A stretch of DNA of 63,554 nucleotides, counting the filler, from Diploschistes diacapsis (Eukaryota): NCBI GenBank assembly GCA_023645945.1. It is 26 parts of 26 records of this genome, joined end to end, with 100 filler letters (N's around TTAATTAATTAA, not from the genome) between each part and the next. Parts side by side here need not be neighbours in the genome. Positions count along the whole stretch, not along the records: positions 3,408 to 21,548 come from JALAIB010000422.1; 25 more parts are not named here. One strand, written 5' to 3'. The notes beneath the pieces were generated by a model. That model saw nothing but the letters and a program-made list of their open reading frames with translations. It made no database searches and was not told the origin of the DNA. Each line of letters opens with the position of its first letter. The first letter of the stretch is position 1. Shown here in pieces: positions 1 through 63,554 of this stretch. Both the position numbers and the translations under genes were made by a program.

Positions 1-444
1 CCGAAAGATTTTAAATAATTTGGTCATACAACGGCTAGTTTTCGCTTAATCTAAATTTTCTAAAATGACTGAAAAATGATGAAAAAGATCACACTATGAA
101 AGTATAACGTCATTAAATGATTTTTTATATTTTTAATGAAATCTACGCATAGAACCGCTTATAATAGTTCACCTAAATAAAATATATTTTGCTTGGTTAA
201 AGCTGATATTAAAAGATTCGAAAATCTGCTTTTTCGAGTCGTTAGTTTTAATTCGCTTAAAAAAGTTAACTGATGACGCAATCAATGTGCAATTTTTATA
301 TATCATAGATATTTGATGGTAAAGTAATATTTTGAAAAAATAATAAAAATAACGATTAATTCCGACGAATTATTGAAGATTTAAACTATTTCTTGGCAAA
401 AGTGGCCGGAATCTGGGGGTGGCCGGAATCCCCGTGAAACACGT
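1..444. mobile_element. Fot1/pogo-like DNA transposon family A: terminus with TIR and non-coding subterminal sequence
   Basis: Ends in GTGGCCGGAATCTGGGGGTGGCCGGAATCCCCGTGAAACACGT followed by TA (Tc1/mariner-type target site). A diverged copy of the same ~440 bp lies at 21649-22082. Confidence 0.8.
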
Positions 445-446
445 TA

Positions 447-1036
447 TGCCGAAATAGCGCTTATGAGTCAGAAAAGTGACGTCATTACGATGACTAAGGA
501 CTTTATTACGAAAGCAGAGAACCAATCAGATCAAAGGGTTAAACGCTTTCATTCTGACAATGCGCTAGAATATAAAAGCAAGGCGCATACTGGCTATTTC
601 GCAGAAAAAGGAATAATAGCCACTTATTCCGCACCTTACGCGCCGGAACAAAATGGTTCCGCAGAGAGATTAAATCTAATCATACTAAATAAAATTAGAT
701 CGCTGCTTATTCAAATAAAGCTTAATGAACAATTCTGAAGGGAGGCGCTCATAACCGCGACCTATTTATATAACCGAATACCTTATTCGACAATAAGTTT
801 TAATACCCCTTACTTCTAAAAAACAGGTACTAAGCCTAATTTAAAAAAACATTCGATTATTCGGTTTACTAGTTTATCGGATCGAGCCAATAAAATCGAA
901 GCTAGATCTTAGTGTAAAATCTTATATTTTAATAAAATATGGATTTAATTAATATAAGTTTTTGGATTAGGTTATTAACAAAATATTATTCGTTAAAAAT
1001 GTGACTGTTTTAGAAGACGTTAAGCCTATTTAGGCT
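447..1036 (+). pseudogene. Ty1/Copia integrase (rve core) fragment, RIP-damaged, abutting the family A TIR
   Basis: Reads VKRFHSDNALEY...YSAPYAPEQNGSAERLN...F*REALITATYLYNRIP, the typical Copia integrase core, with in-frame stops. Confidence 0.9.
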
Positions 1037-1136
1037 NNNNNNNNNNNNNNNNNNNNNNNNNNNNNNNNNNNNNNNNNNNNTTAATTAATTAANNNNNNNN
1101 NNNNNNNNNNNNNNNNNNNNNNNNNNNNNNNNNNNN
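1037..1136. other. Artificial contig-join linker (N44-TTAATTAATTAA-N44), first of 25
   Basis: The same linker, with stops in all six frames, recurs at 2173, 3308, 21549, 22684, 23819, 24954, 26088, 27221, 28354, 29487, 30620, 31752, 32884, 51122, 52254, 53385, 54516, 55647, 56778, 57908, 59038, 60168, 61297 and 62426. Small-contig lengths fall steadily from 1036 to 1029, so the order reflects sorting, not genomic adjacency. Confidence 0.98.
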
Positions 1137-1457
1137 GCTTTTTAATAATCATAAGAAACGTAAATTAAATAAACGAATCGAATTAGAAGATCGTTTTATG
1201 TTTAATATAAACGAAATTCTTAAAATAATAATTCGGGTTAAATCGAATCGATTAATTTCGAAACGATCTATAACGCGTAAAAAACGTCGTCGCGTTTTTA
1301 AAATCGAGAAAGATAAAGAAAAAAAAGATAGATTCGATTTAAATCGATTAGATTCTAATTGCGACGAACAAGTTATATCTAAAAACCGTAGAATGTTAGC
1401 GGTAGTGATTTGAAGTAACCGGAATCTAAAGGTGGCCGGAATCCCCGTGAAACACGT
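1137..1457 (+). mobile_element. Family A Fot1/pogo-like transposase C-terminus plus right TIR (RIP-damaged)
   Basis: KRKLNKRIELEDRFMFNINEILKII...MLAVVI* ends at the TIR and TA. Further copies lie at 28216-28353 (-), 28457-~29200 (-), 29587-29973 (+) and 2273-2500 (-, internal part). Confidence 0.8.
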
Positions 1458-2500
1458 TATAAGAATATACTTCGATAACGAAATCGAAAAGAAAGACAAA
1501 CCGGCTAACTAAGACGATGTTCGTTAATTAATCAACATATATAAACAGAAAACGGCCGGTTACGATAATAGAACGATATTGTTAATATTTCTTATAAATC
1601 CATTATATTAAAGCGCCGATAAGATACAAGCGATAACGCGCTTAACGCGATAAGGCTAGATTAGGTATCCTCAAGTCTATAAATTGGTTACGACATAGGT
1701 TAAAAAATATATATGAGTTCGGCACGAGTTCGCGAAGGCTCTGACGAAAAAATCTTAAGATATGTCCCGAAACGAACTAATAATTAAGATACTAAATTAA
1801 GACAGAAATAATACTATTAATATTACAACTCGTAATCTATATTGGCATTAATTAATAAATAACGTGCATATTATATGCTTTAGATAGTCTATAGGACCAA
1901 TAATATAAAGTATCAAAAATAAGCATTTAAACTAATCTTGAAAGTAATTGACGCTAATAGAAGACATATTAAGTCCTATTAGATCAGAGGCGGCATCGAG
2001 GGTTCAGCAGGTCTATAAGGCCTATAAAAGAAGGCCATTATAGCAGCAATGTATTATTATTATAAAGATCTAAATAGTATCTATAAAAGTAGCTATATTA
2101 AATCGCTATTAGCACCAATCTAATAAAGAACACGATATATTAGACCTCGTGATTAACGTAGAATTTACGGTTNNNNNNNNNNNNNNNNNNNNNNNNNNNN
2201 NNNNNNNNNNNNNNNNTTAATTAATTAANNNNNNNNNNNNNNNNNNNNNNNNNNNNNNNNNNNNNNNNNNNNCTCGAATAACGTCAAATCAGATTAATTA
2301 ATTTTAAAACGGTTCGTAACGTTTAATTAAATTTTTTATTAATCTTTCGTAATTCGATCGTATTTAATAAAAAATTATATAACAAAAATAAATTTAAATC
2401 AAATTAATTCGAAATTAAAAAAAAGTTATAAAATAAAAGTAAATAGATTCGATAAATCGAAAAAGTTTATTAAACACGATTATAAGATTAATAAATTATA

Positions 2501-2600
2501 ACGTATATGTATAGCGAGCGGACACTCATAGCGAGCGGATACCCCCTATTTAATTTTACGAACTTTTAACTTTTGTATTAATTTTCTACGCGTACGATTA
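2501..2600. mobile_element. Fot1-like DNA transposon family B terminus
   Basis: TA followed by ACGTATATGTATAGCGAGCGGACACTCATAGCGAGCGGATACCC. The same TIR occurs at 59202 and, reversed, ends at 60148. Confidence 0.75.
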
Positions 2601-5214
2601 TGGAATCATTTGTTGTATAGGCACAAATTATTAGTGGGAATGAAGATAAGATTCTAAAAGGCTAGGTGGGCCAGCGAGCTCTTATAGTCACGAGGCGTGG
2701 ATGCCTGGCGGCATCGTGTCGTCAGCAGCGACAGCAGCGAGGGTAAGAATAAGCGGGCCCAGTAAGAACAAGCGAACTCCTTAATAGCCTATAGCTACTA
2801 CAATATCCACCAAGATAAAAAGCTTATGTCTCTATAAACAATGTTTTTAACAAATATTAAGATAACGAAACAAACCCTCGATATCTAATCTAAAAGATCC
2901 TAGCAATATAATTTATATTATTATTTTTTCTTTATCTTTAAAGCAACTTTTGTTCTTTTATTAAGCTTGCTTCTATCTCGTAAACATGATTTTAGTTTTA
3001 TATCTTTTGTAATCCAGTCTTTACAGCGCCGGCGTACCTTACTTCGAACTCGAGGATCCGGTCCGTTGAATGTCGCTATAATTCTCGTTCGGTGATCTAT
3101 ATGTTATCGATAATATCGTATCCGATTCATCATATTAAATATTACGTATTCTATCTATATCCTTTACGGATGCGGCGTTTAGCTAGTAGTCGATCGATTT
3201 CGTATTCTTCGTCTATCTTTATTATCATAAATAACGGCGGTAAGGATCGTCGACAATAAAGGTCGCTAATAAGATCTAATACCGGTTCCAAATATACGAT
3301 ACTAATGNNNNNNNNNNNNNNNNNNNNNNNNNNNNNNNNNNNNNNNNNNNNTTAATTAATTAANNNNNNNNNNNNNNNNNNNNNNNNNNNNNNNNNNNNN
3401 NNNNNNNCTAGAATATTAACGTTTTTGGTCTCGTAACGGGCGGTAAATCGGCCTAAGCGTCCCGTTTATCCAGCTTTAGATCCTTTCTTCGTTCTTAGTT
3501 CTTTTTAAATCATTTATATACGCAGCGAGTCGATCTCGCGTGTAAAGGCGGGGGTTCTATTTTAGAAGAAGATCGAAAGCGTCGTAAAAGATTTTTATTA
3601 TATTTAAAAACATAATAGAAAGTTAGGTCCGATTCTGTCTAAAAACGGTAGAAAGACGATAAAGGGGCGTAAAGGAGGCGAGGCGGAGGTAAAGGAAGTA
3701 GAATCTTTTTTCGGGAGAGGCGATATGGCGGAAACGGAGGGGGGTCGAAAGAAGTTCTCGCAGTAGAGGAATAAGGCGGCGAATTTTTGCTTTTATAAAT
3801 CTATATGTAAATTAATATATAGATTATTAGAAGGGGGGGAAGAGGGAGAAAGTAAACCTGAAATAGGTCTTGAGATTAAGCGTAGGCTATATGCGTTTAT
3901 CATTAAGGTCGAAATTGAGGAAGGGATAGGAAAGAAGAGGGCGGAAAGGGCGACGTAGAGTTTCGCGTTGGTTCTATAAATACAATAAATATATAAAAAT
4001 AACGAGGGTCTTGCGGCGCCTCGAAACAGGTATTTATGAAAGTAAAATGGCCGTATTTCAGGCCTTGATAATTACGTAGAAAAGAAAGAAATTTATTAGG
4101 AGGACAATGGCATTTGATATCCTACCTGATTGGGACTAGCTCCCACCAAGCTATTAAAAACTACCCTAAGCCTATCTGGGAAGCCCGCAGCGCCACAACG
4201 CAACCGCAGCGACAGGGGTGCCAAACCTCTCTAATTGATCTTTCCTTACATTGACAAGCCAGAGATGGCAGTAGCCTTCCCGTACAACTAGCATACAATC
4301 ACTTTCAAGACCACTGGTCCAGCCAACGGTGAGTACACTTGCTTGAACCAAGCTTTCTGGCCATCTCCGAACCGGCCAGATCTTGTCTACAGAGTAGACA
4401 GCTCGTTGTGAAAGAGCCCATTTGTAGAAAGACGAATACTCAAGACAAAGTAGTAGTTAGAACTCTCTAGGGCTTCATAGTTCTCGCCTCGCTCTATGAT
4501 TGGGCCGGAGTAAAGCGCGGACTTAAGCAGGTCGGCTAAAGGAATCAATATTCACAGGCCACGACTTCCCTACTCTCTTGTATTGTATCACGATACATGT
4601 TGTCCATGTTGTCCACGCTGTGTGTCGACACTTCGTGCTACTTCCATATTTTGGAAAGGTGTCGAGACAATTGGAAAGCACCCCTCGTTCCGTGCCTGCA
4701 CATATAAGGTCTTGTGTAGGCCGCACTATTCATCGGGCAAGATGAGCACCATACGGGACCGGGATTGGCAGCGATGGCTGACAACTCTGACCCATCTCTC
4801 TCGGTCCCCTCCATACCTACGCAAAAGGCAAACACGGGCATCGCAGCTTTGATCCAAAGCGCTTGATTCACAAACACAAGACACCGCTGGGCAGATGTGG
4901 AAACCGACTTTTTCGAACTCGCCTCTGAGCGAAGGCAACCCTTCAGAGGTGGGCAAGAAGTTCACCTGCTTTCATCGTTTTGCCTGCCCGTTCTATCAGC
5001 ACACACCCCGTGTCTCTGTGCTGTCCAAGCGCACGGTACTTGGACCTTTACTTCATTCCATTCCTACAGCTCTGGGGAGAGTTTACTTCCGGATCTCTTT
5101 ATTTCCGTCATTTCCTATTTCGACGGCCTACACCTATCCTTCGCTGCTCTCGAGTACATCTCTCTTCCGGCTTCGATCTTCATCTTTCTCCATAAATCAC
5201 GGTTTGCCTTATCT

Positions 5215-6244
5215 ATGATGACGCTTGCGATCTGGGACGCATTGCCGGCATGGGCCAAATTCACCATAGTAAGATGAGCCGTCTGGCAGAAAAGTCGATG
5301 CCACTGACAAGAAACAGATCCTCTTCTTTCTCTTCGTGGGGGCTAGCTCGATAGGTAGCCTGATTTTGCGACTGACGGTTCTAGCTTCTTGTTTCAGGCG
5401 CCGCAGCTGCGAAACGTTACTATGACAACGCTCAACTCCGACGGTACGAACAACTCGAGCAGGAGAGCCTCGAGCTGAATGGTTACGAGCTGCGTTCCCT
5501 GCGCCGCAATACCGAGCAACCCGATGATCTTTTCGGTACTAGGCTCATGGAACTTCGCCTTTCAATCGAAGGACTTTCGACGTTCGATAGAGACACGGGA
5601 CATGTATCCGACGGCACTAGCTCCAAGAAAAAAGGCAAGGAAGTTGTTCGTACTGCTGGTCGAAAACCCGTACCTCGCCGTACCCGTGAGAGATCATCGC
5701 TCGGCTTGATCGATGGAAAGCGACCAATAGGAGACAATAGTTATGTCAAGTACATCCCCGGGAAGAAATCACTTCTGCAAATCCAGAGTTCTCAGGAGTC
5801 GATTCCGGACTCCGAATGTGAATCATCTAGAAAGCTGTAGGTATTATGGCTAATTGCATCTCAGTTGTCAACTTCTCCCGGCCGATCCAACGCGCCCCGA
5901 CCTCCGGCACTGAACCTCGTGAAAGTGCCAACAATGGGGACCCCGGTCCGAGCACCTCGGCTTACAGGGAATCCCTGCCCAACCGCGATCTTGACGGCAC
6001 CACCTCATCGCTCAGCGCCGCTCGGTCTCAATCTTCGGTTTTCCGCCCCAACTCCGCCAATGCTGGCCGCTACCCCGCCAACGAACGCTTCAGCGAACCT
6101 GATCAATCACTCGGCGAAATCGACATTTCCGACTATGAGGAGGAGCCTCCCGCTCGTACCCCGCGTTCTCCAAGAACCGGTCTAGGAATCCAGCGTCGAT
6201 CTGAAGTGAAGCGCAGAGACAAGCTCCCAGTCTACGACGTCTAG
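5215..6244 (+). CDS. Conserved fungal single-pass membrane protein, 4 exons (5215-5268, 5318-5354, 5398-5817, 5865-6244), 296 aa
   Basis: Three GT-AG introns with CTGAC/CTAAT branch sites splice into one open frame: MMTLAIWDALPAWAKFTI|ILFFLFVGASSIG|AAAAKRYYDNAQLRRYE...DDLFGTRLME, then a disordered tail. It resembles a Pezizomycotina family of unknown function (recognised from memory). Confidence 0.75.
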
Positions 6245-6924
6245 GTAAAGATAGTTCTCGCAAATATCACACGGATGTGGGGGCTTCTACGGCTTCACAA
6301 TGGACGCGAGGCTACGATTCTGATGTGGGAATGATTATCGGAATGCAGTGACATGAGAGAGACACGAGGTACGACTCCGTAAGGACAATGGGATTAGCAT
6401 GTGGCAATAAGCATGTGGCGATACGTCGAGTCGAGGGTAGATAGTGTAACAAGGGCTCTGGGTCCGGGTTTTTGCCATGCTGCAGCAGACCATGTCAATA
6501 AACTCCAGAAGCCTCACCGCATACAGCGAATGCTTCCCTCAGAAAGATAATCGATGAGAAGCAGCTGATGCTTTCCCTAATACAGATAGTCAATGAGAAA
6601 AGGGCCAATGCTTCCACGGTGTGTGTTTAGTTATGCTGTGCTCCATGTTCTGTAGCCAGTCGTTCGCAGCACGAACCCAAAAAGCAGATTATGGGGGAAA
6701 ACTCTCGGGCAAGTACATGTTTCAGTAGACGGTCTTTCCATCAAAGCTAGCGAGCCTGAACTCCCTTCCAGAACCAGGTATCCATGCATAGGCCGCCTTT
6801 CCCTCGAACGGCCTCCCAAGTAGAGAGCCCCCACACCAACGCCTCGCAGTTCTCTCAGTATAGACGGAAAAAAAGGGGGCACAAGCACAGGCGAACGAAG
6901 CCAAACCACAACTCCTGCTTCCCT

Positions 6925-8103
6925 TCATTCTTTCTCCAAATCCTTCGGACTGGGATCACCAATTCCATCCTCGTTAATCGCAAACAAACAGTCACTCTCG
7001 GGCAAGCAGGGCGAATCGTAAATCTTGCACACCCTTGTCTCCCCCCTCCCCTTCTTCAGACTCAACCGCGTCGTGCTCGCATGCGCGATGATGTTCCCGC
7101 CGATCGGCTTCTTCGGATCCGGATTGAACATGGCCGAGGGTCCACCATCAACCTGAGCCACGACCTGATTCGTGATCACGACGGCGACGCCAAACTCGTC
7201 CGCGAGGCGCTGCAGCGTGCGCAGGAATTTGGCGAGGTGCGTCTGGCGGCTGGACAGCTCGCCGCGGCCCGAGAAGTCCGTGCGGTACAGGGAGGTGGCG
7301 GAGTCGACGATCAGCAGCGAGAAGCGCGTCTCGCACATCATGGCGCTGGCCTGGTTGAGCAGCTGCAGCTGGTGGTCCGAGTTGTAGGCGCGCGCGTACG
7401 CCACGTTGTCCAGCACCTCCTCGCCGTTCAGGCCGTAGCGGTTGGCGACGGCGAGCAACCGCACGGGACGGAAGGTGCCCTCCGTGTCGATGTACAGGCA
7501 TTTGCCCTCGCCGCCGCCCATGTCGAAGGGCAGCTGGCAGGTAACGGCCAGGGTGTGGCAGATTTGCGATTTCCCGGTCCGGAACTCGCCGAAGATCTCC
7601 GTTATGCTGCCCGTTTCGATGCCGCCGGCGAGGAGCGTGTCGAGCTGCTTGCTGCCAGTGGTGATGGATATGAGTTCGGAGCGGCGCTGGTGCATCTCCG
7701 TGGCGGTGGTGAAGCCCATTGGGACATGCTTGTTTGCTGTGGGAGAAGGCTTAGCGGACGCGGGGAGAAGCATGGCAAGGACGTTGGCGAATAGTCAGAA
7801 CGCAGTAGGAGTAGTGTTACCTTCAAAGAGGAACTTGGTAGCTTTTGCCTCCGATATACCCTTGACCTGCTCCAGCTGGCGTTTCGGCGTGTAGGCGATG
7901 GACTCGATGGTATAGAAGCCACCTTCTACCATGCAGGCTATGTCGCGCTTTGTAATGCCACCGATGCCCTTTAAGCTGTCAGCCGGGTGCCTCAGCTACA
8001 GGATATAGCATCCCACCTCGAGCTTGAATAGCTGGGTTGGTGCTCCCGGTTGTCCTCCCTCATCTTCGCAGCCTGCCTGCGACTCGGCCTCATCTGCGCT
8101 CAT
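6925..8103 (-). CDS. RAD51: DNA repair recombinase Rad51, 3 exons (8103-8017, 7968-7821, 7736-6925), 348 aa
   Basis: Walker A GEFRTGKS, Walker [18 protein letters not shown] and [13 protein letters not shown] are present. The N-terminal HhH region ([19 protein letters not shown]) is recovered by splicing two GT-AG introns. Confidence 0.98.
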
Positions 8104-8607
8104 ATTGATGTGGTACCTAAGAAGGTTGGTTCAAACCTTGCTTGTTGTACCAGTAGGGAAAAGAAAACTTTGAAGCCGTAGGAAACGTGACTATCTCAGG
8201 TTAGGCTCCGCAACAAACGTCGTAGATTTAGATTTGGAGCGTAGATTTCAATTAGGTAGGTTTTGCTGCTGATAATTATGCTCGCTAGTTGCGCGCCGGC
8301 TGATGACGGCTTGAGATTAAGCCCTTTTGGATTAGCCTTTAATGCTAAGCCCTTTTGGGCTAAAGGCTGACAACATATTACGGGTTCGTATCAAACTCTA
8401 TACGCGGCCATAAACAGCCGGTTTAAATAATTACGAAACAAAAAACTTTTTAATGTAAAGAAAATCTTGTATCGCTTGTATATTAAATGCACCAAATATA
8501 AAAGATGTTATACATAAAATAAATCTGAGTTCTTTCGTCAATCGAATGCGACTCGATTTTAATTAAAATCATGATTATCGCGTAGCTCGTTTAAAGCATT
8601 TTAAATA

Positions 8608-8666
8608 GGAGATATTTAATAGGGTGTATAATAAGGCCCTTTGAAAACTCCGTAGGGGGTCGAAAA
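8608..8666 (+). repeat. 59-bp segment with an inverted copy at 15476-15534
   Basis: GGAGATATTTAATAGGGTGTATAATAAGGCCCTTTGAAAACTCCGTAGGGGGTCGAAAA against the reverse complement of 15476-15534 gives 49/59 identity, ungapped. Confidence 0.75.
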
Positions 8667-9265
8667 GCGGTTAAGGAATAGTAGGAATGCTGGGGATGCT
8701 GGAGATGCTGGGGTGGCAAAATGTGTTTGTAGCGTGTAAAATAAGCTAAGTTAGCGTAAAATGAAACAACATGGTGTAAATTTCGTAAGCAAAAGTTAAA
8801 TTGCTCCTTTTATATATAACCTTTCAGCCCCAGACTCCATAACAGCTGATGGATGAGTCAACTCTCGCTAACCCGAATGGGGGCTTAGACTCTTGGCGCC
8901 GGCGAAGCCTGGCGCATCAGCTATAGGGTCTGGGTAACCTAGACTCATACATACGTTGCCCAAAAGTATTGAACGGTCTATCCCATTTGACGCAAATTTG
9001 TACAAACATGGGTCATGATCCATCATGAGCCGGGATATCCTCTGCTCCAGACAGATTTACCGACGGAGAAACTCACTAAAACTTGCTGGAGCTCAATATG
9101 ACACCGGTTTGTGACCCGTCATAATAACTGATAGTGATTTACTTCTCTCATTTCTTAAAACCTAGTTGTACCGTACCTGCCCCAGCATTCATACGCAACT
9201 CATCTTTGCAGAACCCACCACTCTAAAAATTGTATGTCTTCCTTTCTTATCCATACAGTACTAAC

Positions 9266-11760
9266 ATGACTAGCCTCATCGTTCCATTAACGCCGCCATC
9301 CGCCAGCAGAGCCACATCAGTTATGGCTACAGAATGGATAGCCAGCGAGTCAGTGGAGAACAAAGTCATAAAGCAAGCTAATCCGTACTTGTTTACTGGT
9401 TCTCTGGCCAAGAAACAAAGAGTACAACTCTACCCAGCACCGCTCGTTGATGAAACCTTGGCCCAATACGAAAGCCTCAATCCAACTCCACTGTATGCTA
9501 AGTGTCCATTCGAAGAAAACAGCGATACAGCCAGACTGGTGATGTTCTTGTTACGAGAGACCCAAGAAGTGCTTCAAGAGTACAAGCAGTATAAGGAGAT
9601 GACAACCAAGCAAGGGTTGGCGCTAGGCAAAATGCGTGCGATAATTTGTTGAGTACCAGAAAAACAACCGGAAGATTTACAAGGCAAATTTAGTCAGGGA
9701 CATGCTGAGATCTATCAAACCTCGCAAGGAGTAAACCAATGTCAATGCGCCCGACACGAATGACCTTGCCCGCTTTATGGACTAAGGAGCGCTTGGATGA
9801 CCTAGGGTGTCATTCCAATTTCAAAGGCATTCTTCAATCGTATGTTCAAGTATGTTTTACTTGTGATACTTTACCATACCCGACTAATATCTATAGCTTA
9901 ACAACGACCGCAATCAAGCTACACACGAGACACACTATCAGTTTGCAAAACTTTTGCTGGATAGTTAATGAGCTGTGGAAAGCAGCCCTTAGTTGGTTCT
10001 TTGGTGGTAAAACACTCGATGATATCGTGGCAGATTAAGAGTAGTGGGTCTGACTAGAGTCCATATGGCCGCAAACTTGATAAACGGTGGATAACACCTC
10101 ACCTACTGATTGGGATCTCAGAGTCTGGGGTAAGAAGGTTTGCTCGAAACCTACATGGCGATTAAAAATACCAAAAAATACCACCCGAATGACCTCAAGG
10201 TGTGCGCACAACTGGATCCAGACTAGCAACAAGCGATTGAAGCGGAAAAAGCGAGATATACTATAGATTAAGCTTCGTTCCTAGAAAAAAAGGCGGTGGG
10301 CCTGCAGCAGAGAGTTTAATCAACATGATTTTGAGCAAAGGAAATGTACCAAAAGAGCTTAAGTAGAAAACAATAAGAATATAAACTCTTATTAAGCATA
10401 AAACTAAAAGTAACTTAAGAAAAGTCTTGAAAGTCTACTTCATTTACTAACTCCTCCATCTCACGTACACATTTCTAATTCGCCGTGTCCGCTACCAACT
10501 TTTCGTTTTGACCTACAACACCGCGACGAAGCAGATCATAACGAAACCAATTAGACCGCTAACATGCCTCCCAAGCCCAAGAAGAACAAAGCAGCAGGCC
10601 TTACGGAAATTAGGGAGGGTAACAAGAACACAAAAACTGAGGAGAAGGCGAGGAAGGGGACAAAACCCTCGAAAATCCTGAAGAAAATGGTCAGAAGACG
10701 AGGATACCAAAGAGAAAAAAGAAAGATGCGATGACCGCCGAGGAACCTGTTAACCAGATTGCCAATTCGCGTTCTAGGGTAGCAAAAAAGGTATACAACA
10801 GACGTAAAAAGTTAGCGTGTACCTTAAAGGTTGACCAAGATGCTGGCCCTCGAACTCCCCTTAAAGAAATCTTTGACCTAGAGAGACTTTGACTCCGAGC
10901 ACCAACCTACAATTGGCGTAGACCTATCGAGGCAAGCAAGTTTCGCAATCAACCAGAAACATAGCGAGCTGAACGACAAATCGGATACTTACCCGCCTCA
11001 TCAAGCTTCTATTTTAGTGATCTACTATCGGGTCCCTCTAAGCTATGCAAAAGAAGCCGTCCAGATCTTAAGCCAAATCTTCCGCACCATCCAACATAAG
11101 CAAATCGAGTTCATGACGGTATTTGAGCATCAGAGAAGCGTACCACAACTAACCATGAAAGACAGTCTCCTCCTCATCCGATACCTTAATAACATCGACA
11201 AGCTTAAAGAGAAATGGCAGCCCCAGTCTATCAGAAATAGCAGAAGGCAGCACTTAAGAAGAATAATGAACCATCCTTATCAGAGGCCTTGACGGCGACT
11301 GCGTTCAAAAGCTTCTGAAAGGGGCCAATGAATTCGTGAAGAAGGCAGACCCAAGAACGGCATATGGAACCACTATAGTGCAATGGCAGGAAGGTTATCC
11401 ACCCCTGATGAAGCATTTGAAGGTATCAGCCACAAACCGGAAGGCCATTCGACGACATATGGAGCTTCAACGACTTCCATTGACCATCAGTGGCGGCATC
11501 GAAGCTGCAAACTTTGTGGCTTATTACGACATCAGCCTCTCGGAGTTCTGGAATAACGAGCTAGAATTTTTCAAAAACTCGCAGACACAGACATTATTAC
11601 ACGATGTTCTACATCTACTAAACACGCAATCGACGATCGCAAGGAGCTGATGGCAAAGTATTGACAATATGGGCTGCTTCTCGAACTGGAGAAGTAGGGG
11701 ACTGAGGGGACTCGGCCTTTTGAAAGAAGGGGCATTGTCAGGGATGGCGATTGGCTCCGT
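9266..11760 (+). pseudogene. Two decayed ORFs of unknown type (MTSLIVPLTPP..., and MPPKPKKNK... from ~10564) ending at a PPT-like tract plus TG; possible non-autonomous LTR-element relic
   Basis: Long coding-like stretches are broken by stops and frameshifts. GAAAGAAGGGGCAT-TGTCAGGG near 11723-11745 resembles a polypurine tract followed by an LTR start. No RT or integrase motif was seen. Confidence 0.4.
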
Positions 11761-12228
11761 TATGTTAAGGATAATGGAGACAATAACGACCTCCTAACAG
11801 CAGTGTTTATTACCTAGCTAGCTTAGATCAAGCTGCCATGGTGCGGATGGATTGCTCTGCACAGAAACTTTGCGCAATAAACCTACCTTTTCTGGTACAG
11901 GATCCAAGTCTCAAGTTTTTTAGAGTTTTCTTCAATCCAATACTAGCGAGCTAGTGCGATAAATTGAAGACAGCGACTGTTAGTGTACGATTCGGATTGG
12001 CGGCTTCATCATATCCTACATGGCAAGCCAGAAACCCAAAAGCACAATTGCTGATATGAGAAATTCTTGTCACCAGTAGTTACTCTCGTGGCAGGCGCAT
12101 TGGAAGCAAACAAAACCCGTATCCAGAGCATCTAATATTACCTAGCCATACCTTGGGTCTTCTCGCCTTCTTTTAGGAGGTTGGCGATAGTAGTTGGGTG
12201 ACTTATATGGCCAGAAGCACGGGTCTTC

Positions 12229-13376
12229 ATGAAGGCCGTCAACAACATCTCGCAGCAGCTCGAGGACATGACCCTCACAGTCCAGGGACGTACTCCCGAG
12301 ATCTTCGCTCATCGTCAGATTGTCACAGCATTCATATGTACTTTTCAAGGCAGCTCGTTCGAGGACTTCAGGGTCGCCATATTCAAGCGTAGTAATCACA
12401 CTCACTCCCATCAGTAAGCTCATCGTTACAAAAGCTTAACAATACTAGTTGTATACTAAGTTGCTCGGAGGGGACTGTGGGCTGGCATTTCTCGCACGCT
12501 CAAACCGGAAGAAACTGATCCGCTGGGCGTAGCATGGCATGAGGTGGAAGAAGCCACGAGCTTCGCCTGCGATGAATTGACTCTCCTCCACGCCGGCAAA
12601 CCTCACCGTCTCCTCGCCCCCGACCTCTCCAAAAGATGGACCGTCTTTCCATTCGCCTTCGTCCTCAAGCCCAACACTAAACCCCTCCACCTTCACTGGA
12701 AGCACACCGAACACCGCTTTGTCCAGCCTGAAGAGGTCGAAACCTACAACACCGTCCCCGACCTGGACATCACCCTCTGGCGCACCCTCACGGGCCCCGA
12801 CACCGCCGAGGGCCTCAAGGAGCTCCGTGAGGACCACTCCTCTGGCGCCCGTAGCCTCGCTACGAAGGCCGTGCGCATTCTACTCATTTCCGTGACCGGC
12901 GCTGACCTCGACTGGTCCTCCAACGTCGTCTCCTACTGGCGCGCCTTCCGGCTTGTCGCTTGGCACCTGGCCGTCAACGGGCGACCCTCCATGGGCGCCG
13001 CCATCGAACGCGCTGTCCTCCGAGCCGTGGTCCTCGCCTCTTCTGGGATCTCTAAAGTCTCCACCGTGGACGCAGCAAAGGAGGTCCTCATCGACGCCTG
13101 CATGCAGGCTCTGAAAGAGCGCGCCCTTGGCCGCGAGCGCGTCGCGCAGCAGTTCGTCTCCTACATCTCTCCCCTGGCCGCTTCGCAGCGAGCAGTCACC
13201 TTCCTCACCCTCTCCATCTCCTGCGCGAAGCTCTGCGTCCTCGAGTACGCGCGCCAGGCAAAGCACCAGGCCATCCACATCATCGTGCTCGAGTCGCGGC
13301 CCGGCTTCGAGGGCGTCCGCATGGCCCTCGACCTAAACCAGGCCATCCTCAGCCTCCTGGCCGCGGAACAACAGAC

Positions 13377-13408
<32 letters not shown>

Positions 13409-13956
13409 AACCGTCTCCGACAGCCAACGGTAGCATTCCCAGTAGTTTCCCGGCCCCAGCTTCAGCCTCAACCTCCGCCCCCCCAGCAAACCGCATTCGC
13501 ATCACGCTCGCCACAGACGCCAGCGTCGGCTGTCTCGCGCACGACGTCGACTTCGTGATACTGGGCTCCGACCGCATCAACCACTCGGGCGACGCCTCCA
13601 ACAAGGTCGGCTCGCTGTCCGCCGTGCTCACCACCCGCGCCATCAGCCGCAAGCCCGTGCAGGTGATTGTGGCGGCGGAAACGGAGAAGATCAGCCGCCG
13701 TGGCAGCCCGCACGACGCACTGGTCGAGAAGAACAATAGCGACGAGGTGGCGGCGGCGTGGCCGATCCGCGAGGAGGAGAAGCGCATGCTGGTCGGGTCT
13801 GGGGTGGTGGAGATTGTGAATATTTTTTTTGAATGGGTGGGCAGTCGCTACGTGGATGCGTACGTGACGGAGAGGGGCGTGATCAGGAGGGAGGATATCG
13901 TGAGGCAGTCGGAGGTGGCGGCGAGGGAGTGGGCGGAGGTTTTTGAGAATTTGTAG
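12229..13956 (+). CDS. Nudix-like plus eIF2B-alpha/MtnA-family (NagB/RpiA/CoA-transferase fold) fusion protein; intron 12414-12470
   Basis: N-terminus IVTAFI...VAIFKRS...GLWAGIS...WHEVEEATS...WKHTE is Nudix-like. C-terminus has DHSSGARSLA, GRPSMGAAI, VLESRPGFEG, VILGSDRI...NKVGS and NIFFEWV...YVTERG (IF-2B family). A polyQ/CAG run lies at 13381-13407. Confidence 0.85.
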
Positions 13957-14299
13957 GAAAGGTAGAGATGGAAGAGATGGGGTAAGGGTGTGTGCGTGTG
14001 TCACAGGCTTGCGCATTCTCTTGCTTTATCGATGCCTACAACCAGGCGTTTACTCGGTTTAAAAGCCACGGCATTTTAGCAACGACGCTTGGCTATTACG
14101 TTTGATGCAGTGCTTGCTAAAGATAAAATCTTTTACTTTCAGTTGTCCCTCAATGACTGCTAAGGCTGCTGAGCTTGATGAGACTGTTGGGGTATTCCAT
14201 GGTCAAACTCCTCCGTGATAGATCCCCTTTGGACGTTTCAGATGCTTGGTTCTCAAATAGCATCAGGCACTCTCAACCAAACACACCGCCCAAATCTCA

Positions 14300-15431
14300 T
14301 GCAGCAGAGCCACTCCGTTGTCTCCCGCGAAGGCTTGGAGGACAACGGCGGCTTCCGGTGGAACAAGTGCTGTTGGGTTCGCGTCCACTTCGGACACGAG
14401 GGCTTGACCTGCTGAAGCCTCTGGTAGCCCACTCTGCTGCTTCCCCCCAGCTTAACACGCACTGACGATTCTTCAGCCCAGCCACCGTGGATCTCCACTC
14501 TTTCCCGAGAGTATGCACACGTCCTCGGGTCGGATACGGTTCTCTAGAGCTGCGTCCGGTCTCTAGTGTCGGGGTTTCAGTCAGCTCAATGACCCATCGG
14601 CAGGCTCTAGACAACGCGTAATGGCCGTCATGTCGCCGTGTCTTCTGCGGCCACGGGAGTTCGTCGAAAGCTGCTCTCATGGCGCGATAGCAGCACTTGC
14701 CCTTGATGCTACGCATGCTTCCTTCACCGAGCTCGATAAGAAGTGGTTTCTTGTCGAGCTCGGGTTTCAAGTCTTGCGGAATGTCACACCCCTGAAAGCT
14801 CCTCGCTTCGCGTAAACCGCGATGCAGTCCAAGATCCGGCAACAGATGTAGCTGTATCATTGAGATGTCTAATATGTTCAAGTTTTCGAATAAGCGCAGC
14901 TGTCTGAAGAGTAGCCGCTCGCCACGCAGAAGGTTGAATATTCGGTCGAATCGCTCGCTAAGACCAGCCGTGGTTCGGACTGCAAGGTGGAAGCGTTGTG
15001 ATATAGCGATTCAACGATGATCTGGATGCTGTGGATAGACCTCGCATCATGGCGAAGCCAAACGATCATCTCTATATTCGTTAGTCTCTGATCGGCCCAT
15101 TCTGTTGACTGGATCATTAGCGATATAGCTCTCAAATCCAAGGGCTTCACTCCTTTCAGTATCAGACATCAGGGTAAAACCCAACGCTTTTGGGCATGGG
15201 ACGTCAACCTGGAAGGTGCAGTTGTCGTAGAACAATTGTATACACTCGGAAGCAATCTGACGACAAGTTGACGGTAGGGCGAATACGAATTCCGAGCAGG
15301 ATTACATATACTCTAGTGACGTTGCCTGGAAAGGTAGCGCAAAAGGACCATATCAGGTCTCGAATCTCACACGATAAAGTGAATATATGGACGCGTCTAG
15401 GAGAAAGCCCGCCTCTGATTCTTAGAATCAT
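14300..15431 (-). pseudogene. Frameshifted F-box-like hypothetical gene
   Basis: HIFTLSCEIRDLIWSF resembles the fungal LPxEIRxxIY motif, followed by FYDNCTF. The coding-like text continues through four successive partial ORFs in different frames. Confidence 0.4.
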
Positions 15432-15924
15432 TGGACCAATCTTTCCGAAGCATGTGAAGCATCTTTTCGAGCATTTTTTCGGACCCCTACGGAGCTTTCT
15501 TAGGGCCTAATTAGACCCCTTATAAAATATCTCCGATATAACAGTTGCTCGAAAGCCCTCGTTTGAAATATTATTTAAATACGGTATTGGGTAATATTGT
15601 GTTACAACTATTAGTCTAATACGGCTTGGAGCTGCCACATGTCATGACCAAAATAGAATCAGATATAAGTATAGAAATTAGCCTTCACACAAAGTATTGA
15701 TCTTAAATAATACTTCAAGTATTATAATATCTCATATTGCGACACATCATCGAAATTTTAGTAATGATTATTTCGTATACACCACTACCCCGTATTAACT
15801 TAAGTCGAGATGTGTTGTTTGTGGTGTGGAAGGTGCCGTTCGTAGCGCCGAGAGTTGTCGTAGCAACTAGGTGGGGTCCAGGATGCCAAAGCCTGGAGTG
15901 AAGAATATTGGAATATTCGGAAGG

Positions 15925-16135
15925 TGGCAGCAGTGGATTTCGAACCCACGACCTTTCGTTTCGCCATAAGTATTATTTAATTTACAAAACTTTAAATTAA
16001 TTATTTTTAAAGATATTTGAATATTTATTATTATATTAATTTTGTTATTGTATCACGTGCTCGGGTACTAGGGTTTGTTGCTGTGAAAGCGCTGCTACGC
16101 GCTGCGCTGCAATGGCGAAACAAGAGCATGCTGCC
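15925..16135 (-). ncRNA. tRNA-like element: acceptor stem and T-arm, no D-arm, 10-bp helix enclosing a 144-nt insert
   Basis: Minus strand reads GGCAGCA...GTTTCGCCAT-(144 nt)-ATGGCGAAAC-GAAAGGTC-GTGGG-TTCGAAA-TCCAC-TGCTGCC-A. The 7-bp acceptor pairing is perfect, and the T-loop/B-box is GGTTCGAAATCC. Confidence 0.55.
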
Positions 16136-16553
16136 TACAGTAGGTACTAGGCTCCTATGACTGTAAGACTCAAAAACCATTCTTCTCCTACCAGAGGAGA
16201 TGCTATATGTGGGCCGCTCTACCTGCTGCTGCCTGAGAATATCACGAAGGAATGGATAGTTTGCTGTGGCATTCCTACATATTAACGGGCATTGCCTTCC
16301 ATTCCTTCTTTACACTACAATGATCATTCTAAGTCCATAATATATAACAGGTAACGTGACAGGTTATCTTCGAAAAGCCTCCCCTCAGACTTACGCTCGA
16401 TAAGCCGGTAGGAACCCTATTTGGTTGTAGCTTCCCTTAGTCACTAACCGGTTTATCTTATCTTATTTCTTCTTCGTATTCTATTCGCAATACCTGCTCT
16501 GAAGCTGATCTTTGCCCTTTACAGTTTCTGGGGTGATTGCAATCGGGTGGATA

Positions 16554-17714
16554 ATGGCCGTACAAGCCCCAAAACCGGGTGCTTTAGACTTCGAGCCTCA
16601 AACACAGTCGCCATTGTTCTCGAAGATACCAGGAGAGATACGTAATTTAATATATCTGTTCGCTCTTTGCGAATACGAGGATCCAAATGATGCATATTCC
16701 GCAGACACCTGCTACAAAAGACCAGGCTACTTTGCGCGACGGCGGATCGACACGTCCCTACTCAGGACCTGTCAGAAGGTGCATGAAGAAGCATGGTTCG
16801 TCCCGTGGACTTCTCTCGAGCACATCCTCTTCTTCACTAGCGCCAGTCGCAGGCCAGAGCGCTACACAACTCAGGAGCAGCTTGCGAAAACCCTTGCCAA
16901 GATCCACAGCATGCACGGCGAAGAAGCAACTGTAATAACCCACGTCCGTTTGTTCCCACAGCTATACCTTCTCGAGAACGGTAAAAACCTCGCCGAGCTA
17001 CTGGCGATCCCCCATTTCAACCCGACCTACTTCACAATTACCCTCCGCCACACAGACTGGTGGCTCTGGGAGAACGACGAACCGCTCCGCATCGCCAGCG
17101 GCTTCGTGAACTCATGCAAGTTCCCTAACAGCGTGACAGAAATCCGCCTGGAGCTCGAAAGCATCGAGCGCCGCCGGCCGCAGATCCAAGACATCGCAGC
17201 GCAGATGGAAAGTAAGTGGGTTTTCCGGCGACGTGACGACAAGGCCCTCGTGGCCGTGCAGGGCAGCGAAAACGAAGTCATGAGATGGGAAGGCAGCTCG
17301 ACGTGGAACAACCAGCGCTGGCTGCGCGACGAGACCAAGCCCGACACGCTGTTGTACTACATGCAGACAGTGCGCTTCCGCGTCGATCCCGACAGCGATC
17401 TCGAGGCTAGGCCGCACACCTCGCCGGAGCTCCGCGTCATGGGGTATAAGAAGCAGCATCACGCCCACGCTTCGACCAGGGCAGACGAGCTAGCGGACCG
17501 CGGCATCGGGCCCGGCTTCTCGGCGGATGAGGTCTGGGAGCTTCTGGACAAGTATCGGCGGCGCTGCCAGTGCGCTCTTTGGAAACGGCTGTGTTGTGGG
17601 ACGGGGCTCGGGGCCAGATGGGCGCGTGTTGGCTCTCAATCTCCGTATTGTCAGAATTGTCTGGTACGTTGCTTGGAAGTCCTCTTGATGATCTTGTTTG
17701 TCGGGACTTGCTAA
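16554..17714 (+). CDS. Conserved fungal hypothetical protein with an N-terminal F-box-like motif
   Basis: The 386-aa ORF from ATG 16554 contains QSPLFSKIPGEIRNLIYLFAL, YKRPGY, LLRTCQ, ITLRHTDWWLWE and LELES. The true C-terminus is uncertain. Confidence 0.75.
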   Translation: MAVQAPKPGALDFEPQTQSPLFSKIPGEIRNLIYLFALCEYEDPNDAYSADTCYKRPGYFARRRIDTSLLRTCQKVHEEAWFVPWTSLEHILFFTSASRRPERYTTQEQLAKTLAKIHSMHGEEATVITHVRLFPQLYLLENGKNLAELLAIPHFNPTYFTITLRHTDWWLWENDEPLRIASGFVNSCKFPNSVTEIRLELESIERRRPQIQDIAAQMESKWVFRRRDDKALVAVQGSENEVMRWEGSSTWNNQRWLRDETKPDTLLYYMQTVRFRVDPDSDLEARPHTSPELRVMGYKKQHHAHASTRADELADRGIGPGFSADEVWELLDKYRRRCQCALWKRLCCGTGLGARWARVGSQSPYCQNCLVRCLEVLLMILFVGTC

Positions 17715-17871
17715 CTTCTCGCAATAGATTGGCGGATGCGGTGGTGTTCGGGAACTTGGAAAGCAGATATCGTCATTGGGGGGATCGAAAGGATGAGACC
17801 GCACACTGGCACCTGGAACAAGCTTGCTCGGTGAACCGTTTGCCTTAGGAGCACTACCTGCGCCGCTCCTT

Positions 17872-17930
17872 CTCCACATATAATATGTCTGCCAAGCCGT
17901 TTAGCTCATATCTAGTTCCCATAGTAATTT
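17872..17930 (+). repeat. 59-bp dispersed repeat, second copy at 47442-47500 on another contig
   Basis: The copies are 53/59 identical (CTCCACATA...GCCAAG..GTTTAGCTCATATC.AGTTCCCATAGTAATTT), and 5 of the 6 differences are transitions. Confidence 0.85.
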
Positions 17931-18253
17931 GTATGCATTGCATTGCCTCAAAACTCAGACCCTAAAAACTTGCGCCAGGCTTCGCGGGCGCCAGAGCCTA
18001 AGCCCTTTCGGATTGGCATTCCCGCTAAAACCTATTCTACTGTGCTATAAACTTTACACTAGTACCTTTTCGGATTCCTATTCACCCATACGCAGATTAA
18101 ATGTCAGCCCTACAGAGTTTGTATGAAGGTGCGAGTCAAACTGGAATTCAGGGCGATATGTGAAACCATAACGGCCTGCTGTGAAGCTTGCTAAGCTTCC
18201 GCTCTTGATCTGGTTCTCGAATTGAGCTACTGGATGGAATTGAAACTTCCAGC

Positions 18254-21200
18254 ATGGAGTCCAGGGCCCCTTCATCAACGTTCTGTTTACACGCCGAAAC
18301 CCGTGTGAACCTAGATCCATGTGCATCATCAACCATAGTTCAATTGCAACTCCCTTCGACAAGCGCTTTCGCTCGCTCCTCGCACATCCAAAGGAAAGTC
18401 CTCGATAGTCTGCCTATCTGTAGGAATGAAGATGAATTCAAAACAAGATATCTTGCCAGTTCTAGCTCTGTTTATTTTCGAGGCGCAAATCGATACCCAC
18501 GGAGCATCTTATGGCGCTGTGTCGACGGCGATCGGTCGCTAGAGCTTCGCTCTCTAGATTTGAACAAAGGTGAAGAGGAGGGCAGAGATGCCAAGATCAT
18601 TATTAGGATAGGCTTTCCTTCGACCATTCGCAATCACGGTGTCGCTATTGCAGAATCCGCGGAGGAGGACCTGATCAGCGTCTTTGTCTTGACGAGCAAT
18701 AACGACCTCTACACGTTATCATTGCGGCCAGCCTTTTTCTGTAAACTTATAGGTTCGCAAGATGATACTGACCGCTGGTGCAAGGTTTTTAGACCCTCTT
18801 CGCTTGCAATTAGCAATTTCTACCGATTGACCGCCTGTGGAGCCTACTCACTCCTTGTTGCTCTTGTAGATGGCCGTCTGGTCCATCTCACCCGGAAGTC
18901 AGGAGATGATGGATCTTTTTGGAATGAGGCAGCATATAGTGATGGACAATGGGTATCTTCACTTAAAGGGTTACTACGCTGGCAAGGGAGAAATACTGTT
19001 CGGTACAAAGGGGACTTCTTGCAGCACAATACTGTCATCAATGCTACGCTGTCACCGGACGGAAGTCATTTAGTAGCTGTTGGGCTGAATCACTCTCTGA
19101 GGTTTTGGAACCTAGAGAGTGGACAGGTAACGGTCTCGAAAGATCTCCTGGATGTCCAGAGAGAACCCCAAGATGTGGCCAGGTTCATGCTTAATCCTGG
19201 GGTCTCCAAGGTTTTGACAGTCTTCGAGACGCAATCAGCCTATGAGGGAGACTTATACTATGCAATTACCTTCTCCCCACACACTTCTGGTTTATTCAAA
19301 GTGTGGGGAGTTCGAGACGCAGATCACGTTGAATCTGGCGTTCGGGATTTATTCTCCGATGAGACCCTCCGAGTACCCGATCCTGATGACGGAGCTTTAT
19401 GGACAATGTCAGACTTCCAAGTCAAGGGCGATCCTACGAATGCTGGGCTTGACCTGTGGATTCTAATGCGTCTGAACCGTCGCTACAAGCTCTATCATCG
19501 ACAGTTTTCAGAACTGCCGGCGCTCGGGAGTGAATGGCAGTATGGCTGGTCCGCTATCGCTATCGATCCCGCTAGCAATGAGCCATCGAACGAAGTCCCT
19601 CTAAAAATATCAGATCTTGACTCTTATGGCGTGTCGGACATATGGCTCGAATTTCTTACCATTCCAGGCCGGATTCCAGAAGCTGTTCTCGAGACGGCAC
19701 TGGAAACTTACATCGATGCTCGAGAAGTGATTAGATCTAGAAATGAGCAATTGCCCCTAAGAGAGCGGATTGCTATGACGGTAGGCTCCAGAGCCCATCT
19801 ACAAGAACAAGGTGATCTTGCTGTCGGTGCTTTTCAGGATAGTCTACAAAAAGAATGGCAAAGCTTCTGGAACACGATACTGGAAATCGAGCATCTCCGA
19901 TGGGATCCTCTCTCACTGGCTCTTGATAAGCATTGTGATATGCCTCATATCATCTTTGCAGACGGATGCTCAGTTGTTCGCGAATTCGGTGAGCTTGAGA
20001 CTCTAACGTACAACAGACCTAAAGACTTGATTAGAAGTCAAAGTCGATCCTTGATGCAGTCAATTGAGATGGACGGAAGCTCCGTTGCATCGCGGTCCCT
20101 GGAGGAGCTTTCCACGATCATCAACGCGGCTGCCAAGTTCCGGTCCGAGTTCTCAGCCTCGCTATTGCTTTCCTGTAAGCATGCTTTGCAAACCGAACTA
20201 TGGCTGGACTCATCCTTTTCCGTGCCCGAGAGAATGCAAAGCTTCTACGACCGGTGTAATTTCGAAGTCGAGGTTGGAGATCGAGCGTATAACCATCTGA
20301 CTTCACACCTCAAAAGCGTCCGGGGGTTTAACGCGCTTACCACTAACGTTTTTCTATCAATTATTGAGTTGTTCCCCAAGGAAATGCCACCGGCTTCGCG
20401 CCTGTCCTCTACTTCCTTTGGTTTGAAGGCTCTCGTAAAAGGAACACAGGACATGGTCGGCTTGCAGTCACGAGTTCTCACGGATTTATTATACCTGCTC
20501 GTTTTCGCCGACGTGGAGGTAGATAGGGAGGAATTCAGTATGGAGAACCTCGACTCTTCGCTAGTTTTCTCCGAGCTCCTGGAACAAATACGCCACAGCC
20601 AACTAGCTTCTTGGTTGGGCACACATACCCGATCGAGTACCCGGAGAAGCGCGGAGGAAAACATGCCCACCGGCCCTGGAAGGAGCACAACGCCTATTTA
20701 TCAGGCCACTATATTAGAGGATGTCTTCGCGGGGGACATAAAGCCACAGTCATACATGACGCAGAGTCAAAGCTTTGCCTTCACGCAAACTATACAGGAC
20801 CTTCTAACTTATATGTCGGGCGCCAATCAAGTCACGCTGGACAAGGTACTCGTGAGCATCCAATGCAATTTGCTTAAACACGGAAACATCGACCTAGCCT
20901 CGTCGTTTGCGCAGTTCCAGCCATCCACGGCCTGGGCGACATACATACGTGGGCGTCTGAGTCTGGAGAAACACGAGTACACAGAGGCAGCACGCTACTT
21001 TAAGAAAGCTGCCTTCAAACTTTGTAAGCCCAACCGCTCCACCTCTTCTAAAACAGGTTTCTCTGACAGCTCGACACTAGCTCGTCCCACCCCACCATCC
21101 TCCGAATACTCCTTCGCCTCGTCCTCCCTCCTTGACCCCCTAACCGCCTCTTTCCTCGCGAGCGGCCTCCCAAACTACTACACGCACATCATCAATCTCC

Positions 21201-21548
21201 TCTCCCCACACCGCGCGCACTCCCACATCTGCGCCTTCGCCCAGCTCGCCCTCCAACACTGCCACCCCTCCCAAGCCCACAGCAACCATCAAAACCAAAC
21301 CCAACCTCACTCCCACTCCCAACGCACCGATCTCCTCTCCCGCCTCTTCCGCTCCTCCCTCGCCCTGCACGACCACCCAACCGCCTTCTCAGCCCTAACC
21401 CGCCACACAGACCCGGCCCTCCGAAAATCCTCCCTCTCCGCCCTCGTGACCAGCATGATCTCCAACAACGCTATCGAAGACCTCCTCTCCCTCCCCCTCC
21501 CCGGCAAACTGCAGAAGGACCTCGACGACATCCTCTCGTCGCACGCCC
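18254..21548 (+). CDS. NUP120: Nucleoporin Nup120/Nup160, 3'-truncated by the contig end; probable intron 21024-21080
   Basis: ORF over 1090 aa with an N-terminal beta-propeller region (YPRSILWR, LNHSLRFWNL, FKVWGV) and a helical region (TAWATYIRGRL...YFKKAAF, YYTHII, LLSRLF), typical of fungal Nup120. Confidence 0.88.
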
Positions 21549-21648
21549 NNNNNNNNNNNNNNNNNNNNNNNNNNNNNNNNNNNNNNNNNNNNTTAATTAA
21601 TTAANNNNNNNNNNNNNNNNNNNNNNNNNNNNNNNNNNNNNNNNNNNN

Positions 21649-22082
21649 AGATTTTAAATAATTTGGCCATACAACGGCTAGTTTTCGCTTAATCTAAATT
21701 TTCTAAGATGACTGAAAAATGATGAAAAGGGTCACACAACGACCGTATAACGTCGGAAAAATGTTTTTTTCATTTTTATTAAACTTTACGCATAAAACCA
21801 CTCGTAATCATATATTTAAATAAAATATATTTTGCTTGGTGAAAGCAGATTTTAAAAGATTCGAAAATCCGTTTTTTCGAGACCTCATTCTTAATTCGCT
21901 AAAAAAAGTTAACTGACGACGTAATCACTGTGCACTTATTACGTATGATAGATAATTGATTAAAAAGTAATATTTTGAAACAAAAATATCGATTATTTTT
22001 GAAGAATTAATTGAAGATTTAAACTATTTCTTGGCAAAAGTTGCCGGAATATGGGGGTGGCCGGAATCCCCGTCAAACACGT
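21649..22082. mobile_element. Family A terminus, second copy of 1-444
   Basis: Same subterminal sequence and TIR, ending AAACACGT plus TA. Confidence 0.8.
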
Positions 22083-22783
22083 TATAAAGATTAATCCTCT
22101 GTAATAGAAATAAAAATGATCGAATGAATTTATCGGTTCAATTAAACTTCGATGATTATTAAGTAATCGAGTAGGTTCAGCGGCGGTACAGTTAAAGATC
22201 GATAATTAACGAAGGAATCTAATAGATCCAACCGCGAGGATAACGGTTTAACTAGATTTTAAAGATTGATAAAAGATCGATGAGATTTAACAACGATTTA
22301 GCTACATTTCGATTATTATCGAGAAAGAAAAGGATTCGGAGGTTTTTCGGTGATTTATATAGATATTATCTAGATCTAATTATTTCTTATTTAGGTCTAC
22401 CTTAAGCCAACGTATTAAGATCTCGCGTTTTTTTTAAATAATATAATTTCTATCTTTAAATTAACCTATCCTAGGATTTTATAAATTAGATTTTAAACTT
22501 TCGAATCTCTACGATTTAAACCTTCTTTAAGCTACTGTAATCGATACCCGTGCTCGTAACCGTTCCAATTATCAGAAAGACTTATCTCTAATATTCTAAT
22601 ACACGAAATAATTCTTAAGTAGGCGAGCCCGGGCTTATAACCTATGAAACAACGTAATGGATTTATTAAAGTCTAAAGATCTTNNNNNNNNNNNNNNNNN
22701 NNNNNNNNNNNNNNNNNNNNNNNNNNNTTAATTAATTAANNNNNNNNNNNNNNNNNNNNNNNNNNNNNNNNNNNNNNNNNNNN

Positions 22784-22913
22784 GTCTTCCAAACCTTCTA
22801 CTCATCACATGACCCGCGTCATCCTAATTAGACTATATACAAGGAATGGTTGGGAAGTGCCCGACTAGCTATTGCGTGCCAAGTACTACCGCCTAGTACC
22901 TTGGATCGTAACA
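22784..22913 (-). mobile_element. LTR terminus (TGTTACGATCC-type) inserted in a Copia gag relic
   Basis: Ends GGATCGTAACA. Related LTR starts lie at 57613, 62053 and 63181. Confidence 0.65.
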
Positions 22914-23546
22914 AAAGTACGACTATTTAAGAAATATGAATATATTTATTAAAACTGTTAAAGAAGCTATCGTATAAACAAAAAAAATACGCCCTAAAGG
23001 TTCCCTTTTAATAACTACTTGCAATACTACCGTCTAACTACGGAATCATTATCGACGCTATTAATACCCAAACCGATAGTATTTCATCCGTTAATATCGA
23101 CTTCGATAAGTAATTTAACAGGCTTACCGATAAATAAGATAAGCTGATAGAAGAAATTATAGCATATTTCTTGCGTTATAAAAGATTATAGTATTTTAGG
23201 GGCTTCCGTTCCTAAAAACGATCCGACGAAAAACGACGCCGTCATTCTAGCCTAAAAAAAGGATATCTATTTTATAATGCCGATGATTATCGCGCAATAC
23301 GATACAAGCTCGCTAAAGAGTTTAAAAAATTAATCATCGTAGCAAAAGACAAGAAGCGGGAAAAAAAAAGAATCCCGAGATATCCGCGACAAGAAAGGCA
23401 AGAACAAGCGCGCCTATAATATAGAAAGTTCAGACGATAAAAGATTAAAAAGTTCGGAATCTGAATCTGAACCTGAACTTCAATCATATAATAATGAAGT
23501 TGGTAATATAGTTAAAAACGTTATTATTAAAAGTAAGATTATTTTA
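22914..23546 (+). pseudogene. RIP-damaged retrotransposon gag region with a degenerate CCHC knuckle; second copy 56878-57610
   Basis: The 57300 copy reads GCLFYNGDDYRAIRYKLAKEF, consistent with a CxxC...H...C knuckle after C>T/G>A changes. Confidence 0.6.
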
Positions 23547-23818
23547 CATCACGAAAAGTTTTTCAAGCAAAAAAAAATTTCTGGCGAAACTGACGAAACC
23601 TGGCGAAACTGGCGAAACTGGCGAAACCGGCGAAGGTGGCGAGGCCAATCTTTTTTATTACGTAATCAGAAAATAAAAAAGCATTTTTTTAATATTTTAA
23701 AAGAAAAAAATTTCGAAAAAAATATTAAAAAATTCGCTAATTTAGTGCCGGATAACTAGCGTCGAAAACTCGCTAAAGATCTCACGCCGCGAATATCAAC
23801 GCTTACGTAATATAAAAT
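23547..23818. mobile_element. hAT-like family C terminus (TIR CATCACGAAAAGTTTTT plus tandem GGCGAAACT subterminal repeats)
   Basis: The same TIR and 9-bp repeats occur at ~29211, 31040-31246 (-), 55830-56015 (-) and 58573. The superfamily is inferred from architecture only. Confidence 0.65.
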
Positions 23819-23918
23819 NNNNNNNNNNNNNNNNNNNNNNNNNNNNNNNNNNNNNNNNNNNNTTAATTAATTAANNNNNNNNNNNNNNNNNNNNNNNNNN
23901 NNNNNNNNNNNNNNNNNN

Positions 23919-24686
23919 GGATATTAAGATTTAGTTTAACTCTAAATCTAAATTTTCGAAATTACGAGGATACTTCGATACAGATTATAAGGGAAACAAG
24001 TTAGATCGAAAGTTTACGTATGGATATATTTTTTAATTATGCGGTAGATTAATATTTTAAATAAATAAGAAGCAAAGTTCAGTTTCAACGTCAATTATAG
24101 AAATTAAATATATTGATTTATTTTACGTCGTTAAATAAGCTTTATAATATGTATAGTTTTTAAAAGATATTAGTTATTCTAACCTTATAAGATTATTTCT
24201 ATATACTGTTAATTTATTTAATGATAATATTGGTTTTTTGGACTTAATAAAGTACGTAAGGATTAACGATCGTTCAAAATATATCGATATTATTTATCAT
24301 TACGTACGAGATCTAGTTAAGTAGGGACGTATTAAGATGTCTTATGTCTTTATCGATAAAATGGTTGTTGATAGATTTACGAAGTTATTGAATTACTCGA
24401 AGCATGACGCCTTTATTAAGGGACTCGGTTTAGTCTAAAAGATATCTAGTTGGACTATATAGTTATGCCGGACGATTCCGTTTATGGGGGAATGTTGAGC
24501 AGATAGGCAGAAGGTATGGCTGGGAGTTTAACTAAGTTTCAGAGGGAGGTTCAGTTCAGCTGAACCTTTTGGAATCCTAATTAGACCGGTTTAGGAATAA
24601 TGTAGGTAATAGGGCTTAGCGTATCCCATAAGGATAAAAGTCTGCAAAGTAGGATAACCTCCTAGATAGACCTCTAGACTTCAATA
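23919..24686 (+). mobile_element. Ty1/Copia 3' end: RNase H relic, PPT and 3' LTR (from 24493)
   Basis: Reads GYFDTDYKG...KKQSSVSTS...RSKYIDIIYHYVRDLV...MVVDRFTKLL, then the purine tract GGGGGAA and TGTTGAG. The LTR end (TCAATA at 24686) is tentative. Confidence 0.85.
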
Positions 24687-25271
24687 CATCCATTACGTTG
24701 CCAAACAAAAAGCTTAATTCTCAGATACTGGATATAAGAGCTTTCGTTAATCTCTCGAAAGTTAAACGACCCAAAAGCTTCGTTAAAGCGTTTATTAAAT
24801 TATCGCTTAAAAAAATTTATTTCAGAATAAACGTTCCGTCTTTATAAAACTTTCGAATATAATAATAATAAATCGAGATATGTTTATTACGATTTATCGT
24901 ACGTCTATTTTTTATAAGATTTATAAAGTTTTTATTATTAATATAAATAATAANNNNNNNNNNNNNNNNNNNNNNNNNNNNNNNNNNNNNNNNNNNNTTA
25001 ATTAATTAANNNNNNNNNNNNNNNNNNNNNNNNNNNNNNNNNNNNNNNNNNNNTCCATCCTCAGATCTTATAGACGATGAACAATAATAAAAGATAAAAA
25101 AAATATTAAACAAAAGATTAAAAGCTAAGGTCCTATAATATAAAGTATAATAAAAAGGCTAACCGCCAAAATATAATAATTAGATATTAATAAACTGGCT
25201 TAAGAATACCACGAGCATGCTCGAAAACTATAAAACAATTCATTTATAATCTAAAAGAAAACTAAAGCGAT

Positions 25272-25441
25272 TGTAACAGCGGGGGTAGTGCCTAATAGGT
25301 AGCGCTATCCCACTGAGTCAAAATACTGAACACAATGCTTTCAGGAACCCCGAAGCACTGTTTCCCTATTACACTATATGTAGGTGCGTGGCTGTGGCAG
25401 CAGGGGGATCTGAACCCCAGGGCGCACCTTTGGGCGTTACA
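25272..25441 (+). mobile_element. 170-bp solo LTR (family 1) with 5-bp TSD GCGAT
   Basis: TGTAAC...GTTACA termini with GCGAT on both sides. Confidence 0.92.
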
Positions 25442-25963
25442 GCGATATTAAATAATATTATATTATTATTAATAAAGACCTAATGCGAGCTTGATTATTA
25501 ACAGGTATATACATTCTAAATTAATAAAAAGAAATATTAATATCTTAAATCCTATTTCTAGTATATATAATAAATCTTATTCTTTTATCAGGCCTATCTT
25601 CCTGTCCTTCTCTAGATACGCGAGAAACATAACCCTACGGATAAACGAGCTTATCAATAAAAGGCGAGAACGCACGTATCGTAAAAACAATAAGCGTTTT
25701 AAAGCGTCGTGAAGCGACAAAACGTTTAAAAGAACGTTCCCGGTATTACATTAATATAATAATAAAGTATAGATTATCGATTATGTTTTTTTGAATTTCG
25801 AGCATGGTTTATTTTTATTTTTATATTTCCGCCAGTTTTAACGTAATTATATCGATTAATTCGAATATCGTATACTTTATACGAGAAAAAGTGTTATTAA
25901 TAATATTTTTATTAATAATAATAAAGGAATTCGTTATTTTTACGAAAATAACGGGTTTCTTAT

Positions 25964-26087
25964 TGTTATGATCTCTATCTATACAAGGTATACACGAGTA
26001 GGATCAAGGTGGGTTTGGTCTCTGTTAGAAGAGGAGTGTGGCAGGAGAAGAAGATAGAGCAGTTATAGGTCTTGGACTGTCTCTAGA
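25964..26087 (-). mobile_element. LTR family 2 outer terminus (TGTTATGATCTCTATCTATACAAGG...)
   Basis: Near-identical termini start at 52055, 53966, 56108 and 58675, each with a different flank. Confidence 0.85.
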
Positions 26088-26479
26088 NNNNNNNNNNNNN
26101 NNNNNNNNNNNNNNNNNNNNNNNNNNNNNNNTTAATTAATTAANNNNNNNNNNNNNNNNNNNNNNNNNNNNNNNNNNNNNNNNNNNNTAACGATATAGAT
26201 CGAATTAACCATCTAACTTATTTTAATAAATAAAGAAAAGACCATAAAGGTAATTCTAAAAAACCAGAACAAGAAAAAGAAAAATAATTATAAGATCAAA
26301 CGAATAATATATTAAAAGTCGGACAAGCGGCGCTCAGGGTCTCGGCTTGCTGGTACTTAAAAAGAGATTTTGCCCTTCGTACTCTCCTCTCTTCTTTAAT
26401 AATTAGTCCTAGCATGAACCTGCCCTGCGTACAGCCATCTTAACACATTGTCGTATTCTACCCCTTGCAATTTTAGATA

Positions 26480-26790
26480 TATAAGGTTCCTCGTACGACG
26501 CTTATTGCTCGACGCGATGGTCCTACTTCAAGACACGATATTTTAATTAACTTAATAAATTTAATTCTATTAAAAGAAGAGACGATTCTTAAACGTACGA
26601 TTAATTTAATCGAATATAGTTTTTCGCCGCGATAAGACGACATACGCGATATGACCAATTTAATACGCGTAGCTCGAAATACGCCGCCAGTCGGATTACG
26701 ATAGGTATAAAATTTCGTACGATGGTAAGAAATGCTTAAAATACGTTATTAAAAAGTATTAACTAAAGATTTATGAATCGTATGAAACTG
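26480..26790 (+). pseudogene. Fot1/pogo transposase N-terminal HTH (CENP-B/Tc5-type), RIP-damaged
   Basis: Reads YKVPRTTLIARRDG...FSPR*DDIRDMTNLIR...PPVGLR*V*NFVR. Confidence 0.75.
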
Positions 26791-26830
26791 ATTCGACCTC
26801 GTACGTAACGTAATTAATAAATATGGTACC

Positions 26831-26993
26831 TGTAAGGCCTGCGGGGTTACACATCTGCCACCTACTGCCACAGCCACGCACCTACATATTGTGTAATAGG
26901 GAAACAGTGCTTCGGGGTTCCTGAAAGCATTGTGGCTAGTTTTTTGGCTCAGTGAGATAGCGTTATTTATTAGGTACTACCCCCGCTGTTACT
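26831..26993 (-). mobile_element. Family 1 solo LTR variant, reverse orientation
   Basis: Reverse complement of the 170-bp LTR over most of its length, with a divergent far end. Flanks are GTACC and GTATC. Confidence 0.8.
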
Positions 26994-27320
26994 GTATCCT
27001 CGATTTGAATATTTAAAATTTCGACGAAATCGGCTTTTTTATAGGAATATTAGGCTATATAAAGATCGTAATTACTTTAGATCGTAAAGATAGACTTCGT
27101 ACGAAGTAACCCGGTAATCAAGAATAGGTTTTTGTTATTTAAATTATTTACGTGGACGATTATACGTTGAATGATAATTCTTAAAACCGAAATCAAGATA
27201 TTTCGTATAACGAATAAAATNNNNNNNNNNNNNNNNNNNNNNNNNNNNNNNNNNNNNNNNNNNNTTAATTAATTAANNNNNNNNNNNNNNNNNNNNNNNN
27301 NNNNNNNNNNNNNNNNNNNN

Positions 27321-28140
27321 AACTTAATCCGAATATTAAAGTTACGTTAGGAAGCTCGCCGGCATAAAGAAAAGCGGAATTAAAAAAAATAAGTTCAACC
27401 GCAGAAATAGTATTGAACGACGAGTATTTTAATCTTATTATCCTAAAATTTTTATAAATATTTAGAAGGGAACGTTTTACGAAAGAACGGAAATAAACCC
27501 TAAATATAGGCAAGTAATTTATTAAAAAAGAAAGAATCTTATTAATAAAAGTATTATCAAATCGGGAAGCAACTCTAACCTAAGATTTCTCTCATATAGG
27601 ACGTATACGTCCAGAGATTGCGCCGCTTTAAGAAATAAACACCATCGATCACGAAACATGGTAAATAAAACCCTTTTATATTCCAAAAGCCCTGGAGCCG
27701 GTAGTGATAAAGATGCTTCAAGAACGAATCGATGCTGGGGTATTGGAATACTGCCAAGGACCGTACAGGAATCCATGGTTTTTGGTGGCCAAGACTGATC
27801 TTTCAAGCTTGCGGAACTAGATGGAACTAACCTCGCTGGAACCTTTGCAGGCAGAAGGCTGAAAGCCTTTGTTGTTGATCCTAGGGAAGATGTGGTAGTA
27901 CCGGATTCTGGAGCGACGGTCGAAGAGGATGAGGATGGATCTGTAGGAGAAGTGTCGGGAGGACACACTGACGAGGATCCTGAAGATAAAGTCCCCCCAA
28001 ATCCCCGGAGAAAGTATATACCTACAGGAAGAAACTTCGCGGTAATAATATAGGAGATGAAACCTCCTAATAATAAGAAGGAGAGAAAGGTCTAATTAAA
28101 TTCTTAATAAATATTCTATAAATTCGGGAAGGGAGGGACA
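27321..28140 (+). mobile_element. Internally deleted Ty3/Gypsy element: RT start joined to integrase tail, then PPT
   Basis: MLQERIDAGVLEYCQGPYRNPWFLVAK is followed within a few bases by FKLAELDGTNLAGTFAGRRLKAF. The purine tract GGGAAGGGAGGGA lies at ~28126-28138. Confidence 0.7.
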
Positions 28141-30719
28141 CTAAAAAATTTTCTTTATAATATTTTTTTCATTTCCGCGTCGAATATTTTATAATTTTAT
28201 ATATTAATTTTTATAACGTGTTTAACGGGGAACCGGGCCACCCCCAGAAGTGGGCCACCTCAAATTACTACCGCCAACATTCTACGGTTTTTAGATATAA
28301 CCTGTTCGTCGCAATTAGAATCTAATCGATCTAAATCGAATCTATCTTCTTCANNNNNNNNNNNNNNNNNNNNNNNNNNNNNNNNNNNNNNNNNNNNTTA
28401 ATTAATTAANNNNNNNNNNNNNNNNNNNNNNNNNNNNNNNNNNNNNNNNNNNNATAACGTGTTTCACGGGGATTCCGGCCACCCCCAGATTCCGGCCACC
28501 TCAAATCACTACCGCCAACATTCTACGGTTTTTAAATACAACTTATTCGTCGGAATCAAAATCTAATCGATTTAAATCGAATCTATCTTCCTCCTCTTCA
28601 TCCTTCTCGATTTTAAAAACGCGACGACGTTATTTACGCGTTATAGATCGTTTTAAAATTATCTAACTCGATTTAACCCGAATTATTATCTTAAGAATTT
28701 CGTCTATACTAAACATAAAATGATTTTTTAATTCGATTCGTTTATTTAATTTACGTTTTTTACGATTATTAAAAAGCGTTTTTTGCTTTCGGTTTTCTTT
28801 ACGAAGCGTTATGAATTTAATATACATCGATTTAAACATACGGGTTATTCGATTCGAATAACGTCGAATCGAATTAGTTAGTTCTAAAACGGCTCGCAAC
28901 GTCTAATTAAACTTTTTATTAATTTTTCGTAGTTCGGTCGCATTTAATAAAAAGTTATATAATAAGAATAAATCTAAATCGAATTGATTCGAGGTTAAAA
29001 AAAGGCTATAAAATAGAAATAAAGGGGTTCGATATATCGAATAAAGCTTATTAAACACGATTATAAAATTAAATCATTATAAGTTAATATTTATTAATTT
29101 TATTTAAACGTTTCGATTTATAATAACTCGATTTCGAATTATTAAAAATAATTCAATCTATTTCGAACGTACTATACGCGATTTATTTAATCGAATAATA
29201 TAATCCGTTTATTACGAAAAGTTTTTGGCGGCGAAATACCGCGAAAATCCGCAAAGTTGGCGAAACTGGCGAAAACTGGCGAAGATGGCGAGGCCAAGCA
29301 TTTTTTTACTAATATATTACGTAAGCCAAAAAAATTCATAATTATAATATAATACTAATAATATTAATAATAATAATAATTAATTAATGATTATATAATC
29401 ATAATTATATAATTATATAATTATTATTATTATATTATAAAGTATTTTCGCTAAGTTAATATATTCTTGATAATATTCGAATTAATNNNNNNNNNNNNNN
29501 NNNNNNNNNNNNNNNNNNNNNNNNNNNNNNTTAATTAATTAANNNNNNNNNNNNNNNNNNNNNNNNNNNNNNNNNNNNNNNNNNNNCCCGTATGCTTAAA
29601 TTGACGTATACTAAACTCATAACGCTTCGTAAAGAAAATCGAAAATAAAAACGCTTCTTAATAATCGTAAAAAACGTAAATCAAATAAACGAATCGAATT
29701 AAAAGATCGTTTTATATTTAGTATAAACGAAGTTCTTAAAATAATAATTCGAGTTAAATTTAGTCGGATAATTTCGAAACGATTTATAACGCGTAAAAAA
29801 CGTCGTCGCATTTCTGAAATCGAGAAGGATAAAGAAGAAGAAGATAGATTCGATTTAGATCGATTAGATTTTGATTGCGACGAATAGGTTATATTTAAAA
29901 ACCGTAGAATGTTAGCGGTAGTAATTTGAGGTGGCCGGACTCTGGGGGTGGCCGGACTCACCTTCAAACATGTTATATAAGATTCGAGTATTATTAATTT
30001 CGGATATATAGAAAACGACTAAATATATTAAAAACATCCTAAGTCCGTTAAATAAAAATATTATAATAAAAACGGAACAATCTATTCTTATAATAAATAA
30101 ACTAACGACTTTTAATATAAACTTACGACGTATTCGATTAAATATTACACCGGATTTAATCATCCCGGTCGACCTTAACCTACTTATAGAAAAAGATGAA
30201 ACGCGCAGATCGATAATTTCTAACAGATAGCTTTCTCTATCAACGACTAGAGATTCCTCGGTATTTAACGAAAACGTTAAGCTAACTAACCCCATAACCA
30301 TCAAGCTTAAGCAGAAGACCCTAGTATTAGAACTGTCATTTTCGGCAATCCTCCCCCACCTATCACGCCTATACGAGTTATCATAAAAGCCAGACGAATG
30401 ACCCTCGCCAATTAAAAGATATAAAACTACAATTATAAGTAAGAAAAGAAGTTACATATTATTCTAAACTAAAGGTATCTTATTTAAAAGAAGATTCTAT
30501 AATAATATAAAAGCTTTATTTCTAAAAATCGTGAACGCTCTCTTTATTTTCGGTATTTAAGGGCTATATACGGAGCCATGGGGCTCAAGAATAGGTAAAG
30601 AAATAGAATTATTTTAATANNNNNNNNNNNNNNNNNNNNNNNNNNNNNNNNNNNNNNNNNNNNTTAATTAATTAANNNNNNNNNNNNNNNNNNNNNNNNN
30701 NNNNNNNNNNNNNNNNNNN

Positions 30720-31751
30720 ATATATAATTATTTAATAACGAGATACTGAACGATATTAAAAGATTAAGAATCTTAAGAAAGAATCCTTAGCTAAAAGAGG
30801 AGAATAAGGTTTATTTATACACGAATAATTTTAGAACACGTAGACCCTTTAAGAAGCTCGATTACGTTAAAGTCGAACCTTTCTTTATCGATAAATAACC
30901 CGTTATACCGAACGAAACTAAACGAGTCAATTATCGATTTAAGTTATTAAAGGACGCGAAAGTTTATCTAATGTTCTATTCTCGATATCTCGAATCAGTA
31001 TATCTAAATATATTAATAAAAAAATGATTAGGCTCGCTATTTTCGCCAGCTTTCGCCAGTTTCGTCAGTTTCGTTAGTTTCGTCGGTTTCGCCGGTTTCG
31101 CCGGTTTCGCCGTATTTCGTCAAAGTTTTTAACGAAAGTTGGCGAGTCGCTTAAACGTATTATCTATCGTTCACCTCGTCGGTTTCGTTAGTTTCATTAA
31201 CCTCGCGGATTTTCGCGGTATTTCGCCGCTAAAAACTTTTCGTGATATAATTAAAATATAAATAATTAAATTAAATTATTATTATAAACCGAATATTATT
31301 TTAATAACAGATATAAAGAAATTAGAAAGATTTAAAACACATAATCACTTAATAACGAGACATTGAATAATGTTTAAAGATTTAGAATCTTAAAGAAAAA
31401 TCTTTAATTAAAGAAGGACGATAAGGTCTATTTATATATAAATAACTTTAGAACACGTAGACTTTCTAAAAAGCTAGATCACGTCAAAATCGGACCCTTT
31501 TTAATCGATAAATAACCCGTTATATCAAACGAAACTAAACGAGTCAGCTATCGACTTAAGTTATTAAAAGATGTTAAAGTTTATCTAGTATTTTCTTTTA
31601 AATATCTCGAACTAGTATATCTAGATATACCGTTACAAGAAACCTTTTATTTCGAATCAGATAACGAAAACGAGTACGAAGTCGAAGCAGTGGTGCATTA
31701 TAAAGATAACAAGTATTTAATTAAATGGAAAGGTTATCTAGAATCGGATAT
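30720..31751 (+). mobile_element. Gypsy chromovirus integrase tail (SH3-like plus chromodomain), two copies flanking a family C fragment
   Basis: KVYLYTNNFRTRRPFKKLDYVKVEPF appears twice, then ENEYEVEAVVHYKDNKYLIKWKGYLESD (chromodomain). A related copy lies on the minus strand at ~58140-58572. Confidence 0.85.
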
Positions 31752-32350
31752 NNNNNNNNNNNNNNNNNNNNNNNNNNNNNNNNNNNNNNNNNNNNTTAAT
31801 TAATTAANNNNNNNNNNNNNNNNNNNNNNNNNNNNNNNNNNNNNNNNNNNNATATAGATTATAACATCCGACGGCTGGTGGAGGAAGGATATGGAATTAA
31901 TATCATTTAAAAATCCGTTTTTATTAATTATAAGTAGAAAGATGACTATATATAATTCTTGTTAGGTATATATCGGAGAATCTAGGACTGATAATATAAA
32001 TTATAACGTAAATAAAAGGTAAAAGAGATCGTGTTAAAGGATGGCCTTATATATACCGTCGATAATAAGAAATGGATTATTTAGGATGAGAAGGATATTA
32101 AGATGAAGTTCGTATTTCAATTTTATGATAGAGACGACGTCAGGATTTCTAGACCGGAGTTATTTTATAAAGCATAGAAGTCTAAACGCGTAAGGAGGAC
32201 TATCTTATTTTAGTATGTCGGAGTTTAGTAAAACTATTTTTAGCTTAATATTGCTGTTTTTAATACATAGGAGTAGCTGTCGGCGGCATATCGTGATCTA
32301 GTATTTAATTTTTTTTCGTTTTTTGGCTTTTATAATATGTATGGAGGGAT

Positions 32351-32860
32351 TAGGCTGGCCGTCACTAACACTGACACGGCCGTGTCAGTGACACGGATAC
32401 TGATAGTGTCAATGTCCGTGTTTTAGATTTTTTAGCTACGGTATCCGTGTCCGTAGATTCACGAAAATGCAGTGTCCGTGTTAGTATTAATATTTTAAAA
32501 TTTTTAATTATAGTATCCGTATCCGTGTTTTTATTATAATATAATATTCGTGTCAGTATTCGTGTCGAGAAAATTTTAGCTGCGGTATCCGTGTTCGTGT
32601 TTTTATTATAATATAGTATTCGTGTTAATATCCGTGCCGAGAAAATTTTAATTGCGGTATCCGTATTCGTGTTTTTATTATAATATAATATTCGTGTTAA
32701 TATTCGTATCGAGAAAATTTTAATTACGATGTCCGTGTCCGTACTTTTATTATAATATAGTATCCGTGTTAATATTCGTGTTAAGAAATATTTAGTTACG
32801 GTATCCGTATTCGTGAATGTATTACGATACAATATCCGTGACTTCGTGTTTATAAAAAAA
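32351..32860. mobile_element. hAT-like family D terminus with 72-bp tandem subterminal repeats; second copy 60883-61296
   Basis: Starts (T/C)AGGC(T/A)GGCCGTCACT. A perfect 22-bp palindrome lies at 32369-32390, followed by ~6 units of 72 bp rich in GTGTCCGTG. Confidence 0.6.
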
Positions 32861-33406
32861 TGGCCGAGAATGTAGCGATAAATNNNNNNNNNNNNNNNNN
32901 NNNNNNNNNNNNNNNNNNNNNNNNNNNTTAATTAATTAANNNNNNNNNNNNNNNNNNNNNNNNNNNNNNNNNNNNNNNNNNNNGGGGACCTCTTGGTGGG
33001 TCGGTGAAGGTTGGTTATTGTAATGCCGCTGGATCTGAATAGTATGCTGGTCTTTGGGGTTGGCGTGTGAGAAAGTAGATAAAGTTTGGCCGTTTGCGAG
33101 CAAAAGGGAACTTGAAATGTGGTCTCGCGTATATATATCAGTTTAAGTTCAATACTATACTGGCAGGCAGAAAGTTAAAGTAAATCCCGTGACTTAAGAG
33201 GGCGGGTGCTTCGCCAAGCAAGGGTTGGGATATCTTGGTTTAGGCGAGCTCTGTCCTTTGATGGCCTGTCAACTCTTTATCAAACCTATGATCAAGCCCT
33301 TTTAACTTCAGAGTCAATCCGATAATTCTACGACTAGAGCACAAGCCGTCTCAGTGAAAGCCTGTCTCTCGAAACCACTATCTTTATCCTCCCTTACGGA
33401 GTCGCC

Positions 33407-33705
33407 ATGTCTCAAGCGCAACGCGAAGCATACGTTGCCCCCACCACCACCACCAACTTCGATGCTACGGGCGGCTCTAACTTCAACTCGGATGCTCTCG
33501 AACCGCTTACACAATACCTCTGCGGCGAATGCTCGGCCAAGGTACAGCTGAAGAAAGGGGACCCTATTCGTTGCAAGGAATGCGGGCATCGGATCTTGTA
33601 CAAGGAAAGGACAAAGCGGTAGGCTTGATTACAAATAGAGCGATATGAGGTTAAGGGAGGAAGGTGCTGATGCTTTCTAGGATGGTGCAGTTTGAAGCAC
33701 GATGA
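33407..33705 (+). CDS. RPB12: RNA polymerase I/II/III shared subunit RPABC4; exons 33407-33618 and 33681-33705, 78 aa
   Basis: Reads [42 protein letters not shown], with a GT-AG intron and CTGAT branch site. Confidence 0.97.
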
Positions 33706-33918
33706 TTAAAAAATATGGCTTACCAGGTCGATTTGGTAGTTACCAGAATGTGAATGAAGTTCGATAGCCTATCTACGATGGTATCGGCAGCACATTGAGA
33801 AGGCCGCTTTATCTTGTGTCGTGGTTCAAGCATGGCGTTGGTGGCACCTTGGATTAGTCCTTGTTGTGAGAGTTGCGACTGAACTTGCAATCTAAAGTTC
33901 TGTGAATTATTTGGGGTA

Positions 33919-35223
33919 TCAAGAGCTCTTCGTGAAATCTATATACTCTTCCAAGGACTTCATAGCAGCACCACTCTCGACAGCCCATCTCGCTCGCCTA
34001 ACACCCTCCTTCCAACGACCTCCACTCGGTCCAGTCTCTGTTATCACAGCGCCCGAATCGCCTTCACCCATTTGCGATGTGTTCGCATCGCAGAGACCAG
34101 AAACTACGAGCAAGGCTGCCGTGTTGATGAGCACAAAATGTAGCACAGGGTCGTCCGGAGGAAGCTCGTTCTTCAGCAGCTTCATCAGGATCCGGGCATT
34201 TTCTGACGACATTTGTCCGGGCAAGACCTCGCTCAGCGGATGAGCAGGAAGCCCAAAGTCTTCGGGCTCCAGTTGGAATTCTTCTATCTCGACTAGCGTT
34301 CGTGGTGGAGCGTCATCATCGCTTGTGGTGTAATCTTCGTCTTCCTGACTCATTGGGCCACGAAACTCTGGGTTCTCTCTTTCTTTCAGGCGCCAGCAGA
34401 AGGTCTTTCCAGCGCAACTTATTTCGTCCAGATTTTCTGCCCCGCAGACAACGAGACTTTTCTTTGCACCGTTCATCTTCAGCGCCTCTACGTACATGCG
34501 TCCGAGCCCTTTGTGTGCTACTCCACAGACTCGAGCCTCAATCACGTGGTCTGCAGGGTTAGCCAGAGGTCCCAGTATGTTGAAGATGGTTCGGAATCCC
34601 AGGTCTTTGCGAATAGGTGCAACATGCCTCATTCCTGGATGGAATATCGGGCTAAACATGAAAGCATAGTTTCCATTCTCAAAGGCTCTTGGTAAGTTTT
34701 TCGCTGTAACTGCCTCGATGATAGGAGCCTCTGGCTCAATAGCTTGAAGCATGTCTGCAGCTCCGGACTTGGAGGAAGCGGACTTTGCACCATGCTTGCA
34801 AACCAGCAGCAGTGACGACGCTATGATAGACGCCGTAGTGGAGACGTTGAAGGTAGAGTGCCCGTCCCCTCCAGTCCCGACGAGGTCACATAAGCCCCCT
34901 GCGTAAGAACCTGCTTTCCTACTCCTTTTCCGGATAACTGCGCGAAGAGCCTGGCGATCAACCTGTGCACAGGCATTACGCATTTGGGTAGCGCATTTTG
35001 CGACCACCTCTGGATCTGCAGCTCGGCCTGTCGATTGGAGAAGTGTAAGGAGACTAGCACACTGTGCGGTTGATAATCGGTTTTCGAATATCAGCGCAAG
35101 ACCAGCGGCGATTTCCGTCGGGGTAGCAGAGCCATGCGAGGGATCTAAGAGCTTTTGCAGCAGAGGCGTGATAGAAATGGGTTGAGAATTTGCCATTCTG
35201 CCCTCGACAGCCATGCGGGCCAT
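33919..35223 (-). CDS. TRP4: Anthranilate phosphoribosyltransferase
   Basis: Motifs DLVGTGGDGHSTFNVST, KHGAKSASSKSGAAD, FHPGMRHVAPIRKDLGFRTIFNILGPLANP and LDEIS. The start could be 35223, 35214 or 35196. Confidence 0.96.
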   Translation of the reverse strand: MARMAVEGRMANSQPISITPLLQKLLDPSHGSATPTEIAAGLALIFENRLSTAQCASLLTLLQSTGRAADPEVVAKCATQMRNACAQVDRQALRAVIRKRSRKAGSYAGGLCDLVGTGGDGHSTFNVSTTASIIASSLLLVCKHGAKSASSKSGAADMLQAIEPEAPIIEAVTAKNLPRAFENGNYAFMFSPIFHPGMRHVAPIRKDLGFRTIFNILGPLANPADHVIEARVCGVAHKGLGRMYVEALKMNGAKKSLVVCGAENLDEISCAGKTFCWRLKERENPEFRGPMSQEDEDYTTSDDDAPPRTLVEIEEFQLEPEDFGLPAHPLSEVLPGQMSSENARILMKLLKNELPPDDPVLHFVLINTAALLVVSGLCDANTSQMGEGDSGAVITETGPSGGRWKEGVRRARWAVESGAAMKSLEEYIDFTKSS

Positions 35224-35354
35224 TGAGAGGAGTTGTTGGAGCTCCCTGTAATGCCGAATAAAATACCGCTAACCTTGAAGGTCGCGTGTAATGAACCTTT
35301 TGATTGAGCTTCTTGCCGCAGCTTCAAGATTTTTCATTCCTGTTCCATGCTACA

Positions 35355-36422
35355 ATGCTTCTACCATCAAATATGGTAACACGTATGTATACATGCCCAC
35401 GATGTCTTCGTGCGATTGCACGACGAAGAGCACCTAGAGAATTCCGCAGGTATGCTTCAGTCGAAGCAGTCACTCCAGCACCTTCTTTGGAGCAAATGGC
35501 AATGTCCACCCCTCCCATTGCTCGCCATCACCCCATGCAGCCTCCTTCGCTCAAGCCGCCTGAATTCAGGAGAACTCAAATACATCGCCAGTACACCTCT
35601 ATGCTTCGCTCGACCCCCATGATGATATTCTTTCAGCATACAAATCTAAAGTCGAACGAATGGGTAGCGGTACGAAGAGAGCTGGCAGTCGCATTGCGGA
35701 AAGTCGACGAATCGAGCAAGGCAAAGGGATATACGGACTTGGATCTCGCTGACAGTATCAAGATTCAGGTCATTCAGACCGGGGTTTTTGGCGCTGCTCT
35801 AAGGGTCGTGGAATACTATGAAACCGAGCCTCTGAAAGTCATCAACGCTTTGGACACGGCTGTGCCGACATCTTCGGAGCTTCCTCCATCGGGCTCTCCT
35901 TCACAGGCATTTGCAATCCCCCATGCACTGTCCCGCTCGGCGTACGAAGCTGTTGAGAAAAAGAAGCTGGGACAAGCTTTGGCGCCACTTATCGTGGGTC
36001 AACTTGCAGTATTAACCTTTCCAACCGTCTCTGCTGAGCATCTCAAGGCCGCCATGTCTATTTTGTCACCCCAGGCGCCAAACTTCCCAGCTCCCAAACG
36101 TCGTACAGATCCTGGATACCACGATCCAAGTGTTCAAGCTGGGGTTCAAAAGCTTTTGCTCTTGGGAGCTCGTGTTGAGGGAAAGGTGTTTGATACGGAG
36201 GGTGCACGATGGGTGGGATCTATTGAAGGAGGTATTGATGGATTAAGGGGTCAATTGGCCGCCATGCTCCAGAGCCTGGGCGCTGGTGTTACCAATACTC
36301 TGGAGACCGCAGGCCGGAGCCTCTACTTTACGATGGAAAGTAGGAGAACCATGCTGGATGAAGAGAAAGGGAAGACCGAGACCGAGACCGAGACCGACAG
36401 AGCGAGCGACCAGAAACAGTAA
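35355..36422 (+). CDS. MRPL11: Mitochondrial ribosomal protein uL10m (yeast YmL11-like)
   Basis: Arg-rich presequence, then QPPSLKPPEFRRTQIHRQY, FFQHTNLKSNEWVAVRREL and KLLLLGARVEGKVFD...GGIDGLRGQLAAML. The start could be 35355, 35373 or 35385. Confidence 0.85.
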   Translation: MLLPSNMVTRMYTCPRCLRAIARRRAPREFRRYASVEAVTPAPSLEQMAMSTPPIARHHPMQPPSLKPPEFRRTQIHRQYTSMLRSTPMMIFFQHTNLKSNEWVAVRRELAVALRKVDESSKAKGYTDLDLADSIKIQVIQTGVFGAALRVVEYYETEPLKVINALDTAVPTSSELPPSGSPSQAFAIPHALSRSAYEAVEKKKLGQALAPLIVGQLAVLTFPTVSAEHLKAAMSILSPQAPNFPAPKRRTDPGYHDPSVQAGVQKLLLLGARVEGKVFDTEGARWVGSIEGGIDGLRGQLAAMLQSLGAGVTNTLETAGRSLYFTMESRRTMLDEEKGKTETETETDRASDQKQ

Positions 36423-37295
36423 TTTTTCAACGTGACAGCACTGTTCATGCGCAGCTTTCAGAGCTCCTGGTCTCGGATGTGGCAACATCGAATGTCAGCC
36501 GGTTAAGTTTCAGCATTTTGCACACCCACGGTTACAAGACAGGCCAGAATGTCGATTCATTGATTTGGTTATTTGAAATTGATAGCCAGCATCAGTTACT
36601 TTAATACTTCATCTGAACCAACTGGTTTGAATCATTGGGCTCAGAATGTTAGCTTAATCACTTACATAAGCCAGGACATCTGATTAACTTACCACGATAC
36701 AACCTCGCAAATGCGCTATCAGTAGCTACCTACTGCTAGGCACTGCAGCCACATCAAACTTGATTATTTGATCGATTACCGATTACTGGGCCTGTCTCCG
36801 ACATTGATTATAGCCCAGCCTAACATGAACGATCATGTAATCTGTCAGTACAGGAGGGATCATTGGCCCCTCATGTTCACTTCTTCTAAATCCGGTAGCT
36901 ACTTCGTGCGCTTACTGCTCACTGCAAATGGATTTGTGTTGCGCGTCCGTATTGTCTGGATATTCGACTGTTTTCATTTGACGCGTGCTCTCTCCGCCCA
37001 GCGAAAAAGCAGCAAGTTAATACAAACATTTTAAACACTCTAGCGGGTGGTACCTGTATCCGAGAGAGCAAGTACTCAATCCGGAGTTCTGTCCGAGGGG
37101 CAGCTGTCTTTGCTTTGATGTCGGTTTAGGTAATGCTTGGAAATGCTTTCTTTGCTTCGAATTGAAGTACGTGTGTGTAGCCTATCTTGATTAGGGATCC
37201 TTGCTATGAGCCCAGAGCCACTTATATAAAATGGGGGCAGGGAAACCTGCTTGTGTATTCGAAAGATCTTCACCAGACAAGTCACAACCAACAGA

Positions 37296-38450
37296 ATGTC
37301 GAAGCTCATTGTTGTTACTGGAATCACAGGCGTTCAGATATGGTCATTAGAGTTGAAGACGTTGTAATTCTCAATGTTTTGACGGTGGATCTGTTGCCGC
37401 TACTTCCCTAAGGAATCCGGATGGAAAGTACGTGGTGTGACGCGAGACCCTGACTCGGAGAAGTCAAAGACATGGGCAGCCGAAGGCGTGGAGATGGTCA
37501 AGGTGGACGCCGATGATACTTCATCTCTCAAAGTGGCTTTCCAGGGCGCCAGAGCCATTTTTGTCGTGACAGATTTCTAGGGTCCCGTTTGGAACTCAAC
37601 GGGACAGGAGAAGCTCAAGCCTCGCCAGTCAACCTCCGAAAACGCCTTCGATCAAGAGACACAGCAGGAAAGAACTTTGCTGACGCGGCAGCTACCGTAA
37701 AAAACCTAGAGAGATACTTCTTCAGTGGCCTACCAGGGACTGCAGATTACGAAACACGCTATGAGAGCTTGTGGCATTGCAACAGCAAGGTTAAAATTGT
37801 GGACTATATCAAGAACCACCTCCCGGTTTTCCTTCGGACATTCGAGCCAGTGCATACTACGAGAATATACACTCTTCGCTCCCAATAACGCCAGCAAAGG
37901 CTTGCTATTTTCTTTGCTAGGGATGTGTATAAATCTTACTTTGACTAACTCTGATACAGGGATCTGATGGAGCTTGCGACATTGCATGCACCAGTGATCG
38001 AGATACGCCCTTTGCTTGGACCGGCGCTAGTCATGATGTTAGACTTTGCGTCCGCGCCTTGGTCGATCACCAGCCAACCAGGTTGTTGGCTGCCGATAGC
38101 GAATGGCTTGCTTGGCAGGAATACCTTAAAGTCTGGTGCGAGACCCAGAATGTCCCCGTGGGAAGGTACAACGAAATTTCCCCCAACAACTTCGCGAAAG
38201 CTTTCCCTTTCCACGTTGTAGGTATCGAATTCGCAGAAAATTTCCTTTCCTTTTCCTTCAGGACATCGCCAAGTATGAAAAAGCAGGCACGAACAAGTTG
38301 CTTCTGCCCAAGGACGTAAGTTAGAAAAGTCTATACTTCCTGGCGTGAGAGCTTCGCTAACGATTTACAATAGCTTGACATTAAGATGCAAACCTTCAAG
38401 GAGTACTGTACACCGATTTCTCCAAGATTCTTTCTTGGTGGCAAAAAAGA
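37296..38450 (+). pseudogene. NmrA-like (atypical SDR) pseudogene
   Basis: Reads MSKLIVVTGITGVQ...GGSVAA...WKVRGVTRDPDS...AFQGARAIFVVTDF*. The intron donor is mutated (ATATGG at 37338), TGG appears as TAG at 37578, and there are several frameshifts. A TATA box lies at ~37222. Confidence 0.88.
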
Positions 38451-39302
38451 AGAGACTTTTGGCCGAGACTCAATGTTTCGAGAGGATTCATTTCAGAGTA
38501 ACGCTCATTATATACGGATTGCATATACCTTCACTTGATTTTTCAGTTTTTCCCACCTGCTCGTTTGCATATAAGTGCTGTTTCGTTTTTTAGACTTTGA
38601 TCTTGTTCCCAGCTCCCAATCCCTAAGCGCTTAAACCAAGCACAAACCACCATCAGTGGCATCAATTTTCATAGGTCTTTTGACTATTCATGATGCCTTT
38701 ATTAGACTATGAGCAAGCAGAGATAGGTGATATTTTCCTTTTCTTCGGGAATGTATTCAGTCTCTCATACTGGGTGTAGTAGAGTCCTCATTTTCAAACC
38801 ATAATAAGTTTTTGTGATATGGTTCCTATTGTCTTTGAGAAATGCTGTTGCTAAGAGTCACATTTACCACCTGCTCAAGCAAGGGATGCTCTCCATTGTG
38901 TTAACTTAGTGTACCTTTGGACACGTGACTGCGTTCCTCTCGCGCACATTCCAACGGCCCAATGTTTTGGTTCCTAGTTGAAGTCTTCGAAATAGATGGC
39001 GGTCTAGCGCCGGAGGTGTGGGAGACACAATTCAGCGCTCTTCCTGTTCTCATCTTCAACTTTGGTGGCACCGTTAATGTACACATCCTCCTCGTGTGAC
39101 TGCATGCGCACATATCCAGAGTACCGGGCTCAGCAGCTACAAAAGGTGTGGATAGTTGGCTTGACAGATCGCGATCATGGACAACGGTCGAGTTGAGTGA
39201 CAGCTGCATCTCGGATACCTTCGGGCTCAGCAGTCCTCAAGTGACTCACTTTATGAGATGTTACCGTTGCAGTCAAAAACCACGTAAGCTGGTCAAAAAG
39301 CT

Positions 39303-41970
39303 ATGGATGAGCGCAAGGGTGCCCAATATCATTCACATCTCCAAGAACTTAAAACTCCACAATCTGCTCGAGTCAAAGTCGCTACCCAAGCTTCGCGATC
39401 AATATCGCCATATCTCCGCAATATCCTCTCCCGAACGCCGACAATCTCTGCGGCAGAGCATGGCCAAAGCATCACACCGTTGCGGAAACGCGCTCAAATA
39501 CAGCGCATCTGGAATTCCTCCCCACTGAATCCTAATAGACTTCGGCAGCGACGTGAAAAACCCCAAAAGCAGAAAGAAGCAGGTCAAACCTCTGGATCGG
39601 AGTTGTCGTCGACAAACCAAGCTTCCCCTCAAGATGTTGATAATTTACCGAGAGGACCTGAAGGAAGCCTTGAAAGTTTTAATAGAGGAGAAATAGTTTG
39701 GGGTCCACATGCCGATTTTGAGCTTCGCGAGCGTTCGAATTCGATTCGCTCCAGGACACCAAGAGCCGAGATCTGTTCTGATATGAGTGACGCTGTTCGA
39801 CCTCGAGCATCAGAGCAAAAGTCAATACCAAGCACCCCAGTGATAGAAAAGCCTACCAAGCAAAAGCTGCAAGTATCCTTTGACCGCTCACCTTCACAAA
39901 TTCAGAGGGGCTCTGGATACGTCTTTCCGAAGATCGAAGGTGCTGAGGACCCTGCGCGTAAACTCAAAAAATCACAGCTGATTAGGCAGCGCGTCGCCTT
40001 CTTTCTTATAGTGTTTTGTCTCAATACAGCGTGTCTTGTAGCTGCCCTGACGAGCTACCGACATTTGTGGGTCTTGGTCCTGATATTATTTCTCAAAGCG
40101 AAAGACATCTTGTCAACACTCGGAGCGGTGGCGTGGATTGCCAGTACGTCAGTTTTTCGACCAACGCGAAAGATTCCTGAAATATCTCCGAAGTGGATCC
40201 TAGCTTGCGTTACCGCATACGCAGAGACAGAGGCCCAAATTATGAGGACAATCAGCAGCGTCGTGGAGCATCCTCCAGCTTCACATAAATTGGTCATATG
40301 CATCATTCTTGATGGGAAACCGGTGAAAATACGCTCTTACTTCACTCGGATAGCCAAAACCATGCGACGACCATATCAGACATGGAAGTTCGCTCACGGT
40401 GAGCTTAACATCTACACTGGCTTTATGGAGCAGGTTCCTGTCATCATTTTCGAGAAGGTACGAAATGCTGGGAAGAAAGATAGCCTAATCCTGTGCCATG
40501 ATCTTTTTGACGAGATGAGGGATAACATATCAGTCTATACCCGAGCGTTGAGACGAGAGATTTGGACTGATATCCTGCCTTCTCTGCTTGACAATGAAGC
40601 CCCTACCAAGTTCGATTATATATTTTGTACTGACGCTGACTCGCTCATTCATGAGGGCACTCTCGAGAGTCTAGTGATCGCACTTGTGCAGGATCAAAAA
40701 GCGATTGCAGCATGCGGTTTGGTTCTCGCAGAAATGCAAAAAGGTAATGAATGGTCCATTTGGTACCTGTTCCAACAATTCCAGGTCAGTAATAGCACCG
40801 CCGTTGCAGATGACTCCATCAAATCTGATCCCATGAGCTTGATCAAGACCCTGATACTTCGTCCAGTATACTTTTGGACAATTTGTGCGGCGCCGTGCAG
40901 AAGGCATATGGGGACGAGTCACCTGTCTACCCGGTTGTGTTACGATGATCTGCGTACGCAAGGAGATGGCCGGCGCAATCAAGCTGTATGCGGAGCCAGT
41001 GACTGACCGCCTCGTATTCCAGCATCAAGTCCAGTACCTTGGCACAGACAGGCGACTCACCTATTGTATGCTTTCTCAAGGCAAACATTTGCGCACGCTC
41101 TTCGTTCCTCATGCTGTCAGCGAGACAGTAGCACCTCAAGGCTATTTTCATTACATGAGCCAACGGCGACGGTGGGGATCCAACGCTTATTTCAACGACT
41201 ATTTCTATTTCACAGGACCCGAACATTGGATCGTCACTAGGCTCTGGGCCCTCATTGACATTGTGCGGCAGACTCTAGTATACTACAGAGTAGCCAACAC
41301 CATCATGTTTGTTTACGGCTTATACCATCATTTCGTCTTTATCAAGCTCGTTCCCTATATCGTTGTTACTCAGACACCCACCGTTTGGTTTGTGGTTCTG
41401 GTACTCTTCCATGAGCCTATTCTCCGAAAACAAGCGCATAAGCTGTTCTGCGGCTGGGTAATCAACAAATTTTTGTCGCCAATCTTCTCTGTGCTTATTT
41501 TCACGAATATTATAATTAATCTGGGAAGTGCAGGTACGTAAATGCGAGCATTAGAGCGAAGAGCAACTGCTGAAATTCGTGCAGTGTGGGGTAGAACAGG
41601 CGCGAGTACTGAGCCGACAAATGCCCTCGATATTCTACATACTATTACTCCAAAGAAATCATGGTGAGTCATCTTCGAGACACGGTCACTACCATGCCAC
41701 GCCTCGATCTGATCTTTATGCAGGACGCCTAGAAACATAGCGACCCTTGTTCGCGAAGTAATCAGAGAGCGCACTCGGAAAGCGGCGGAGGGACCTCAAC
41801 GAGAAGTCAATCAGCCTGACAACGAAGGTTCAGCAGCAGATGCTCAGCCCCCACAGGCGCAGCAGTCATTGGCTCACTTCGATACTTTCTGGGACCAAGA
41901 TGGGAACAACAATCTTGTCGGACGACGGGTCCCCCGCACTGAGTACGAAGGCCTGGAGGACGTCTTCTAG
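39303..41970 (+). CDS. GT2 chitin-synthase-like processive glycosyltransferase, non-canonical type; exons 39303-40784, 40867-41533, 41585-41663, 41724-41970, 824 aa
   Basis: Motifs VTAYAE, ILDG, NAGKKDS, TDADS, QQFQY, VTCLPGC, LGTDRRLT and SQRRRW, with N- and C-terminal TM helices. Three GT-AG introns restore a single frame. Confidence 0.92.
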
Positions 41971-42153
41971 ACTAACTTGAGTATAATGATGCCGTATACT
42001 AATACGGTTCAGCTCACTCTTACGGAGGCTATGGATACGAACAGATTCATCCAAGTGTATATACAGTTGTGATCTGTGAAGGAATTTCGGTTTCTAACTC
42101 TTTTTCACCAAAAAACCCTCTGTACCGTTTCGATATCCAAATCTCATAGCCGG

Positions 42154-43518
42154 CTAAGCATAACCGTTTATTGTTTCTCCGTAGGCATAATAAGCCTTCG
42201 GCATTAAAGATACATTCGCAGTATCTATCAAAGGAAGAATAGGCTCAAAGCCCAAACTGTTGGGCTTTCCTGAACTCCGGTCTTGGAAAACTTTCGGGTT
42301 GTCTAATGCAACGAATTTCCAGACAAACGCATGCTTCAGTCCGCGTAGGACGCTGAAGTTGATTTGCTTTTGTTTGAGACATACGGCTATGCCGTCAAAC
42401 TCCCTGTCGAGGTAAGTTCGGTTCCACCTCCGTTTGTGAAGCTTCTCCAACCAAGGGATCTTCTCTTTGACTAGTGGATCATAGAAAGCGAGTCTTTCGC
42501 AGCCAGTATCCGATAAAGACTTTGCGAACGCTAGCGCCGGCGAACTCGAGATGTCCGACTGGCCCGGTTTGAAGGCAATGCCGACGACAAGGACCCTGGG
42601 CGGTGAGAAGGGCTCGGTCAGTGGCGAGGGAGGGTCCGCTGTGCTGTTTGACAAATACCTCGTCATGCAGCGTTGATGGAATCTCACGGCCATTTTTTGA
42701 GGCCGTTGTAGCATCATACTGGTCGCCTTCTCAAGCATTGGGAGTCTGTTGTTTGCGAAAAGATAGTATGGGTTGACGGGGATGCAGTGACCACCGACGC
42801 CGAGGCCGGGATAGAAGGCCTGAAAGCCAAAGGGCTTTGTCGTCGCGGCGTCGATCACCTCGTCCGGATTTATTGCGTGAGCCCGACATGCGTCGCTGAT
42901 TTCGTTGACATACGCGATGTTGATCATTCGGTAGCAGTTTTCGTACAACTTGGTCATCTCGGCAGCCTCAGGCTTTGAAACTTCGACTATCTCTTCAAAC
43001 ACCTGCGAATATATGGAAGCGATGTGTTTAAGAGCCTTGGGTGTCAGGCCGGACACTATCTTTGGGATTTGATGAGTAGGAGGCTCGACGCGCCCGGGGT
43101 CGATACGCTCCGGCGACATACCACCGTTGAAAAGATGTTTTGAGGGGCCGAGAAGTTCCTGGGTTGTTCCTACGGGAACGGTACTTTCGATGACGATCGT
43201 GCTGCCTCGCTTTGCATGGCGGAAGACAGCTTGTACAGCAGCGATAACGAAATCGAGATTGACAGAACGGTCCTCACGAACTGGAGTTGGAACGGCAATA
43301 AGATAATGCGTTCCATGTGATAGATTCGACGAATTGGTGGTCAATTCAACTTTCTGGGGCAGGTGATCAAACGTCCCGTCTGATTTAAGTCGATTGATGC
43401 GATACTCCGACGTATCATAGCCAATGCAACGGAATATACGGCCAAAATTCTTGAGAAGGGATTCACCGACGAAGCCAACACCAATCACGCATATGCAAAT
43501 GCTTCCGAAGGCCGACAT
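42154..43518 (-). CDS. UDP-glucose/GDP-mannose dehydrogenase family, UDP-N-acetylhexosamine 6-dehydrogenase type (WbpO/TviB/WecC-like), intronless
   Basis: Motifs VIGVGFVG, VPTP, IESTVPVG, SPERIDPG, AEMTKLYENCYRMINIAYVNE, catalytic GVGGHCIP and GIAFK. Confidence 0.93.
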   Translation of the reverse strand: MSAFGSICICVIGVGFVGESLLKNFGRIFRCIGYDTSEYRINRLKSDGTFDHLPQKVELTTNSSNLSHGTHYLIAVPTPVREDRSVNLDFVIAAVQAVFRHAKRGSTIVIESTVPVGTTQELLGPSKHLFNGGMSPERIDPGRVEPPTHQIPKIVSGLTPKALKHIASIYSQVFEEIVEVSKPEAAEMTKLYENCYRMINIAYVNEISDACRAHAINPDEVIDAATTKPFGFQAFYPGLGVGGHCIPVNPYYLFANNRLPMLEKATSMMLQRPQKMAVRFHQRCMTRYLSNSTADPPSPLTEPFSPPRVLVVGIAFKPGQSDISSSPALAFAKSLSDTGCERLAFYDPLVKEKIPWLEKLHKRRWNRTYLDREFDGIAVCLKQKQINFSVLRGLKHAFVWKFVALDNPKVFQDRSSGKPNSLGFEPILPLIDTANVSLMPKAYYAYGETINGYA

Positions 43519-44136
43519 TGTGCTAAAACATGAATGATCTGTTCAAGGGGGGGAAGTCACGTCTGGAATTTAAGAGCAAATTGTGTGCTATGAATCCCAT
43601 AAACATATCTCTACAGGAACCGTTGCTTGTGGCAATGATCTTCACTCTTGGCCGCATGCGGCTGACCTTCTGCCTTCTTTTTCTCTTTAAGCTCGCTGGG
43701 TCCGAGGGATCCAGTTTTGATTACTAGAGTGCATACCAAAGATCAAAACAAAGAAATCGAATTTTCTATTATTTCGTTTCTGGTATCACCGGAAACATAT
43801 CCCTTTCATTCCAATCGACTTCCGTCAGCAGGGTGCAGCTTCTCATTGGTTCCGATGTCTACCGCCCAATATCCTGCTACACCCCTCACTTGGATGTAGC
43901 GGAGAATGCTGGAGACGCCGAGGACTGCGTACGACTTCCAGGGGTAATATGTCCCATATGAGACGTGCTCAGGAATGCAAGTCGCAGGACGCGTCTTAGG
44001 CACCGTGTACTTATAGGTTGAAATGGCATGTGTAAGAGGCCTGTATCTCTCGTTCTTTGGAACATTCCTGTGCTTTTGAGCGGGTGTCTTGACCATACTA
44101 TATTCTTCGATTGAAGTGGCCTTTGGACGTGGAATC

Positions 44137-46350
44137 ATGAAGCCAATTGTACTCTCTTTGTTGATTTCCATTGTTCATGTTGCTGGCCAGAGTTACGTGT
44201 CAGATGTAGCCCCGTACCAATATCTAGGTTGCTTTTCCGATGCGGCCAACCCTCGTACGCTGTTTTACAGCGAGACTACCAACATTGCGTTCACGCCAAA
44301 GACGGTGGAATCTTGTGTTGCTCTGTGTTCGTCACTCAGCTACATTTACGCTGGGCTCGAATACTCATATGAGGTCTGTCGGTCTGCCACCTTTGGCCTA
44401 GACAGATTACTCACGTTACTCTAGTGCTATTGTGATAACTCGACAATCGCCTCGCCGACTCAGTCGGCTGATTCAGCATGCAATTCACCCTGCCAAGGCA
44501 GCGCCACCGAAGCGTGCGGTGGTAGCTACCTCCTGAGCGTATATTCGCTCAACAAAGCCGCGTTCAAGGCACCCACACCACCCACCACCGTAGCTGGAAC
44601 TTGGGCCTACGTCGGCTGCTACGCCGACAGCCTGATCTCCAGCACGCTTGCTAATGGCCTGTACAGTGCAACCCAAGGCTCTACTGCCGAGAGTTGCGCC
44701 ACTTACTGTGCCGGCTACAAGTACTTCGGCCTCGAATACGGCTACCAATGTTACTGTGCCAATAGCATCACGTCCGGAGCCGCCACCTCGACACAGTGCA
44801 GTACCCCTTGCACCGGACGACGCGACGAGCGCTGCGGAGGGAACAACCTCATCGATATCTACACTTACCAAGCAAGCGGTGCAGCAGCCGCTTCCGCCTC
44901 ATCCGCCTCGGGCGCCTCATCTCCGCTGAACGTCTTACCCGTCCCGGGCGTCTTATCCGTCCCAAGCGTCTTGTCTGTCACGAGCGTCTTATCAGTCCTC
45001 AGCATCTTATCCGTTCCGAGCGCCTCATCCGCCTCGAGCATTTTATCCGCCCCGAGCGCTTCATCCGTCCCGAGCGTCTTATCCGTCCTAAGCGCTTCAT
45101 CCGTCGCGAGCGTCCTATCTGCCTCGAGCCTCTCATCCGTCCCGAACGTTTTATCTTCCTCAAGCGTTTTATCCGTCCCGAGCGCTTCATCCGTTCCGAG
45201 CGTCTTATCCGTCCCGAGCGCTTCATCCGTCGCGATCGTCCTATCTGCCCCGACCGCCTCGTCCGTCCCGAGCGTTTTATCTTCCTCAAGCGTTTTATCC
45301 GCCCCGAACGTTTTATCCGTCCCGAGCGTTTTATCCGTCCCGAGCGTCTTATCCGCCCCGAGCGCCTCATCCATCCCGAGCGTTTTATCCGTCCCGAGCG
45401 TTTTATCTTCTTTAAGCGTTTTATCCGCCTCGAGCGCCTTATCCGTCCCGAGCGTTTTATCTTCCTTAAGCGCCTCATCCGTCCCGAACGTTTTATCTTC
45501 CTCAGGCGTTTTATCCGCCTCCAGCGCCTTATCCGTCCCGAGCGTCTCATCCGCCATAAGCCTTTTGAGCGTCTTATCGACCTCGAGCGCCTCATCAACC
45601 CTGAGCCCGAGCGCCTCATCCGCCCTGAGCGCTTCATCGGCCTCGAGCGCCTTATCGACCTCGAGCGCCTCATCGACCCCGAGCGCCTTATCGACCCCGA
45701 GCGCTTCATCCACCCTGAGCGCTTCATTCGGCCCGAGTGCCTCATCCGCCTCGCGCGCCTCGCGCGCAAGCGCATATGCCGCCTCCGTTGCCTCGGTCAA
45801 TTCCGCCAAAAGTTTGTCGAGCGTCTCCCGCTACTCGGCCCAATCGGCCAACAGCGCCTCCAAGGCGTCCGCGTCGTCGTCCCGGTCCGCAGCACGTGCG
45901 CAAAAGTCCTCGGCCCAGTCCGCACACTCAGCCTCGCTGTCTTCCGCGCGCGCCGCCGTGTCGAACAACAACGTCAACTACCGTTCCAGCGAGTCCGCGT
46001 CGCGCTCGCAAGCCCGCGCAAGCAAATCGTCCTCGCTGTCTGCAGCGCGTGCCTCGAGGGCTTCGGTCAACAGCCAGCACAGCGTGTCGCTGGCTTCTGC
46101 CCGATCCGTGAGGTCGGTGCTGGACCAGAGCGCGTCGTCGTCGCGCTCGCAAGCCCGCGCAAGCAAATCGTCCTCGCTGTCTGCAGCGCGCGCCTCGAGG
46201 GCTTCGGTCGACAGCCAGCACAGCGCGTCGCTAGCTTCTGCCCAATCCGTGAGGTCGGTGGCTTCGGTGCTCTATGCGTCGGCGCATCCGGCTTCCCGTG
46301 CTTCGACGGGTTCCAGTGCTTCGACGGCTTCGATGTCGGGTGGATGCTAG
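44137..46350 (+). CDS. Secreted protein with two WSC domains and a long Ser/Ala/Val-rich repeat tail; exons 44137-44373 and 44425-46350, 720 aa
   Basis: Signal peptide MKPIVLSLLISIVHVAG, then YLGCFSD...YAGLEYSYE|CYCDN...PCQG...CGG and YVGCYAD...YFGLEYGYQCYC...CGG. The 51-nt intron puts the WSC exon in frame with ORF 44971-46350. Confidence 0.92.
44893..45780 (+). repeat. Intragenic tandem array of 18-nt units (PSASSA/PSVLSV)
   Basis: Units such as CCGAGCGCCTCATCCGCC and CCGAGCGTTTTATCCGTC. It is followed by two direct repeats 141 nt apart (46000 and 46141). Confidence 0.95.
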
Positions 46351-47923
46351 GATGCCCCGGCGGCGACTGCGACATGAAGCTTGGGGTTGTTGGCTTGCTT
46401 TGGGAGCAAAGAGAGAAGGAACTGGCGCGGTAGTTAAAGGTAGGGCCTATGACATGCTTTGATGAGAGCAAGATTCAGCGACATCGGTTGGGGACGTTAG
46501 GAGAGGCGATACTGAAAGGTTGCAACGTGATTGATTGTACGAGGCATGGAACGAGAACGAAGTATGAGCTATTGCTTAACAAAGGCGCGATGAAGGATAA
46601 AGCATGTTGCTAATTTGGGAAGAGAGAACTAAAGATTTACAACGTTCCCACCTCTTGCTTCTTTGCTTCTTAACCGCCCGCACTTTTCGGATATTTAAAT
46701 AGGATGGCCTATGCAACTCGTGTTCTGGATGCGTCCAATGCTGTGACGCTATTACACGCTTTCATTCCCATTACTATACCCACAAAACGGCCTACAAAGC
46801 CTGGCAATCCGAATGCGACTGCTGGGTACACCGCTTCCGGGTGTTTTATTTCGCGGGACCCTCTGCATTCCTGACCGCTCAGAGGCCCACCCCAGCTGCA
46901 CAGTTTCCTCCACCCTCTCAGAGCGTAAAACTTGTTGCAAAGGTATTTTCACGAGTACTTCCAACCCACTCCGGAAGATTCCCAGATAGTGAGTACTTTA
47001 GGCTCCATCCCATCGCAGTCACATTCCGCATGCAGAGGATGGTGGTGGGCGAACGTAAGGTTGCAGCCCCCTTTCTCCTGGATTCTTGCCGTTTGGGGTA
47101 TGGTGTTCTCCGGTTGGATGCAGGCTTTGCTCCGTTATATCGTAGAGGGAGGGCTCCGGCCCGGCTTTTCAAAAATTTCGAAACAATTCTTTCAAGCCCA
47201 ATCCGGGGGCGCAAAATAAGCTTCAGAATCTCAACAAGACTGTTATCTATGGAATCACAGCTAGAATTCTATTTGAGGTGTTGATGGAATAAGGCGCTGA
47301 TGGTGCGCTGCGCTGGGGCCACGGCATCGGGCGTCCCGTCGGGGGATCCATCTCCGGGCGGATAAAATCCATAACCGAGGTCGGGGTTCCAGCGGTTGAT
47401 GTTATCCCCGGTTGTCCTTATCTCCGGTTATCCTGCTCACCCTCCACATATAGTGTGCCTGCCAAGTAGTTTAGCTCATATCCAGTTCCCATAGTAATTT
47501 ATGGTTATCTAGATATTAATAATGTATTACATAATCTGAATCTACTTCTTTCTCCATAAGATTTAGAGCTCATTTTCAGAGTTTAATATAACCCTTTTCA
47601 GGTTATCTGATACAAGGGTATGTGATTTGTGTACGCCACCAAATGACTTGAGAATTATTTAAGGAAATGCACATACAAATCTTATGTGGGGACCCAACTT
47701 AACGTGTACGCAAAATGATTGTCAGCCCTATAGTATCTATATAGAGTCAAACGGATGTTATCGTAAGCGACCCCATTTGGCCCGCGAACAAAACGAAACA
47801 ACGGCCAAACATGATGCCGCCCGCCACCCCCTTGCGCAATCTCAATCTCAATCTCAACCTCAACCTCAACCTTTTACTCTTATCACTTACCAGATCAGCC
47901 TAAAACCCAGCCTAAAATCCCTT

Positions 47924-47939
47924 CCGCTCCAAAAATGGC
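47924..47939 (+). promoter_or_regulatory. Candidate cellulose-responsive element (CeRE) with embedded CArG box
   Basis: CCGCTCCAAAAATGGC matches CCGN2CCN7G(C/A) and contains CC(A/T)6GG. It lies ~360 bp upstream of the GH45 ATG. Confidence 0.55.
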
Positions 47940-48298
47940 GACTTCTCCACGTGCCGCCCGCATTCAGTCTGGCTGGCACAACTCTTAACGGAACTAGGTA
48001 CAGCTTAAAATGCGGAGCCGTTTTGCCGTCTTCAATCTCAAACGTTGCTGGCCACTGGTGGAAATCATTCGTGCTGCTGAAACGATGAACATGCAGAAGT
48101 CAAAATCGCCCTCCATAAGACTGAGCCTTCCCGCTCCTTATTTCATCAGGCGCTATCACCAATTCTTTTCTCTAACCTTCTAACTGGCCGGCAAGTCCAG
48201 CTACAGTCAAATTCCAGTCACTCATTTTTGATCTCACTAGACTGTTACCAATTCCTTTCTTTCTTTAACATTTCGAATCCCCATTCATCCCATCCACC

Positions 48299-49175
48299 AT
48301 GCTCTTCTCCTCCGCCTCCGCCCTCGCCCTCGCCCTCGCGGCCCTCGCGGCCCCAAGCCTCGCCCTCTCCGGCATGGCCACCACCACCGTTCGTCTCCTA
48401 TCCCCAAAATTACTCCTTCTTATCCCCCACTAACCCCTCCTCCAGCGCTACTACGATGGCCAAGAAGGCGCCTGCGGTTGCGGCTCCGACAACGCCCTCT
48501 CGACCTGGCAAACCGGGCTCGGCAACTCCATCTACACCGCTGCTGGTTCGCAAGCGCTGTACGACCCCACGGGCAGCGCCTGGTGCGGCAGTGGCTGCGG
48601 TACTTGCTACGAGCTGACGTCCACGGGCTCTGCACCCGCTGGCCAAGGCGCCGGCGGCCCCGCGGGGGACAGCATTGTCGTGATGGTCACGAATTTGTGT
48701 CCGAATGCGGGCAACGCGCAGTGGTGCCCTGCCCCTGGCGAGAAGAACGATTTCGGGTACGATTTCCATTTCGATCTCATGGCGGAGAGCAGTGCGGTGC
48801 CGGAGATTATTGGGGATAATCCGGTAGTGAACTTCACGCAGGTCGCGTGTCCGGGGGCGGCGGTTACGGCCTTCGAGACGTGTCAGTGCAATGCGGGGAC
48901 GGGGGACAGGTAGTGGGAGCGGTAGTGCATCGAGCACGGGCTCTGGACCCTCTTCTACCTCCGTACCCTCGCCCTCCCCCTTGGCTGCCGAAGCTGGCTC
49001 TTCCTCTGGCTCTTCTTCTGTCTCCGCACCCTCGCCGTCAGCTTCCTCCGGATCGTCATCTAGCGTGGCCGCCGGGTGGGCTCAGTGCGGCGGAATTGGA
49101 TACAATGGTGCCATGACCTGCGCCAGCGGCTACACGTGCCAGGAGCAGAACGCGTTTTACTCGCAGTGTTTGTGA
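48299..49175 (+). CDS. GH45 subfamily B endoglucanase (T. reesei EGV/Cel45A-like); intron 48389-48445; linker plus CBM1 out of frame after ~48905
   Basis: Signal peptide, then [33 protein letters not shown] and HFDLMA, with a stop at 48911-48913. A Ser/Gly linker and [32 protein letters not shown] follow in the +1 frame. Confidence 0.93.
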
Positions 49176-50030
49176 TCGTCATTTGAACTTATAGATGAGA
49201 AGGAGCAAGACCACGACAGTATCCTACGATTGGAGGTAGTTCTCTTTTTGGATGTATATATTTTTTATTAGGAATCCTCCACTATTGATGGAATGGTATG
49301 AGGCATTGACAATGCTCGCAACTATTGTATATGGTCCAGTCTTTGTGTTGGAGATAAGCAAGCGAGGTCTCTTCCAAGGCTATTCTACCTCTGTATCTTT
49401 CCTCAGTCATAATTTCTTGGCTTTCTCTTTGGAATAGGGCCTTTGTAGACGGTTCAAGAAGGGGGTAGAGTGTGGGGAGTGTGCTCGATAGCCGGCCAAG
49501 TCATGCTGTTCTGTGGATGCACAACCAATGGTAGAGCCTGGAGAAATATTTCCAGAATAATCTTTGCTGAGAAATGGGATAGGGATAGGGCATGATTCTT
49601 GCACGGCCACAAACTCAAAAGCTTGTGCCACATGTGGCTGTGCATCAAAGAATGATCGAGACCCGCGCGATGACGAAGTTACACATTTTGCGGCCTCGTC
49701 CTGCAAAAACAGGGAAACGGGACCGTTACCCTTCAAGAGCAACTTCTTCACTCTTCTTCAATAGGCGGCCGCGTAACAAAAGAGCAGCGTCCGGGACCTA
49801 AGAAAAATACGAGCGCTGATCGTCCTGCGCCAGCTTCGTTACGATGATAGCCTGCTAGACCAAAGGTGCGCTATATATTCAAAGCCAGAGCCTAAACTCA
49901 CGACCGACCTACGCTCCCAAGGCCCAAGTAAACCGGCTGGCTTACGAGTTCAACTCCAGCAGGCAATCCCATTCTCGACACTCGCGAACCCCTGCTCCAG
50001 CAGACACTTCCTCCCTCTCCCACGCGCACA

Positions 50031-50777
50031 ATGCGCCCATCGCCACCAAGCCACCTCCTCTTCTCCCTGCTCTCCTCTCTCGCCTTCGCCGCAGCTTCAC
50101 CTGCGCAGCGCGCCAGTAACAACCAGCATGCCCCACGACAGGCGACGGAAAACTATTCCGAGCTCCTCGCCCTCGCCTCGGAAGCCGGCATCCCGCTCCC
50201 CACCGACAACCCCGGCCTCCTCCTCTCCATCGCCCCCATAGCGGCCGAACTCGACTCCGTGCTCCCCACCGCGCCCGTCCTCTCCGTGCTCGAGACGGCC
50301 GTGCCCTCGGGCTTTCTGTCGAACATTGTGCACGACCCCGCGTACGCGGCGAGCTTCGTCTCCGAATTCGAGGCCGGCAGCTCGCCGTCGTGGTTTCTGG
50401 CCTTGCCGACGCAGGTGAGGGAGTATCTGCATACGTATGACGGGTATGCCAGCGTCGAGACCGCCGCTGGCGGTTTGCAGAGCGTGGTGAGCGTGGCGAG
50501 CAGCCAGAGCGCTGGCAGCGTGAGCGCGAGCGAGGCTAGTGCGGGGTTGACGGGGAGTGGGAGTGGAAGTGCGGCGACGACGGCGACGACGGCGGGCTCT
50601 TCGTCGGGAGCAACGACGGGGGCCTCGAGCGGGGCTTCGGCGGGCGCGACGGGAAGCTCCACGGGAGGTGCGAGTTCTTCGTCTTCTGCCGGCGCGGCGG
50701 CTGCGAGGGAAACGGGCGCGCTGGCGGCGGGGGCGGTGGCGATGGCGGGTATTCTGGGCCTGGCCGTTGCGCTATGA
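50031..50777 (+). CDS. GPI-anchored cell-surface protein, 248 aa
   Basis: Signal peptide, PSWFLALPTQVREY motif, Ser/Thr/Gly stalk and hydrophobic C-terminus RETGALAAGAVAMAGILGLAVAL. Confidence 0.88.
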   Translation: MRPSPPSHLLFSLLSSLAFAAASPAQRASNNQHAPRQATENYSELLALASEAGIPLPTDNPGLLLSIAPIAAELDSVLPTAPVLSVLETAVPSGFLSNIVHDPAYAASFVSEFEAGSSPSWFLALPTQVREYLHTYDGYASVETAAGGLQSVVSVASSQSAGSVSASEASAGLTGSGSGSAATTATTAGSSSGATTGASSGASAGATGSSTGGASSSSSAGAAAARETGALAAGAVAMAGILGLAVAL

Positions 50778-52646
50778 TGCATCTGCCGGGAGTTTGTAGG
50801 AGGACCCAAGAGTGAGTTGAGCGTGCGAGATACCCGGAGAACATTTGAACGATGGTTCTTGTATATTTGCGTCACAAAGTGGATTGATATGTATACGCGT
50901 CACGCCGGAATATATAAAAAGGGTACACGAAATGGTGTTGCTTGGTGTATATAACATATCAATCTATGCACCCAATACACAGTTACTTTCAATGCGTACC
51001 GGTTTCCCGAACAATCGTCGTCAAGGCCCGAGCCACGGGGCAACAACTCGTGACAGCCACCTGTCCGCGACAAGGAGGTCCCAAGCACTCCGCAGCAGAG
51101 GCCCCCTCCTCCTCAACCCTCNNNNNNNNNNNNNNNNNNNNNNNNNNNNNNNNNNNNNNNNNNNNTTAATTAATTAANNNNNNNNNNNNNNNNNNNNNNN
51201 NNNNNNNNNNNNNNNNNNNNNCTCTATAGCTCTTTAAAATGTTAATTCGAGATAATCTTAATTTAACGTCGCTAATCATTTCCTACTCGTTGGCGATTAG
51301 CGCGACATAACTCCTTAAGGCTTTAATCGACGAGTATCTTTTATTATTCCGTTCTCGTTTACTAATAATAAAAGTCGTGTTAAACAGATTTCTATCCTAA
51401 TGCGTAATTATTATTATTAATATATTATTCACGTTCATTTTGGTTGATTTAGGTTTAGGGTGAAATTCGAGTTCAGGTTCAGTGTTTCTTTTTAGAATTT
51501 CTATTCGTAAGAACTTTCTGACTGAAGTATCGGCCCCTAGGGTGCTGTGATCTGTAACCGATTTAAATGGTTTAACATCTTTTGTCTGATTTTTTGGAGT
51601 ATAGGTCCTTAGGGTGCTATGATCTACCGCTAATTCAGATGATTCAGTATATTCGTTCTAAATTCCCTGTTTCTATATTATTGATATCCTGTTATCGTCC
51701 GTGATTGACGTGTTATTGTCGTTTATTATTAACGAGATATTGACTTCCCCGATACTGTATATTAGGTTAACGGCTGGTCGTTTTATTGGCTTTCGGATAA
51801 ATATCATGTTATCGCCTTTCTTATAGCTTTCGAAAAGCTTTAATTTTTAAAAAATAAGTGTTTTATTTTTTTTAAATTTAATCGAACTCGTTCTAATAAT
51901 TTTTTAAAGATCTAGTGTAAACATAAAAATAGGCTGTGGACTTGGTGGGGAGCGAGTCCCTCAGAGCAGCTCCACATAAGGAGGTCTGCTAGGTAACTCT
52001 AGACAATCAATGCATCCTATATCTCACAAATGTCCTACCTAGGTATGCTATTGATGTTATGATCTCTATCTATACAAGGTATACACGAGTAGGATCAAGG
52101 TGGGTTTGGTCTCTGTTAGAAGAGGAATGTGGTAGGAGAAGAAGATAAAGCAATCATAAGTCTTGGACTGTCTTTAGAAAGAAGGCTCTTTAATGATAGA
52201 AGTAACGAATATAAATTGATCCCGAATAATGATTAAGGATGTTTATAAAAATANNNNNNNNNNNNNNNNNNNNNNNNNNNNNNNNNNNNNNNNNNNNTTA
52301 ATTAATTAANNNNNNNNNNNNNNNNNNNNNNNNNNNNNNNNNNNNNNNNNNNNTTTAATTTTTTATTTATAATAAAATACTTAAAGGTTTTATGATCGAT
52401 TAATATTAAAATAAATTAATTAATTAGAAAGGTTGGTAATTCGGGTTTTTATTTTTCAAAACATTATACGATAACGAGTATTTTTTAATCGTATATTACA
52501 TAATTGCATTAAACGAGATCTATACTTTTAAATAAATAAACGACGGCTTATAACATGCCGTTATCGGTTTCTTAGAATAAAATATCTTTAATAATAACGT
52601 CGTTAGCGTCCTATTTAATCAAAAATGGTTTATTAAGATTAAAATA

Positions 52647-53384
52647 TGTCATTAGAACGCCCCTACAGGAATACTACATAACCAGGGCCTGAGCCTAATC
52701 TCGAAGGATCACGTGTAGCTGCAATATGTAGGCTGAATGGTTCAGATTCGAAAAGGTAAAGAAGGAACTATCTAGGTGGGAGTAGGGCACAAATAAATAG
52801 TCTGGGTGCCAGCCCTACTGCCCTACGGGGTTCAACCCTTGAACCCACAAACGTTCAGGATGTTCCAGTCATTATGGATTCGGAAGACACGACCTTTTTT
52901 AAAATATCGAATGTTTTCGTTTCTTTTTCTCTTTAGACCCCCGCTGTATCCATCTTAATCAAATTATAAAGGGGTTTAACGACCTTACTAAAATTAAAAA
53001 TAAACCCTCGATAGAAGTTAACGAATCTTAAATAGCTCCGTATAATTTTCGTCTTTTTTCCGAATTTGGGCCGGGGTTAATTCTTGATAACTTTAATTTT
53101 TTTAAAATTCATCTTTACGTTCTTAAAGATAAAAAATAAGTCGAAGTATTTAACTTCGATAATATTAAACTCGGTTTTAAAAATATGTACGTTTAAATTT
53201 ATTTCTTAAAGACGTTATAATACCCGTTAAACTTGTTCCCGATAAGTTTTTTTATTATTTATAAATATTAATAAATCATTTATATAATAAGACATAAAAT
53301 CGATTATATAGTTAAAATTATTATTTATAAACTGCTAATACGAGTTAAAACTTACGATTAATTCGAAAGGCATTATTTTAAATT
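52647..53384 (-). mobile_element. LTR retrotransposon 3' end: 243-bp LTR (52647-52889) with PPT and RIP-damaged internal sequence
   Basis: TGTC...GACA termini. A minus-strand purine run (AAAAAAAGG) lies a few bases before the LTR. Confidence 0.6.
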
Positions 53385-53965
53385 NNNNNNNNNNNNNNNN
53401 NNNNNNNNNNNNNNNNNNNNNNNNNNNNTTAATTAATTAANNNNNNNNNNNNNNNNNNNNNNNNNNNNNNNNNNNNNNNNNNNNAATTAACGTCGATACG
53501 ACGTTTTCCGTCGTTTTTTAAATTATTATTAACGAATCGGAAAAGATTTTTAATTAATTATTCGTTTATCTCGATCGATTCGTTTTTATCGATAATATTC
53601 CGTAATATCGTTTAATATTTTTCGACTAAATTAAAAGCATAATCGCCGCCTTTATTCGCCGTTAAATAGCTATCGGACGACGCGTAATAATAAACGCGGA
53701 ACAATAAGCCGCGGAAACGAAGATAAAGGTCGAAAGATTTTTTAAATAAATCAAAACCGCCGTAACGTAAGATATACCGACGGCGATACGTTATATAATC
53801 GAAATCGAGTTATTTAAAATAAAAATACGCGTAAAGGAGATCGAGTTAGAGATAACGAAAATAAAGGCGGCGGCGCGAGCGATAATAAAGACGATTGAAG
53901 AAAAAAAAGGTAACGTGACGATTAAATAGGAATTAACGGCGGGGATATAAGCGACGACGGTAAAT

Positions 53966-54515
53966 TGTTATGATCTCTATCTATACAAGGTATACACGAG
54001 TAGGATCAAGGTAGGTTTGGTTTCTGTTAGAAAAGGAGTGTAGTAGGAGAAGAAGATAGAACAGTCATAGGTCTTGGACTATTTCTGGAAAGAAGGTTCT
54101 AAGGTGATAAAAATAACGAATATAAATTAATCCCGAATAATAACTTAAGATGTTTATAAAAATAAATATATTTTTTTTTACGAAAGTAGAATCGTGTTTA
54201 TATATAATCAGCTCGCTCGCCGTTTATCGTAAGTTTAATAAGCGATACCCCCGAAGCTCGTCGTTTATAAAAATAAACGCGATCGTCGAGCGGTGGCGAA
54301 AGCCTGCTCGCCGTTTACGAAAATAAACGCGAGTAATAAACGTATTACGTAATTTTTGATCCCGTAACTGATTTATATATAAAGCTAGGACGTATTAAGT
54401 CTAGTACTTGGATCGTAATATTATCCTTTTTTTTTAATATTATCGACCCGATAATTCGCCGAAGGGTATAATATAAATATTAAATAAAAAAAAATCCTAA
54501 ATCGTGAAATAACGA
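53966..54515 (-). mobile_element. LTR family 2 complete 3' LTR (53966-54420, ~455 bp) with PPT; parallel copy from 56108
   Basis: TGTTATGATC...GATCGTAATA is followed by TTATCCTTTTTTTTT (a PPT on the minus strand). A less mutated opposite terminus, TGTTACGATCCAAGTACCAG, starts at 63181. Confidence 0.85.
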
Positions 54516-55279
54516 NNNNNNNNNNNNNNNNNNNNNNNNNNNNNNNNNNNNNNNNNNNNTTAATTAATTAANNNNNNNNNNNNNNNNNNNNNNNNNNNNN
54601 NNNNNNNNNNNNNNNAGCTTAAACTTAATTAATAAACTAATTTACTCTCGATATCTAATACCTCCAGATATAACAAATCTAAGAAATCTTAACCAAAATA
54701 TCTTTCTTAGACACTAAATAATAACTAATAAGTAAAAACTGGCTTCAGACTAACAATAAAAACACCAAAAACGAGATCGACACATACAACTAAAAATCGA
54801 TCTCAAACTAATTAAGAAAACCAAAAAAGAACAAAACAACTCACAAAACAGACTCTATAAGCTACAAACTAAAAAGAATGAGGAACTTCACAAAAACCAA
54901 GCTTTAATATGAACTCTAGTCCGAGCAGAGGACTGGTACAGACAAGGACCTTGCTGCTGGAGCTAATAGACGCTCTAGGAATTGGTCTACCAAATCGTTG
55001 CTACCATTTGGTATAATAGTATCAAATCATTATATAAATAGAAAATACATTCTAAATAACTAGGTGGGCATCGAGCCCTTTATAACTACTACAATAACTA
55101 CTAAGTAAATGGATGCCCAATGGCATCATCCCCCATGGCGTCACGATCGACGCCGGCGAGGGCAGGAGCAAGCGACACCCCTAGTAGCTCAATAGCTACA
55201 ACACGTTACGTTGCCAAACAAAAAATATAATTAATATATTATTAATCGACCGAGACGCGTTTTTAATTTTATTTATCGT

Positions 55280-55451
55280 TGTAACAGCGGGGGTAGTGCC
55301 TAATAGGTAGCAACTATCCCACTGAGCCAAAAGACTGAACAAAATGCTTTCAGGAACCCCCAAGCACTGTTTCCCTATTACACTATATGTAGGTGCGTGG
55401 CTGTGGCAGCAGGGGGACCTGAACCCCGGTACGCACACTTCGGGCGTTACA
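55280..55451 (+). mobile_element. Family 1 solo LTR with TSD ATCGT
   Basis: TGTAAC...GTTACA flanked by ATCGT on both sides. Confidence 0.92.
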
Positions 55452-58400
55452 ATCGTTAATAAAAACTGAATTTTTAATTTCGTATAACGTAATAATTTAA
55501 TAAAAACGCGTTATTCTCGAAAATACGATTATTAACGTACTTTAATACGAAGACTTTAAATTTATATGTACTTAATTTAAGCTCGTACGATAAATAATTA
55601 AAAAACAAGATATCGCAAAAAAAGATACCTATGATTTTAATAAAACNNNNNNNNNNNNNNNNNNNNNNNNNNNNNNNNNNNNNNNNNNNNTTAATTAATT
55701 AANNNNNNNNNNNNNNNNNNNNNNNNNNNNNNNNNNNNNNNNNNNNTTATTAATATTATTAATATTATATTATTAATATTATATTATATTTATTAATTTT
55801 TTTGCTTATGTAATATATTAGTAAAAAAATGATTGGCCTCGCCATCTTCGCCGGTTTTCGCCAGTTTCGCCAGTTTCGCCAGTTTCGCGAAACCTTTTGG
55901 CGAAAGTTGGCGAGTCGCTTGAACGCATTATCTGTCGCCCACCTCGCCGGTTTCGCCAGTTTCGCCAACTTCGCGGATTTTCGCGGTGTTTCGCCGACAA
56001 AAACTTTTCGTGATGGGGTGGCCGGAATCCCCGTCAAACACGTTACTTAGTTTAAAAGTATATTAAGATTTTCGAACCAATTCGTACGATACGTCTTACC
56101 GACGAAGTGTTATGATCTCTATCTATACAAGGTATACACGAGTAGGATCAAGGTGGGTTTGGTTTTTGTTAGAAGAGGAATGTGGCAGGAGAAGAAGATA
56201 GAATAGTTATAGGTCTTAGATTGTTTCTAAAAAAAAGGTTTTTTAAATAATAGAAATAACGAATATAGATTAATCTCGAGTAATCGTTAAAGATATTTAT
56301 AAAAATAAATACGTTCTTTTTCACGAAAGTAAAGTCGTGTTTATATATAATTAACTCGCTCGCCGTTTATTATAAGTTTAACGAACGGTATTTTTAAGGT
56401 TCGTCGTTTATAAGAATAAACGCGATCGTCGAGCGATGGCGAAAGCCCGTTCGCCGTTTACGAAAATAAACGCGAGTAATAAACGTATCATGTAATTTTT
56501 GATCCCGTGATTGATTTATATATAAAGCTGGGACGTGTTAAGTCTAATATTTGGATCGTAATATTATCCTTTTTTTTTAATATTATCGGCCCGATGATTC
56601 GTCGAAAAATCTAATATAAGTATTAAATAAAAAAGAATCTTAAATCGTGGGATAATGATGTTTTTTTTAATTTTTCGCAACCGGTCCGTCGAACGAATCT
56701 AACTTTTTCATTCTATCGCTCGTTACAAAATTCTTACTACTTTTTCTTATATATATTATTCTTTTAAAGATAATTTANNNNNNNNNNNNNNNNNNNNNNN
56801 NNNNNNNNNNNNNNNNNNNNNTTAATTAATTAANNNNNNNNNNNNNNNNNNNNNNNNNNNNNNNNNNNNNNNNNNNNGTAAAATATCAGGCGATTATTGA
56901 ACCTAAACGTCGCTAACTGAACCTTAAGTTCGTCAGGTATAAACTCAAGGAAGGCACGATTATTTATGAAGTATGGATACATTTAATAAAACTTTTAAAG
57001 AAGCTATCGTATGAACGAGAAGAATACGTATTAAAGGTTCTTTTTTAATAATTATTTATAGCATTGTCGTCTGATTACGGAATCATTGTCGACGTTATTA
57101 ATATTTAGATCGATGGTGTTTTATCCGCCAATATCGATTTATATAAATAACTTAATAAGCTTACCGATAAATAAGATAAGCTAATAAAAGAAGTTGTAAC
57201 ATATTCTCTACGTCATAAAAGATCATAGCATCCTAAAGGTTTCCGTTTTCGTTCCTAAGGACGATCCGACGAAAAACGACGCCGCCATTCTAGCTTAAGA
57301 GAAGGATGTTTATTTTATAATGGCGATGATTATCGCGCGATACGATACAAGCTCGCTAAAGAATTTAGAAAAATGGTTATCATAGTAAAAGACAAGAAGC
57401 GAGAGAAAAGAAAAGGATCCCGAGATATTCGCGATAAGAAGGATAAGAATAAGCGCGCCTATAATATAGAAGGTTCAGACGATAAAAGTTTAAAAAGTTT
57501 AAAATCTGAACCTGAACCTAACTCTTAATCATATAATACTAACATTAATAACACAGCTAAAAACGTTATTATTAAAAGTAAAATTATTTTTATTAAATAG
57601 ATCGGTGATACCTGTTACGATCCAAGTAACTGGGCATAGTCACTTGGCAACGTCACAGTGTTGGAGGGCACTACCCGACCTGCCGTTGTATATAACTAGT
57701 CATGTAATTGACAGATGGCTACTGATAGATGTCTATTAGGGACAGATCTATCGATAACAGACTTTTATCAATAACAGCGTTATCGCGACAGCTTTACTAT
57801 CGGCGACCGGCTGTCACCTTAAGCTATATAAGAACATCGCCGTGACCTTTATAAAAACGGGCGTGTTCAGATCTTATATTATCCTAATAGATAGATTAAT
57901 ACAATATNNNNNNNNNNNNNNNNNNNNNNNNNNNNNNNNNNNNNNNNNNNNTTAATTAATTAANNNNNNNNNNNNNNNNNNNNNNNNNNNNNNNNNNNNN
58001 NNNNNNNTAATAATATAATACTTACGAGCAACTCGTAAGATCTATAATTATTAACGTTTATATCGCCGTCGTAAATAAATTAAAAATTAAGAAATGATGC
58101 GTTATTGATGGCGTAAGAAGAAATCTTAATTTCGTTAATTCTATAAATGTCCCGTTAGTTCCACGTTAATTAATCCGTTAACGGATAAGTATCGTAATAT
58201 TTCTTAAACTTATCCTTATAATTAATTTAGTTCGCCGAAGGTTCCTACGTATCTTAATTTTTTAAATATTCTTTTTATCTAATTCGATATCTGTTTTTTT
58301 TTGCGATAACGATCTTTTTAATTTCATATCCTTTCTCGTTGTTTAATTCGAAATAGAAAATTTTCTATAATAATATATCTTAATGTACTAATTCGATGTA

Positions 58401-59201
58401 TTTAAAATAAAATATTAAATAAATCTTCGCGTTTTTTCATAGTTTGAATCGATAGTTAATTCGTTTAATTTCGTCCGGTATAACGGGTTATTTATCGATA
58501 AAGAAAAGTCCGACTTTAATATAATCGAGTTTTTTAAAAGGTTTACGTATCTTAAAGTTATTTATATATAAACATCACGAAAAGTTTTTGGCGGCGAAAC
58601 ACCGCGAAAATCCGCGAGGTTGGCGAAACTGGCGAAACCGGCGAGGTGGGCGACAGATAATGCGTTCAAGCGACTGTTATGATCTCTATCTATACAAGGT
58701 ATACACGAGTAAGATCAAGGTGGGTTTGGTTTCTGTTAGAAGAGGAATGTGGTAGGAAAAGAAGATAAAGTAGTTATAGGTCTTGGACTGTTTCTGGAAA
58801 GAAGGTTCTAAAATAATAAAGGTAACGAATATAAATTAATTCCGAGTAATAATTTAAAATATTTATAAAAATAAACACGTTCTTTTTTACGAAGATAAAG
58901 TCGTGTTTATATATAATTAATTCGTTCGTCGTTTATTATAAATTTAGCGAACGATGTTTTCGAGATTCGTTATTTATAAGAATAAGCGCGATTATCGAGC
59001 GATAATAAAGTTTATTCGTTATTTATAAGAATAAACGNNNNNNNNNNNNNNNNNNNNNNNNNNNNNNNNNNNNNNNNNNNNTTAATTAATTAANNNNNNN
59101 NNNNNNNNNNNNNNNNNNNNNNNNNNNNNNNNNNNNNATACTACTAATACTAATTAACTCGACTTTTATTAATAATTTATTAACTTAGGAAAAATACATT
59201 A

Positions 59202-60148
59202 ACGTATATGCATAACAAGCGGACACTCATAGCGAACGAACATCCTTCTCGATTCGTACGAGTTGCAATTATATTTACGCAATTAATTCGTACGATAATT
59301 CATTATATTAATTATCAGTATCTTCTTTAGAAGCTATAGATTCTATTTTGCAAGTTCGCGTATTATACCCGGATTAATTATATTTGTTATAACGTCGTAC
59401 GCGCAATCCGATCTCTTTCGTACGACTTTTATTTTTAGATATATTAGTCTTTTCTATACGAATTTCGATTTTTAAAAACCATAATACGATTATTATTAAT
59501 ACGTTAAATAATTCTTTAATTCGTACGGGCGTTTTTTTATTCATTTATACGAGTTAATCAATATATAAACCAAAAACATTTTTTAATTGACCTATAAAAT
59601 CATAATTATTAAAATCGAGGTCAAGATATTTCGTACGGCAAATAAGATATTTAATAAACGAAAAAGGATTTCAAAAACGTACGTACGTGTTAAAGAATTA
59701 TTTAACGCATTAAAAGCAATCGCATTGTAATTTTTAAAAATCGAAATTCGTATTGAAAAAACTGATATATCTAAAAATAAAAGTCGTACGAAAGAAATCG
59801 GATTACGCGTACGACGTTATAATAAATATAATCAGTCCGGGTATAATGCGCGAACTTACGTAATAGAATCTATATGTAACAGCAGGGGTAGTGCCTAATA
59901 GGGTAGCGCTATCCCACTAAGCCAAAAGACTAACACAATGCTTTCAGGAACCCCGAAACACTGTTTCCCTATTACACTATATGTAGGTGCGTGGCTGTGG
60001 CAGCAGGGGGACCTGAACCCCAGGGCGCACCTTTGGGCGTTACACTATAGCTTCTGAGGAAGATACTCATAATTAATATAATAAATTATCGTACGAATCA
60101 AGAAGGGTGTCCGCTCGCTATGAGTGTCCGCTCGCTATACATATACGT
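59202..60148. mobile_element. Family B Fot1-like element made of two inverted right ends
   Basis: 59202-59519 is the reverse complement of ~59690-60148. Both arms carry the transposase C-terminal knuckle (RRYNKYNQSGYNARTY in the plus-strand arm), consistent with RIP-mutated RRCGKC...GHNARTC. Confidence 0.8.
59875..60044 (+). mobile_element. Family 1 solo LTR with TSD CTATA
   Basis: TGTAAC...GTTACA flanked by CTATA. The inverted arm at ~59335 shows the empty site with a single CTATA. Confidence 0.93.
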
Positions 60149-63100
60149 TGAATGGTTATAATAAAATNNNNNNNNNNNNNNNNNNNNNNNNNNNNNNNNN
60201 NNNNNNNNNNNTTAATTAATTAANNNNNNNNNNNNNNNNNNNNNNNNNNNNNNNNNNNNNNNNNNNNGATATATTATACGTAAAATAAATGGATTTCTCC
60301 GGTTTTAAATCTTTTACGTGAGCATTGTTTTCGACGGTATAATTCTTTAATTCTTCTTAAAATAAACGTATGATTCCTGTTTAAAAGGTTTCTTTTAGGG
60401 TAATTTTAATTTTAATATTTTTAATAATTTTAAGAGTCCATTCTCTTAATAGATTGATAGTTATTTTTTTTTAAAATCCTTGGCTTTCGGACGGCGGGAA
60501 CGCGGAAAAGATTTATCAAAATCTTTCCCGATATATTTCCGTTAGATAAAATTATCTGTACTTTCCGACCTATCTTTTTAGGTTTCTCGATATCTTTTAT
60601 AATGGTTTCCTATATATCCGGCTCTCGTCTTTCCGTATTATTAGGTATAGCAGGTTATGGGGCGATAATAGCGGGTCGTATATATTTTTCCTTTTTGGCG
60701 CTCTTATTTTGTGGAAGTTTTTGTTTTTCGATTGTTTTTTTTAATACGCGGCGACGTTCGTTAAATTTAGGATCTATAAGATTCCTTTTATCAAATATTT
60801 CTTTCTATTATTTAGGAGGACGATTTTTAATTATCGCATTCGTTTTATATATATTTTGATAATTGATCTCGTATGATTAACTCAGGCAGGCCGTCACTGA
60901 CACTGATAGTGTCAGTATTAGTGTTTTAGATTTTTTAGCTGCGGTGTCCGTGTCCGTGTTTTCACTGCAGTACAGTGTCCGTGTTAATATCCGTGTTTTA
61001 AAATTTTTTACTACGGTATCCGTATCCGTGTTTTTATTATGATATAATGTCCGTGTCCGTGTCGGTATCGAAAATTTTTTATTATAATATTCGTATTCGT
61101 GTATTTATCGAAACATTTTTAAATAACTTTTTTATTTTAATAATTCTAGAATTATCACGCTTATTTTTTACGCTTTTATTTTTTTTAAAAATTATACTGC
61201 GGTATTTCCGGAAATTTATTATAAATTATAGTGTCCGTGTTAATGTCAGTATTTTAAAAATTTTTACTGCGGTGTCCGTGTCCGTGTTTTTACTATNNNN
61301 NNNNNNNNNNNNNNNNNNNNNNNNNNNNNNNNNNNNNNNNTTAATTAATTAANNNNNNNNNNNNNNNNNNNNNNNNNNNNNNNNNNNNNNNNNNNNATAA
61401 TATAGAGGGTGATCCTGTATAATAGAAACGAAAATAATCGATTAAATTTAATAATGGTTTAGTTGAATTTCGATGGTTGACGAATGATCGAGTGGGTCTA
61501 GAAGTAATTCGGTTGGATCTCGATGATTATCGAAGATATCGAAATGATTTAGCGGCGATAGGTTCAATATCGATAATTATTGAAAGATCGAATCGGTCCA
61601 GCGGCGGTAAGGTTAAATATCGATTATTATCGATATCGAAATAATCGATAAAATTTAGCGTAGATTTAATTAAACTTCGATTATTAACGAGGAATTCGAC
61701 TGAATTCAACAGTATAAATAGCGGTACTGTTAGATATCGAAGATTGACGAAATAATCGAAAAGGTTTAGCGTGGTTTAATTAAATGTCGATCATTATCGG
61801 AGATATCGAGATAATTTAGCGTAATTCAGCTGATTCTCGATAATGGATAAGGTCGAAAGGGTCCAGCAGCGAAGATAGCGATTCTGTTGGGTTTCGAGGA
61901 TTAACAAGAGATTCTACTAGGTTCAGTAGAGAAGATAGCGGTTCTACTAGGTATCGAAGGTTGCTAAGGTGATTAATAGGGTTCAGCGTGGGTTTAATTA
62001 AACTTCGATATTGTCGAGAAAAGAAAAAAAGGGTTGTTTTTAGCCTGTATAGTGTTACGATCCAGGTCACCGAGTGGTCATCTGGTACGTCATAGCTAGT
62101 CGGGCGCTTCCCAGTCATTCCTTGTATATAGCTAACCACGGACATTAGGTCACGTGACTGACAGATATCCAGTAATAAACATCTGTTAGGGATAGATCTA
62201 TTTGGATAACTATCTGTTAGTAATAGTTTTATCGTAATAGCTCGGTTGTCGGCAATTAACTGTCGTTTTAGATTATATAAGAATATCGTTGTAGTTCTTT
62301 TAAATCGGGGCGTGTTTATTTTTATAAATATCTTTAGCGATTGTTCGAGATCAATCTATATTCGTTATTTTTTATTATTAGATAGTAATCTTTTTAGAGA
62401 TTAGTATAGATTTATACTCGATCTANNNNNNNNNNNNNNNNNNNNNNNNNNNNNNNNNNNNNNNNNNNNTTAATTAATTAANNNNNNNNNNNNNNNNNNN
62501 NNNNNNNNNNNNNNNNNNNNNNNNNTTTTTTAAATATCGGATATCTAGATCTTATACTGTTTGTCGATATTAATATATCCGATTATTATACCTAATCTTG
62601 TCCTATTTATTAACTTATCTTGTCGTCCAGATAATGATTTGGGATTCACGTAATTATAGTATCTTAATTTTTAAATACGGATCTTATTTATTAACGGCTT
62701 TTCGTTTAATTAATATTCGATAAACGTCGCGATTAAATCGTTTAATTTAGATCTTATTATTATCCTATTTCGGATGTAATATTAAGTTAATATTATTTCG
62801 TTTTAGAAAACGTATCCTTATTTCGTTTCTTTAAATATAACACGGATGTTTATTTCGGTAATTTATATAGATCTTTCGGCAGTGCCATTTTGGCTTAACG
62901 TGTATAGTACTATCGATTTTATCTAAATTCCTAAACTTCTCCCCCAATTCTCGATTATAAAGATTAATCCAAGTACATTATCGAGACGCATCGCTTCCAG
63001 TTACTTACCGCTTTAAAACTCTACATTCACTTTTTAGAATTATAGAATACGAACAGCATCTTTTCGAGTTTTATAAGAAATAGATCAGGTTCTTCGCGAG

Positions 63101-63180
63101 TAATTGTCGACAATTTCTATAAAGTATTAATTGTTGTTAAGTGACCTTAAGAAGGATTTATAGATGTCGATGCTTACTAA

Positions 63181-63554
63181 TGTTACGATCCAAGTACCAG
63201 ACTTGGCACGTCCCAGCTTTATATATAGATCAATCACGGGACCAGGGGTCACGTGATGCGCTCATTACTCGCGTTCATTCTTGTAAGCGGCGAGCGGGCT
63301 TTCGCTACCGCTCGATAATCGCGTTTATTCTTATAAGCGGCGAGCTTCGAAAATACCGCTCGCTAAACTTACGATAAACGGCGAGCGAGTTAATTATATA
63401 TAAATACGACTCTACCTTCGTAAAAGAGGGTATATTTATTTTTTATAAATATTCTTATTTATGTTCGTTATTTTTATCATTAAAAAGCCTTTTTTTTAAA
63501 GACAATCCAAGATCTATAATTGATTTATCTTCTTTTTCTATCATATTCCTCTTC
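63181..63554 (+). mobile_element. LTR family 2, 5' or solo LTR (truncated by the window end)
   Basis: Reverse complement of the 53966-54420 LTR, with no PPT upstream. Confidence 0.85.

Follow-up and report, generated by a model that had tools for sequence, protein, structure and literature searches.

The element on the minus strand at positions 15925-16135 of the analysed DNA of Diploschistes diacapsis is best explained, with a probability of roughly 0.8, as a defunct remnant, either of a tRNA-Leu gene of class II or of a dispersed repeat copy derived from tRNA-Leu. The window, by which we mean the whole stretch of DNA that was analysed, is 63,554 nt long. In this explanation, the surviving parts would be tRNA positions 1-9 and the last ~34 nt, which run from the loop of the variable arm, through its 3' strand and the T arm, to the 3' strand of the acceptor stem and A73. 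Positions 10 to ~44 would have been lost, and with them the D arm and its A box, the whole anticodon arm and the variable arm's 5' strand. Bounded by a 10-15-bp inverted repeat, the ~170-nt replacement would consist of one stretch of normal GC content and another with 8% GC, the latter probably coming at least in part from another repeat family. The acceptor helix would simply be the retained acceptor stem of the tRNA, and the long 10-bp helix would result from the inverted repeat that bounds the inserted DNA. A preliminary description of the locus had proposed, among other readings, an undescribed tRNA-derived RNA with tmRNA-like topology, an atypical intron-containing tRNA, and a structured pseudogene or SINE-type relic, and it is this last option that the presence of tRNA-Leu ends with a missing core supports.

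The architecture of the element on the minus strand was verified in all the parts for which coordinates had been proposed, namely the acceptor pairing, the T arm, the 7-nt linker, the 10-bp helix and the 144-nt loop. The acceptor-stem 5' strand GGCAGCA (16129-16135; tRNA positions 1-7), which aligns with GGTAGCA of the tRNA-Leu genes fetched for comparison, is the perfect complement of the 3' strand TGCTGCC (15932-15926), and the resulting 7-bp pairing (16135-16129 with 15932-15926) is followed by the discriminator A73 at 15925, the 3' strand and discriminator together occupying 15925-15932. The last tRNA-derived bases on the 5' side, by alignment with the fetched tRNA-Leu, are the TG of positions 8-9 (16127-16128), with which the 7-nt linker TGCTCTT (16128-16122) begins. 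In place of the D arm and the A box, a repeat search finds the 5' arm of an inverted repeat (16112-16126), whose perfect core at 16112-16121 forms the 10-bp helix: GTTTCGCCAT (16121-16112) pairs with ATGGCGAAAC (15967-15958) and encloses 144 nt (16111-15968). At its full length the repeat measures 15 nt with 87% complementarity (15953-15967 with 16112-16126), and its 3' arm (15953-15967, perfect core 15958-15967) overlaps at its end the variable-arm remnant ACGAAAGGTC (15950-15959), which consists of loop and 3' strand and where alignment places the start of the similarity to tRNA-Leu. The T arm follows at 15933-15949 with GTGGG (15949-15945), TTCGAAA (15944-15938) and TCCAC (15937-15933); it resembles a B box with one mismatch, the 53:61 pair being G:T.

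The insert falls into two parts of distinct composition. The first, at 16046-16111, is GC-normal (55% GC) and contains a 21-codon open stretch (16110-16045), the translation of which is as first reported; the second, at 15968-16045, is extremely AT-rich (8% GC), includes TTTT at 15989-15986, and is multi-copy and variable in length in contigs of public runs. The downstream flank at 15735-15924, which has internal indels and is devoid of a T-run, is common to other contigs of these runs together with the 3' part of the tRNA. The 211-nt strand folds at -53 kcal/mol, compared with -38.8 +/- 4.0 in 200 shuffles (z -3.5), none of which folded as well (0/200), a score that mostly reflects the two helices. 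Seventeen inverted pairs of at least 11 nt occur in the surrounding 2 kb, and an inverted repeat of 10-15 nt is therefore unremarkable by itself.

The evidence that carries the tRNA-Leu assignment comes from comparison of the ends with tRNA-Leu genes in metagenomes. The exact 24-mer spanning the T arm and the acceptor strand of the element has no match in the metagenome contig collection. A relaxed pattern of the same region, GTGGGTTCGAANNCCACTGCTGCCA, in which the two bases after TTCGAA were left free, was then searched in the metagenome contigs and retrieved 25 loci, all of which (25/25) have TC at the free positions. In 15 of the 25 loci ARAGORN places a tRNA-Leu (anticodon TAG or AAG) on the match, and it calls no other isotype there; the remaining 10 include four that are cut by a contig end and six truncated or aberrant tRNA-Leu relics, of which three retain the 3' part only (L005, L011, L021) and three have internal deletions (L008, L009, L018). 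The 3' 34 nt of the element (CGAAAGGTC, the T arm, the acceptor strand and A) are identical to the fetched tRNA-Leu at 31/34 positions, confirming the likeness to tRNA-Leu noted in the preliminary description, and we regard this part as being of tRNA-Leu type on the grounds of this sequence comparison. CGAAAGGTC covers the variable-arm loop together with the 3' strand of that arm, and the acceptor 3' strand is the same as in the fetched genes. On the 5' side, GGCAGCATG matches tRNA-Leu positions 1-9 at eight of nine bases, and the sole difference converts a U:G pair to C:G. The nine bases occur once in the window, and their resemblance could owe something to the GCAGC-rich neighbourhood. An nhmmer profile of tRNA-Leu, resting after filtering on 3/25 loci that amount to two distinct sequences, gives a single convincing match in the window, at 15951-15925 (E 2.5e-4), which argues that the T arm and the acceptor 3' part are not there by chance.

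That GCAGC-rich intergenic DNA should look like tRNA ends purely by chance is accordingly highly improbable, for although a second GGCAGCA lies 98 nt further upstream (16233-16227), 13 GGCAGCA/TGCTGCC sites occur in the window and inverted repeats of this size are locally common, the 27-34-nt 3' match to tRNA-Leu has 31/34 identical positions and an E of 2.5e-4 in the window, and this 3' part is found again in numerous contigs from three runs.

Between the two ends the tRNA is missing. In the alignment with the fetched tRNA-Leu, neither the D arm, which carries the A box, nor the anticodon arm has a counterpart in the element, and none was found for the variable arm's 5' strand, which is possibly represented by the outer pairs of the 15-nt inverted repeat, where complementarity is imperfect. 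The A-box region reads TGGCCGAGCGG in real genes and TGCTCTTGTTT in the element. Position 61 is T in the element, which turns the G53:C61 pair into G:T, and C in 25/25 fetched sequences. In 24 of the 25 fetched tRNA-Leu, a run of T4 or longer starts within 12 nt of the 3' end (the run lying within ~16 nt), whereas none follows the element for 272 nt, the nearest being at 15653; the missing A box and the missing immediate terminator had both been recognized at the outset. The B box had been called good, and it does match a B-box consensus at 10 of 11 positions. Its mismatch falls on position 61, however, and a single site with one mismatch was observed in the window against 3.9 expected by chance, which makes the match unremarkable. 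The loss of the A box together with the T-run inside the insert (15989-15986) would make a full-length Pol III transcript unlikely, and the same two features, with the broken 53:61 pair and the missing terminator, suggest that the element has no RNA function.

Detectors of tRNA and tmRNA genes do not accept the element either, including ARAGORN and Rfam, with which the preliminary description had proposed to check it. With default settings, ARAGORN finds no tRNA and no tmRNA in the whole 63,554-nt window, and on 15600-16500 it finds no tRNA with introns of up to 300 nt and nothing in tmRNA mode. At a threshold of 80% it proposes a 'tRNA-His' with a 229-nt intron that uses the GGCAGCA at 16233-16227 as its 5' strand; this candidate was rejected because of its weak D and anticodon arms and because a random candidate with the same score adjoins it. 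Rfam gives no match at gathering scores, and at E <=10 no tRNA or tmRNA family is reported, only a meaningless snoRNA match (14.8 bits against a threshold of 90 bits). A tRNA-Leu covariance model made from 12 of 18 tRNA-Leu genes called by ARAGORN scores the element at 10.7 bits (E 1.2), covers only 15965-15924, and ranks it fourth among 12 matches of background level, three unrelated places in the window scoring higher.

The surroundings of the element are those of a eukaryotic nuclear genome, as indicated by flanking genes for Nup120, an eIF-2B-family protein and two weak DUF7730-like proteins. The two DUF7730-like genes, at 14297-15301 (minus strand) and 16554-17714 (plus strand), are divergent, and the element sits in the 1.25-kb spacer between them. 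AT-rich and GC-normal blocks alternate in the window, as in a fungal genome with repeat-induced point mutation (RIP). A coding origin of the downstream flank was considered and rejected: the minus-strand ORF at 15715-15972 has no Pfam match, and its likeness to the adjoining DUF7730-like gene is confined to a 21-nt motif.

Public DNA runs provide a second source of evidence. A search of sequencing runs for the locus returned three of DNA and none of RNA. The three are X1, a lichen metagenome (0.89 of words), X2 (0.33) and X3, a rock metagenome (0.23), and their contigs were aligned to 15000-17500 at >=80% likeness, a threshold that admits low-complexity AT-rich matches. In X2, 15911-16387 is covered by a single contig of 555 nt, whose depth of 86.5 corresponds to the single-copy level. 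This shows the arrangement to be real and no assembly join, and older than the split from the X2 relative. Over this stretch, which spans the element, 17 substitutions are found in 477 positions (3.6%) with 70 gap letters (at least 44 net extra), comparable to the non-coding neighbour at 15000-15672 with 21 substitutions in 673 positions (3.1%) and 20 gap letters. The stretch at 16435-16749, overlapping the start of the gene at 16554, has five substitutions in 315 positions (1.6%), and flanking coding DNA at 16803-17500 has 12 in 698 (1.7%), neither with any gap letter. Judged by these alignments, the element evolves like unconstrained spacer, its loop varies in length, and it gives no sign of constraint. 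Among the changes listed, a single one, the A>G of X2 at 16122, falls in the long helix; it converts G:T to G:C and keeps the pairing, and a C-to-T transition in the lineage of the window fits this difference as well as selection on pairing does.

Copy number differs sharply along the element. Contigs of X1 are identical to the window on both sides and break at 15832 and 16045. Across 15840-16091, contig depth, which is summed over organisms, rises from ~81-89 to 312-703 in X1, from ~87 to 688-2756 in X2 and from ~3 to 8-83 in X3. At least five contigs of X1 (249 to 10,120 nt; records 2-6) share 15887-15957, 15889-15947/57, 15828-15911 or 15804-15936; the contigs that share the tRNA 3' part and flank carry indels, for example at 15869-15919, as is also seen in X2, and in several contigs 15755 is immediately followed by 15828, 15889 or 15919. 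The tRNA 3' part with 35-190 nt of downstream flank is therefore a dispersed, indel-rich repeat. In all three runs the other copies part from the window at 15954-15957, which is the end of the tRNA homology in the window. On the element strand, the consensus of their loose ends comprises a block reading GGCAG and a short hairpin whose 3' strand is the AAGGT kept in the window. It resembles the variable arm of a native tRNA-Leu-type sequence together with the 3' strand of the anticodon stem, and agreement among the diverging copies is low (0.46-0.70). The insert contributes a separate multi-copy piece at ~15966-16079, the AT-rich and length-variable part. Within this piece, all three runs show 16028-16074 at multi-copy depth, and loose ends occur at 16074/16079. 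Among the contigs listed, 3, 6 and 5 of X1, X2 and X3, respectively, have G at 16039, where the window has A. The stretch from 16092 to 16175, including the left arm of the inverted repeat, is at single-copy depth in all three runs. A mitochondrial origin of the 8%-GC stretch is not favoured, the matching X1 contigs having approximately nuclear depth.

Within the 63.5-kb window itself, blastn with a word size of 7 found no second copy of the element, only low-complexity AT-rich matches, and fuzzy searches of the window with pieces of the insert and flank returned the locus itself only. The window does contain a second, unrelated element of 170 nt with a tRNA-Leu-3'-like block at its start, TG..CA ends and 5-bp target duplications. 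Kinship of the element described here with the 170-nt TG..CA elements is not established by alignment, which scores 28 against a shuffle maximum of 27.

These observations bear on the possibility, which we regard as tenable but doubtful, that the element was never a true tRNA gene and is a copy of a SINE-like repeat derived from tRNA-Leu, in which a tRNA-like head, later broken by insertion, precedes a common body of at least 120-220 nt. The tRNA 3' part and 35-130 nt of the downstream flank being common, with indels, to several long contigs of X1 (records 2-6) and to X2, and the joints from 15755 to 15828, 15889 and 15919, are what such a repeat would produce, and the missing T-run right behind the tRNA part is normal for the head of a SINE. 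Among the differences listed, moreover, none that is found in several contigs lies in 15925-15957, an absence which hints that the copies may share the odd TTCGAAA/TCCAC T arm. On the other hand, the copies diverge upstream of 15954-15957 with an agreement of 0.46-0.70, such that no common complete head is established; neither a poly-A or simple-repeat tail nor a target-site duplication was found, and the 63.5-kb window contains no second copy. Compared with known tRNA-derived SINEs, the element is similar in its tRNA-like 3' part followed by a flank shared by dispersed copies and in having no T-run right behind the tRNA part, but it differs in having no A box in this copy, neither a common head nor a tail nor target-site duplications could be demonstrated, and the family is known here only as depth and contig pieces.

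Eukaryotic nuclear tRNA pseudogenes and truncated relics are the other obvious comparison. They resemble the element in their recognizable ends, destroyed core and rejection by detectors, and six of the 25 fetched loci are relics of this kind. Unlike the usual relic, the element keeps both acceptor strands around a ~170-nt replacement that has its own 10-15-bp inverted repeat; because both strands survive, the ends of the element can still pair. A limited literature search on fungal tRNA pseudogenes and SINEs found nothing specific, and no claim is made that such relics are unreported.

As for the origin of the replacement within a tRNA-Leu remnant, the history that we infer is one in which mobile or repetitive DNA entered in or near the variable loop and an internal deletion occurred, both before the split from X2. 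The perfect inner 9-10 bp of the inverted repeat look like the ends of this DNA, and the five outer pairs, which are imperfect, would mark the place of the native variable-arm hairpin of tRNA-Leu. The arm ATGGCGAAAC resembles the 9-nt tandem units (CTGGCGAAA) of the AT-rich repeat blocks of the window, which contains 17 matches with at most one mismatch against 4.4 expected, a hint that the inserted ends may derive from a resident transposon family. If position 16122 is read as in X2, the 9-bp repeat has CG on both sides, a 2-nt repeat being weak evidence. No direct repeat longer than 2 nt, as a target-site duplication would leave, was found at either candidate boundary of the inverted repeat. 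A clean MITE insertion is therefore unsupported, given that no longer duplication is present and that the insert is single-copy in its left third.

An intact miniature transposon with terminal inverted repeats (10 + 144 + 10 nt) inside an otherwise ordinary tRNA-Leu gene is, for these reasons, unlikely. The preliminary description had named the disruption of a tRNA-Leu gene by such a transposon as the outcome that would overturn its reading, and this comes close to what was found: the terminal repeat of 10 bp is perfect, the interior is AT-rich, the size is MITE-like, the arm ATGGCGAAAC is like the CTGGCGAAA units (17 against 4.4 expected), and CG stands on both sides of the 9-bp repeat if the X2 base is taken at 16122. 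The tRNA is otherwise not ordinary, however, as positions 10 to ~44 are deleted; no direct duplication of more than 2 nt surrounds the repeat; the left arm and 16092-16111 are single-copy in all three runs, and only the AT-rich right part (~15966-16079) is multi-copy; and no second copy exists in the window.

Insertion of mobile DNA into tRNA-Leu genes has precedents. Dada DNA transposons insert inside tRNA-Leu and other small-RNA genes, generate target-site duplications of 6-7 bp, and have inverted repeats that are sub-terminal and not terminal (PMC3706591). Their presence has also been reported in fungi (PMC5751038). The likeness lies in mobile DNA within a tRNA-Leu gene with tRNA fragments on either side, one-sided or mixed flanks also being known. 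A Dada-type insertion was rejected for the present case, the element having terminal repeats and no 6-7-bp duplication, and the insert of 144 nt being far too short for a transposase.

Some readings would give the element a role. The B-box-like site may serve as a TFIIIC landing site without a gene (like 'extra TFIIIC'), acting as a chromatin or insulator element between the DUF7730-like genes, which would be compatible with the element also being a pseudogene. This is the only B-box-like site in the window (10/11 against the consensus), it is located in the 1.25-kb spacer between divergent genes and it is retained in X2; nevertheless, the mismatch hits position 61 of the conserved 53:61 pair, and one match in 63 kb is below the chance expectation of 3.9. 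We consider such a role very unlikely, and a limited literature search on extra-TFIIIC sites found nothing specific. Just as improbable would be the view that the tRNA-Leu 3' half with its shared downstream flank marks an undescribed, Pol III-related mobile family (SINE-like, headed by tRNA-Leu) in this lichen- and rock-associated fungal lineage, or that the locus yields an expressed minihelix RNA. In the boldest form of this joint candidate reading, the acceptor/T-arm minihelix of 15925-16135 would be transcribed and CCA-tailed as a tRNA-like RNA.

The comparison with tmRNA (SsrA), from which the preliminary description set out, holds for topology only, in that an acceptor/T-arm domain closes a large insert with a short open frame. 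The G3:U70 pair of tmRNA is replaced in the element by C3:G70, in agreement with the preliminary description, and there is no tag-like frame, no tmRNA match in ARAGORN or Rfam and no bacterial setting but a eukaryotic nuclear one. The proposal of an undescribed tRNA-derived RNA of this topology is not upheld, as no tRNA or tmRNA model accepts the element, which has neither A box nor terminator and lies in a fungal nuclear context. The proposal of an atypical intron-containing tRNA fails in the same way, since the element lacks both D arm and anticodon loop and ARAGORN with introns of up to 300 nt finds none. A molecule without a D arm and an anticodon loop offers no intron site at 37/38 and no elbow for tRNA-processing enzymes.

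More generally, a functional tRNA-like RNA, either a minihelix with a long structured insertion, perhaps CCA-tailed, or a tRNA with a giant intron, has very little probability. The perfect acceptor stem with A73, the good T loop, the long closing helix and the fold z-score of -3.5 speak for it, as do the retention of the arrangement in the relative and a change at 16122 that is compatible with pairing; a good fold, perfect acceptor pairing and retention in a relative would also be expected of a selected structure. Against this, the A box is absent and the B box altered at position 61, TTTT lies within the insert and no terminator behind it, the D arm and anticodon loop do not exist, the loop differs by at least 44 net letters in X2 with substitutions at the non-coding rate, and all models tried reject the element.

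For the genome of D. diacapsis, the appropriate annotation of 15925-16135 is a tRNA-Leu pseudogene or relic and no gene, and the finding has little significance beyond annotation. It does serve as a warning case, in which a retained acceptor stem and T arm around an insert mimic a tmRNA-like topology and fold 'significantly' without being an RNA gene. From the sequences compared here, tRNA-Leu 3' halves in this genome appear to be linked to short dispersed elements of two or more kinds, and such tRNA-Leu-linked dispersed elements could define new small mobile families.

A short repeat of 170 nt occurs in four copies in the window, all within AT-rich blocks: three full copies lie on the minus strand at 25272-25441, 55280-55451 and 59875-60044, and a partial copy lies on the plus strand at 26843-26992. 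Its ends are TG..CA (TGTAAC...GTTACA), and 5-bp target duplications flank the three full copies, one for each: ATCGC, ACGAT and TATAG. The block that opens the element, which terminates in CTGCTGCCA, is similar to the variable arm, T arm and acceptor 3' strand of tRNA-Leu; a search of Rfam returned no match for the element. The repeat has the look of a solo LTR, or of a small element mobilised by an integrase, that was spared repeat-induced point mutation (RIP). When the 170-nt element was aligned with the reported element, the probable relic of a tRNA-Leu gene or tRNA-Leu-derived repeat at 15925-16135 (minus strand), the score was 28, where the best of the shuffles reached 27, and no kinship between the two was established.

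A 9-nt unit, CTGGCGAAA, is tandemly repeated in the AT-rich blocks too, as is its complement, the arrays running in both orientations at 23581-23642 (plus strand), 31041-31111, 55839-55888, 55950-55968 and 58620-58638. This unit and the inverted-repeat arm of the reported element differ at a single base, and the arrays could represent sub-terminal repeats in a transposon that RIP has degraded. About every 1133 nt, the AT-rich blocks at 1037-3407, 21549-32983 and 51122-62525 are broken by N44-TTAATTAATTAA-N44, giving 50 N runs with a total of 2200 N, and the interval between these units declines slowly from 1136 to 1129 nt. They look like masking, or linkers introduced by the assembler or an operator, rather than biology; the reported element sits in a stretch (3408-21548) free of such interruptions.

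More short multi-copy pieces, at 15420-15590 and 15672-15755, share the intergenic spacer of the reported element. At these pieces the summed depth of contigs stands at 2-5 times that of single-copy sequence in a lichen metagenome and in a relative (organism A), and at more than 15 times in a rock metagenome, with shared variants at 15483, 15509 and 15514. The entire spacer between the two DUF7730-like genes resembles a mosaic pieced together from fragments of repeats. The tRNA-Leu 3' pattern retrieved 25 metagenome loci, of which six (L005, L008, L009, L011, L018 and L021) are themselves relics of tRNA-Leu, either truncated or with internal deletions, whose 3' ends are intact. Other eukaryotic contigs therefore commonly contain broken tRNA-Leu copies in which the T arm and acceptor strand survive.

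Follow-up and report, generated by a model that had tools for sequence, protein, structure and literature searches.

What does a chitin synthase-like GT2 protein make when its gene sits beside those of a nucleotide-sugar 6-dehydrogenase and a secreted WSC protein? This arrangement occurs in a 63,554-nucleotide stretch of Diploschistes diacapsis DNA, filler included (the window), for which a preliminary description had proposed an anionic, GlcNAcA-containing polymer. Judging from sequence comparison, we lean toward reading this locus as a fungal cassette of ESV-class synthase and dehydrogenase that makes an exported uronic-acid polymer, probably with GlcNAcA.

All three genes lie on a single contig (G000:C3591) and proved intact, which confirms the arrangement described earlier: a GT2 of four exons and 824 aa, a dehydrogenase of 454 aa, and a secreted protein of 720 aa with two WSC domains. 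The intergenic distances given earlier, 183 bp between the GT2 and dehydrogenase genes and 618 bp between the dehydrogenase and WSC genes, are exact. The GT2 introns are GT-AG (82, 51, and 60 bp), and the splice model is backed by an annotated Thelotrema lepadinum protein with 62% identity over 836 columns at full length. In the catalytic core, identity to Thelotrema is 80% over 496 columns. The GT2 carries the DG, DxD, GTDR, and QRRRW motifs and matches Pfam Chitin_synth_2, while all three UDPG_MGDP_dh domains were matched in the dehydrogenase. Reading frames and splice sites are intact across the cluster, which lies outside AT-rich RIP-like blocks; the long ORFs in other frames are spurious and due to the 18-bp tandem repeat in the WSC gene. 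No deacetylase domain was found among the window ORFs scanned, small ORFs being only partly covered.

Table 1. Features of the GT2–dehydrogenase–WSC locus, in window positions.
Feature	Position	Strand	Description
GT2 exon 1	39303..40784	+	Disordered N-terminus, 2 membrane helices, GT-A core (DG, GKKD, DxD motifs); last residue Gln494 of FQY
GT2 exon 2	40867..41533	+	IF1 arginines 502/503, CLPGC loop, GTDR, QRRRW (Trp597), Arg628, Arg635, 2 more membrane helices, IF3
GT2 GTDR site, within exon 2	Thr554 codon 41044-41046	+	Catalytic Asp555 next
GT2 exon 3	41585..41663	+	Gating-loop WG motif; junctions identical in Thelotrema protein P0396
GT2 exon 4	41724..41970	+	Hydrophilic C-terminus without further membrane helix; P0396 and L012 have a comparable stretch past the WG motif
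NDP-sugar 6-dehydrogenase (UNGD of Chen et al.)	42154..43518	-	454 aa, intronless; GxGxxG, SPER, KxxENxxR, GGHC (Cys245) intact
Divergent dehydrogenase/WSC spacer	43519..44136	.	618 bp; candidate bidirectional promoter
WSC gene exon 1	44137..44373	+	Signal-peptide-like N-terminus, start of WSC domain 1
WSC gene exon 2	44425..46350	+	Remainder of WSC1 and all of WSC2, followed by an uncharged stalk of Ser/Val/Pro repeats and a basic tail of Ser/Ala/Arg, with no anchor seen
Tandem repeat in WSC gene	44931..45553	+	18-bp unit (6 residues), 34.6 copies, encodes Ser/Val/Pro stalk
Basic Ser/Ala/Arg tail of WSC protein	45718..46347	+	Best 100-residue window: 14 Arg+Lys vs 1 Asp+Glu
Duplication within WSC basic tail	45998-46260	+	141-bp

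In quick tree builds supported by SH-aLRT only, the GT2 nested in the ESV clade, apart from the CV group and classes I-VII, which bears out its earlier placement as an ESV-like chitin synthase. The first tree gave support of 100 for a fungal ESV clade of 16 rows and 97 for a 28-row clade including L093, which we take to be EsV-1, a carrier of a dehydrogenase–synthase pair. A second tree, from which L004 (a non-ESV row from the same genome) had been removed, gave an ESV clade of 26 rows with support of 97. The D,D,D,QxxRW motifs are all intact in the GT2. Membership in the CV class was ruled out by the separate clade, by GTDR, and by the lack of a deacetylase domain among the ORFs scanned. Consecutive locus tags place a UNGD-type dehydrogenase next to the ESV synthase in Thelotrema, Chrysothrix, and two Capronia species, and such pairing in ascomycetes had indeed been published (Chen 2014, PMC4059230; Gonçalves 2016, PMC5122149, as the "ESV class"). 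The Ser/Thr-rich neighbors mentioned in the preliminary description could not be traced to these papers: "serine" and "WSC" have no match in the main text of Gonçalves, nor does "WSC" in Chen, figures excluded. As it also stated, the literature yielded no characterized product for the ESV-class pair, nor activity data for any ESV protein. ESV genes are patchily distributed; a 2025 review holds them to be thought silent and still files the pair as an unclassified chitin synthase.

The altered active site of the synthase suggests a negatively charged polymer instead of ordinary chitin. In the window GT2, Gln494 replaces the Glu of QxFEY and Thr554 the Glu of EDR, and both replacements occur in 29 of 29 ESV rows of the alignment versus none of 15 others, and in 26/26 versus 0/17 in a second sequence set. 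Among 120 homologues, 52 extend to QxxRW; FQY is present in 48 of these and GTDR in 50, the remaining two missing that segment entirely. In PsChs1, E495A costs ∼95% of activity and E432A strongly impairs the enzyme (PMC9556331). In CvHAS, the C6 carboxylate of the donor is held in a pocket where the GDDR helix begins (PMC11750622), a position where ESV proteins have Thr. The next membrane helix carries basic residues at position 628 (29/29 ESV rows) and position 635 (28/28 rows spanning it), both arginines also being found in one of 15 non-ESV rows, L004. ESV proteins keep an IF1 arginine that we aligned with R296 of XlHAS1, a residue that contacts GlcA; the HAS channel is electropositive, with its TMH5/6 portal unused. 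QRRRW and the CLPGC and WG loops show no or almost no variation. The predicted model of a relative, P0009, matched HAS (Z 23.3, rmsd 3.7, 389 aligned) no less well than Chs1 (Z 23.5, rmsd 4.0, 375 aligned), with pLDDT below 50 across residues 1-186 and an alignment on CvHAS that covers 38-473 only. "Hyaluronan-like" in the sense of family membership had to be abandoned, as GDDR and the R287-equivalent arginine are missing from the GT2.

The dehydrogenase passes the general NDP-sugDHase model TIGR03026 (251 bits against a cut-off of 190), and Lys190 and Cys245 are invariant in 63 sequences. The "WbpO/TviB-type" label previously applied to it is too precise, with scores of 110 bits for TviB (cut-off, 592) and 135 bits for WecC (cut-off, 459). 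It scored 110-135 bits on UDP-HexNAc models and 36-76 on UDP-glucose models, its closest counterparts in the PDB are UDP-ManNAc dehydrogenases, and the phylogeny of Chen, which includes characterized enzymes, names it UNGD (PMC4059230). Its sequence thus leans toward a HexNAc substrate and a putative UDP-GlcNAc 6-dehydrogenase (EC 1.1.1.136), while the HAS-like viral pairing leaves room for UDP-glucose. Only the window's dehydrogenase matched PF00984 among 4361 contigs, and no UDP-GlcNAc 2-epimerase was found, absences that weigh little because the assembly is fragmented. The dehydrogenases next to phaeovirus-type synthases are short and divergent.

In giant viruses, a PL14 lyase adjoins 7 of 14 ESV-type (GTDR) groups and none of 15 others, counts that are not independent, one gene order being common to six of the seven; PL14 vAL-1 is a uronate lyase. 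GFAT or deacetylases adjoin viral ESV genes at L024, L045, L067, L092, and L139, which points to an N-acetylated sugar. Dehydrogenases at least 90% identical occur both in L038, next to an ESV synthase, and in L126, next to a HAS-like synthase accompanied by GFAT; further ones adjoin HAS-like genes at four loci (L041, L052, L130, and L131), which makes UDP-GlcA a possible donor. The anionic product proposed earlier is supported by the active-site signature and the PL14 linkage, whereas the choice of GlcNAcA over GlcA is weakened by the L038/L126 pair. Nor is an adjacent dehydrogenase proof of an acidic product, because the CVK2 chlorovirus synthase, which adjoins a second dehydrogenase gene, is reported to make chitin. 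Viral lyases may simply target host walls. In Exophiala, the ESV pair falls together (-2.21/-1.89 and -3.13/-3.08), opposite to six of seven chitin synthases, which rise at low pH (PMC4059230).

The WSC protein has a hydrophobic N-terminal segment, followed by two WSC domains and a Ser/Ala/Val tail (223 Ser); no terminal membrane or GPI-like segment was seen, its C-terminal 250 residues being without a hydrophobic segment. In Wsc1-type wall-stress sensors, the Ser/Thr stalk is followed by a membrane helix and a cytoplasmic tail, and such an identity was ruled out by that C-terminal stretch. One distant fungal locus, L012, repeats the WSC–dehydrogenase–GT2 layout in order, orientation, and spacing, including the basic Ser/Ala tail; its flanks are unrelated, its 782-bp divergent spacer has no sequence similarity to that of the window, and the two WSC proteins are not reciprocal best hits. 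The gene is missing from the other 111 loci scanned (1/112 positive), and L027 and L028, two loci of GTDR type, lack it; WSC matches occur on only eight contigs of this genome. We take the WSC gene to be a lineage-restricted third member of the fungal ESV synthase–dehydrogenase cassette.

In the scheme we favor, the cytosolic dehydrogenase would use NAD+ to oxidize C6 of a UDP-sugar, most likely converting UDP-GlcNAc to UDP-GlcNAcA. The compact four-helix GT2 would take this acidic donor, alone or with UDP-GlcNAc, extend a beta-linked chain, and export it through its own channel as a soluble polyanion, not fibrillar chitin. Most speculatively, the WSC domains of the secreted protein might bind wall glucan while its basic tail holds the polyanion, giving a tethered surface coat or matrix.

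The acid could instead be glucuronic acid, with a dehydrogenase that oxidizes UDP-glucose or is promiscuous and a GT2 whose product is beta-1,4-glucuronan or a copolymer of GlcA and GlcNAc. The near-identical dehydrogenases of L126 and L038 fit this, vAL-1 has been listed with the cellouronate (beta-1,4-glucuronan) lyases, Mucor is reported to yield glucuronan, and GlcA is the uronic acid so far identified in lichens. We still find it unlikely, given the far higher scores on UDP-HexNAc than on UDP-glucose models, the UNGD assignment (PMC4059230), the deacetylases adjoining several viral ESV genes, and the loss of HAS motifs in the GT2. Less likely again is a divergent chitin synthase whose product is chitin, either plain or lightly substituted, with a dehydrogenase that serves another pathway or only caps or modulates chains. 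Against it stand the class-wide replacement of both glutamates required by PsChs1, the other chitin-synthase genes already in the genome (PF03142 matches on eight other contigs), the opposite regulation in Exophiala, and the PL14 linkage, even though the GT2 falls within the chitin-synthase division 2 radiation as sister of the CV group, to which the CVK2 enzyme, reported to make chitin, belongs, and keeps its catalytic Asp, QRRRW, and WG loop.

That the GT2 is non-processive or makes short oligomers, for instance by transferring an acidic sugar onto a lipid carrier, with no polymer exported, we consider quite improbable. The protein has just four membrane-type helices and stops past the gating loop, the fold search also returned the non-processive PcManGT (Z 22.1), its sole NCBIfam match is NodC, and Chen noted an acidic glycolipid route for another dehydrogenase–transferase pair (PMC4059230); but the compact layout is common to CV-group proteins, of which the 516-aa CVK2 enzyme exported fibers, QRRRW and the CLPGC and WG loops are conserved, and a linked lyase implies a polymer. 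We give very little credence to a silent relic of viral transfer with the WSC gene as a chance neighbor: the view in a review that ESV genes are thought silent, their patchy distribution, and the single WSC-positive locus would suit it, but the intact frames and splice sites outside RIP-like blocks, the core conserved with Thelotrema, the differential expression in Exophiala, and the agreement with L012 despite so few WSC-bearing contigs do not.

The GT2–dehydrogenase pair itself is already known, having been described since 2014, and is shared with algal giant viruses; what is added here is the FQY/GTDR signature with the basic membrane residues, the PL14 association, and the recurrence of the layout in L012. 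The signature is a specific and cheap test for a polyanion product across the whole ESV class and reaches Fusarium, Colletotrichum, Exophiala, smuts, lichen fungi, and giant viruses. A broader conjecture, possible though short of probable, is that the fungal and giant-virus "chitin synthases" of the ESV class are no chitin synthases at all but form a distinct aminouronan synthase family, marked by FQY/GTDR and exporting C6-oxidized chitin (poly-GlcNAcA or a GlcNAcA/GlcNAc copolymer), which the basic-tailed WSC protein would anchor in this lineage, whose nearest named relative is a lichen fungus. No report of natural C6-oxidized chitin (GlcNAcA polymer) from a eukaryote was found in the literature. 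If the conjecture is true, the cassette would extend the list of fungal surface polysaccharides and give water-soluble oxidized chitin, currently produced chemically, in two enzymatic steps; its product would also be a candidate material of the acidic extracellular matrix found in some lichens, for which the literature gives no definitive composition; if false, the locus is another member of a published cassette.

Canonical chitin synthases of divisions 1 and 2 (PsChs1, ScChs1) share with the window GT2 the GT-A core, catalytic Asp, QRRRW, gate loop, and WG loop but keep the EDR and FEY glutamates, both replaced in the GT2, and form a separate clade; the genome's own division 2 enzyme is 24% identical. 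Class I HAS (CvHAS, XlHAS1) resemble ESV proteins in fold and two N-terminal membrane helices (Z about 23, from the predicted P0009 model), in the IF1 arginine at the R296 position of our alignment, and in a uronate-making dehydrogenase partner, putative here. They differ in having six membrane helices, whereas the GT2 has no hydrophobic segment past the WG loop, and GDDR with both IF1 arginines, whereas the GT2 has GTDR and Gln for the first arginine, the second being kept (aligned via the HAS-like viral rows L041 and L126, not solved proteins); identity is about 14%, in separate clades. The CV class (chlorovirus CVK2 CHS, Fusarium FgChs8, Trichoderma chs8–cda1–UNGD) is the sister clade, likewise a compact synthase by the same dehydrogenase family with paired IF1 arginines in most rows, but, unlike ESV, it retains both glutamates, is without the two membrane arginines, and is accompanied by deacetylases or GH18 chitinases.

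The bacterial UDP-HexNAc 6-dehydrogenases (WecC, Cap5O, TviB, WbpA) have the NAD-binding motif, SPER, KxxENxxR, and GGHC in common with the window enzyme and, WbpA itself left out, provide its best PDB and NCBIfam matches, yet it falls under every substrate-specific cut-off; its best plasmid-borne relatives are about 34% identical. The CHSL–UNGD pair of Chen and Gonçalves shares the clade and the adjacent dehydrogenase, with no deacetylase found alongside, the Exophiala dermatitidis protein being 52% identical to the GT2 over 520 columns. In the portions of those papers available to us, neither a secreted 2xWSC gene as recurrent third member, present in the window, nor the FQY/GTDR signature is described. 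The closest named relative of the GT2 is that of Thelotrema, a Lecanoromycete, a class missing from Table S4 of Gonçalves (PMC5122149).

The window is fungal DNA in which gene-rich islands are separated by AT-rich blocks, and the three genes of the locus, as the preliminary description had proposed, proved real and intact, and Pfam matches support their domains. The GT2 synthase (824 residues, four exons) aligns end to end, at 62% identity, with an annotated protein of Thelotrema lepadinum (Ostropales, Lecanoromycetes), which supports all three of its introns; in that species the dehydrogenase locus tag adjoins the synthase locus tag, the pair being MMC10_007073/007074. Judged from these two genes alone, the organism behind the window is probably a Lecanoromycete related to Thelotrema. 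The dehydrogenase has 454 residues and no intron, and the WSC gene encodes 720 residues from two exons. Intergenic gaps are 183 bp (GT2/dehydrogenase) and 618 bp (dehydrogenase/WSC gene).

Coordinates of the locus and of features observed in the window and at homologous loci
Sequence	Position	Strand	Feature
Window	39303-41970	+	GT2 synthase
Window	42154..43518	-	NDP-sugar 6-dehydrogenase
Window	44137-46350	+	WSC gene
Window	44766-46433		Long ORFs in other frames, set aside as by-products of an 18-bp repeat
Window	37517-37888		Short ORF upstream of GT2, weak NmrA-like match (E 0.0009), possibly a gene fragment
Window	48434-49175		GH45/expansin-like domain gene, C-terminal CBM1, ~2 kb downstream of WSC gene; not seen at L012
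Window	1-4000, 22000-33000, 51000-63554		AT-rich blocks (24-35% GC), RIP-like dinucleotide ratios, N gaps; border islands of ordinary genes (Rad51, eIF2B subunit, Nup120, family-3 glycosyltransferase)
L004 (own genome)	G000:C304:4083-7585		Synthase keeping EDR and FEY-position glutamate, with arginine at both ESV-typical membrane positions
L015 (fungal)	9782-17160		Dehydrogenase near Exophiala's, facing another GT2 (SEDW, QRFYRW) and a GH16 gene, without ESV/CV synthase
L092 (one AT-rich viral contig)	119-7121		HAS-like, ESV-type and division-1-like synthases consecutively, plus deacetylase
L093 (phaeovirus-type)	4386-5450		Short, divergent dehydrogenase beside phaeovirus-type synthase; SPER and ENxxR missing, GGHC kept
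L138 (Alphaproteobacteria MAG)	6957-7850		Dehydrogenase as at L093
L138 (Alphaproteobacteria MAG)	4595-13644		L093 gene order: DnaJ, kinase, dehydrogenase, ESV synthase, RFC, histidine kinase
L126 (giant virus)	4515-11999		HexNAc-leaning dehydrogenase, alginate-lyase-family gene, HAS-like synthase, GFAT, phosphoacetylglucosamine mutase

A homologue search with the GT2 returned 159 proteins, and the 120 listed included the Exophiala CHSL and entries named ESV-1-84. In two quick trees, supported by SH-aLRT only and both built without the GT2 of L015, the window GT2 fell in a fungal clade whose sister is formed by giant-virus sequences, followed by the phaeovirus-type L093; the second tree had 12 further rows removed (two long branches among them) and 12 added. 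Outside this clade lay chlorovirus-type (CV) and HAS-like proteins as well as the canonical synthases of this genome, so that the virus-like chitin synthase of the preliminary description now has a place in the ESV class. Further chitin-synthase matches were present on 8 other contigs of the genome. A bacterial home for the class was rejected: two contig matches cluster with the phaeovirus-type sequence, and one of these contigs, L138, has its gene order and is probably a mis-binned phaeovirus-like contig. L139, from a Verrucomicrobiales MAG, clusters with L138.

The ESV class carries a signature at the active site. The FEY glutamate is replaced by Gln and the EDR glutamate by Thr in 29/29 ESV rows against 0/15 other rows, and in a second sequence set in 26/26 against 0/17. 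According to the available portion of PMC9556331, both glutamates matter for the activity of the comparison synthase PsChs1, and Glu495 is the proposed donor binder. In hyaluronan synthase (HAS), as described in the accessible parts of PMC11750622 and PMC12987647, the donor carboxylate lies in the pocket where the GDDR helix begins, and GlcA is held by IF1 arginines in an electropositive channel. ESV proteins retain one HAS-type IF1 arginine and gain two basic residues in the next membrane helix. The loss of two acidic residues together with the gain of two basic ones is a pattern that an anionic substrate would favour. Against this reading, both membrane arginines are found in a single row outside the ESV class as well, the genome's own L004 synthase, which we take to be probably class VI, and HAS carries Asp at the ESV Thr position. 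An AlphaFold model of the relative P0009 (pLDDT 70) gave HAS and Chs1 as tied fold matches, so the fold does not decide between them; a homodimer prediction for its core scored 0.00, without a verdict either way.

Neighbourhoods were scanned at 80 metagenome loci (the best 80 of 528 confirmed) and 28 viral loci, and 47 virus-like loci were reduced to 29 groups at 90% dehydrogenase identity. A PL14 gene adjoins 7/14 groups with a GTDR-type (ESV) synthase against 0/15 others, 7 of them with another synthase and 8 without a synthase in view (nominal p = 0.002; p = 0.047 against the 7 other-synthase groups alone), a count in which 6/7 positive groups have a common gene order, a number of contigs are short, and a group with both synthase types was scored as GTDR. 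The PL14 member vAL-1 is described as a uronate lyase in the available text of PMC9614988 and PMC12423752. GFAT and deacetylases adjoin some viral ESV genes, which suggests an N-acetylated sugar. PL14 gave no match in the own genome, in a search whose positive control also gave none. A multicopper oxidase follows the PL14 gene at L033 and L036, and among L114-L125 several viral ESV loci have an ORF of equal length at that position.

The trio of synthase, dehydrogenase and WSC gene suggested by the preliminary description recurs with the same layout at one distant fungal locus, L012; no WSC gene was seen at any of the remaining 111 loci scanned, among them the GTDR loci L027 and L028 and about 19 loci judged fungal by eye, several of which have short flanks. 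Gene order and orientation at L012 equal those of the window, but the gaps there are 782 and 212 bp and the flanking genes are unrelated. The L012 dehydrogenase is 51% identical to that of the window, and the two share a 4-row clade with a support of 99. The WSC protein of L012 opens with a signal-like stretch, carries two WSC domains and has a basic Ser/Ala tail that lacks an anchor. Among 157 WSC sequences, a set that is biased because most of it was retrieved with a profile built from the window and L012 proteins, these two alone share one short motif and the strongest basic tail, with a net charge of +13 per 100 residues against +8 for the next. The two are not reciprocal best hits, and the divergent spacers show no significant similarity. 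A word-index search for orthologues returned 5 generic WSC proteins, and a profile search was dominated by multi-WSC proteins, the sole full-length match being L012's own; 4 further WSC matches lay on contigs that, by their length, correspond to no contig with a synthase or dehydrogenase. Since WSC matches occur on 8 contigs of the own genome, a WSC gene is unlikely to have come to occupy this slot twice by chance (~1 in 1000, assuming ~9000 genes). The WSC gene seems to be a third member of the cassette, restricted to certain lineages, and its linkage to the pair is probably selected; that its protein binds the polymer product is a more doubtful proposal.

Taken together, the residue and neighbourhood patterns favour an acidic polymer over chitin as the likely product. 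The dehydrogenase, found as one copy in the assembly, has catalytic residues invariant among 63 relatives, and its scores lean towards UDP-HexNAc with no substrate-specific cut-off passed. No UDP-GlcNAc 2-epimerase was found in the assembly, a weak argument against UDP-ManNAc as substrate. We incline, by a modest degree, to a mechanism in which the dehydrogenase would supply UDP-GlcNAcA, the synthase would polymerise an acidic chain and export it, and the WSC protein may tether that chain. Among bacteria, an exopolysaccharide that contains GlcNAcA has a precedent in the B. cereus group (PMC8861577). The L126 block may specify a hyaluronan analogue.

One dehydrogenase clade pairs with ESV, CV and HAS-like synthases alike, so the dehydrogenase alone cannot name the polymer, and our literature search found no report on its specificity. 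In one annotated region, the best plasmid-borne relatives of the dehydrogenase lie within an operon for nucleotide sugars, where no processive synthase is in view. A GlcA-based polymer, with the HAS-like pairing on its side and the UDP-HexNAc lean against it, appears unlikely. Plain chitin, against which the replaced glutamates count, is somewhat less likely still. Non-processive transfer we regard as improbable. That the locus is a relic seems very improbable beside its intact genes, even with the class thought silent in the available text of a 2025 review (PMC12653383), which still leaves ESV unclassified.

The preliminary description had supposed that the arrangement was probably not new, and the pair is indeed published. 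In the sections available, Chen et al. 2014 (PMC4059230) report it from algal viruses and from fungi, Exophiala among them, with flanking genes that vary among species groups; they named the dehydrogenase UNGD from phylogeny, termed the fungal role of UDP-GlcNAcA unclear and saw both genes go down together under stress while chitin synthases went up. Gonçalves et al. 2016 (PMC5122149) coined the ESV and CV classes and, in the text accessible, gave fungal ESV proteins no functional evidence. A Trichoderma paper (PMC7053769, in part) speculated on a chitin/hyaluronan product for a chs8–cda1–UNGD cluster. The available parts of PMC5742258 and PMC5353729 held nothing decisive, and no report of the pair's product or of a WSC link was found in the accessible literature, most subscription journals lying outside its coverage. 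Unidentified acidic matrix polysaccharides are described in the available portion of a lichen review (PMC7164778), which makes the cassette worth testing, the link to the matrix being hypothetical. Compared with these known systems, the synthase–dehydrogenase cassette is already familiar, and the additions made here are its three-gene variant and the class-wide residue signature.
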